Below, piece after piece: positions 1 to 31,482 of a stretch of DNA of 31,482 nt; position 1 is the stretch's first letter, and each line of letters opens with the position of its first letter. The position numbers and the translations under genes are program-made. Under the pieces are notes generated by a model. The model saw only the letters and a program-made list of their open reading frames with translations, was not told the origin of the DNA and made no database searches. This stretch comes from Promethearchaeota archaeon (lineage in GTDB: Archaea; Asgardarchaeota; Lokiarchaeia; Sigyniarchaeales; SOKP01): assembly GCA_048938005.1 (NCBI GenBank), contig JBHLMQ010000037.1, forward strand, positions 1 through 31,482, given 5' to 3'.

Positions 1-647
1 TATATCTAATTGCCGGTGTATCTGGAAGTGTTAATAATACATTTTACCTAAATTTTTTTAGAGATAATGGAAGACATGTTCAACAAAGTGGGATTAATGT
101 AAATGATAATGCATGGAATAATACAGAGATAGGAAACTATTGGGATAATTACACTGGTGTTGATATGAATGGAGATGGTATTGGAGATACACCGCATAAT
201 ATTAGCAAAACTCCCCTAATACAAGATTATCTTCCAATTGTCGATATTGATCCTCCAAATATTACAATTATAAAGCCTTCTAACAACTCTGTATTTGGAA
301 GTGCAGCTCCGAGTTTTGAGATAAAGGTTAATGAAAGATTTTTAGATGTAATGTGGTATACTCTTGATAGTGGTTTACATAATTACACTTTTACCAAAAA
401 TGGAACAATTGATCAGGCAGCATGGAATCTATTAGCCAATGGGCAAGTAAACCTTAGATTTTACGCATTTGATAAGGTTGGGAATATTGCACATGAATAT
501 ATACTAATTATAAAACAAAAAGAAGCAGCAATTCCAGGATATAATCTAATGATTTTACTTGGGTTATTTTTTCTTTTTTGCTTTATTTTAATAAAAACAG
601 CGAGTAAAAAGAGAAAAAATATAATAATATTAACTAAAGACAATTAA
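1..647 (+). CDS. 5'-truncated NosD/CASH right-handed beta-helix surface protein with Ig-like module and Loki-CTERM-type sorting tail
   Basis: The frame is open from nt 3 (YLIAGVSGSVNNTFYLNFFRDNG...WNNTEIGNYWDNYTGVDMNGDGIGDTP), so the ATG at 165 is internal. GNYWDxY...DGIGDxPY is the typical NosD C-terminal motif. The C-terminus is IPGY + hydrophobic helix + basic tail. Confidence 0.85.
   Translation, partial: YLIAGVSGSVNNTFYLNFFRDNGRHVQQSGINVNDNAWNNTEIGNYWDNYTGVDMNGDGIGDTPHNISKTPLIQDYLPIVDIDPPNITIIKPSNNSVFGSAAPSFEIKVNERFLDVMWYTLDSGLHNYTFTKNGTIDQAAWNLLANGQVNLRFYAFDKVGNIAHEYILIIKQKEAAIPGYNLMILLGLFFLFCFILIKTASKKRKNIIILTKDN
114..590 (+). repeat. Copy A of the repeated NosD C-terminal/Ig-like/anchor module
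   Basis: Aligns by eye with 2050-2450 and 3748-4225. The 36 nt TAAAACAAAAAGAAGCAGCAATTCCAGGATATAATC is identical at 511-546 and 4145-4180. Confidence 0.85.
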
Positions 648-666
648 TAAATAATTTTAAGAGAAT

Positions 667-3600
667 ATGAGAATACTAGCTAAAAAGTTATGGAATAAAA
701 GATTATTTGGAGTGATGTTTTTAATATTTTGCTTTTTAAATCTCGGATTTTTTATTCAGAATTATGGATTTAAAGAACAGACTACTAAAATTAATCATGA
801 TAAAGACAATTCAGAAAATTTAAAAATTTCAGTGGATACTGCCGTTTTAGGTAATTTATCTGAACTTATAGATGCAGGATTATTAACAGGTTCAGGAACA
901 TATTCCGATCCGTACCTTATCAAAGATCTAATATTGAAAGGTAATGGCACAGGAATTGGAATACAGATAGGTACAAATAAAGACGATTATTTTAGAATCG
1001 AGAATTGTACGATTTATAATTTTACTAAAGGTATAGAATTATTCAATTCTAACAACGTAACATTATATGCTAATAATTGTTCGCAAAATGATTATGGTAT
1101 TCATATGGATGGATTTTTAATGGCCAATCCACCTGCTCATTTAATGAAATATATAGGGTGTTTAAACAACACACTTCTTGAAAACATATGTAATAATAAT
1201 ACGTATAGTGGAATTAATTTAACAGATTCAGGGGGTTATAACAAATTTATTGGAAATGTCATTAATTACAATCAAAATGGCATATATTTAGAAGGAGGAA
1301 TTCAAGATAACTTAATTTCAGGAAACATTTTAAACCAAAATAAAGATATTGGAATTAAAATACGCACTTTTAATTATAATATAACAGGAAATTCCATGAA
1401 AGGATCTGGTTTATTAATTCCGGATGGTACGATTGAAGAATTTTCTTTACTTAATATTGATAAGACTAATATTGTGAACGGCAAACCAATATATTATTAT
1501 GTAAATAGAACAAAATTATCTTCATCGAATTTTACTAATGGAGGTCAAATATTTTTAGTTAACTGTTCTAATGTTTTGATTTCAGACTTAAATGTATCTT
1601 ATTCTTCCCAAGGTATCTCTTCTTTTCATTCAAATAATGTAACAGTGGTAAACACCGATTCTTCTTTTAATATTGATGGCATTTATATATCTAATACAAA
1701 TAATAGTTATATTAGGAGGAATATTGTAAATAATAATGATAGGGCAATTTATATCACAGGAGGTTGCCAAAATACTAATATATCTGAAAATCTTGTTAAA
1801 AATAATAAGGAGAGGGGAATCCATTTAAAGTTTTTTAATAATAATAACACATTCATTGATAATAGAATTATAAACAATTTTGTTGGGATTCATCTACAAA
1901 TAAGCAGCTACAATTTAATATCAGGAAACATCATAAAAAATAATACTTATGGTTTAGAGATGGATGCAGGTTGTGATTATTCTCTTATTTATGAGAATTT
2001 TTTTATTAATAATTCAGTACACGCTAGTGTGGGTGCAATTCATAATAAATGGAATAGTTCAGAGATAGGAAATTATTGGGATGATTATACAGGAACAGAT
2101 TTAGATGGGAATGGTATTGGTGACATTCCTTATAATATTAGTATTTCTCCCTTAACACAAGATTATCTTCCTATTGTCGATATTGACCATCCAAATATTA
2201 CAATTATAAAGCCCTCTAATAACTCTGTGTGTGGAAGTACAGCCCCAAGCTTTGAGATTAAAGTCAATGAGAGATTTCTAGATTTAATGTGGTATACTCT
2301 TGATGATGGATTGCATAATTTTACTATTACTGAGAATGGCACATTAGATCAAATAGAGTGGAGTAAATTACCTAGAGGTATAGTAACTCTTAAATTTTTT
2401 GCTCTTGATAAAGTTGGAAATGTTGCGAATAAAGAAGTTTTAATCATCAAAGTTTCAGGAAGAATTATTATTTCTAATAATTGGTTTGATGCGAAAATTG
2501 CTGAAATTTGTACAGGTTCAGGAAACGTCTCAGATCCTTATGTTATTAAAAATTTAATAATAAATGGAGGTGGTGACGGTGTTGGAATCTTAATAGTAAA
2601 TTCTAAAAAGGTTTTCTTCAGAATTGAGAATTGTACAATATTTAATTGTTGGTATGGTATACGATTGCTGAGATCGTGTAATGGTACGCTTTTGAATAAT
2701 AACTGCTCTAATAATGATAACGGTATCTATTTAGATGGATGGACAGACAAGTCTCAATTCACACAAGAAGAATTTCTTACATTTTATTGCATGAATAATA
2801 CAGTATCTAATAATATTATTAACCAAAATGCACATTATGGTATTTATACGAGAAATTCAGATAATAATACTATTACAGGAAATTATATAAACCAGAATCA
2901 ATATGGGATATATTTATCTTATTCTAATGATAATAATACTATTACAAATAATTTCTTAAGAAGAAACAATAATCCTGGAATATTTTTAGAAATGGGAGGG
3001 GATAATATTATAAAAGGGAATAAAATGTATTCATGTGGATTTTACGCGTGGGATGAACTGATTTTTACTTACAATATTATTGACACTACTAATTTAGTGA
3101 ACGATGGACATTTATATTTCTATGCTAACAGGACAAATTTGAATGCTAATGAATTATTAAACGCCGGACAAATTTATTTGATAAACTGTAGTAGTTCTAT
3201 AATATCTAACTTAGATTTGTCTGACGGAGCTGTTTCAATTTCCTTATATGATTGCATTGATATTAAAGTTAGTCACAACAATCTATCTGGCAATCGTTTG
3301 TGGGGTTTATATGCGGAAGGTTGCAATAAAATTATCATTGAAAACAATTTTATTGATTTTAATACTATAGGACTGGAATTACGTGATTTTAATAATTCTA
3401 TGGTGTTAGGAAATACCGTTAAAAATAATGTTATGTATGGGATTTATCTGTCTGGGGGTTATAATAATACATTTGTAAACAATTGTATTCATTCAAATGG
3501 ATATAGTGGGATGAGAGTGTTTGCTATTTGTCTATATAATAATTTCACTAATAATAGATTTATCGGCAATCCCAACGAAGGTTTATCATTTGGGTATTAC

Positions 3601-4272
3601 AGTTCTTATAATATTATTTCTGGAAATATTTTCAAAGACAATCGAATAGGAATGACTGCTGATTCCGTCAGCGGATACAATCTATTTTATGAAAACTTTT
3701 TTAGGGACAATGTGTTAGATGTTGAGGATAATAATATAAATAATAAATGGAATAACACTCAAATTGGTAATTATTGGGACAATTATACTGGTATTGACAG
3801 CAATGGTGATGGTATTGGTGATATTCCTTATAATATAAGTATATCTCCATTGATACAAGATTATCTTCCTATTGTTGATAACAATCCTCCAAATATTACA
3901 ATTATAAAACCATCTAATAACACAGTATTTGGAAGTATTGCTCCAAGCTTTGAGATAGAAGTTAATGAAAGATTTTTAGATTTAATGTGGTATACTCTTG
4001 ATGGTGGTTTACATAATTACACTTTTTCCAAGAATGGAACAATTGATCAGGCAGCATGGAATTTAGTACCCAATGGTCAAGTAAAGCTGAGATTTTACGC
4101 AGTTGATAAGGTCGGATATATCGCATATGAAGATTTAATAATTGTAAAACAAAAAGAAGCAGCAATTCCAGGATATAATCCAATGATTTTACTTGGCTTA
4201 TTCGTTCTTTTTTGCTTCACTTTAATAAAAATTATAAGAAATAAAGAAAAGAAAATTAGAAAATCTAGTTAA
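667..4272 (+). CDS. Large secreted NosD/right-handed parallel beta-helix protein, two tandem units, Loki-CTERM-type anchor
   Basis: N-terminal basic + hydrophobic signal/TM; many Asn-rich (N..GI.L) beta-helix repeats; GSG(T/N)xSDPYxI twice; GNYWDxYTGxDxxGxGIGDIPY twice; C-terminal IPGY-TM-KEKKIRK. Confidence 0.9.
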   Translation: MRILAKKLWNKRLFGVMFLIFCFLNLGFFIQNYGFKEQTTKINHDKDNSENLKISVDTAVLGNLSELIDAGLLTGSGTYSDPYLIKDLILKGNGTGIGIQIGTNKDDYFRIENCTIYNFTKGIELFNSNNVTLYANNCSQNDYGIHMDGFLMANPPAHLMKYIGCLNNTLLENICNNNTYSGINLTDSGGYNKFIGNVINYNQNGIYLEGGIQDNLISGNILNQNKDIGIKIRTFNYNITGNSMKGSGLLIPDGTIEEFSLLNIDKTNIVNGKPIYYYVNRTKLSSSNFTNGGQIFLVNCSNVLISDLNVSYSSQGISSFHSNNVTVVNTDSSFNIDGIYISNTNNSYIRRNIVNNNDRAIYITGGCQNTNISENLVKNNKERGIHLKFFNNNNTFIDNRIINNFVGIHLQISSYNLISGNIIKNNTYGLEMDAGCDYSLIYENFFINNSVHASVGAIHNKWNSSEIGNYWDDYTGTDLDGNGIGDIPYNISISPLTQDYLPIVDIDHPNITIIKPSNNSVCGSTAPSFEIKVNERFLDLMWYTLDDGLHNFTITENGTLDQIEWSKLPRGIVTLKFFALDKVGNVANKEVLIIKVSGRIIISNNWFDAKIAEICTGSGNVSDPYVIKNLIINGGGDGVGILIVNSKKVFFRIENCTIFNCWYGIRLLRSCNGTLLNNNCSNNDNGIYLDGWTDKSQFTQEEFLTFYCMNNTVSNNIINQNAHYGIYTRNSDNNTITGNYINQNQYGIYLSYSNDNNTITNNFLRRNNNPGIFLEMGGDNIIKGNKMYSCGFYAWDELIFTYNIIDTTNLVNDGHLYFYANRTNLNANELLNAGQIYLINCSSSIISNLDLSDGAVSISLYDCIDIKVSHNNLSGNRLWGLYAEGCNKIIIENNFIDFNTIGLELRDFNNSMVLGNTVKNNVMYGIYLSGGYNNTFVNNCIHSNGYSGMRVFAICLYNNFTNNRFIGNPNEGLSFGYYSSYNIISGNIFKDNRIGMTADSVSGYNLFYENFFRDNVLDVEDNNINNKWNNTQIGNYWDNYTGIDSNGDGIGDIPYNISISPLIQDYLPIVDNNPPNITIIKPSNNTVFGSIAPSFEIEVNERFLDLMWYTLDGGLHNYTFSKNGTIDQAAWNLVPNGQVKLRFYAVDKVGYIAYEDLIIVKQKEAAIPGYNPMILLGLFVLFCFTLIKIIRNKEKKIRKSS
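2050..2450 (+). repeat. Copy B (internal, no anchor) of the repeated module
   Basis: Shares CAAGATTATCTTCCxATTGT..., CCAAATATTACAATTATAAA and TAATGTGGTATACTCTTGAT with copies A and C. Confidence 0.8.
3748..4225 (+). repeat. Copy C of the repeated module
   Basis: Near-identical to copy A, e.g. AATGGAACAATTGATCAGGCAGCATGGAAT in both. Confidence 0.85.
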
Positions 4273-4359
4273 ATTCTTTATAACAAATTTAATTAACCAC
4301 ACTAATTTAGATATCTATAAATTTTTTTAAAAACTAATTATTCAACAAATATAATTCAA

Positions 4360-4821
4360 GTGATCAAGATGAAAAGATCAAAATTAGAGATTGGTTCATT
4401 TTTAATGGTTTTTTTGGGAGTATATACCATAGTTATTTCATTATTATGGATATTTGTAACTGAAATAATGTTTGTGAGTGATTTTGCATATTACACGGGT
4501 CAGACATACCCACAATATTTAGCAAGTGATCCTAGTTTTGCCCAGATGTACATCATAACAAAAAAGTTAATTGGTTTCATTCTTTTAGCTAATGGGATTA
4601 TGATTCTTTTGCTAACCCAAAAGAGTTATCGCAAAGCTGAAAAATGGTCGTGGTATGCGCTTCTAATAGGTGGTGGAATATCTTGGGGTACCTTTATAGG
4701 ATATAAAATTTTTATTGGATATATTGGATATAGTATAATTACTTTCGTTGTTGGAGCTACACTTCTTGTGGTTGGTCTAGCTTTTCCAGTCAAAGAAATC
4801 TTAGGTAAAAAAGCAATATAA
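4360..4821 (+). CDS. Hypothetical integral membrane protein (about 4 TM helices)
   Basis: 153 aa ORF with four hydrophobic segments and a KWSWYALL motif; no family recognised. Confidence 0.75.
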   Translation: MIKMKRSKLEIGSFLMVFLGVYTIVISLLWIFVTEIMFVSDFAYYTGQTYPQYLASDPSFAQMYIITKKLIGFILLANGIMILLLTQKSYRKAEKWSWYALLIGGGISWGTFIGYKIFIGYIGYSIITFVVGATLLVVGLAFPVKEILGKKAI

Positions 4822-5101
4822 TTTTCTAAATTTTATTTTTCTTTAAAAAAAAGAAAGAAAATTGGGTTTACCAAATATGTTAAAATGAACTAATATGCCT
4901 GATCCATTTAGTATTGGGAGACATAATTTCGAAAAATGGTCTAAATTGCTATGAGATATTGCAGAAAAGTCGGGAAAGAATTATTTTAAACCTTGTAACC
5001 TTATGAAATCTAGTGATTTTGTTAAAATGAGAAGGTAGATTCCATGTGATTTATAAACATGACAAATATTTAATTTTCAAAAATAAAAATAAAAAAAAGG
5101 A

Positions 5102-6361
5102 TTATAATAATCCAGTATATCTCTGAATTTGAGATTGGACTAAAAGTAGTTGGATATTTCTTGATCCGCCAATTACTTCTTCAATTTTACTGATATCACA
5201 AAGTTCATCAACGGGAGTATTATCGGTGATTGATATGCCGCCCATATGTTGTTGAATCTCATAGCAAACTTCGTGTGTGAGTTTAGCTAAATAATATTTA
5301 CCTTGAGAAGAAATAGACGCAACCCATTTTTCAGCTTCTTTAGAAGGCTTTTCTGTAAATAGAATTTTATCATCATATACTGTTGCTGCTTGTAGAGCGA
5401 GAGCAGTTGCTGCATTAGTTTTTGTCAATAAATCTGCTAATCCATATCCAACACCTTGATATCTAATTACAGGTTTACCAAATTGTTTCCTTAAATTGGT
5501 ATAAATAATACCATAAACTAGACCGGCCCAACAAATTCCTACTCCACTTCCCATGATAGAAAGTCTTTCAGGAACTAAACCTTCAAAAAGTCTTTTATAT
5601 CCAAGCCCATCATCAGCAAGTACATAATCTTTAGGTACTAAAACATTGTCTAATATAGTATGTGCAATCTGAACTCGTGGTACAGAAGTAATTTTTAAAC
5701 GATTAGTTTTTACTCCAAATTCACGAGCGATAATAGCTTGAACCATTGTATCTCTCGGATTTGCTTCATCATAAACTCCATAACATGCAAAATAATCAGC
5801 AACTGCCCCATTGGTAGTGTATACTTTTTCTCCATTATATATAACACCATCGTCAGTTTTTGTACATATCGTAGTCAAATTTACTGCATCCGAACCCCTC
5901 TCAGGTTCAGTAATACCTATACAACCAATTTTTTCTCCAGATAAAAGCTCATCTTGTACCTTTTGTGGTATGTCAGACTCACCTCCATGAACATAATAAT
6001 GAAATGTGGGGTTTCCACACAATATCCCTGTCGCCACCCGAGCTAGTTCTAATTGAGGGTCTAATAACGATATATGGGCACCTAATAATATTTCTCGTTT
6101 CATTCCATAAGGTTTGAAGTCTTTCCATGGATTTATTCTTTGTATGTATCCACGCTTACCAAGTTCGGGAAGTAACCCATATACATCCTTTGATTTATCG
6201 ATTTTAGGGTGTAAATCTAAGCAAAAGTTTTGTAATTCGTGACAATACTCTCGTTCTTTTTCATTCAGCATTGGAAATACATTGTCATTAAAGATTTTGA
6301 AGACATTTTCCAAAGACATCTTCTCAAGAATTTGATCATTAATAACTTTCTCTTGAAACAT
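5102..6361 (-). CDS. Acyl-CoA dehydrogenase family protein
   Basis: IGCIGITEPERGSD (FAD-binding), NGEKVYTTNG, RKQFGKP, QHMGG. The C-terminal IYEG Glu position reads VIGG while LVPERL has Glu, as in isovaleryl-/long-chain-type enzymes. Confidence 0.92.
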   Translation of the reverse strand: MFQEKVINDQILEKMSLENVFKIFNDNVFPMLNEKEREYCHELQNFCLDLHPKIDKSKDVYGLLPELGKRGYIQRINPWKDFKPYGMKREILLGAHISLLDPQLELARVATGILCGNPTFHYYVHGGESDIPQKVQDELLSGEKIGCIGITEPERGSDAVNLTTICTKTDDGVIYNGEKVYTTNGAVADYFACYGVYDEANPRDTMVQAIIAREFGVKTNRLKITSVPRVQIAHTILDNVLVPKDYVLADDGLGYKRLFEGLVPERLSIMGSGVGICWAGLVYGIIYTNLRKQFGKPVIRYQGVGYGLADLLTKTNAATALALQAATVYDDKILFTEKPSKEAEKWVASISSQGKYYLAKLTHEVCYEIQQHMGGISITDNTPVDELCDISKIEEVIGGSRNIQLLLVQSQIQRYTGLL

Positions 6362-6486
6362 TTTTTCGTCAATTTAATTTGTATTTTTTAAAATTTGAAA
6401 GAATTTATGTTAATTAGTTTAAATTTTTTATTACAATTAAATCTTTAAGATTAAAAGCAGTTAGAAAGAATTCAAAAATAATTATC

Positions 6487-8244
6487 TTAAATGTAATTTT
6501 CTTTTATATATTTCTGGACTCTTTTTATTTCATCTAAATAAGTCTCTACTTTTCCAAAAATATAAAATCTAACCTCTGGACCTGTTCCACTTGGTCTAAA
6601 ATAAAGTGTTGAGTCATTACTTTTTAATTGATAGATGTCGATCATATCATTATTATCTGATAATGCTTGGACATTATATTCTTTCTCATCAATCATAATT
6701 TTTTTGTTATGGTTTTTTTCAAAATTTTTCATAATTTTGACTTTTTCTTCGTCAACAGCGTGAATAGTACGGTTTATTCCCTTTATTGACCAATCAATCG
6801 CTTTAGAAATAACATATCCCCTACATATAAGCTCTGTTATTAATATTAAAGCAGGTACAGGATATTTATCCGCGATTATTGTAAAATCTGTAGAGAAATC
6901 ATAATCTCCTGTTTTTTTATTTTTTGAAACATTCAAAATATTTAGTGTATGTCCCCCGCTCTCTTCCCAATAAACCATTAAGAAAGATTCTTTTTCTATA
7001 TTATGAATTTCCATCAATTTAATTATTTGTTGTCTAAGTGGAGTTGGATTATCAATTTTGATTAAATTTCCATTCTCATCTTCAAAATAAAGTATAGCTG
7101 TATCTATTTTTGATTGATCTACATCGATTCCAAGAAGGAAATACATAATCACACCTAAATGCTTATAGCCAACCCCTGTTAATATATTTAAAAAACTTGT
7201 ATGATCGCTTCTCAAATCAGTTGGAATAGTTCTTACATTTATAATTTTTTTATTAAATTCCTTTGCTAATATATTATGCATTGCAGAATAGATATCATTA
7301 GGTATATAGGTAAAATATTCTCCATCTTGTTTAACATAAATGGCAATTCGATCCCTGTCAGCATCAAGTAATAAGGCTATATTCGAATTTGCCTGAGTCA
7401 TAACAGATTGTAATTTTTCTTCTCGAATAATTTTTATAGGATTTGGAGGATTGATTTCCTCCTCTATAAGAAGTACATTTGCTCCATAATCATTAAATAA
7501 GTTAACAATACCTCTTGCCTTTCCTAAATATGGCCAAATTACAATATTTTTGCCTTTTAAATTTTTGATTTCTAAAATCTTTGATAATAAATTTTTCGTA
7601 TATTCATTATTTTTTTTCTCTGCGTCAATTAAAATTGGTTTTACAGATTTTAGGTAGATTTCTTTAAATTCTAAAGCTTTTTTCGAGATATCTTTGAATA
7701 AATCTCCTGATAAAGGTATTGGGTAATCAATATAAACTTTAATGCCATTCCAAGATAAATCATTATGACTAGCTGTCAAAACAATAATAAGGTTAATTTC
7801 ATCATATAAAGCTACAGATGCCGCTCCGTAAGGTGAAGAGATTCGTGATTTACCCTCTTCATCTATTTGATAATAGATTTCATATCCATCATAAGCAAAG
7901 ATTTGAGAACAGTATTGTAATACAATATCTTTAGTTGGGCGGTCATCAGTAACTATTAAAATCTTTAAATTTTGGTTATTTTTCATTTCTTTAAATTTTT
8001 GGCTAATTGCCTTGAAAACTCTTAGAAAGAGGAAAAACTTGCTATTCGTTAAGACGTATTTTTCTTTATCATCCTTTTTTTTAATATCAAGAAGTTGAAT
8101 TCTCAAGCCTGATGTAGGAGCTACAATAGGATCAATAATATTTTTTTCTTCCTCTGTTAATTCTGGTAATTTTATAATTTTTATTCCTTCAACTACCTCA
8201 ACTAATTCAATATCTTCAATTTCAAAATCAATCAGAATCTCCAC
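6487..8244 (-). CDS. Alpha-D-phosphohexomutase (phosphoglucomutase/phosphomannomutase) family protein, divergent
   Basis: TSGLR, LTASHN (phospho-Ser), DADRDR (metal loop), GVGYK, WEESGG (sugar loop), RPSGT (phosphate loop); GTG start. Confidence 0.88.
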   Translation of the reverse strand: MEILIDFEIEDIELVEVVEGIKIIKLPELTEEEKNIIDPIVAPTSGLRIQLLDIKKKDDKEKYVLTNSKFFLFLRVFKAISQKFKEMKNNQNLKILIVTDDRPTKDIVLQYCSQIFAYDGYEIYYQIDEEGKSRISSPYGAASVALYDEINLIIVLTASHNDLSWNGIKVYIDYPIPLSGDLFKDISKKALEFKEIYLKSVKPILIDAEKKNNEYTKNLLSKILEIKNLKGKNIVIWPYLGKARGIVNLFNDYGANVLLIEEEINPPNPIKIIREEKLQSVMTQANSNIALLLDADRDRIAIYVKQDGEYFTYIPNDIYSAMHNILAKEFNKKIINVRTIPTDLRSDHTSFLNILTGVGYKHLGVIMYFLLGIDVDQSKIDTAILYFEDENGNLIKIDNPTPLRQQIIKLMEIHNIEKESFLMVYWEESGGHTLNILNVSKNKKTGDYDFSTDFTIIADKYPVPALILITELICRGYVISKAIDWSIKGINRTIHAVDEEKVKIMKNFEKNHNKKIMIDEKEYNVQALSDNNDMIDIYQLKSNDSTLYFRPSGTGPEVRFYIFGKVETYLDEIKRVQKYIKENYI

Positions 8245-8283
8245 CTTAAATAGATTAAAATTTATTTATCATTTATTAAAAAT

Positions 8284-9162
8284 TTAAGAAATTTCTTTTA
8301 TTGCTTCTTTTAAGATTGCCAGAATTTTTTCTCGATACATAGGCTCAATAGCAATCATTCCATAAGTTTTAATAACACGTTTTTCGCTGGATAAGATTTT
8401 CTCGCAAAATTCAGGTGTTAGCCTATTTGCTAAATCTTGTTTATTTGCAATACCTATTACAAATTTGTCTTCATAATATTTATCTAATATATCATGAATT
8501 ATTTCTTTTGAATTATTAATATTTTCAAATGTTGAATCTGTAACCAGTAATGTAATATCAGTTCCTTGTAGGAGACTTTTCCATAATGATCTGAATTGAG
8601 CCTGTCCTGCAAAATCCCATAATGTTATAGATCTTTCAAACTCATCACCTTCATAAGAGGCTATATCTGCAGTAATGGTTGGAACATATTCAAGATCTAC
8701 ATCTTTCCCACAGATTAGTTTGGTCAATGTAGTCTTTCCTACACCACCAAAACCTATAATGGATACTTTAATGGCGCCTAAAATAATATGATCTAATTCT
8801 TTTTCAAATTCAGAAAAAACACTACGATTTCCTCCCCACTTATCATTCTTAAGAATTTTACCATATTTATCTATAAATCTAGTTCTTATGCTGAGGATCT
8901 TTGAATTTACCATAGCATCATCATCTTCTAAGTCAGTACAAACTACAATGATTATCGTATCGATTATTGTATAGAAATATTTGAAATCCTCAGTTTGAGT
9001 GCTTTTAATGTCACTTTGGCTAATTTCCTTCATGAAACCTGAAAAAGCACTTAAAAATCCCGCTAATAAATCTCTGTCTACCTCAGAACTTCCGTAATTC
9101 CTAAATAACAATGATTTCCCATCTCTAGTTAATATGTTCACGTATTCAATCAATGATTCCAC
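8284..9162 (-). CDS. Longin-like domain + Arf/Rab-like small GTPase fusion (eukaryotic signature protein)
   Basis: C-terminal half: G1 GFGGVGKTT, G2 YVPT, G3 WDFAGQ, FRSLW, G4 ANKQD. The N-terminal ~128 aa has a longin-type pattern (ILTRDGKSLLFRNY...LLAGFLSAF...IIIVVCTD...FxxFEKELD). Confidence 0.85.
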   Translation of the reverse strand: MESLIEYVNILTRDGKSLLFRNYGSSEVDRDLLAGFLSAFSGFMKEISQSDIKSTQTEDFKYFYTIIDTIIIVVCTDLEDDDAMVNSKILSIRTRFIDKYGKILKNDKWGGNRSVFSEFEKELDHIILGAIKVSIIGFGGVGKTTLTKLICGKDVDLEYVPTITADIASYEGDEFERSITLWDFAGQAQFRSLWKSLLQGTDITLLVTDSTFENINNSKEIIHDILDKYYEDKFVIGIANKQDLANRLTPEFCEKILSSEKRVIKTYGMIAIEPMYREKILAILKEAIKEIS

Positions 9163-9291
9163 TTAAGAAGTTTTTTATAATAGCATTATATTAATTTAAT
9201 AATAAATTTCAATAAAAAATAAATTTTGTAAAAGTTCTTACTTTCTAATAACTATAAACTTTTTTAATCAAGAATTAGGAGAGGAAAATTA

Positions 9292-9867
9292 TTGGGATCT
9301 ACTGATAATTTAGATGAAAGATTAGATAAATTCGCATCAATCCTCGAAAAATTCGGTCTTGATATAATCACTAAAATGGGTCAAACAAACCTAAAAATTA
9401 AAATGTTAACAGATAAAATCAATGAGCTAAGTAAAGCTACGTTGGATATAAAATCCCTCTCACCACAGTTAAATAATGTAATTGAAAATCAAAAAATTCT
9501 TGAAGAGGAACTTGACTTAATTAGATCATTAATTCAGCGATCAGATATTACATTTCACTTAAAAGAAGCTAAAAGTGAAGAAATTGAGAGAGATACCTCA
9601 GCTACTGATAAAAAACAGGCTATAATTGATCAATTTAACACACTAGAAAATTATATTGAAGAAAATGATGATCCAAAACCTCTAGTTGAAAGCCTTGAAG
9701 CCATAAAAGAAGATATATTTATTTTCACTGGAGGCCATAGGATTCTCTATGAAATAGGACAATTTGCGAGCAAATTAAATGGCATGGAAACCCTTGCTGA
9801 TGATATGAAAGAATCCTTAAAAGAAAAAATTACTTTTTGGATAAATAAATTATCTGTAAAGGGATAA
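9292..9867 (+). CDS. Hypothetical alpha-helical/coiled-coil protein
   Basis: 191 aa, heptad-like Leu/Ile periodicity in the N-terminal half; AGGAGAGG SD-like sequence before a TTG start. Confidence 0.75.
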   Translation: MGSTDNLDERLDKFASILEKFGLDIITKMGQTNLKIKMLTDKINELSKATLDIKSLSPQLNNVIENQKILEEELDLIRSLIQRSDITFHLKEAKSEEIERDTSATDKKQAIIDQFNTLENYIEENDDPKPLVESLEAIKEDIFIFTGGHRILYEIGQFASKLNGMETLADDMKESLKEKITFWINKLSVKG

Positions 9868-10201
9868 ACCAGAGTTTTGGATAATTAGCAAAAAAGATTT
9901 TTGGCTTTATTCGATTCTGGGTCTTATTACATGTTTAGAGAGAATTAAGGAGAAGTGGTATTATAAAGAAATTAGATGAAATCAATGGAATAATATCTTC
10001 TCTCTATTCTCTCTGTTGAAAAGAGGTAAATAGTGATCAAAGTTGTTATTGGAATTTACAATATTATCTATTTAAATCCCATGATTTTTAGTAATTGTTT
10101 TGGATCATATTCGACTGGGTTCCTAGTCGAATTATGAATTCTGTTTAGAGTAAAAATCTAAAAATGATAATATTTAAAAAGAATCTGAAAAAATAATCTT
10201 A

Positions 10202-10780
10202 TTATTCTTCTAATTTTGAAATTAAGGTAAGTTCCGCAATTTTCTGAAAGATTATTGGGACATTTTCCCCTGTTAATGCGGAAGTCTCAAAAAATGGCGC
10301 ATTAATTTTTTCGCTTAAATGTTCAGCCATAGGTAATATAATTTTTCTCTCATCTTTTAAATCTATTTTGTTGCCTATTAAAATACGAGGAATTCCTGAA
10401 AGGCCATATTTAATCGCCGTAGAATACCAATTATTTATGTTACTAAATGAGCTTGAACGCGTGATATCATAGACTAACATCATTCCATCAGCACCGTTAA
10501 AATAAGGTCGATGTAACATATAGAATTGTGGTTGTCCTGCTATATCCCATACCATTAAATTAACTGTGGTTTGCGTACCCATATTATCCTTTATTGTGAC
10601 GGGTTCCTTTGTAATATTTACGCCGACTGTTGGAATGTATTCATATTCGAATTTATCACCACAGAAATTTGTTAAAAGACTAGTTTTGCCAACTGCAGGA
10701 TCCCCGATCACGATAATTTTAAATATCATCTCTGTACGTTCATGAAACACTAATTTTCCTTCTTTTTTATCCTCAGTCAT
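10202..10780 (-). CDS. Rab-like small GTPase
   Basis: G1 GDPAVGKTS, G2 YIPTVG, G3 WDIAGQ, YFNGADG, G4 GNKID, G5 ETSAL; no C-terminal prenylation cysteines. Confidence 0.93.
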   Translation of the reverse strand: MTEDKKEGKLVFHERTEMIFKIIVIGDPAVGKTSLLTNFCGDKFEYEYIPTVGVNITKEPVTIKDNMGTQTTVNLMVWDIAGQPQFYMLHRPYFNGADGMMLVYDITRSSSFSNINNWYSTAIKYGLSGIPRILIGNKIDLKDERKIILPMAEHLSEKINAPFFETSALTGENVPIIFQKIAELTLISKLEE

Positions 10781-10858
10781 GATTTTTCTTAAGTTTCTTT
10801 TTGAAATTTTTAAGTTTTTAATTAAGTAAGTAATGAAATTCCAATATAAAAATTTTCA

Positions 10859-11404
10859 TTATTCTTTTTTAAGTTGAATTCGTTTTTTTTTTTCAAATTT
10901 TGATGTTTTACTTTTTTCCCGAGAAATAAAAAAAATCTCACTTAAACGAAATTTAATTTCTTTCCAGTTAATTTGTAAGCTCTCAATTATCTCTAGAAGG
11001 TTGTTTTTACCTTTAATTTGACCCATACTTAAATGAGGTGTAAAACCATTTTTATATTTATTTACATCGCTACAATCTGGTACTATTTTAAGAATTGTTG
11101 CCTGCAAATTCCTAATTAAATCAATTGGCTCTGGATTTAGCCATAATGTATATCTTTGGCGTCCATGGTTAAAATAATTAAACATTTTCAAATGAATTTG
11201 GAAAGGTTCAAGAGATTTACATCTATCCGAAAATTTTTTCTCAAGTTCTGAATATTGATTTTCAGGTCTAAAAGGATATAATAGAGTTATATGGGGCATC
11301 CATCTATTTATTTGACGATCATGGATTTTACGAATTTCTTGAATTGGTCTCCAAGTTTCTTCAGGTGGTATAATTACAACTGCAGAAGTATATACTTTTA
11401 TCAT
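10859..11404 (-). CDS. 2H phosphoesterase (2'-5' RNA ligase family)
   Basis: Two HxT/S motifs: WMPHITL and FTPHLSM. Confidence 0.88.
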   Translation of the reverse strand: MIKVYTSAVVIIPPEETWRPIQEIRKIHDRQINRWMPHITLLYPFRPENQYSELEKKFSDRCKSLEPFQIHLKMFNYFNHGRQRYTLWLNPEPIDLIRNLQATILKIVPDCSDVNKYKNGFTPHLSMGQIKGKNNLLEIIESLQINWKEIKFRLSEIFFISREKSKTSKFEKKKRIQLKKE

Positions 11405-11472
11405 AATAATTTTTGTTATAATTTCAAATTAAAAGATTTTTATTTTAATAAATTTTAATTCTAATTTGACAA

Positions 11473-11979
11473 ATGAAGATAAAACACAGGCATTTTATAC
11501 GAAAATCCGATTTAAAACCCTTAAAAGATGAAATCTTAAAACAATATGAGCAAAAATTTGTAGATCAAATCTTTCCTAAAAAAAGTAATGTTGAAGTTAT
11601 TCAAACAGAGGCCGGAGACACATTATACGCAATTAATAATGTTTTAAAACTTTATAAATCTAAGGATGGTTATATTCCAGTTTTAACGTTATTACTAAAT
11701 AATCAGGTTAATTTAAAAGCGATAGTTGTTGATTTTGGTGCTATTCGTTATGTAGCTAATGGTGCTGATGTAATGCGGCCGGGTATAACAAAAATAGATC
11801 CTTCAATTAAAAAAGGAGATATCGTAGAAATTAGAGAAGAAACAAAAAATAGAGCTTTAGCTGTGGGAAAAGCGATGTATGATGCTCATGACATGGAATT
11901 AAAAAATTCTGGAAAAGTAGTAAAGAATCTTCATACAATTCAAGATTCTATTTGGGAATTTGAAAAAGAGTTTAAGTAA
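11473..11979 (+). CDS. DUF1947 + PUA domain RNA-binding protein (archaeal MCT-1/Tma20 homologue)
   Basis: VVDFGAIRYVANGADVMRPGI, ALAVGKA, GKVVKNLHTIQDSIW. Confidence 0.9.
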   Translation: MKIKHRHFIRKSDLKPLKDEILKQYEQKFVDQIFPKKSNVEVIQTEAGDTLYAINNVLKLYKSKDGYIPVLTLLLNNQVNLKAIVVDFGAIRYVANGADVMRPGITKIDPSIKKGDIVEIREETKNRALAVGKAMYDAHDMELKNSGKVVKNLHTIQDSIWEFEKEFK

Positions 11980-12292
11980 ATTCCGCTTTCAAAATTGATC
12001 CAAGTAGAGTTTTTTCTGGTTCTGCTAATTCACTAATAGAATCGCTTTCTATTTCATAAGAGTCTAATAATTCTCCACATTCTTTGAATTTGCATAAATT
12101 AACAATTATATTTAAGCCTTCTTGTATAATCTTTTTATCGTCTAACTCATCTGAAACCTGCATTAACTTAATTATTGAATAAAATTTCCATAATTCATTC
12201 TCATGAAAATTGTTATCTAAACCCAGAAAATCTTCAAAGATTTCCGTAAAAAACTCTACTTCTGAGATCAATTTTAGCCTATACCACCTCAA
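11972..12292 (-). CDS. Acidic hypothetical protein (start may be the TTG at about 12271)
   Basis: 106 aa Glu/Asp-rich ORF with a GAGGTGG SD-like element near its start; overlaps the PUA gene end by 8 nt. Confidence 0.65.
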   Translation of the reverse strand: MRWYRLKLISEVEFFTEIFEDFLGLDNNFHENELWKFYSIIKLMQVSDELDDKKIIQEGLNIIVNLCKFKECGELLDSYEIESDSISELAEPEKTLLGSILKAEFT

Positions 12293-12622
12293 CCCTTACG
12301 TGCTGAAAAATACGTATTTCTCCCTTGCAGTTGACAATTAAATATTTATCCATTAATATATTTTAATCCAATCATTTCAAACATTTTCCGTTATGATAAT
12401 ACTAACATCTGAAAATCGGTTTCAAACGTATAAAATAGGTCACTTCATCATACTTTCTTTTCGAAATCATCAATTTTGTAACAATTATTTAACTTCTTTT
12501 TATGTTAACAATTAAAATTATCTGAAATGATAAAATCAATTTAATAAACATAGAATTAAAACTCTAATAATATCTACATATCTATATGTATACTTTAAAT
12601 TGAGTAGTGAGTTTAAAATATT

Positions 12623-13414
12623 ATGAATAATCAAGAATTCATTTTATATGAACAGAAAGGACGTATCGCCACAATTACAATAAATAGACCAGATAAAGCG
12701 AATGCGTGCAATATTTCAATGTTAAAATTGATACATCAATACTTAATCGATGCAGACAAAGACGAGAAAGTTGAATGTATTTTAATTAAAAGCAGTGGTC
12801 AAAGATTTTTCTCGGCAGGGTATGATCTTAAAGAAATACAAGGTGCTCCAGAAAAGGTAGCACAAATAACTGAATGGGGCAGAAAGATCAATGAAACTAT
12901 TGTTCTTATGAAAAAGCTAGTAATTACACAGATCCAAGGTATTGCCATTGGCTTTGGTGTGATGCTAATCTTGGCTTCTGATTTAAGGATTTTTGCTGAT
13001 AGACCTATTGATGAATTGTATATGAGATTACCAGAACTCGCAATTTCTGCTTTTCCTCAGACTGGGGCGACTCTTTTACCCTTATTGGGGCTCGGGTTGA
13101 CCTATGCGAAAAATATGCTTTTTACTACAGATAGATTCGGAGTTGAGGATTTAAAGAACATTAATTTCCCGACGAGGATTTTTACACTTGATCAACTTGA
13201 ATCAGAAACTCTTAATTTTGCTAAACAAATGGTTAAATATCAAAAAGAATTCATCTTCTTTACAAAAAGTATGTTAAGGATAATGAATAAAGCCTATATT
13301 AAATCTTGTTTTAACTTAGAAGATGAGTGCGGTAAAGTTGCTTTTGATCCAAAGAAATTTACTATGAAAGAACTAGACGATTTTATAAAGGAATTAAATT
13401 CAAAATACCCCTAA
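12623..13414 (+). CDS. Enoyl-CoA hydratase/isomerase (crotonase) family protein
   Basis: ITINRPDKANA, FSAGYDL (oxyanion hole), IQGIAIGFG, ASDLRI, LPELAI. The first catalytic Glu (GGGxE) is absent. Confidence 0.9.
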   Translation: MNNQEFILYEQKGRIATITINRPDKANACNISMLKLIHQYLIDADKDEKVECILIKSSGQRFFSAGYDLKEIQGAPEKVAQITEWGRKINETIVLMKKLVITQIQGIAIGFGVMLILASDLRIFADRPIDELYMRLPELAISAFPQTGATLLPLLGLGLTYAKNMLFTTDRFGVEDLKNINFPTRIFTLDQLESETLNFAKQMVKYQKEFIFFTKSMLRIMNKAYIKSCFNLEDECGKVAFDPKKFTMKELDDFIKELNSKYP

Positions 13415-13535
13415 TTACTTTTTTTAAATTTTTAATTTTCCAATTGAAATTTTTTTCACAAAACCCCAAGTAAATTTTTTTTAGTAAATACTTCTGAGCT
13501 TTTTACTTAATGATTTATAAGTCATTTCAGAAAAT

Positions 13536-13698
13536 TAGTTTCTTGTGGAATATAAAGTTAAAGTCTTATAATATATGTGTGATATTGTGTTCCATGCATA
13601 TTACACGATGTTATAATCGACTTGAATTTTATATTACTAGGGACTATATGTCGATGGTCATAACGAGCATATCATTAACCATATCTCGATGACTCATC
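13536..13698 (+). ncRNA. Candidate structured RNA / 5' leader: long irregular hairpin (13536-13646) plus second hairpin (13653-13698)
   Basis: Manual pairing gives about 50 bp with several G-U wobbles on the + strand; TATA-like TTTATAAG at 13514-13521. No known family recognised. Confidence 0.4.
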
Positions 13699-13718
13699 AT
13701 AATTAAAAAAAAGAGGTT

Positions 13719-14030
13719 GTGTGTGGAAGAGTGAGTATGTATCGATCATATTTATTAAAAAATAATTTCTGGGCGAAAAAAGGAAATGAAAAATTTCCTG
13801 ATACAGAAAAAGTCTTTATCAAACACGATTCTGAAGTGGGAGGAATTTACGCCATCCTTCAAAGAGATAAGAAGGGAGTTAAAATTGTGGCTGAAGGTAA
13901 GGAGTATTTTTTTAATAACTTTGATAAGTTAGATTCTTTCTTAACTCGACTTCAGCAGAGAAAAGATGATTTCATGAAAATCCTCAGGAGAAAGAATATT
14001 TCTCAGAAATTACGAATGTTAGATATTTAA
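13719..14030 (+). CDS. Small basic hypothetical protein (true start probably GTG 13731 or ATG 13737)
   Basis: 103 aa Lys-rich ORF; GAGGT at 13713-13717; followed by T-rich terminator-like tracts. Confidence 0.65.
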   Translation: MCGRVSMYRSYLLKNNFWAKKGNEKFPDTEKVFIKHDSEVGGIYAILQRDKKGVKIVAEGKEYFFNNFDKLDSFLTRLQQRKDDFMKILRRKNISQKLRMLDI

Positions 14031-14102
14031 GTTTTTTCATAATCAAATTTCTTTACTTTTCTAAAATTTAGGAAAAGGGGTATTTCTAGTTGTATTAAAG
14101 TT

Positions 14103-15716
14103 TTAATCTTGATATATCGGCATAAGTCCCGTTTGGAAATGCCGCAATCTTAATTCTGCGCCTCGAGAGATTTTAACTTTTGGAATTTTTTCTTTATTCT
14201 GAAAGAGTTGTTTAATAGCAGCTACAGTATAATCTATATGAGACGTACTATACACATTACGAGGTACTGCAAAACGAACCAAATTTAATATCCCCTTTCT
14301 TTGTTCAGGAGTTTTCTTATCCCACTCAAATGCGAAAGGTCCTAATTCACAAGCTCTTATTCCATAATGTCTAAGAAGTTCAATAGTAAATCCAACGCCT
14401 CCAAAATCATCAATCTTCATATTTGTTCCCTCAAAAAACTTATCCATATTTAAGTAAACCGCATGGCCACCTGCGGGAAGGATAACGGGAATACCATTTT
14501 TAGCAAGCTTTCTAGCAAATTCTCTTACTTGTGTTTTTCGTTCATTTAAATAAGATTCCTGCACAATTTCATAAAGCCCTGCTGCGAGTGCCATAATATC
14601 TCGCCCAGACATACCACCATAGGAATCATTTCCGAAAGTCATTAGCTGTTTTTCTTTCAACTTAATTCCAATATCTTCATTAATGGAAAGCTTTTTGTGG
14701 AAAATTCCTTTATCTTTAAAGAAGAACCCTCCACCAATGTTGGCTAGTCCATCTTTTTTAAAACTTACAGTGAAACCATCAGCATATGAGAACATTTCTT
14801 GAACAATACTTGGTATTGTACGATTTTGAAATCCTTCTTCAAATTCTTTTATAAAATTAGCATTTTCAGCAAATCTGCATGCATCAAAAAAAAGGGGAAT
14901 GTCATATCTTTCTGCTATTTTATGAACTTCTTTAACATTTCTCATCGAAACTGGTTGCCCAGCAGCTCTATTATTAGTAATTGTTATATAAATTATTGGA
15001 ATAGAATCTACTCCTTTATCTTGAATCAACTTTTCAAGTTCTTTAACGTCCATATTACCTTTGAATGGATTTCTTACATCCATTTCATCATAAGGAAAAT
15101 CCTCCATTAAGTTTTCTGATAGGAGATTTACAGCATGAATACCATTAGCAACAATATTGGCTTCAGTTGTATCAAAGTGTCCATTATTTGGAATATAATA
15201 TTCAAGATCTGGATTTCTCTGTTTTAAGAGGGGAGCAATAGTTGAGAAGAGCAAATGTTCTGCACAGCGTCCTTGGGGAACTATGAAAGCGTTAGGACGG
15301 GCTAACTGGTGAACTCCACCATTAACAAATCCTCCTTCATAAGATGTAAGGTAGAGATCATCCATTAATTTTTTTACATTTGTTTCTCCTGAAAGGATCA
15401 TATTAATTGATCGTTTTGGATTATCTCCACGTTCAAAAGTATCTCTAACTGCATCTAGAAGAACATAATAACCTTTATTACGAGCATAAGATTCATCTCC
15501 ATGAAAAAGAGCAGCCCATTGAAAATCTGTCATTGTACCAGAACCAGAGTCTGATAAAAAATCCACAAATAATAAATCTGCTGGAAAGGAAAACATGTTG
15601 TATTCAGTTTTCTCAAGTACATATTCACGTTGTTTTTTCGTAACTTTTTTGATTGTCCGAATTACTAACGGTTTATTTGCGGGGATTGGAAAACCTAATT
15701 CATCCTGAGATTTCAA
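14103..15716 (-). CDS. tnaA: Tryptophanase (PLP beta-eliminating lyase)
   Basis: DFLSDSG, GDESYA, QGRCAE, DACRFAENA, SFKKDG (PLP Lys), GGHAVY. HFDTT, GIRACELG and LRHF match tryptophanase rather than tyrosine phenol-lyase (YFTTT, ERG, LRFF). Confidence 0.85.
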   Translation of the reverse strand: MKSQDELGFPIPANKPLVIRTIKKVTKKQREYVLEKTEYNMFSFPADLLFVDFLSDSGSGTMTDFQWAALFHGDESYARNKGYYVLLDAVRDTFERGDNPKRSINMILSGETNVKKLMDDLYLTSYEGGFVNGGVHQLARPNAFIVPQGRCAEHLLFSTIAPLLKQRNPDLEYYIPNNGHFDTTEANIVANGIHAVNLLSENLMEDFPYDEMDVRNPFKGNMDVKELEKLIQDKGVDSIPIIYITITNNRAAGQPVSMRNVKEVHKIAERYDIPLFFDACRFAENANFIKEFEEGFQNRTIPSIVQEMFSYADGFTVSFKKDGLANIGGGFFFKDKGIFHKKLSINEDIGIKLKEKQLMTFGNDSYGGMSGRDIMALAAGLYEIVQESYLNERKTQVREFARKLAKNGIPVILPAGGHAVYLNMDKFFEGTNMKIDDFGGVGFTIELLRHYGIRACELGPFAFEWDKKTPEQRKGILNLVRFAVPRNVYSTSHIDYTVAAIKQLFQNKEKIPKVKISRGAELRLRHFQTGLMPIYQD

Positions 15717-15902
15717 AATCTTCTACCTACAATTTACTATAACAATTATTAAATTGAGTTTTTCAACTATTTTTGAAATTATAATTCTAAATCATTAAAA
15801 AATCATTTGTAAACTAAAACTTAAGAAATTAATAATTGAAAATTTTAATTTTAATCTTAAATTCATTTATTAATAAATTAATTTTCTAAAGAGATAATAA
15901 AA

Positions 15903-17591
15903 ATGCGACTCCCAGATTATATTAAAGACAGAATTTGGAAGGATTATTTACCAGATGGAATTACTCTTGAAATTGACATTCCTGAAGATAAGTCTTTAAT
16001 TGATTTATTTGAAAATGGGGCTAAAGAATATGCCGATAAAGTAGCATATAATTACTTTGGAAGAGAATTCACATATAGAGAAATAGATCAATTAACAAGA
16101 AGATTTGCTTATGCCCTCTTAAAATTAGGGATAAAAAAGGGAGATGTAGTAGCTCTTTGGCTACCAAATTGTCCACAGTTTAGTATTTGTTATTTTGCTA
16201 CATTAGGTCTTGGAGCTACATTAACTGCTATTAGTCCCTTATTTGTGGCAAGAGAGATGATTTATCAAATAAAAGATTCGGGTGCAAAATATCTTATAAT
16301 GATTGATAGATTTTTTCGAGAATTTAAAAAAGCAGAAGATCAATTAACATTGGAAAAAGTGATTTTAGTGAATGTAGAGGGAAAAGTTCCAGATATAACT
16401 GAGACTGACAAATTAATACATTACAACACATTGATGGACCAAAATCCTGAACCCCTAACAGAATTCACAGTCGAGATCAATCCAAAAGAAGATATTGCGA
16501 TTATTCAATATACAGGAGGGACAACAGGCGACCCTAAAGGTGCTGAACTATCTCATTATAATGCTCTATCAAATTTGATGCAAATTGGACAAATCTCGGA
16601 TTATATGAAAGAATATTATATTAAGGGAGATCTCATCGGCCTTTCTATACTCCCTTGGTATCATGTATATGGTCAAATATGTGAGCTTTTACAAGGTCCG
16701 CGTACTGGGGGTAAGGGGATTATTTTTCCAACTTTTGATATCCCCCGGATAATTGAAACTATAAAGAAGAAACAAGCTAATTTCATACTTGGAGTGCCTA
16801 CTATGTTTATTAATATATTAGGATCGCCTTTAAGTAAAGATATTGATTTTTCGTGTCTTAAATATTGTAATGTAGGAGCATCTGCAATGCCAATCGAAGT
16901 TGCAAAGGAATGGGAACAAAAAACTGGATTTCCATTAGGAGAGGGATATGGTTTAAGCGAATCAACTGTCTGTGTTACAAATTCTCCACCATGGGGTAAG
17001 AAAAAGTTGGGGAGCTGTGGTATTCCTATAACTAGCACTTTAATTGGGATTATTAATGAAAATCTAAATTTCTTACCAATAGGGGAGCCTGGAGAATTAG
17101 TTGCTTCAGGTCCTCAAATTATGTTAGGTTATCATAATCGACCTGAAGAGAATAAAAAGGTATTTTTTGAAGCAGGAGGCTATAGATGGCTAAGAACAGG
17201 TGATTATGCAAAAATGGACGAAGAAGGGTATATTTTCTTAATCGATAGAGTCAAAGATATGATAAAATACAAAGGGCATAGTGTATATCCAAGAGAAATC
17301 GAGGAAGTTATGTATGAACATCCTGCGATTCAAGAATGTGCTGTAATCGGTGTTAAAGATCCAGAAAGAGGTGAAAACATAATGGCATATATCATTCTTA
17401 AGAAAGAATTTAAAGGCAAAATCACCGAACAAGAAATAGTAGAGTGGTCAAAGGAAAATATGGCAGCCTATAAATATCCAAGAATTGTAAAATTTGTAAA
17501 TTCTCTTCCAAAGAGCGCGGTAGGAAAAGTTTTAAGACGGGTAATTAGAGATAAAGAAGCCAAAAAAGCAGAAAAAAGAAAAATGAACTAA
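15903..17591 (+). CDS. Long-chain fatty acid--CoA ligase (FadD-like)
   Basis: YTGGTTGDPKG, GEGYGLSES, GPQIMLGY, WLRTGD, DRVKDMI, LPKSAVGK. Confidence 0.93.
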   Translation: MRLPDYIKDRIWKDYLPDGITLEIDIPEDKSLIDLFENGAKEYADKVAYNYFGREFTYREIDQLTRRFAYALLKLGIKKGDVVALWLPNCPQFSICYFATLGLGATLTAISPLFVAREMIYQIKDSGAKYLIMIDRFFREFKKAEDQLTLEKVILVNVEGKVPDITETDKLIHYNTLMDQNPEPLTEFTVEINPKEDIAIIQYTGGTTGDPKGAELSHYNALSNLMQIGQISDYMKEYYIKGDLIGLSILPWYHVYGQICELLQGPRTGGKGIIFPTFDIPRIIETIKKKQANFILGVPTMFINILGSPLSKDIDFSCLKYCNVGASAMPIEVAKEWEQKTGFPLGEGYGLSESTVCVTNSPPWGKKKLGSCGIPITSTLIGIINENLNFLPIGEPGELVASGPQIMLGYHNRPEENKKVFFEAGGYRWLRTGDYAKMDEEGYIFLIDRVKDMIKYKGHSVYPREIEEVMYEHPAIQECAVIGVKDPERGENIMAYIILKKEFKGKITEQEIVEWSKENMAAYKYPRIVKFVNSLPKSAVGKVLRRVIRDKEAKKAEKRKMN

Positions 17592-17666
17592 GATTATTTT
17601 TTTATTACTTTAATTCTTTATTTTCAATAACTATATGGTTTTAATATTTCAGTTAATAGTTAAATT

Positions 17667-20027
17667 ATGAATGAACGAATAAAGAAGCTACGAACACAAA
17701 GTCGTGAAGCAATTCCTTATCTTTCTTTAGAACGTGCATTATTATTAACAGAATTTTATGAAACTGGCGCAGCACATAAATATTCTGCCCCAGTTGCTAG
17801 AGCAAAAGCGTTTAAGTATTTAATGGAAAATAAAAAAATTTGTATTAATGAAGGGGAATTAATTGTAGGGGAACGTGGCCCAGAACCCAAAGCAACATCT
17901 ACTTATCCTGAAGTATGTTGCCACAGTTTACAAGATTTAGACATTCTAAATACTCGTGATAAAACTTCCTTTAAAATATCTGAAGATACAAGACAAAAAA
18001 CAAAGGATATTATTATTCCATTTTGGAAAGGAAGATCTATTCGTGATAAAATCTTTTCTCAAGTTGATGATGAATGGATTGATGCATATAAAGCAGGGAT
18101 TTTCACAGAATTTATGGAACAGAGGGCACCTGGACATACTGTTGGAGGGAAAAATTTATGGGAAAAAGGATTTTTAGATTTTAAACGAGAAATAAAAGAA
18201 AACATAGAGAAATTAGACTTTTACAACGATCCTGAAGCATTTAATAAAAGAGAACAGTTATTAGCTATGAATATCGCTGCTGACGCGATAATTAATTTTG
18301 CTGAACGCTATGCTCAAGAAGCCAAATCTCTCGCTATCAATGAATCAGATCCAAAAAGAAAGGAAGAGCTAGAGAAAATATATCAGATATGTTGCCATGT
18401 CCCTGCTCAAGCTCCCAGAACGTTTTGGGAGGCACTCCAACATTATTGGTTCATTCATTTAGGTGTTATAACTGAATTTAATACGTGGGATTCTTTCAAT
18501 CCGGGACGCTTAGATCAACACCTATATCCATTTTATGTCAAGGATGTTGCTAATTGTATATTAACAGAGGAAAAGGCGCATGAATTACTCCAAGCTTTTT
18601 GGGTAAAGTTTAACAACCAACCTGCCCCTCCTAAAGTTGGTGTTACAGCAGAAGAAAGTAATACCTATATTGATTTTTGCAACATTAATATCGGGGGCCT
18701 TAAAGAAGATGGTTCTGATGGAGTAAATGAAATATCTTATATGCTTTTAGATGTAATTGAAGATATGATAATTGTCCAACCAAGTAGTAATGTTCAGATT
18801 AGTAAGAAGACACCAGATAAATTTTTACATCGGGCGCTCGAAATAATCAAAATTGGTTTTGGACAACCATCAGTTTTCAATGCTGACGCAATAGTTCAAG
18901 AATTAACCAGACAAGGTAAATCCATAATAGATGCTCGAAATGGTGGAGCAAGTGGTTGCGTTGAATCTGGTGCTTTTGGAAAAGAAGCTTATATATTAAC
19001 AGGATATTTTAATTTAGTAAAAATCCTTGAAATTACACTTCATAATGGTTTTGATCCCTTAACTAAAAAACAGATTGGATTGAAAACTGGTGATCCTACG
19101 ACTTTTAATACTTTTGAAGATTTTTTTAAAGCTTATACAAGACAAGTTAGACATTTTATAGATATAAAAATTAAAGGAAATCAAATAATTGAACGTATTT
19201 GGGCACAAAATCCCGCTCCTTTCCTTTCTATCTTGATCGATGATTGTATTAAAAATGGGAAGGACTATAATGATGGTGGAGCTAAATATAATACATCTTA
19301 CATTCAAATTGTAGGAATGGGCAGTATAACTGATTGTTTAACTTCTATAAAGTATAATGTATATGATAAAAAAATTATATCTATGGAAGAATTGATAAAA
19401 ATCTTAGATAATAATTTTGAAGGATTTGAGAGTATTCGTCAAAAATTAATCTATAGAACCCCTAAATACGGGAATGACAATGATTATGCGGATTCCATAA
19501 CCACTCAAGTTTTTGATATTGTTTATGATGCAATTAATAATCGCCCTAATACTAAAGGTGGCGTTCATCGAATTAACCTTCTCCCTACAACAGTTCATAT
19601 CTATTTCGGTAAAGTAACGGATGCCACTCCAGATGGACGTAAGGCATACACTCCTCTTTCAGAAGGTATCTCTCCGGTTCAAGGAATGGATATTAATGGC
19701 CCAACTGCTGTTATTAAATCTGCAGCAAAAATTGATCATCTTCGAACAGGAGGAACATTATTGAATCAAAAGTTTACACCTAACTTACTATCAAATGAAG
19801 AGGGGATTACTAAATTAGCACATTTAATAAGAGCATATTTTCAAATGAATGGCCATCATATCCAATTTAATGTGGTCTCAGCAGATACTTTACGGGCTGC
19901 TCAGAAAAGTCCAGAAAAATATAGAAATTTAATTGTGCGAGTTGCAGGATATAGTGACTATTTCGTTAATTTAGGCTCCGATTTACAAGATGAAATTATA
20001 AGAAGAACAGAACATGCTACGATTTGA
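17667..20027 (+). CDS. hypD: Glycyl radical enzyme, trans-4-hydroxy-L-proline dehydratase-like
   Basis: RVAGYS glycyl loop and SGCVE Cys loop. Segments I recall from HypD are present: TYPExCCH, FTEFMEQRAPGHTV, WDxFxPGRLDQ, KFNNQPAPPKVG, ESxTYxDF, EAYxLTGY, LPTTxH. Confidence 0.85.
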   Translation: MNERIKKLRTQSREAIPYLSLERALLLTEFYETGAAHKYSAPVARAKAFKYLMENKKICINEGELIVGERGPEPKATSTYPEVCCHSLQDLDILNTRDKTSFKISEDTRQKTKDIIIPFWKGRSIRDKIFSQVDDEWIDAYKAGIFTEFMEQRAPGHTVGGKNLWEKGFLDFKREIKENIEKLDFYNDPEAFNKREQLLAMNIAADAIINFAERYAQEAKSLAINESDPKRKEELEKIYQICCHVPAQAPRTFWEALQHYWFIHLGVITEFNTWDSFNPGRLDQHLYPFYVKDVANCILTEEKAHELLQAFWVKFNNQPAPPKVGVTAEESNTYIDFCNINIGGLKEDGSDGVNEISYMLLDVIEDMIIVQPSSNVQISKKTPDKFLHRALEIIKIGFGQPSVFNADAIVQELTRQGKSIIDARNGGASGCVESGAFGKEAYILTGYFNLVKILEITLHNGFDPLTKKQIGLKTGDPTTFNTFEDFFKAYTRQVRHFIDIKIKGNQIIERIWAQNPAPFLSILIDDCIKNGKDYNDGGAKYNTSYIQIVGMGSITDCLTSIKYNVYDKKIISMEELIKILDNNFEGFESIRQKLIYRTPKYGNDNDYADSITTQVFDIVYDAINNRPNTKGGVHRINLLPTTVHIYFGKVTDATPDGRKAYTPLSEGISPVQGMDINGPTAVIKSAAKIDHLRTGGTLLNQKFTPNLLSNEEGITKLAHLIRAYFQMNGHHIQFNVVSADTLRAAQKSPEKYRNLIVRVAGYSDYFVNLGSDLQDEIIRRTEHATI

Positions 20028-20127
20028 TACTAAAACTTTTTATCTTTAATATTTAATTTCATTTATTTTTAGAAAAATTTCAAAATCTTCATTTTTAAAG
20101 TTTAAGAGCCTTTTTTTCATAGAAAGA

Positions 20128-20158
20128 AAATATATGTACTTATTCAGTACATATATTT
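20128..20158. promoter_or_regulatory. Operator-like palindrome 1 (perfect 13-bp arms, 5-nt spacer)
   Basis: AAATATATGTACT-tattc-AGTACATATATTT; overlaps the BRE/TATA region. Confidence 0.75.
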
Positions 20159-20163
20159 ATAAA
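20156..20163 (+). promoter_or_regulatory. Archaeal TATA box for the GTPase-RHH gene
   Basis: TTTATAAA, about 70-85 nt upstream of the start codons at 20234/20246. Confidence 0.55.
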
Positions 20164-20179
20164 TGAATATTTCTTTAAT

Positions 20180-20210
20180 AATTATAGGTACTTGATCGGT
20201 ACATATAATT
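20180..20210. promoter_or_regulatory. Operator-like palindrome 2 (11/13 arms, 5-nt spacer)
   Basis: AATTATAGGTACT-tgatc-GGTACATATAATT; same GTAC-N7-GTAC core as palindrome 1; covers the expected transcription start. Confidence 0.7.
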
Positions 20211-20233
20211 CAATATAAAAATAAAAAATTGAG

Positions 20234-21016
20234 TTGATAAACAAAATGAGTAAAGAAAAATTTGAAGATATATTTAAAATTGTAGTTTTTGGAGCATCTG
20301 GCGTTGGTAAAACTACGTTGCTTAAACAATTTTCTGATAAACCTCTCCATGAAGATACAGCTCAAACAGTAGGTGTAGATTTTTTTATTAAAAGTGTAAA
20401 TGTTGATGGAAAGGATTATAAACTTCAGTTTTGGAATATTATTGATGATGAAAAATTTGGATCACTTCAAACACTATATTACACGGGTGCATCAGCAGTC
20501 TTTTTGGTATTTGATTTATCTAGACCAGAAACTTTTGATTATTATCAAACCAATTTTGAAAAAGTCTGGAATCAGATCAAACTAGATAAATGCCCTGTGC
20601 TTTTAATTGGAAATAAACGTGATTTAGTTGAGAATCTGGAAACAATTGATAGGGAAAGATATCGTGAATTTGTTAAAAAAGAAGGTTTATTGGGATATAT
20701 TGAATTAACTTCCATGAATAAGATTGATGATCTAATAAACCATATTCCCATTATTATTCAAAAAGCTCGAAAAAAAAGTTATCAAGTCAAATTTTTAGTA
20801 AATAGTAAAGAATTAGAAGACATTAAAAAATATGCTCGGCTTTCACATCAAAAACAATCTGAATTCATTCGCACAGCAATATGGGAAAAAATTAGACTGA
20901 TAGATGCTCCATCAATTATTAAGAGTAAAAATAAGAAAAAAAATATTGAAGAAAACAAATTAAGTTCAGAGGAATTAAAAAGAATTCGAGAATTATTAGA
21001 AAAGCTAAAACAGTAA
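20234..21016 (+). CDS. Rab-like GTPase (degenerate G3) fused to a predicted ribbon-helix-helix domain and C-terminal coiled coil
   Basis: G1 GASGVGKTT, G2 TVGVDF, YYTGA, G4 GNKRD; G3 reads WNIIDD. Residues 181-222 (KSYQVKFLVNSKELEDIKKYARLSHQKQSEFIRTAIWEKIRL) fit the CopG/Arc RHH pattern. Likely start is ATG 20246. Confidence 0.85.
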   Translation: MINKMSKEKFEDIFKIVVFGASGVGKTTLLKQFSDKPLHEDTAQTVGVDFFIKSVNVDGKDYKLQFWNIIDDEKFGSLQTLYYTGASAVFLVFDLSRPETFDYYQTNFEKVWNQIKLDKCPVLLIGNKRDLVENLETIDRERYREFVKKEGLLGYIELTSMNKIDDLINHIPIIIQKARKKSYQVKFLVNSKELEDIKKYARLSHQKQSEFIRTAIWEKIRLIDAPSIIKSKNKKKNIEENKLSSEELKRIRELLEKLKQ

Positions 21017-21051
21017 GAATTATTAAAAGTAGAATAGATCTATTTTATTTT

Positions 21052-21822
21052 TTAAAAAATAAAAGGAATAAGCGCTTTACGATTTTTAGGATAATCAGGA
21101 AATGTTTTAATATACCACTGATGATGGGAACGAGCTCTAGGCGCAAGATTTGCGAATGTCCAAGCAGCAAAAATGAGTCCTGGAAAAGACCACGTCATTA
21201 ATGCCCAGCCTGTCCATTCTATAATCTCTCCGAGATAGGTTGGGCTACTTACATATTTAAACATCCCTCCATATGGGATTTTATATTCAGTTTCACTAGG
21301 TTTACGTAGATTATGAATTATGAGATCTGAGTGGAAATTAATAACATATCCACAAAAGTATGTTATAACGCCTAAAATAAATATTGGGCTAAATAACCAA
21401 ATTATTAGATAAGGGGGAGAAAAATTGTAGATCCATCTTGCCTGTAAATATGCGTTAATACCATTAAAGATAAATCCCATTAATATAATAGAAATAGGCA
21501 TTGGTTGCTTTCCACGAATTAACAATGGAAATATAAAGGTTCGTCGAAAGTAATGGAACATCCAAAAAAACAAGAATACCAGAGGAACAACTTCAGTTTT
21601 TCGATCACTTATAAAGTAAAAGATAAAATAGATGATTATAGTTGGTATTTCCATAACAAACCAACCGAGCTTGTTGTTTCTTATTGCAGGGCCCCATTTC
21701 TTGTTTATGTGTTGACCATAACCAGCAGTGATAAAAGATAAAACTATGAAGAATATTATTGAGGATAAACCAAAACCTATCATTAATGTAGTAAAAATAT
21801 AAAACTCATCCATTATTATCAA
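21052..21822 (-). CDS. Steroid 5-alpha-reductase family (SRD5A/DET2-like) membrane reductase
   Basis: GYG, WFVMEIP, HYFRR, HSDLIIHNLRKP, YKIPYGGMFKYVSSPxYLGEIIEW, NLAPRARSHHQWY; multiple TM helices; likely start ATG 21813. Confidence 0.92.
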   Translation of the reverse strand: MIIMDEFYIFTTLMIGFGLSSIIFFIVLSFITAGYGQHINKKWGPAIRNNKLGWFVMEIPTIIIYFIFYFISDRKTEVVPLVFLFFWMFHYFRRTFIFPLLIRGKQPMPISIILMGFIFNGINAYLQARWIYNFSPPYLIIWLFSPIFILGVITYFCGYVINFHSDLIIHNLRKPSETEYKIPYGGMFKYVSSPTYLGEIIEWTGWALMTWSFPGLIFAAWTFANLAPRARSHHQWYIKTFPDYPKNRKALIPFIF

Positions 21823-21948
21823 TTCTGCTATTTAATCTTGATTCTAAAGCCACAACTTAAAGATTATAGAAATTTTCTTTTTATCATCCTTATATCATTT
21901 GAAATCTCCAATAAATTTTTAACTTTTCTACCTTTTAAAATATATAAT

Positions 21949-22710
21949 ATGAGTAGAGACAGTCAATTAAGAAAGCTACTTCAAACAGGTGCTCTCCGTG
22001 GAATAATATTTGATTTTGATGGTACTCTTCTTGATATAAGAGAAATCCTTGAAAAATCGATCGAAGAAGTTCTTGCTGATAAAAATGTAAATGTGGATAT
22101 GGAAACTACAATACAAGAAATAGGGGCTTTATTAGAAACCATTCAAGGATATCCATTACCAAAAGTGTTACTTGAATCATATGAGATATTCAACCATATA
22201 ACTGCTCTTAATGGTTTAACTTATTTTAAAAAATTAAGAATCGCAGTAAATATTTTTGCTAAATATTTGGAATACGCGAAAGAGGCTTCTTTTTTTCCAG
22301 GTGCGAAAACGCTTTTAGAAAAACTTGGCAAATCTAGTGATCTTTTCATTATTTCTCATAACAAAACAGAAACAATAATGGAACATTTAGAAAAAGAAGG
22401 GCTCAATGGTGACTATTTTAAAGGTGTTTATGGAAGTGATAAAATTCCTGTCCAAAAACCAGATCCTATGGCACTTCAACCAGCTTTAGAAAACTATAAA
22501 AAACGTCGTAGAGATGAATTTGTAATGATAGGTGATATGCCATCAGATATAAGTGCTGGTCGAGATGCTGGATTTTGGACGATTGCAGTAGCAAGTGGAG
22601 TCAGTAAAAGACAAATACTTGCTGAATGTCAACCAGATCTATTACTTAATTCTATTAATGAATTAATAGAGTTATTAGAAAAAAAATCACTAACAGAATC
22701 GAGCTCTTAG
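21949..22710 (+). CDS. HAD-superfamily phosphatase
   Basis: Motif I FDFDGTL, motif II ISHN, KPDP, motif IV MIGDMPSD. ATG 21949 is preferred over the TTG at 21838, which runs through the divergent promoter region. Confidence 0.9.
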   Translation: MSRDSQLRKLLQTGALRGIIFDFDGTLLDIREILEKSIEEVLADKNVNVDMETTIQEIGALLETIQGYPLPKVLLESYEIFNHITALNGLTYFKKLRIAVNIFAKYLEYAKEASFFPGAKTLLEKLGKSSDLFIISHNKTETIMEHLEKEGLNGDYFKGVYGSDKIPVQKPDPMALQPALENYKKRRRDEFVMIGDMPSDISAGRDAGFWTIAVASGVSKRQILAECQPDLLLNSINELIELLEKKSLTESSS

Positions 22711-22938
22711 GAATAAAAAAGAGACATGACTTTAAGGGTGAGGCTTTTATTTCTAAATTTAGGAGATAATTCTCATAAAATGGCTTTAACAAGAACTATT
22801 AAGATTAAAAATGATCATACTTTTTCACGTATTACTCTAACCATTAATTTTTTATATAAACGAGTCTTTAAGTAAAATTAATTCAGCTGAAAATATCGTT
22901 TTTTTATTAAATTTTCACGCTTTTTTTAATAACATTTA

Positions 22939-24615
22939 GTGAAAACAATGGAACTTGAAAAAATAGAAAAAAAAGGAGTAGAAACTGCCCGAGAGCTCGA
23001 TCTCAAGAAAAACATCGAAGAAAAAATGCAGGAAGAACTGAAATACGAAAAACGACATCAAGATTGGACCTATAAGATTATGAAATTCAACCCTATAGAT
23101 CCTTTAAATGACTTGTATCGATATATAATTAAAAGATTGGATTTAAAGCCAATAGAAGGACGTTTACAATGGTGGGCTGCTTATATTTATATTAAATGGG
23201 CTGTTAGAACTTTCTGGAACTTCAAAGCAGAATATCCGAAAGGAAATATGTTTCCAGAATATGGCCCAGGTATTTTGGTGGGCAATCATGAGTCACATAT
23301 TGACCCATTCTTCTATGGTGCTGCATGTCATCGCAGAATACGCTATATGAGTAAACTAGACAATTTTAAAACTCCTATTGTTAAAACTCTTTTCAATAAT
23401 CTTGGAGCTTTTAAAGTAGATCGTGAAAATCCAGAACGAGGTTGGCAAAAGGCAAAAGAAATCATCCAAGGTGGAGAGTGGGTAGGGATTTTTCCCGAAG
23501 GTACACGGTCTCAGGATGGAGAACTGGGTGAATTTAAAACTGGAGCTGTCCGATTGGCAATCGAGATGAATGTTCCAATTGTTCCTATGGCCGTAATAGG
23601 CTCGATGAATGCGCTCCCTAAGGGCAAGTTAGTAATGAAACCCGCTCAAGTAATAGTGCGTGTTGGTGATCCAATTTATTATTATGATTATGATATTAAT
23701 ACTGTTTCTTATGATGATATTATTCGATTAACTGATGAATTGAGGAATGTTGTTTGGGAATTACGGGAAGGTCTTTATGGAAAGGAAGAAGAGGAAGAAC
23801 TTTCCATTGGTTCACCAGAAGAAGTTGTTAAGGAACCTAAATTTAACTTTATGAGTTATTTGAAAGATCAGGGGAAGGGAATTCTTAGGCTCATTGATGA
23901 TTCTTGGTATGCTCTATTGAAGAGTTTAGAAGAATTTGGAGTGCGAAGGCAATTTCAGAAAACAGTAATGACTTTCTCGGGAGAATTAGTTGATGCATGG
24001 TCGAATCTGATGATGCCATATAGAGCAATAGACTTTGAGAAATATATGCCAGAAGAAGGTGGTGTTCTTATTTGCCCAAGTCATAATTCTGAATGGGATG
24101 TACTCATACTGGCTACAACCTTGATCCATCACCCTCCAAGGCGAGTGATGTGGCAAATGGCAAAACAATCACTTTTTAAAATTCCACTTGTTAATGCATG
24201 GGTAAGAAATCATCATGCTTTTCCATTAAAACGAGGGATGCATGATGTGGATTCTTATAAATTTGCAAGAGAACTTCTTGAACAGGGGGAAGTAGTTTGT
24301 ACTTACCCTGAAGGAACGACCAATCCTGGGGGTGGTCAACTTTTAGAGGGTCATACTGGTCCCATGCGGTTAGCTATAGAAACACAGGTACCGATAATTC
24401 CGATCGGAATTACGGGCACTGAGCAAACGTACCCTAAACACGCGAAAATGTTGAAATTTTATAAAGGTCAAATACTAAGATGTGGTCCCCCATTCATGGA
24501 GCATCAACAATATTGGGGCAAGCCAGTGCCGGATTATGATGAACTTAAGAGATTAACAGCCAATATGATGGATCGGATCAGGGATTTACTTTATTATGAT
24601 ACTCCTGATGTATGA
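22939..24615 (+). CDS. Tandem double lysophospholipid acyltransferase (PlsC-PlsC)
   Basis: Domain 1: NHESHID, GAFKVDR, FPEGTRS, VPIVP. Domain 2: SHNSEWD, AFPLKR, YPEGTT, VPIIP. Both Hx4D catalytic motifs are intact. Confidence 0.92.
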   Translation: MKTMELEKIEKKGVETARELDLKKNIEEKMQEELKYEKRHQDWTYKIMKFNPIDPLNDLYRYIIKRLDLKPIEGRLQWWAAYIYIKWAVRTFWNFKAEYPKGNMFPEYGPGILVGNHESHIDPFFYGAACHRRIRYMSKLDNFKTPIVKTLFNNLGAFKVDRENPERGWQKAKEIIQGGEWVGIFPEGTRSQDGELGEFKTGAVRLAIEMNVPIVPMAVIGSMNALPKGKLVMKPAQVIVRVGDPIYYYDYDINTVSYDDIIRLTDELRNVVWELREGLYGKEEEEELSIGSPEEVVKEPKFNFMSYLKDQGKGILRLIDDSWYALLKSLEEFGVRRQFQKTVMTFSGELVDAWSNLMMPYRAIDFEKYMPEEGGVLICPSHNSEWDVLILATTLIHHPPRRVMWQMAKQSLFKIPLVNAWVRNHHAFPLKRGMHDVDSYKFARELLEQGEVVCTYPEGTTNPGGGQLLEGHTGPMRLAIETQVPIIPIGITGTEQTYPKHAKMLKFYKGQILRCGPPFMEHQQYWGKPVPDYDELKRLTANMMDRIRDLLYYDTPDV

Positions 24616-24635
24616 GTTATTGAGGAATTAACTAA

Positions 24636-25703
24636 ATGGAAACAAGTGAGCAGCCGAGCAAAAAAAAAATAAAAGTTGGAATTCCACGAGCTCTTCACTT
24701 TTATAGGTATTTTCCTTTTTGGAAGAAATTACTTGAAGAATTAGAGGTTGAACTCGTTCTAAGTCCACCAACTAATAAAAAAATCGTTGAAGAAGGCGTA
24801 ACACATGGATTCGGAGAGCTTTGTATCCCCGTAAAGATATATTATGGTCAAGTATTAAAATTAGTAAGAGACAATCCAGATTTGGATTATATTTTTGTTC
24901 CGAGGTATGTAGCAGAAGTAAAAGAGGCTTACTTTTGTCCTAAATTTTTATCATTGCCTGATCTTATTAAAATTTTGCCAAATGTCCCTAAAATATTAAA
25001 TTTTGAAGTAAATGTGAAGGAGTTTCCTATCGCAACTTCAGCAATCGAGCTTGGAAAGGAATTAGGTAAGAATCAAAATCAGTCATTAAAAGCTTATAGA
25101 GAAGCTCAAAACTACTTTGATGAATATCACAAATTTTTGAGAGATGGAGCTTCAGTTAACCATGCTCTACGATTAGTAGAAAGAAATCGTCCATTTAATT
25201 TACCTAAGAGGAAGTATAAAGGTGACATTAAATTCTTACTTTTAGGTCATGCTTATAATATTTTTGACACCTTTATTAATTTAGATTTCCAGAAAAAATT
25301 AAGAGATCAAGGTGTCAGGGTTATTACTATCGAAAATTTACCTGAATCGTTGTTTAAAGAACCAGTGATAATAAATCCAAAAGGAGGGCGACTTCGAAAT
25401 TACTGGAAACATGAAGAAGAAATTCTAGCAGCAATGCGATATTTCTTGAAAGAAGGTCGTAAAGAAATAGATGGAGTAGTTTTCCTTATAAGTTTTGCTT
25501 GTGGGCCTGATAGTCTTATCTCCGAATTAATCAAGCATGATATGAAAGTTGTGGGATTACCTTTCCTGGAAATTATTATGGATGAACATTCTGGAGAGGC
25601 GGGGCTCCTAACTAGAGTTGAATCCTTTGTGGAAATGGTTCGGAGGAAAAAAAAGAAGTTAGCATTGGATTCAAAAAAGACTTCTGCTGTCAAAACTTTA
25701 TGA
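24636..25703 (+). CDS. DUF2229 / 2-hydroxyacyl-CoA dehydratase-like Fe-S reductase subunit
   Basis: KVGIPRAL, ELCIPVKIYYG, YFCPKF, LLGHAYN, SFACGPD, DEHSGEAGLLTRVESF; GAGGA SD-like site, 20 nt after the plsC stop. Confidence 0.85.
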   Translation: METSEQPSKKKIKVGIPRALHFYRYFPFWKKLLEELEVELVLSPPTNKKIVEEGVTHGFGELCIPVKIYYGQVLKLVRDNPDLDYIFVPRYVAEVKEAYFCPKFLSLPDLIKILPNVPKILNFEVNVKEFPIATSAIELGKELGKNQNQSLKAYREAQNYFDEYHKFLRDGASVNHALRLVERNRPFNLPKRKYKGDIKFLLLGHAYNIFDTFINLDFQKKLRDQGVRVITIENLPESLFKEPVIINPKGGRLRNYWKHEEEILAAMRYFLKEGRKEIDGVVFLISFACGPDSLISELIKHDMKVVGLPFLEIIMDEHSGEAGLLTRVESFVEMVRRKKKKLALDSKKTSAVKTL

Positions 25704-25990
25704 ATAAACGATCATTCAATTACTTCACACAAATTATAATAAACTAAAAAGAGCTGTATTCTTTTTTTATTAAATTTAAATAAATTTTTTAATAATCAAT
25801 ATTATTTTAAAGTCTCTCACTGATAAATAAAATTTTTTTGTTTAAATAGATGGAGATAGTAAGAGTTCTAATAAGCTTAATCGAATAATATGAGTAATCA
25901 TATTTTTTGTGGTATAATATTTAAATATTTAGCTATAATTTTATTTTCTTATTTATTTAAATCAATCAATATCTAAGTAAAACAAAAAAA

Positions 25991-28942
25991 ATGGCAAATA
26001 AGAGCCTTTCTGGTATAGATAAACGGGAATTCAAATATTTTGAAGGGTTAGAAATTGGTGCTGTTTCAGTAAAATGGGTTCGTAGAACGGAAGATGGAAC
26101 GATATTCAGCGAAATTATACGGCATGAAGGTTATCCAGAAAAAAAGGTAAAGGAAATTTTCGAACGCTATAAATCTAATTATAATTCAAGAATTGTTATT
26201 ACTGGTCATGCGGCAAAGCGTTTTCTTAATCTACCCTACTATTCTGAGGTTGAGTGTCTTGAAAAAGCATTATCATTTTATAACCTAAAGCCTAATATTC
26301 TACTTTCTCTTGGTGGAGAAACATTTAGTGTTTATCCAATGAAAAATGGAATTATAAAGAATATCATCGCTACTACTAAGTGTGCTGCTGGTACAGGCGA
26401 GTTCATTGTCCAACAGCTTCAAAGGATGGGAATGACAATTGATGAAGGAATAAATGCTAGTTTATACGGGGAGTTTACTCCGCTCGCAACACGCTGCTCT
26501 GTTCACTGTAAATCCGATGCGACTCATAAGCTTAATAAGGGTGAATGCAAACCAGAAGATATTGCAAAAACTTTAATTCACGATTTAGCGAGAAAGGTTA
26601 GCCAAATGATTGATTCAGCACAGTGGTCAACAGATTTAATTGTAATATCTGGAGGAGTTGCTTTAAACAAAATTTTTATTGAAAGTCTACAAAATTTTCT
26701 TATCAGCTCGGAAATCAAAATCCTCCCTGAGAGTCCTTTTCTTGAAGTCTTTGGAGCTTCTCTATACGCATCCGAGTTTCAAGAAGAAATCCCCCCTCCT
26801 GAAAAATGGTTCAAAAAATCAACTGATGAATTCGAAAGTCATGAACCACTCACAAATGCTGAATCTCTCTTGGATTATCGTGTTAACACAAATGCTCAAG
26901 GAAAAATAATTGAAGGTGATTCATATATCCTCGGGATAGATGCAGGTTCAACCACAACTAAGGCAGTTTTATTTAACGTTTCTGATGATTCAGTAGGGGC
27001 AAGTATATATTTAAGAACTTTGGGTAACCCTATATTGGCAACAAAACAATGTCTTAACGGACTCATAGATCAGTTAGGAGAAAAATCCATTAAGATAATT
27101 CAATGTGGTGTTACTGGTTCAGCAAGAGAGATGGTCTCAGTTTATTTAGATAATTGTCGGAGCTTTAATGAGATACTAACACATGCTAGATCAGCTGTTG
27201 AAGAAGTAGCAAATGTAGATACTGTATTTGAAATTGGTGGTCAAGATTCCAAGTTTATTTCATTTTTAAAAGGTGTGCCTATTGATTATGCAATGAATGA
27301 AGGATGTTCAGCTGGAACAGGAAGTTTCCTTGAGGAGTCTGCTTCAGTTGATATGGGTATCCCTGTTGAAGATATTAGTAAAATCGCTCTAGAGAGCTTA
27401 AACCCTATTGCATTTGGTGAAAGATGTGCCGCTTTCATTAACACTGATTTAAGAAATGCACTACAACAAGGTGCCAAACAAGAGGATGTTGTTGCTGGTC
27501 TTGTTTATTCAATAGCAGAAAATTATATTTCTCGTATTATTGGTCCTCGTCATGTAGGGAAAAATCTTCTTTTTCTTGGGGGGGTAGCTTTAAATAGATC
27601 CGTTGCTTTAGCCATAGCTGCTCGCTTGCAGCAAAAAGTGATCGTCCCAGCTCATCCTGAACTAATGGGTAGCGTGGGAACTGCTCTCATGACGCGTGAT
27701 CTTTTACAAGAGGGAGTGATTTCTAAACGAGAGTTTAATCTTAGTAATTTAGTAAAGGGTGAAATGGAATTAAGAAAAGTTTTTAGATGTAAAGCATGTG
27801 AAAACAATTGCGAAATTCAAAATATATCTATAAGAGGGAAGCATTACCCTTTTGGAGGAGTGTGCTCAAAATATAGATTAATACGCCAAAAGGGTAAGAA
27901 AATAAAGGAAGGCCTTGATTTAGTAGAATTACGAAATATCATGATGTTAGGAGAATTCGGCCCCCAAACCGTTAAAAATCCGCGTGGTACAATTGGTCTT
28001 CCAATGACGTTAACAACTCATGTGCTTTTCCCTTTATATACAAAATTTATTAATGAACTTGGTTATAATGTATTGTTATCTAAACCTTCAAAGCTAGGTA
28101 ATACAAAAACGTTAGCAGCTATATGCTATCCATGTGAACTGGTTCACGGTGCAATTCTCGACCTTTTGAATCAAGATGTTGATTTTATTTTCTTACCTCG
28201 AGTTATTGAGTTAGAAATTCCAAAAGGTTATATTCATGGATATACCTGCCCTTCTACTACTGTCATTCCAGATGTTATACGTGCTGCATTTGAAACAGAG
28301 AAAGATAAAATTCTATCACCACATCTAGGTCTTTCAAAAGATCTCATTAATACGACGATAAGGGAATTAGGGAGAATTGCCACCATTTTAGGCTTAAAAA
28401 ATGATTTAGGTCAAGAAGCTGGAAAGAAAGCCATCGCCCACTATAAGAAGTTTATGATGAAATTCAGAGAATTAGGAAAAGAAAATTTAAAAAAATTGAT
28501 AGAAGAGCCAACAATTATTATTGCAGGAAGGCCTTACATCATTTATCCTTCAAATATTAATTTAGCTCTTCCTAGGAAGATTATAAGCAGAGGATATAAT
28601 ACAATTCCCGCAGATATGTTACCTCAGATAAGTGATAATGAGGTTCATAAAAGAAATGCCTGGAGTTTTACTCAGCAAATAAGTAATGCAGTAAAATATG
28701 CTAAAAAGTATCCTAATTTATACATTTGTTTTGTCTCCTGCTTTTCATGTGGTCCTGATGCTATTATGTATCACCATTTTCGAGATGAATTGGTAGGTAA
28801 TACGTTCTGTTATCTTGAAATAGACTCGCACACGGCACATGCGGGTTTTGAAACAAGAGTGGGTGCGTTCTTAGATATTATTGAGGAAAGGCGTCGAAAA
28901 ATAGATAAAAATTATTCACAAATTCTAACTTTGACAATTTAA
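25991..28942 (+). CDS. PlsA/Ger-like protein: two ASKHA CoA-activase domains + Fe-S linker + DUF2229 reductase domain
   Basis: Activase 1: GLEIGAVSVK, KCAAGTG, RCSVHC. Activase 2: GIDAGSTTTK, EIGGQDSK, MNEGCSAGTG, RCAAF. Linker CKACENNC...C. Reductase: CYPCE, YTCP, AGRPY, FSCGPD, EIDSHTAHAGFETRVGAF. Confidence 0.85.
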   Translation: MANKSLSGIDKREFKYFEGLEIGAVSVKWVRRTEDGTIFSEIIRHEGYPEKKVKEIFERYKSNYNSRIVITGHAAKRFLNLPYYSEVECLEKALSFYNLKPNILLSLGGETFSVYPMKNGIIKNIIATTKCAAGTGEFIVQQLQRMGMTIDEGINASLYGEFTPLATRCSVHCKSDATHKLNKGECKPEDIAKTLIHDLARKVSQMIDSAQWSTDLIVISGGVALNKIFIESLQNFLISSEIKILPESPFLEVFGASLYASEFQEEIPPPEKWFKKSTDEFESHEPLTNAESLLDYRVNTNAQGKIIEGDSYILGIDAGSTTTKAVLFNVSDDSVGASIYLRTLGNPILATKQCLNGLIDQLGEKSIKIIQCGVTGSAREMVSVYLDNCRSFNEILTHARSAVEEVANVDTVFEIGGQDSKFISFLKGVPIDYAMNEGCSAGTGSFLEESASVDMGIPVEDISKIALESLNPIAFGERCAAFINTDLRNALQQGAKQEDVVAGLVYSIAENYISRIIGPRHVGKNLLFLGGVALNRSVALAIAARLQQKVIVPAHPELMGSVGTALMTRDLLQEGVISKREFNLSNLVKGEMELRKVFRCKACENNCEIQNISIRGKHYPFGGVCSKYRLIRQKGKKIKEGLDLVELRNIMMLGEFGPQTVKNPRGTIGLPMTLTTHVLFPLYTKFINELGYNVLLSKPSKLGNTKTLAAICYPCELVHGAILDLLNQDVDFIFLPRVIELEIPKGYIHGYTCPSTTVIPDVIRAAFETEKDKILSPHLGLSKDLINTTIRELGRIATILGLKNDLGQEAGKKAIAHYKKFMMKFRELGKENLKKLIEEPTIIIAGRPYIIYPSNINLALPRKIISRGYNTIPADMLPQISDNEVHKRNAWSFTQQISNAVKYAKKYPNLYICFVSCFSCGPDAIMYHHFRDELVGNTFCYLEIDSHTAHAGFETRVGAFLDIIEERRRKIDKNYSQILTLTI

Positions 28943-28952
28943 AACTAAAATC

Positions 28953-30359
28953 ATGACTGAAATTAAACAACCTGAAAATTTAGAAATAATCCGAAAAGTC
29001 AACCAAGCACGATTTTCGAAAGATTTTAAGTATATTTTAGATAGTGATGGTCAAAAAGTAGAGTATGATGATCCAAGAATAGTCTTTGTTAATACATGTG
29101 CCCGAAATCCTTATGGAAAACGTCTTGTTATAGACTTGTATGAAAAATATAATCGTAGAATTAGAATTAGCGAAGATACTGATTATAAAATTTTACAGTA
29201 CGGTAAAAAGATTTGTTCTGGACGTGAATGTGTTGTCACTGTTGCTGTAGCTGGCGCAGTTTTAAAGGATATTAATGAGAATCGAAAAGATAACGAGATC
29301 ACTATATATATAGCACCAATTGATCAATATGGTCCTTGTCAGAATGGGGCATGGCCAGTACTTTGGAATTCATTAGCTAAGAGAATAAATTTGAAAAACA
29401 TCATATATAACGCTTGGCCCAAGTATTCTAACAATTACTTAGGATTGCCCCAAGATCTACTAGCCTTCGAGAACATTAATTTCATCATAGGACACGCCCT
29501 AACCGAAGTTAGAAATGCATTGCAATGCGTTGCTGAAGAAAAGAATGTGGCTTTGAAGGAATTTGAAGATATAACAGATACCTTTATTGAAAATGTAAAA
29601 CAAGGAAAAAAAACCTTAAAAACAGGCTTAATTCAATGGGCAAAAGAAATAGTTAAAATACCTCTCATGTCTACCGTTGAAGAAACCACTAAAATACTAA
29701 TTTTTGGTGGAATAAATTTATTGTTTGACCATTATCCTATAGAAAATTTTTTCCTCGAAAAAGGGATCATTGTAAAAGTTGTTGACTTAACTGAGTTTTT
29801 GAGTGTATTACTAGCTGAAAGTACCATAAGGTTTGGCTTTAAGAAGGGTATTACCAATCCGAAGCAACAATTTAAGGAGATATTAACCGATTTTTCTGAA
29901 CTAAATGAGGGAGACAGAAGAGAAGCTGGAAGAGCAAGAGCTAAGCAAAACGCAATACAGATTCTAAATTCCCAGTGTAAAGGTTATCGAAAAATAATTG
30001 GAAAATCTGGTTTGCTGTTTGATTCACATGTAGATATCGTAGAAATCCTGGAAGAAGGAAATAAATACGTATCCTCAAATAGTTATACCGAAACTCCTGT
30101 AATTACAGGTAGGTTCATACATTCAATTAAAGAGGGGATCTACGACGGCCTTATTAATCTTGGTACGTTTAACTGCCAACCAGCTATGAACTCACAAGCC
30201 ATCATACGTCCTCTAGCGAATAAGTGTGAGATTCCTTATGCTGCGATAGATTGTGAAGGTCCGTGGATATCAACAAATCAACGTAGGCTTCTTGAAACCA
30301 TTGCCATTCAAGCTAAGAGAGTGCGCAAAAGGAAGAATGAACTATTAACTAAGAGATAG
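28953..30359 (+). CDS. PlsR-like second reductase/dehydratase subunit
   Basis: 10 nt downstream of the PlsA-like gene; GKKICSGREC, GPCQNG, DGLINLGTFNCQP, PYAAIDCEG, RLLET. Confidence 0.72.
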   Translation: MTEIKQPENLEIIRKVNQARFSKDFKYILDSDGQKVEYDDPRIVFVNTCARNPYGKRLVIDLYEKYNRRIRISEDTDYKILQYGKKICSGRECVVTVAVAGAVLKDINENRKDNEITIYIAPIDQYGPCQNGAWPVLWNSLAKRINLKNIIYNAWPKYSNNYLGLPQDLLAFENINFIIGHALTEVRNALQCVAEEKNVALKEFEDITDTFIENVKQGKKTLKTGLIQWAKEIVKIPLMSTVEETTKILIFGGINLLFDHYPIENFFLEKGIIVKVVDLTEFLSVLLAESTIRFGFKKGITNPKQQFKEILTDFSELNEGDRREAGRARAKQNAIQILNSQCKGYRKIIGKSGLLFDSHVDIVEILEEGNKYVSSNSYTETPVITGRFIHSIKEGIYDGLINLGTFNCQPAMNSQAIIRPLANKCEIPYAAIDCEGPWISTNQRRLLETIAIQAKRVRKRKNELLTKR

Positions 30360-30387
30360 CAATTTTAAAAAATATATAGAAATAGCA

Positions 30388-30912
30388 TTAACTAACGTCT
30401 CTCTTAATTTTACCTTGCAGCCATCCGATTTTGTTTGTTTGAATATTATCAAACGCAGGAATAAACGGTTTTAAATCTAATATGGGTGTTTTATCTAATA
30501 TATCAACATTTTGTACAAGGATTTCATTTTCTTCAATTTTTACAATTTCTAAGATTGAAAGTCCTATAGGATTGGGACGGAATGGTGTTCGAATAGCAAA
30601 AACGCCTTTCTTCTCATTATCCAAGAAAGGTTTTGATTGAAGTGGAACAGGTAATTTTACCATATCAAAATAGTATAAACAATAGAGATGAGAGAAGTCA
30701 ACCAAGTCTTTTAAGCCCAACTGATATTCATGAAAAATTTCAATTTTACCTTTAATGTCTGACATTGAAGATTGGATTGGGATGCCTTTAAGAGATTTAA
30801 AGGGGGTGTGAATAATACCTATTGGCTTAAAACATATTTGATCAGGAAATTTCCGGTCTTTAAAATCAATTAATTCACGATTTATGATTTTCATAAGAAC
30901 TAGATAATTCAA
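30388..30912 (-). CDS. tsaA: tRNA m6t6A37 methyltransferase TrmO/TsaA family
   Basis: KPIGIIHTPF, PIQS, GLKDLVDFSH, GVFAIRTPFRPNPIGLS, DILDKTPILDLKP. Confidence 0.9.
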   Translation of the reverse strand: MNYLVLMKIINRELIDFKDRKFPDQICFKPIGIIHTPFKSLKGIPIQSSMSDIKGKIEIFHEYQLGLKDLVDFSHLYCLYYFDMVKLPVPLQSKPFLDNEKKGVFAIRTPFRPNPIGLSILEIVKIEENEILVQNVDILDKTPILDLKPFIPAFDNIQTNKIGWLQGKIKRDVS

Positions 30913-30934
30913 AGAAAGAAAAGATTTTCCAATA

Positions 30935-31482
30935 TTAGAGAAAGGGGTAGAAATATTTAATTAAGAATTCTCTTTCAGGAACCTTTCTATTTGAAAAATC
31001 TTCTTTCAAATTTGAAATATCATAAGAGATATTCTTGAAAGATACATTCATCTTCTGATCATCAATCTGCAATAGGCAAAAACTCATTTTCGGTTCTTTA
31101 GTAATGCTAAGAGAGCCGGGGTTTATAATTATTTTACCTTTTGTAGCAATATATAATTGCTCATGGGAATGACCAATCAAAACAATATCCACATCTTTAG
31201 GATAATCATTTATGAATTCATCTAATGATTTCCTTTGGTATAATGAGATATTTTCTTGCATAGAGCGGTTAGGAATATCATAAAAGTGTGAATGAAGCAT
31301 GAGCAATTTTTTATTATTTACAGTGAAAGTCATGGATGTTGGCATTTCCTCAATTTGTTTAATTAAATCTTTTCCCAGTTGATTTACAGTCCATTCACGG
31401 TGGGGTTCAATTCCTTGAGGCCATTCATTTTTTCTTTTTCCAAGTACAATCATTTCATTATTTCCAATGATGTTTATGAACC
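30935..31482 (-). CDS. Calcineurin-like metallophosphoesterase (YfcE/MJ0936-like), 5'-truncated by the window edge
   Basis: The frame is open to the edge (FINIIGNNEM...); motifs GNNE, LMLHS, IGHSH, INPGS. Confidence 0.85.
   Translation of the reverse strand, partial: FINIIGNNEMIVLGKRKNEWPQGIEPHREWTVNQLGKDLIKQIEEMPTSMTFTVNNKKLLMLHSHFYDIPNRSMQENISLYQRKSLDEFINDYPKDVDIVLIGHSHEQLYIATKGKIIINPGSLSITKEPKMSFCLLQIDDQKMNVSFKNISYDISNLKEDFSNRKVPEREFLIKYFYPFL

What the first reader, a model, noticed from the sequence alone, without database searches (positions are those of the whole stretch)
20128..21016. Candidate small-GTPase transcription factor: Rab-like domain fused to ribbon-helix-helix, with twin operators in its own promoter
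Seen: after a Rab-like G domain, residues 181-222 (nt ~20774-20899) form an alternating beta strand (YQVKFLV), a helix (KELEDIKKYARL), a turn and a helix (QSEFIRTAIWEKI), followed by a terminal amphipathic helix (LSSEELKRIRELLEKLK). Immediately upstream are two related palindromes bracketing a TATA box. Established: RHH proteins (CopG, Arc, MetJ, NikR) bind palindromes as dimers of dimers and commonly autorepress. Inference: a one-component regulator in which a Ras-superfamily module controls DNA binding in an Asgard archaeon. I know of no characterised Rab-RHH fusion, but cannot search to confirm novelty.
Basis: partly seen in the sequence, partly recalled or inferred. Interest (0 to 1): 0.88.

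Follow-up and report, generated by a model that had tools for sequence, protein, structure and literature searches.

The report
Rab-like GTPase fused to DNA-binding domain
An archaeal gene joins a Rab-like GTP-binding domain to a small DNA-binding domain and carries, in its own promoter, two conserved binding sites that most likely let the protein switch off its own gene.

Summary
Window 20246-21016 (+) encodes a 256-aa protein. Residues 11-159 are a Ras/Rab-type G domain (Pfam Ras, E 9.5e-31). Residues ~177-219 are a ribbon-helix-helix (RHH), followed by a conserved terminal helix. Two GTAC-N7-GTAC palindromes flank a TATA box 58 and 110 nt upstream.

All 23 orthologue loci keep operator 1, and 22 of 23 keep operator 2 exactly. 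The own genome has no other site. The twin pattern occurs once each in 30 of 135 family genomes. In 29 of those it sits by the RHH-module locus; in 0 of 85 genomes lacking the module does it occur.

The same RHH cassette and GTAC operators also occur behind an LRR domain, or with no N-terminal domain, often at the same locus. So the RHH and the operator are the cognate pair. A related stand-alone gene has five GTAC boxes at exact 11-bp period.

Best reading: a self-repressing RHH cassette with a swappable N-terminal domain. Two caveats apply. The G domain lacks the DxxG glycine and catalytic glutamine (0 of 36), so GTP-gated DNA binding is unproven. The family is confined to essentially one GTDB family. 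No description was found in print.

The parts
20128..20158 (.). Operator 1: perfect 13-nt inverted arms around GTAC-N7-GTAC (GTAC boxes at 20136-20139 and 20147-20150). It abuts the TATA box on its upstream (BRE) side.
   Evidence: I6. GTAC-N7-GTAC is present in 24 of 24 promoters examined, window included. Its columns are invariant in A3.
20156..20163 (+). TATA box TTTATAAA between the two operators. By the usual archaeal spacing, transcription should start near 20186, at the edge of operator 2 (inferred).
   Evidence: Read directly. Conserved in the alignment of 23 promoters. The start site was not measured; no RNA run was listed.
20180..20210 (.). Operator 2: 12-nt arms, 92% complementary, around GTAC-N7-GTAC (boxes at 20188-20191 and 20199-20202). 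It lies 52 nt from operator 1 and over the predicted transcription start.
   Evidence: I11, D1. Exact in 23 of 24 promoters; L009 has one mismatch.
20231..20237 (+). Shine-Dalgarno-like GAGTTGA, aligned with GAGGTGA of the orthologues. The TTG at 20234 lies inside it.
20246..21016 (+). Coding sequence, 256 aa plus stop (P0001).
   Evidence: About 60 full-length relatives, 37-86% identical.
20270..20773 (+). Rab-like G domain (residues 9-176). P-loop and NKxD are kept. WDTAGQE of Rabs is replaced by WNIIDDE here.
   Evidence: AF2 pLDDT is 70-91 over this part.
20774..20902 (+). Ribbon-helix-helix domain (residues 177-219). K177, Q180 and K182 lie in or just before the strand. V181, F183 and V185 form the core side. 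S205 is at the start of helix 2.
   Evidence: The residues named are invariant in 36 of 36 sequences, except V181 (34 of 36) and V185 (35 of 36).
20903..20959 (+). Variable, lysine/serine-rich linker (residues 220-238), predicted disordered.
   Evidence: pLDDT below 50.
20960..21010 (+). Conserved amphipathic C-terminal helix (residues 239-255; E243, L244, I247, R248 and L251 invariant). It is kept in the LRR and stand-alone forms too.

Best explanation
The gene encodes a self-regulating DNA-binding protein built from two modules.

The C-terminal module is a ribbon-helix-helix (RHH) followed by a linker and a conserved helix. It dimerises through an antiparallel beta-ribbon. Each dimer reads one GTAC box. 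Two dimers sit 11 bp apart, one helical turn, on each GTAC-N7-GTAC operator.

Operator 1 abuts the TATA box on its upstream (BRE) side and operator 2 covers the predicted transcription start. Occupancy should therefore block TFB/TBP and RNA polymerase, giving negative autoregulation. In this genome the protein's own promoter is the only site.

The N-terminal Rab-like G domain is an exchangeable module. Sister genomes carry an LRR domain, or nothing, in front of the same cassette at the same locus. It most likely still binds guanine nucleotide, because the P-loop and NKxD are kept. It lacks the canonical switch residues.

Shown: the domain identities, the RHH-type dimer model, and the conservation, uniqueness and co-occurrence of the operators. 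Inferred: that this protein binds them, that binding represses, and any effect of nucleotide state.
For: 1. Domains. Pfam Ras E 9.5e-31. RHH-type models match 21 of 21 C-terminal segments.

2. Dimer. Two copies of residues 172-256 score ipSAE 0.45 against best control 0.00. The mark was reached by 20 of 30 solved pairs and 1 of 23 single chains; runs agree in at least 69% of contacts; pLDDT at least 63. The pairs 182:182, 183:181 and 184:180, plus helix 207-216 packing, are the RHH pattern. Likeness to solved RHH dimers may contribute.

3. Footprint. Across 23 promoters whose proteins are 38-87% identical, the block operator 1-TATA-operator 2 is invariant while the flanks vary. The GTAC arms never change and the spacers do, as expected for a protein site rather than an RNA stem.

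4. Uniqueness. The weight-matrix scan gives 34.0 bits for both sites and 12.2 bits for the next best; shuffled genomes reach 19-21 bits.

5. Co-occurrence. The twin pattern is found once each in 30 of 135 family genomes, with a reversed control of 0 of 135. In 29 it lies at the module locus (for G225 on another contig, since the gene is split). It is found in 0 of 85 genomes lacking the module.

6. The common denominator is the RHH. Twin GTAC-N7-GTAC sites precede the LRR-RHH genes L065, L066, L068, L069, L071 and L073. They also precede the stand-alone forms L070 and L072, and one perfect site precedes L077.

7. Unit site. A stand-alone relative in another GTDB family has five GTAC boxes at exact 11-bp period between its TATA box and its ATG (L078).

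8. Invariant Q180 and K182 lie on the face of the strand opposite the hydrophobic core residues.
Against: - No binding, transcript or start-site data exist. No RNA run was listed.
- The RHH Pfam hits for this protein alone are below the curated cut-offs.
- A profile search of PDB sequences found nothing.
- Foldseek gave no hit at E <= 0.001, although most top ranks are RHH proteins.
- Operator spacing is not fixed outside the Rab-type genes: 37, 40, 50-51, 53 and 58 nt. A helical-phase looping model is therefore not supported.
- One LRR locus (G215) has only one exact operator.
- A regulator whose only target is itself leaves the real cellular role unexplained.
- The gene is absent from many near-complete genomes of the same genus, for example three that are 99-100% complete.
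- The G domain lacks the DxxG glycine and the glutamine in 36 of 36 sequences, which argues against a classical GTP/GDP switch.
Confidence: 0.7

Rival explanations
1. True one-component switch: the nucleotide state of the G domain (GTP against GDP, or a partner acting on it) changes oligomerisation or DNA affinity of the RHH. Transcription from the promoter would then report a cellular signal.
For: The covalent fusion is kept in about 60 relatives. P-loop GxxxxGK[ST] is kept in 35 of 36 and NKxD is exact in 30 of 36, so nucleotide binding is under selection. Swapping of input domains (Rab-like, LRR, none) on one DNA-binding cassette is the usual pattern of one-component regulators. In genus g2 the operators precede a dehydrogenase gene plus the Rab-RHH gene, so more than the regulator itself is controlled there.
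Against: The DxxG glycine and the catalytic glutamine are absent in 36 of 36 sequences, and the switch I threonine is present in 1 of 36. The linker between the domains varies from nothing to about 60 residues. The terminal helix is kept without the G domain, so it is not a G-domain docking element. The AF2 monomer shows no confident contact between the domains.
Confidence: 0.3
2. The operators are bound by some other, unlinked transcription factor. The C-terminal RHH would then serve another purpose, such as protein binding in the manner of an antitoxin.
For: No binding experiment exists. The cassette (RHH, disordered linker, conserved helix) has the layout of RHH antitoxins, and Foldseek's top ranks include AtaR, VapB, TacA and KacA. 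NCBIfam gives a weak RelB hit, E 0.002.
Against: The twin sites occur only in genomes that have the module (0 of 85 without it), once per genome and at its locus. They follow the cassette through three architectures and into other genera. No toxin-like partner gene lies next to it: the neighbours are a glycyl-radical enzyme and a convergent steroid-reductase-like gene. PADLOC gives only one weak candidate hit.
Confidence: 0.08
3. Locus anchor rather than regulator. The unique GTAC array would tether the GTPase (or the LRR) to one chromosomal place. This resembles RHH centromere-binding proteins of plasmid partition, whose sites lie upstream of their own operon (recalled), with the N-terminal domain recruiting a partner.
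For: There is a single site per genome. Boxes repeat in 11-bp register, up to five in L078. The N-terminal modules are of protein-interaction type.
Against: The boxes always flank or follow a TATA box directly in front of the gene, which autoregulation explains fully. The gene is dispensable in many close relatives. No partner NTPase gene is adjacent.
Confidence: 0.07
4. The palindromes are RNA hairpins in a leader, or remnants of a mobile element.
For: Each operator could fold as a hairpin.
Against: Operator 1 lies upstream of the TATA box. The arms are invariant with no compensatory changes while the loops vary. There is no Rfam match at E <= 1. There is one copy per genome, not dispersed.
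Confidence: 0.02

Closest known systems
Arc/MetJ/CopG superfamily of ribbon-helix-helix repressors (Pfam RHH_1 PF01402, NikA-like PF21983, DUF6290 PF19807)
   Same: Strand-helix-helix of about 43 residues. The predicted dimer has an antiparallel ribbon. Polar Q and K residues lie on the ribbon. Operators are made of short boxes one helical turn apart in the gene's own promoter. That RHH proteins bind as dimers of dimers and autorepress is established knowledge, recalled here.
   Different: The RHH is C-terminal to a 170-residue G domain and is followed by a conserved extra helix. Sequence matches are weak for this protein alone. No solved relative was found by sequence.
RHH regulators with a fused second domain: NikR (RHH plus nickel-binding domain) and PutA (RHH plus proline-catabolic enzyme); recalled, with the PutA RHH among the Foldseek ranks
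   Same: An RHH serves as the DNA-reading head of a larger protein whose other domain supplies the signal or the activity.
   Different: In those proteins the RHH is N-terminal and the partner domain binds a metal or a substrate. Here the partner is a Ras-superfamily G domain, or an LRR in sister genomes. I found no such case in print.
RHH-type type II antitoxins (RelB, ParD, AtaR, TacA, VapB classes)
   Same: Layout of RHH, then a flexible linker, then a conserved helix. Autoregulated promoter. Weak RelB and DUF6290 hits and Foldseek top ranks.
   Different: No toxin gene is adjacent. The cassette is fused behind large domains.
Eukaryotic and Asgard Rab GTPases (Rab2, Sec4, Rab11, Rab1; Thor-Rab of PMC10933270, passages read)
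   Same: They are the best solved sequence relatives, E about 1e-26 over residues 5-176. P-loop, NKxD and the Rab-like TVGVDF stretch are present.
   Different: WDTAGQE is replaced by W[DN]-I/F-I-D/N-D/N/E, with no glycine and no glutamine (0 of 36). The switch I threonine is replaced by lysine in 29 of 36. There is no C-terminal cysteine for prenylation. A DNA-binding tail takes its place.
Small GTPases without canonical switch residues (RGK proteins such as Gem/Rad, and pseudo-GTPases); recalled, not tested
   Same: Nucleotide-binding motifs are kept but the DxxG glycine and switch I threonine are not conserved. This suggests that nucleotide binding is not coupled to the classical spring-loaded change.
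   Different: No relationship was tested. Those proteins are eukaryotic and do not bind DNA.
ParB-type CTPase DNA-binding switches (PMC12704722, seen only as a search listing and abstract start)
   Same: A nucleotide-binding module is joined to a sequence-specific DNA-binding module that recognises very few chromosomal sites.
   Different: The fold (ParB/Srx against Ras), the DNA-binding domain (HTH against RHH) and the nucleotide all differ. This is a functional analogy only.

Membership tests
Ras superfamily small GTPase (Rab-like) | Match to the family profile above the curated threshold | tested here: met
   Pfam Ras 107 bits against cut-off 21.6. TIGR00231 small_GTP 67 bits against 42.5. 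Best PDB relatives are Rabs.
Ras superfamily small GTPase (Rab-like) | G1 P-loop GxxxxGK[ST] and G4 NKxD (nucleotide binding and guanine specificity) | tested here: met
   G16, G21 and K22 are invariant and T/S23 is present in 35 of 36. N123-K124-x-D126 is exact in this protein. By column: N 34 of 36, K 30 of 36, D 34 of 36.
Ras superfamily small GTPase (Rab-like) | G3 DxxG glycine and the following catalytic glutamine (switch II) | tested here: not met
   The position aligned to the glycine is D19/N8/A3/H3/S3. The position aligned to the glutamine is D13/N12/E11. G and Q are each 0 of 36.
Ras superfamily small GTPase (Rab-like) | G2 switch I threonine | tested here: inconclusive
   T41 is present in this protein, but the column is K29/R3/I3/T1 across 36 relatives. 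It is therefore not a conserved feature of the family.
Ras superfamily small GTPase (Rab-like) | Rab C-terminal cysteine motif for prenylation | tested here: not met
   The protein ends ...EKLKQ and has no cysteine in the last 80 residues.
Ras superfamily small GTPase (Rab-like) | GTP binding and hydrolysis | not testable with these tools
   Needs purified protein.
Ribbon-helix-helix (Arc/MetJ/CopG) DNA-binding domain | Profile match to RHH families | tested here: inconclusive
   For this protein alone, DUF6290 scores 25.8 bits and NikA-like 21.9 bits against a cut-off of 27, and RHH_1 has E 0.051. Across the family, NikA-like and DUF6290 match 21 of 21 segments (best E 2.8e-8 and 3.9e-7) and RHH_1 matches 14 of 21.
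Ribbon-helix-helix (Arc/MetJ/CopG) DNA-binding domain | Strand-helix-helix fold forming an intertwined dimer with a two-stranded antiparallel ribbon | tested here: met
   Helices 187-199 and 204-219 follow an extended segment. Dimer model: ipSAE 0.45 against best control 0.00. The mark was reached by 20 of 30 solved pairs and 1 of 23 single chains; at least 69% contact agreement; pLDDT at least 63. Ribbon pairs are 182:182, 183:181 and 184:180. This is a model only, and likeness to solved RHH dimers may contribute. Foldseek top ranks are RHH proteins, but every E is above 1.
Ribbon-helix-helix (Arc/MetJ/CopG) DNA-binding domain | Sequence-specific binding to repeated short boxes in the major groove | not testable with these tools
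   Indirect support only: GTAC boxes in 11-bp register are co-conserved with the domain.
Autoregulated one-component transcription factor | Cognate operator in its own promoter, conserved with the gene | tested here: met
   Operator 1 in 24 of 24 promoters and operator 2 exact in 23 of 24. The twin pattern is in 0 of 85 genomes without the module.
Autoregulated one-component transcription factor | Input domain that changes DNA binding in response to a ligand | not tested
   No computation available here addresses it. The missing switch residues argue for caution.
Type II toxin-antitoxin antitoxin (RHH class) | Adjacent toxin gene in the same operon | tested here: not met
   The gene is monocistronic. 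The upstream gene is a PFL-like glycyl-radical enzyme and the downstream gene is a convergent steroid-dehydrogenase-like membrane protein.

The most novel reading that the evidence does not exclude
This would be the first small-GTPase transcription factor: a Rab-like domain whose nucleotide or partner state gates an RHH on a defined GTAC operator. It would belong to a modular cassette in Lokiarchaeia-type Asgard archaea in which Rab-like and LRR domains, the two building blocks of ROCO-type signalling proteins, are swapped as inputs at one locus. That would tie the expanded Asgard GTPase repertoire directly to gene control rather than to membranes.
Probability: 0.25. Interest if true: 0.88.

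Novelty: new variant of a known kind. Interest (0 to 1): 0.72.

Why it matters
Asgard archaea carry dozens of Ras-superfamily genes; this genome gave 55 matches. Almost none has a known job. This family offers one with a concrete, testable output: a 23-bp operator, known to the base and conserved across its relatives.

A gel-shift with and without guanine nucleotides would show at once whether a Rab-like domain can talk to DNA. The natural Rab, LRR and no-domain variants on one cassette supply ready-made controls.

Even if the G domain proves passive, the system defines a new RHH clade, its GTAC box and its 11-bp register. Archaeal promoters with a clear repressor logic and a defined operator are still few (recalled).

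Tried and rejected
- Wrong frame at first, corrected.
- Profile of the C-terminus against PDB sequences: 0 hits at E <= 10.
- Foldseek of the monomer model of the C-terminus: 0 hits at E <= 0.001, 25 at E <= 10. Used only as a consistency check.
- Regulon search: exact motif and weight matrix found no further site in the own genome, so the idea of a wider regulon here was dropped.
- Defence-system idea: PADLOC gave one weak candidate-family hit for P0001 (PDC-M37B, E 1.6e-7) and nothing for the LRR form, the stand-alone form or the small ORF. PHROGs gave one weak 'transcriptional repressor' hit, E 0.0054. Not pursued.
- ESM Atlas on residues 172-256: all scores 0.83-0.84, below the 0.9 level the tool calls a lead only.
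- Rfam on 19950-20300: nothing at E <= 1.
- The bacterial-type promoter and terminator scan is uninformative for an archaeon: 5 promoter-like sites against 7.7 expected, 0 terminators.
- RNA evidence: no RNA holder was listed.
- DNA-looping idea from the 52-54 nt spacing (about 5 turns): rejected as general, because other architectures have 37, 40, 50-51, 53 and 58 nt.
- The search with the full protein across 400 genomes scored only 6 candidates per genome among about 70 paralogues and undercounted (28 of 400). It was replaced by the C-terminal profile (51 of 400).
- NCBI record titles call the hosts Hod-, Hermod-, Thor- or Odinarchaeota. GTDB places nearly all in one family and mostly one genus. 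I followed GTDB and do not claim spread across Asgard phyla.
- Rows dropped: L019 was left out, and L019, L021 and L030 out of A2, because L019's upstream and protein are identical to L017's and L021 and L030 are cut by contig ends. L032-L038 were not used for operator counts, being 5'-cut, partial or paralogous.
- Literature: seven full-text searches and term searches inside three papers found no description of a Ras/Rab-RHH or LRR-RHH fusion. The three papers were PMC10933270, PMC11529989 and bioRxiv 10.1101/2024.02.28.582541. PMC10933270 mentions GTPases joined to 'various domains of unknown function'.
Full report
**The gene**

The ORF listing gives a 260-codon frame from TTG 20234 to the stop at 21016. 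The orthologues begin MSKEK, eight to ten bases after a GAGGTGA, and the window's TTG lies inside the matching GAGTTGA. The start is therefore ATG 20246, and the protein (P0001) has 256 residues. My first translation was one base out of frame.

**The two domains**

Pfam places a Ras-family G domain at residues 11-159 (E 9.5e-31), with Roc and Arf as weaker overlapping hits. NCBIfam small_GTP agrees. The nearest solved sequences are all Rabs: Rab2B, Sec4, Rab2A, Rab11A, Rab1, at E 7e-27 to 1e-23.

Behind the G domain the only profile hits are RHH families. All are below threshold for this one protein:
- DUF6290, E 1.4e-4
- NikA-like, E 1.5e-3
- RelB antitoxin, E 0.002
- aCcr1, E 0.011

When 21 C-terminal segments from the window and 20 loci were scanned one by one, NikA-like and DUF6290 matched 21 of 21 (best E 2.8e-8 and 3.9e-7). 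RHH_1 matched 14 of 21.

AlphaFold2 on a 36-row alignment gives a good G domain. It is followed by an extended segment, helices 187-199 and 204-219, a disordered stretch and a helix at 241-255. A monomer model of the tail alone gives the same helices. Its Foldseek ranks are nearly all RHH proteins, including AtaR, VapB, AmrZ, Rv0298, MazE6, TacA, KacA and PutA. No hit has E <= 0.001, so I use this only as consistency. A profile search of PDB sequences found nothing.

**Dimer test**

Two copies of residues 172-256, with the family alignment, scored ipSAE 0.45, 0.45 and 0.44. The best of three controls scored 0.00. In the tool's calibration that mark was reached by 20 of 30 proteins solved as pairs and 1 of 23 solved as single chains. 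The runs agree in at least 69% of contacts and the partner's pLDDT is at least 63.

The tightest pairs are 182:182, 183:181, 184:180 and 185:179, together with helix 207-216 against its mate. That is a two-stranded antiparallel ribbon over a helical core, the RHH arrangement. Because RHH dimers are common among solved structures, the pass may partly be memory. It shows likeness, not binding.

**Conservation within the protein**

About 60 full-length relatives, 37-86% identical, were found. In an alignment of 36, the most conserved stretch of the whole protein is the RHH. K177, Q180, K182, F183, L184, E189, I193, K194, S205, F207, I208, R209, I212 and W213 are invariant. So are E243, L244, I247, R248 and L251 of the last helix. 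Q180 and K182 alternate with the hydrophobic V181, F183 and V185. They would therefore point away from the core, toward DNA in the RHH arrangement (inference).

**An atypical G domain**

The P-loop is kept (GxxxxGK[ST] in 35 of 36). NKxD is largely kept (N 34, K 30 and D 34 of 36). The stretch that aligns with WDTAGQE of Rabs reads WNIIDDE here.
- The glycine position is D19/N8/A3/H3/S3.
- The glutamine position is D13/N12/E11.
- The switch I threonine position is K29/R3/I3, with T only in this protein.

The family thus probably binds guanine nucleotide but lacks the residues that couple the gamma-phosphate to the two switches and that catalyse hydrolysis. From memory this recalls RGK-type and other non-canonical GTPases; I did not test that.

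**The promoter**

The repeat finder confirms two palindromes:
- 20128-20140 / 20146-20158: 13-nt arms, perfect.
- 20180-20191 / 20199-20210: 12-nt arms, 92% complementary.

They are copies of one another 52 nt apart. Both have the core GTAC-N7-GTAC, so box centres are 11 bp apart. TTTATAAA lies at 20156-20163, five bases after operator 1. With the usual archaeal spacing the start site falls near 20186, at the edge of operator 2 (inferred, not measured).

**Are the sites more than chance?**

The 3.72-Mb genome (29.8% G+C) has 5102 GTAC. By my arithmetic from base composition that is about half the roughly 10,000 expected. It has only 8 GTAC-N7-GTAC against about 7 expected, with no excess at spacings 3-13. 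Two of the 8 are these.

A weight matrix built from 43 sites of other genomes, window excluded, scores the two sites 34.0 bits of a possible 35.5. The next site in the genome scores 12.2 bits. Two shuffled genomes reached 19-21 bits. In this 95%-complete assembly the promoter of the gene itself is thus the only target.

**Orthologous promoters**

The search for related loci returned 30 loci, of which 23 (L009-L031) hold a full or nearly full orthologue with upstream DNA. L017 and L019 are identical there.
- Operator 1 is present as exact GTAC-N7-GTAC in 23 of 23.
- Operator 2 is exact in 22 of 23. L009 has one mismatch.
- The start-to-start spacing is 52 nt in 14 promoters, 53 in 6, 54 in 2 and 49 in 1, window included.

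In an alignment of 23 promoters the block from operator 1 through the TATA box to operator 2 is invariant or nearly so, while both flanks vary freely. The GTAC arms never change. The spacers do, within limits: wTATTCr and ATrATCr. That is the behaviour of a protein site, not of an RNA stem. Rfam finds nothing.

**Distribution**

With the C-terminal profile, 51 of 400 genomes of the phylum have a match at E <= 1e-8. These are 49 of 134 in the window's own GTDB family (plus the window's genome), 1 of 1 in a second family of the same order, and 0 of 265 elsewhere. In the window's genus the count is 34 of 53. The earlier search with the whole protein (28 of 400) undercounted, because only 6 of about 70 GTPase candidates per genome were scored. 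Several genomes of the genus that are 99-100% complete lack the gene, so it is accessory.

**Co-occurrence of sites and module**

The pattern of two GTAC-N7-GTAC sites 33-41 nt apart occurs in 30 of 135 genomes of the family, once in each. The reversed control pattern occurs in 0 of 135.
- 29 of the 30 lie at the module locus. One of them, G225, has the sites on another contig because the gene is split by the assembly.
- The thirtieth (G152) is G+C-rich and looks unrelated.
- None of the 85 genomes without a module match has the pattern.
- Of the 35 genomes with a strong module match (E <= 1e-20), 28 have the exact pattern.

The seven exceptions are explained as follows. There is one mismatch in G206 (the same contig as L009). 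The contig ends at the gene in G199 and G155. The spacing is different in G180 (58 nt), G205 (37 nt) and G210 (40 nt). G215 has only one exact site.

**The decisive comparison: other architectures**

A profile search of 1.84 billion representatives found the cassette in only 51 clusters at E <= 1e-3 (22 at E <= 1e-10). They fall into three kinds:
- Ras-RHH, for example P0021 and P0056.
- LRR-RHH of 425-459 residues, for example P0075, P0113 and P0114.
- Short proteins that are the cassette alone. They are preceded by a linker motif that also occurs in the 317-residue Rab forms and the LRR forms, for example P0104, P0107, P0110 and P0117.

In genomes of the same genus the LRR-RHH gene sits at the same place as the Rab-RHH gene. 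Both lie downstream of the same PFL-like glycyl-radical enzyme gene, behind the same pair of GTAC-N7-GTAC sites flanking a TATA box (L065, L066, L068, L071, L073; L069 has variant flanks). A conserved 46-57-codon ORF is inserted between the sites and the gene in L065, L066, L067/L074, L068 and L071.

Stand-alone forms have the sites too (L070, L072), and L077 in another genus has one perfect ATATGTAC-N7-GTACATAT. No genome has two strong copies, so the forms replace each other.

In genus g2, a 356-residue Rab-linker-RHH gene follows a short-chain dehydrogenase gene. The twin sites, one with a mismatch, flank the TATA box in front of that pair.

In the second family, a stand-alone relative with an N-terminal RHH has five GTAC boxes at exact 11-bp period between its TATA box and its start codon (L078 711-758).

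The element common to every case is the RHH, and the unit of the site is one GTAC box per helical turn.

**Mechanism proposed**

Each RHH dimer reads one GTAC box, itself a palindrome that suits a two-fold symmetric ribbon. Two dimers fill one operator. The two operators place protein on the BRE side of the TATA box and over the start site, so the gene shuts itself off.

This part is inference from anatomy and comparative data. I put it at about 0.7 overall: about 0.8 that this protein binds these sites, and somewhat less that the effect is repression.

The conserved last helix is kept with or without the G domain. It is therefore more likely a dimer-dimer or partner contact than a G-domain latch. 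It did not enter the confident interface of the dimer model.

Whether the G domain modulates DNA binding is open, and I give it about 0.3. In favour: it is fused, it is conserved, and it keeps its nucleotide-binding motifs. Against: it lacks the switch residues, and it is joined by linkers of very different length (0 to about 60 residues).

**What remains unexplained**

A protein that controls only itself must do something else as well. The neighbours give no hint: an AMP-binding enzyme, a glycyl-radical enzyme, a steroid-reductase-like protein, a HAD hydrolase and an acyltransferase. Defence-system and phage libraries give nothing solid. No RNA run was listed.

**Novelty**

Seven full-text searches and term searches inside three Asgard GTPase or genome papers found no description of a Ras/Rab-RHH or LRR-RHH protein. 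One paper notes GTPases joined to 'various domains of unknown function' (PMC10933270, passages read). Public records name these proteins simply 'Rab family GTPase' or 'GTP-binding protein'.

I class it as a new variant of a known kind. RHH autoregulators with a fused second domain are known (NikR and PutA, recalled). A Ras-superfamily domain in that role, and its natural exchange with an LRR, was not found in print.

Noticed in passing
window 20091-20118: A second conserved element (consensus about TTTTAAAG-TTAGGAG-TTTTTT) lies 20-45 nt upstream of operator 1. It is kept in the 23 aligned promoters, even where the upstream gene differs. It could be a second TATA-like promoter, a terminator T-tract or another factor's site. 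Unexplained.
   Followed up: no
L065 293-436; also L066, L067/L074, L068, L071: In LRR-RHH loci a conserved small ORF of 46-57 codons sits between the operators and the LRR-RHH gene. It has no Pfam or PADLOC match.
   Followed up: partly
P0071 (419 aa): Another small-GTPase plus DNA-binding fusion: a Ras domain followed by an ArsR/MarR-type winged helix (HTH_5 E 1.4e-5, above Pfam's cut-off). GTPase-DNA-binding fusions may have arisen more than once in these archaea.
   Followed up: partly
L078 688-797 (G130, second GTDB family): Five GTAC boxes lie at exact 11-bp spacing between a TATA-like box and the start codon of a stand-alone RHH gene.
   Followed up: partly
whole genome G000: GTAC is about two-fold under-represented: 5102 observed against roughly 10,000 expected from base composition (my arithmetic). 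This may reflect avoidance of a restriction site.
   Followed up: no
window 8401-8772 (-) and 10343-10741 (-); whole genome: The genome gives 55 matches to the G domain at E <= 0.01. Two further ones lie in this window, and some sit in open frames of 520-1128 codons.
   Followed up: no
L032 (record labelled Odinarchaeota); G199 C171; G264 C48: Some copies are interrupted. L032 loses the frame just before the RHH strand. The G199 and G264 matches contain stop codons. These are pseudogenes or assembly errors.
   Followed up: no
record titles of L009-L032 against GTDB handles: Submitters' labels (Hod-, Hermod-, Thor-, Odinarchaeota, Thermoplasmatales) disagree with GTDB, which puts almost all these genomes in one genus or family.
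   Followed up: no
window 17667-20027 (+): A PFL-like glycyl-radical enzyme (Pfam PFL-like E 8e-224, Gly_radical E 5e-38) lies upstream of the regulator. The same gene lies upstream in most Rab-type, LRR-type and stand-alone loci. No functional link is shown.
   Followed up: partly

What the first reader, a model, noticed from the sequence alone, without database searches (positions are those of the whole stretch)
21949..30359. Bacterial-type acyl-lipid plus plasmalogen/ether-lipid-like locus in an apparent Asgard archaeon
Seen: five co-oriented genes - HAD phosphatase, double PlsC, DUF2229 Fe-S subunit, a 983 aa activase-activase-reductase protein and a 468 aa partner. Established: this two-gene architecture is that of Clostridium perfringens PlsA/PlsR (anaerobic plasmalogen synthase), homologous to Thermotoga glycerol ester reductase Ger, which convert sn-1 acyl esters to vinyl or alkyl ethers. 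Archaeal ethers are normally isoprenoid and made by prenyltransferases. Inference: linkage to acyltransferases suggests fatty-acyl glycerolipid synthesis followed by ester-to-ether reduction, relevant to the lipid divide. Caveat: the activase family also has non-lipid members, and gaps of about 230 and 290 bp mean this need not be one operon.
Basis: partly seen in the sequence, partly recalled or inferred. Interest (0 to 1): 0.85.

Follow-up and report, generated by a model that had tools for sequence, protein, structure and literature searches.

The report
Ether-lipid-type reductase beside archaeal acyltransferases
An Asgard archaeon carries a bacterial-style enzyme pair, of the kind that turns lipid esters into ethers, inserted next to an older acyltransferase-plus-reductase gene cluster shared by its relatives; this gives a defined gene set for testing whether these archaea make bacterial-like or hybrid membrane lipids.

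Summary
The five co-oriented genes are real and sit where stated. The locus is two modules, not one operon.

Module 1 is HAD phosphatase, double PlsC and a 355-aa DUF2229 subunit ("alpha"). It is the front of an operon conserved across Lokiarchaeia, including the genome behind the named MK-D1 record: PlsC - alpha - beta - single activase. That operon is a fully split relative of PlsA/PlsR/Ger. This genome lacks beta and that activase.

Module 2 is the 983-aa Act-Act-Red1 protein plus its 468-aa partner. It is colinear with the 1415-aa Thermotoga Ger-type protein (36% identity) and with fused bacterial forms. Its clade is otherwise bacterial. It occurs in only 41 of 400 Asgard genomes and differs from the fused homologue of MK-D1 (37%). 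It was deleted in one close relative and has a third of its neighbours' synonymous divergence.

PlsC travels with alpha, not with module 2. PlsC is beside 2 of 74 bacterial homologues of module 2 and 0 of 20 Bacillota alpha-beta-activase loci.

Ger homologues and PlsC in Lokiarchaeota are already published. The PlsC-coupled split reductase operon and the cassette history appear new. Ester-to-ether chemistry is inferred, not shown.

The parts
21949..22710 (+). HAD-IA phosphatase (253 aa from ATG 21949; the ORF is open from TTG 21838). First gene of module 1.
   Evidence: PF13419 1e-25 and PF00702. DxDGT motif directly after M38. Orthologues lie upstream of PlsC-alpha in 12 of 15 non-g1 loci.
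22939..24615 (+). Double PlsC-type acyltransferase (558 aa, two domains). Module 1.
   Evidence: PF01553 x2, 1.8e-57, and TIGR00530 above its cut-off. HESHID/FPEGTRS and HNSEWD/YPEGTT motifs. These are the only PF01553 domains in the genome. dN/dS 0.04-0.10.
24636..25703 (+). Alpha subunit (D355): a stand-alone Red1-like DUF2229/HGD-D Fe-S protein. Its usual partners, beta and a single activase, are absent from this genome.
   Evidence: PF09989 1.2e-45. 26% identical to Red1 of the 983-aa protein, 8e-29. Invariant C63, C101 and C289. 66-94% identical orthologues in 106 of 134 family genomes. dN/dS 0.02-0.07. No beta in G000.
25704..25990 (.). AT-rich gap between the modules: a T-run after D355 and TATA-like boxes before the next gene. 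This is the junction where the cassette sits and where other genomes carry 0.3-5.2 kb of other DNA.
   Evidence: Sequence. Variable spacing. Many MAG contigs end just after D355. The G177 deletion starts here.
25991..28942 (+). BBD protein (983 aa): Act1-Act2 tandem ATPases, a 4-Cys motif and Red1 (DUF2229). PlsA-like. Module 2.
   Evidence: PF01869 x2 and PF09989. Activator matches in PDB, 5e-32. 36% identity over residues 19-965 to the Thermotoga petrophila 1415-aa protein. Invariant Cys. Clade A.
28953..30359 (+). P468 (468 aa): Red2, the PlsR-like partner. Module 2.
   Evidence: 44% identity, 2e-135, to residues 983-1428 of fused P0116. Its profile matches 952-1396 of the Thermotoga protein, E 8e-88. 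AF2 pLDDT 92. Fold hits only to BCR/HAD/DCCP catalytic subunits. Invariant C93, C129 and C408. Adjacent to BBD in 20 of 20 loci.

Best explanation
The locus joins two related enzyme systems. SHOWN: Module 2 (983 aa plus 468 aa) is a split member of the DUF2229-type PlsA/PlsR/Ger family. It has two fused activase ATPases, a 4-Cys motif and Red1 on one protein, and Red2 on the partner. It belongs to a clade that is otherwise bacterial (Desulfobacterota-labelled, 'Abyssobacteria', Terriglobia). It is found only in part of one Asgard family. It sits between the alpha gene and trmO and is lost by deletion in a sister genome. SHOWN: Module 1 (HAD, double PlsC, alpha) is the conserved front of a Lokiarchaeia-wide operon, PlsC(s) - alpha - beta - single activase. 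In that operon alpha is Red1-like and beta is Red2-like, so it is a fully split paralogue of the same enzyme type. This genome has lost beta and that activase but keeps alpha under strong purifying selection. INFERRED mechanism, from what is published for the family and superfamily: ATP hydrolysis in the activase domains drives a low-potential electron from their bridging [4Fe-4S] cluster into the Red1/Red2 Fe-S clusters. These reduce a carbonyl by ketyl-radical chemistry. INFERRED substrate, at moderate odds: the sn-1 acyl ester of a glycerolipid built by the adjacent PlsC domains, with the HAD enzyme removing a phosphate, giving an alk(en)yl ether. The support for a lipid substrate comes mainly from the class-wide PlsC-alpha-beta-activase linkage. 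The laterally acquired cassette may do the same chemistry, or may have taken over beta/activase roles here. Its substrate is less certain.
For: Architecture and colinearity. Fold and Cys ligands. BBD-P468 are adjacent in 20 of 20 Asgard loci. Distribution: >=64%-identity matches in 41 of 400 phylum genomes (g1 33/54, g5 3/6, g12 5/42). Trees: 23 Asgard rows (FastTree, 126 rows) and 12 Asgard rows (IQ-TREE quick, 53 rows) each form one fully supported group nested among bacterial rows. Deletion remnant of P468 (residues 402-465, 80% identity, 6e-25) abutting D355 in G177. dS between G000 and G228 is 0.36-0.37 for BBD and P468, against 0.95-1.01 for D355 and PlsC2. Module 1 operon: D355 orthologues in f1 106/134, f3 13/14, f5-f7 7/7. 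Beta is in 107 of 135 f1 genomes. D355 and beta matches lie under 500 bp apart in 16 non-g1 genomes (coordinates). alpha-beta-activase is contiguous in 13 of 15 fetched non-g1 loci, with PlsC directly upstream in 12 of 15. PlsC - alpha - beta - activase is also contiguous in the genome holding the named MK-D1 record. Beta matches the P468 profile (98.9%, 1.8e-17) better than D355 does (95.3%, 2e-8). D355 dN/dS is 0.02-0.07, including beta-less pairs. Published family chemistry: passages read.
Against: No experimentally tested PlsA, PlsR or Ger sequence could be put in the tree. The window's clade A is only 35-38% identical to the clade holding the Thermotogae, Clostridia and Desulfobacterales proxies, which are 49-61% identical among themselves. 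The nearest bacterial relatives sit beside non-lipid genes: a GlcD-like FAD oxidase with CCG Fe-S subunits, an arylesterase, amidohydrolase_2, an IclR regulator and an alcohol dehydrogenase. PlsC is near only 2 of 74 bacterial homologues, 0 of 14 fused Asgard homologues and 0 of 20 Bacillota alpha-beta-activase loci. The lipid link is therefore lineage-specific. Cassette loci in g5 (2 of 2) and g12 (2 of 3) are not near PlsC2-D355. The two gaps carry T-runs and TATA-like boxes, so separate transcripts are likely. According to a 2026 paper's discussion, only archaeal lipids have been reported from the cultured Lokiarchaeon, with the caveat that the method may miss esters. Fatty-acid synthesis genes and a G3P source were not checked. 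The GpsA-type search gave only generic Rossmann matches.
Confidence: 0.5

Rival explanations
1. The five genes form one integrated pathway unit: the PlsC domains build a diacyl-glycerolipid, HAD trims it, and a three-subunit PlsA/PlsR-type enzyme (D355 + BBD + P468) reduces the sn-1 ester to an ether.
For: The genes are co-oriented and close. D355 lies within 5.2 kb upstream of BBD in 10 of the 16 loci where enough upstream DNA was available. This genome, its closest relative G228 and the single-contig G189 keep D355 with BBD-P468 but have no beta. D355 is still under purifying selection there. Predicted D355-P468 complex: weak support, score 0.59 against a best control of 0.00. That mark was reached by 58 of 80 solved complexes and 2 of 110 mismatched pairs, but at 0.60 or under by only 7 of those 80 and by both mismatches. 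The runs agree in at least 81% of contacts and the partner's pLDDT is at least 83. Like complexes (HadBC, BzdNO) are solved, so this pass may reflect likeness only.
Against: The two modules have different distributions and different synonymous divergence. The cassette was deleted cleanly in G177 while PlsC2-D355 stayed. 25 g1 genomes have both beta and the cassette, so no simple replacement applies. Other genes are inserted between D355 and BBD in 6 loci. In most Lokiarchaeia the native partners of D355 are beta and a single activase.
Confidence: 0.2
2. The BBD-P468 cassette (clade A) is not a lipid enzyme. It would be an ATP-dependent radical reductase or dehydratase for a soluble substrate in fermentative or catabolic metabolism, landed by chance beside PlsC2-D355 at a recombination-prone spot.
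For: The bacterial clade-A neighbours are catabolic or regulatory (IclR, amidohydrolase_2, arylesterase, ADH, GlcD-like oxidase). The window's other genes are catabolic: a PFL-like glycyl-radical enzyme, an acyl-CoA ligase, ACAD, ECH and a beta-eliminating lyase. Identity to the Thermotoga Ger-type protein is 36%. The site downstream of D355 also collects other DUF2229 modules (FAD_binding_4-DUF2229 fusion). The published Ger search criteria are loose (e <= 1e-50, coverage >= 30%).
Against: Homology with a Ger-type protein runs full length and colinear, including the 4-Cys motif and all Red1 and Red2 Cys ligands. No member of the BBD architecture with a non-lipid function is known to me (recalled). 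The paper states that BBD is conserved in all alkyl-ether producers it examined. Radical-SAM genes flank the cassette in 2 of the 4 unlinked loci scanned (L047, L049); this is a hint only.
Confidence: 0.27
3. The locus is an assembly chimera or bacterial contamination in an archaeal bin.
For: The bin has 7.2% estimated contamination. BBD is 63-67% identical to Desulfobacterota-labelled proteins. GC is slightly higher at 23-29 kb.
Against: The same junctions and flanks (Ras, steroid_dh, HAD ... TrmO, MPE) recur in many genomes of the genus, including a single-contig one. Contigs from other runs bridge D355-BBD-P468. The 23 Asgard BBD rows form their own fully supported group.
Confidence: 0.02

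Closest known systems
PlsA/PlsR, anaerobic plasmalogen synthase of Clostridium perfringens (CPE1194/1195; Jackson et al. 2021, as described in PMC12838417 and PMC9702350; passages read)
   Same: Two adjacent genes. The first carries two activation domains plus Red1 and the second carries Red2. It belongs to the BCR/HAD superfamily with [4Fe-4S] clusters and occurs in anaerobes. The sizes fit (about 1000 and 400 aa against 983 and 468).
   Different: The C. perfringens sequences could not be fetched, so identity is unknown. Clostridia MAG proxies are 36-38% identical and fall in another clade. The host is an archaeon. The product (vinyl ether, alkyl ether or neither) is unknown.
Ger, glycerol ester reductase of Thermotoga maritima (Tmari_0479) and Desulfatibacillum alkenivorans (Sahonero-Canavesi et al. 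2022, PMC13159169; passages read)
   Same: The BBD core is declared conserved in all alkyl-ether producers examined. The window pair is colinear over the whole 1415-aa protein of Thermotoga petrophila (36% identity for BBD; profile E 8e-88 for P468). That paper already lists Ger homologues in Lokiarchaeota, including P. syntrophicum.
   Different: It is split rather than fused. It is in clade A, not in the Thermotogae clade C nor in the MK-D1 clade B (37% identity). That T. petrophila stands in for T. maritima rests on my recollection that the two are very close.
Three-gene alpha-beta-activase units of Bacillota ('acyl-CoA dehydratase activase-related protein', function unknown)
   Same: D355 is 33-41% identical to these alpha proteins, which occur in 185 of 301 sampled genomes. 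The gene order alpha-beta-activase matches the Lokiarchaeia operon (20 of 20 alpha-beta, 18 of 20 with activase). The Asgard operon's activase is 50-58% identical.
   Different: No PlsC lies within 6 kb in 0 of 20 Bacillota loci. In Lokiarchaeia one to three PlsC domains and a HAD phosphatase are attached. In this window beta and the activase are missing.
2-hydroxyacyl-CoA dehydratases (HadBC/HadI, HgdAB/HgdC), class I benzoyl-CoA reductases (BzdNOPQ, MbdONPQ) and the double-cubane cluster protein DCCP with DCCP-R
   Same: The ATPase domains match HadI, MbdQ and HgdC at 5e-32 to 9e-24. The P468 model matches only their catalytic subunits (Foldseek E 2e-5 to 3e-3, probability 0.97-1.00). The expected chemistry is the same ATP-driven electron injection.
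   Different: The catalytic parts show no sequence-level match. TM scores are only 0.30-0.45. The activases are fused in tandem to Red1. The known relatives with this architecture act on lipid O-esters rather than CoA thioesters.

Membership tests
PlsA/PlsR/Ger (DUF2229-type ester reductases) | Two BcrAD_BadFG activation domains followed by DUF2229 ('BBD'; PMC13159169) | tested here: met
   PF01869 with two stretches (3.6e-52) and PF09989 at residues 667-877 (2.6e-41) in the 983-aa protein.
PlsA/PlsR/Ger (DUF2229-type ester reductases) | A second reductase/dehydratase module (PlsR, or the C-terminal part of fused forms), adjacent or fused | tested here: met
   P468 aligns to residues 983-1428 of fused P0116 (44%, 2e-135) and to 952-1396 of the Thermotoga protein (E 8e-88). 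It is adjacent to BBD in 20 of 20 loci.
PlsA/PlsR/Ger (DUF2229-type ester reductases) | Conserved cysteines for the activase-bridging cluster, the 4-Cys motif and the Red1/Red2 clusters | tested here: met
   Invariant C128/C166, C438/C478, C599/C602/C606/C624 and C711/C752/C918 (P0116 numbering; 12 sequences). P468 has invariant C93, C129 and C408 in 62 sequences. Assigning these residues to clusters is by analogy (recalled).
PlsA/PlsR/Ger (DUF2229-type ester reductases) | Groups in a tree with experimentally tested members | tested here: inconclusive
Proxies (Thermotogae, Clostridia and Desulfobacterales MAGs; T. petrophila P0401 is 62% identical to L133) fall in clade C. The window is in clade A, at 35-38% identity.
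PlsA/PlsR/Ger (DUF2229-type ester reductases) | Converts an sn-1 acyl ester of a glycerolipid into an alk-1'-enyl or alkyl ether | not testable with these tools
   This needs expression and lipid analysis.
Canonical 2-hydroxyacyl-CoA dehydratase / benzoyl-CoA reductase | Catalytic subunits that match HGD-D (PF06050) or the BCR B/C families over their length | tested here: not met
   P468 has no Pfam, NCBIfam or PDB sequence match. In D355 only the last 60 residues match, below the cut-off (27.2 against 28.4 bits). The BBD protein matches PDB only through its ATPase part. Fold-level likeness exists.
PlsC / AGPAT acyltransferases | PF01553 domain with HX4D and (F/Y)PEGT motifs | tested here: met
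   Two domains. Motifs HESHID/FPEGTRS and HNSEWD/YPEGTT. Acyl donor and acceptor were not testable.
Three-component alpha/beta/activase DUF2229 system | Alpha, beta and a single activase encoded together | tested here: not met
   Alpha is present. Beta was not found in G000 by tblastn with four beta queries or by a whole-genome search. Only two DUF2229 matches exist in the genome. The genome is 95% complete and the contig ends 1.1 kb after P468, so absence is probable, not proven.

The most novel reading that the evidence does not exclude
Lokiarchaeia, including cultured strains, inherit vertically a PlsC-coupled, ATP-driven ester reductase (HAD - PlsC - alpha - beta - activase). It would make fatty-acyl-derived alkyl or alkenyl ether glycerolipids: bacterial-type chains on archaeal-type ether bonds, a native hybrid route across the lipid divide. 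In this genome the beta and activase genes were lost. A cassette acquired from bacteria (BBD-P468) took over their roles, with the orphan alpha pairing with P468 and drawing electrons from the fused activases.
Probability: 0.15. Interest if true: 0.9.

Novelty: new variant of a known kind. Interest (0 to 1): 0.58.

Why it matters
A central gap in accounts of eukaryote origins is how an archaeal host with isoprenoid ether lipids came to have fatty-acyl lipids. PlsC, PlsY and Ger homologues in Asgard genomes have been noted before, but as scattered single genes.

Two things sharpen the question here. First, the acyltransferases are physically coupled, across the class and in a cultured strain, to a split PlsA/Ger-like radical reductase and a phosphatase. 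That is a compact four- or five-gene set that can be expressed and assayed. Second, at least three separate DUF2229-type reductase lineages exist in Asgard archaea: the native alpha/beta/activase system, the fused MK-D1 type, and the bacterial-derived split cassette of this window. 'Ger homologue present' is therefore not one trait, and published presence/absence surveys may be mixing enzymes with different substrates.

If the enzymes prove to be non-lipid, the result still matters. It would remove a much-cited piece of genomic support for hybrid membranes in Asgard archaea.

Tried and rejected
Single-sequence AlphaFold of P468 gave a useless model (pLDDT 34). It was redone with a 62-row alignment.

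The sigma-70 and terminator scan is uninformative for an archaeon (38 sites against 35.7 expected).

The repeat search found no direct repeats flanking the cassette beyond short AT-rich chance matches.

Expression: no RNA holder was listed for the locus, so nothing can be said about transcription. The runs laid were Logan contigs and cannot show transcripts.

The GpsA-type search gave only generic Rossmann matches and is not used.

I first suspected selenocysteine in the FAD_binding_4-DUF2229 fusions, because many rows showed '1 TGA inside'. In L048 the TGA position coincides with the ORF's own stop at the end of the match. I dropped the idea.

A simple 'cassette replaces beta' rule is rejected. 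In g1, 25 genomes have both, 8 have the cassette only, 17 have beta only and 4 have neither (my tally; MAG incompleteness applies).

Radical-SAM neighbours of the cassette (L047, L049) could not be tested for kinship with the published Mss, because no Mss sequence was obtainable.

Literature searches for a prior description of the PlsC-alpha-beta-activase operon found nothing: 'DUF2229' (4 papers, none on this), 'dehydratase activase-related protein' (0 papers), and Asgard + CoA dehydratase/activase/acyltransferase (3 papers, none relevant). Data S2, table S21 and fig. S14 of PMC13159169 may list the Asgard homologues and their clades, and could reduce the novelty claimed here.

Selection caveats. 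The 20 cassette loci were picked by me from 41 genomes (top of the table plus g5 and g12 representatives). Of the 15 non-g1 D355 loci, several were picked because one search already showed an activase nearby, so 13 of 15 is not an unbiased rate. The coordinate comparison is the less biased evidence. The 20 Bacillota loci are the top scorers of 185 genomes. The IQ-TREE run used 53 of the 126 rows and left out the two long-branch paralogues L083 and L084.

Full report
OBSERVATION. The window has five co-oriented genes at 21838/21949-30359.
- HAD-IA hydrolase: PF13419, 1e-25. The likely start is ATG 21949, directly before the FDFDGT motif.
- Double PlsC, 558 aa: two PF01553 domains, and TIGR00530 at 165 bits against a cut-off of 103. 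Both domains keep HX4D and PEGT motifs.
- DUF2229 protein, 355 aa, with a weak HGD-D C-terminus. I call it D355 or alpha.
- A 983-aa protein with two BcrAD_BadFG ATPase domains and DUF2229. I call it BBD.
- A 468-aa protein with no Pfam, NCBIfam or PDB sequence match. I call it P468.
The gaps of 228 and 287 bp are as described. They are AT-rich, with T-runs after the upstream stop and TATA-like boxes.

ORGANISM AND CONTIG. The window is the whole of contig C64 of a 3.72-Mb assembly in 101 contigs, 95% complete with 7% contamination. The nearest homologues are titled Promethearchaeota, Lokiarchaeota or Thorarchaeota MAGs. Promethearchaeota is an archaeal phylum in NCBI taxonomy. Ras-family GTPases and a steroid-5-alpha-reductase-family gene lie in the window. 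The order PFL - Ras - steroid_dh - HAD - PlsC2 - D355 ... TrmO - MPE recurs in other genomes of the genus. DNA runs from at least four studies of sediment and mangrove metagenomes hold much of the stretch. One 5459-base contig (X1) covers 24837-30295 with 2 differences. A contig from another study (X6, 25011-26098, 56 differences) bridges D355 into BBD. Chimerism is therefore rejected.

WHAT BBD AND P468 ARE.
- P468 aligns end to end with residues 983-1428 of a fused 1444-aa bacterial protein (P0116, titled Candidatus Abyssobacteria): 44% identity, 2e-135.
- BBD aligns over residues 19-965 with residues 3-936 of a 1415-aa protein titled Thermotoga petrophila RKU-1 (P0401): 345 of 959 identical, 36%.
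- A 62-sequence profile of P468 matches residues 952-1396 of the same protein: probability 100, E 8e-88.
The pair is therefore a split, colinear homologue of the Thermotoga Ger-type protein. T. maritima Tmari_0479 is the enzyme shown to make alkyl ethers (passages). That T. petrophila is a close stand-in is my recollection.
- With the alignment, AlphaFold2 gave pLDDT 92 and pTM 0.91 for P468.
- The only Foldseek matches with E up to 0.0032 are 13 listed catalytic-subunit chains of benzoyl-CoA reductases, the double-cubane cluster protein and 2-hydroxyisocaproyl-CoA dehydratase. TM scores are 0.30-0.45.
- The ATPase domains match HadI, MbdQ and HgdC.
- Invariant cysteines fit the expected clusters: two per activase domain, a CxxCxxxC...C motif, three in Red1 and three in P468.
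- BBD and P468 are adjacent in 20 of 20 fetched Asgard loci.

WHERE THE CASSETTE COMES FROM. I searched 400 genomes of the phylum. Matches of at least 64% identity occur in 41, all in family f1: genus g1 33 of 54 including the window's genome, g5 3 of 6, and g12 5 of 42 (my reading of the table). Other families carry a fused form of about 1400 aa at 36-41% identity. That group includes the genome of the named P. syntrophicum MK-D1 record, at 37%. This fused form is presumably the 'Ger homologue' of the literature.

In a FastTree of 126 rows, the 23 Asgard split rows form one group (support 100). That group is nested in a 38-row clade A. The other members of clade A are bacterial or untitled proteins: Desulfobacteraceae, Desulfuromonadaceae, Desulfocicer, Thermodesulfobacteriota, 'Deltaproteobacteria', Abyssobacteria and Terriglobia. 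In an IQ-TREE quick tree of 53 rows, the 12 Asgard split rows again form one group (support 100) nested among bacterial rows. The MK-D1 type forms clade B together with Nitrospirota and Acidobacteriota rows. The Thermotogae, Clostridia and Desulfobacterales MAGs form clade C. Smithella and spirochaetes form clade D. Identity between clades is 34-41%. Within clade C it is 49-61%. The root is not inferred. Given the narrow Asgard range, transfer from bacteria into one Asgard family is the simplest reading.

Three further signs point to a mobile or dispensable cassette.
- G177 has PlsC2 - D355 - TrmO - MPE. A remnant of the last 64 codons of P468 (80% identity, 6e-25) abuts D355 there, which marks a deletion.
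- dS between G000 and G228 is 0.36-0.37 for BBD and P468, against 0.95-1.01 for D355 and PlsC2. Two other pairs show the same pattern.
- G207 carries two copies in different sub-clades.

WHAT D355 AND THE PlsC GENE BELONG TO. D355 is a paralogue of Red1 of BBD: 26% identity, 8e-29. Its orthologues are far more widespread than the cassette. They occur in f1 106 of 134, f3 13 of 14, f2 1 of 1, f4 1 of 4 and f5-f7 7 of 7. More distant matches occur in f13 (23 of 31) and f18 (11 of 12).

In 15 fetched loci outside g1, D355 is followed directly by a 395-443-aa protein ('beta') and a single activase of about 340 aa in 13 loci. Beta has a weak DUF2229 N-terminus and an HGD-D C-terminus. PlsC, as one double gene or two genes, lies directly upstream in 12 of the 15. 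A HAD gene lies upstream in 12 of the 15. A third PlsC follows the activase in 6. Several of these loci were chosen knowing that an activase was near. As a less biased check, D355 and beta matches lie under 500 bp apart in 16 non-g1 genomes (coordinates).

The genome that holds the named MK-D1 record has PadR - PlsC - alpha - beta - activase contiguous, with a HAD gene 2 kb further on. Beta matches the P468 profile (98.9%, 1.8e-17) better than D355 does (95.3%, 2e-8). So alpha corresponds to Red1, beta to Red2, and the operon is a fully split version of the PlsA/PlsR layout with one activase.

The same alpha-beta-activase triplet is common in Bacillota. Alpha occurs in 185 of 301 sampled genomes. 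In the 20 top-scoring loci, alpha-beta is adjacent in 20 of 20, the activase is adjacent in 18 of 20, and no PlsC lies within 6 kb in any. The PlsC and HAD attachment is thus a Lokiarchaeial feature.

THIS GENOME.
- G000 has only two DUF2229 matches, both in the window.
- It has no beta by tblastn or whole-genome search.
- Its only PF01553 domains are the two of PlsC2.
- It has two PlsY-domain ORFs and one GGGPS.
In most g1 genomes beta and the activase lie 8-12 kb beyond the cassette (coordinates). Here the contig ends 1.1 kb after P468. Beta is also not found in the closest relative G228 or in the single-contig G189. D355 nevertheless evolves at dN/dS 0.02-0.07 in beta-less and beta-bearing pairs alike. 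A predicted D355-P468 complex got weak support only: score 0.59 against a best control of 0.00. That mark was reached by 58 of 80 solved complexes and 2 of 110 mismatches, but at 0.60 or under by only 7 of those 80 and by both mismatches. The runs agree in at least 81% of contacts and the partner's pLDDT is at least 83. Like complexes are solved, so this may be likeness only.

D355 lies within 5.2 kb upstream of the cassette in 10 of the 16 loci with enough upstream DNA (9 in g1, 1 in g12). Four more loci end too early to tell. PlsC2 is missing beside D355 in 2 of those 10. Cassette loci in g5 (2 of 2) and g12 (2 of 3) are elsewhere. None of the 14 fused-type Asgard loci has PlsC or D355 within 8 kb. 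Only 2 of 74 bacterial loci have a PlsC-like ORF within 10 kb. The nearest bacterial relatives sit beside a GlcD-like oxidase with CCG subunits, an arylesterase, amidohydrolase_2, an IclR regulator and an alcohol dehydrogenase. So the plsC linkage of the PlsA/PlsR-like pair is not conserved. The plsC linkage of the alpha/beta/activase paralogue is conserved.

MECHANISM. For the family, the literature proposes two one-electron reductions of the sn-1 ester followed by protonation and dehydration (passages). For the superfamily, ATP-driven electron injection from the activator is established knowledge (recalled). I infer the same for both modules. A lipid substrate is supported mainly by the class-wide PlsC and HAD coupling of the alpha/beta system. 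For the cassette it rests on family membership alone and is weakened by the bacterial contexts. No activity is shown.

WHAT IS KNOWN. Ger homologues in Lokiarchaeota, including P. syntrophicum, and in Heimdallarchaeota are published (passages). PlsC and PlsY in Loki- and Thorarchaeota are also published (passages). A 2026 paper's discussion says the first lipid analysis of the cultured Lokiarchaeon showed only archaeal lipids, and that the method may have missed esters. I found no description of the PlsC-alpha-beta-activase operon. Supplements were closed.

VERDICT. The locus is a new variant of a known kind. The interest lies less in the window's cassette than in the conserved PlsC-coupled split reductase it led to. 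That operon is present in a cultured strain and can be tested directly.

Noticed in passing
window 21052-21822 (- strand): A steroid-5-alpha-reductase-family gene (PF02544, 8e-50; the family includes polyprenol reductase and enoyl-CoA reductase, recalled) lies divergently next to the HAD gene. The same neighbour occurs in three other g1 loci (L041, L064, L071). It is another lipid-type gene at the locus.
   Followed up: partly
L048:4228-6741 (- strand), and the contig ends of L064, L070 and L088: A fusion of an FAD_binding_4 domain with DUF2229/HGD-D (837 aa) lies downstream of P468 or of D355 in g12 and g1 genomes. It is followed by an activase and two beta-like genes. FAD_binding_4 proteins also flank BBD homologues in bacteria (L089, L096, L101). 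It is absent from the window's genome.
   Followed up: partly
Just after D355 in many genomes (coordinates): Contigs of many MAGs end within about 0.5 kb of the D355 gene (for example G200, G192, G214, G211, G180, G182, G218). The spacer to the next gene varies from 0.3 to 5.2 kb and holds inserted ORFs. This looks like a variable or recombination-prone spot.
   Followed up: partly
L047:12087-13364 and L049:6334-7653: A B12-binding radical-SAM gene and a plain radical-SAM gene lie directly next to the cassette, at loci where it is not near PlsC2-D355. The published membrane-spanning lipid synthase is a radical-SAM enzyme. Kinship was not tested.
   Followed up: no
window 14103-20027: This is a block of a beta-eliminating lyase (537 aa), an AMP-binding ligase (562 aa) and a PFL-like glycyl-radical enzyme (786 aa, PF02901 8e-224). 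It is conserved in order in G192 (L065). No activating enzyme was looked for.
   Followed up: no
window 8284-9162 (-) and 20234-21016 (+); L217:5171-6112: The window has two Ras/Arf/Roc-type small GTPases. A Gtr1/RagA-type GTPase lies directly after the activase of the PlsC-alpha-beta-activase operon in the genome behind the MK-D1 record.
   Followed up: no
G207: C19:14616-17537 and C5:47801-50728; G216:C36:8188-8814: One genome holds two copies of the cassette, in different sub-clades. Another genome has a decayed beta-like fragment (54% identity, three stops) just upstream of its BBD gene.
   Followed up: no
G000: C48:24198-24719 and C31:25631-26149: The two PlsY-domain matches lie in open frames of about 403-405 aa. 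This is about twice the usual PlsY length (recalled), so they may be fused to another domain.
   Followed up: no
window 667-4272: A 1201-aa protein made of NosD / right-handed beta-helix repeats (six stretches).
   Followed up: no
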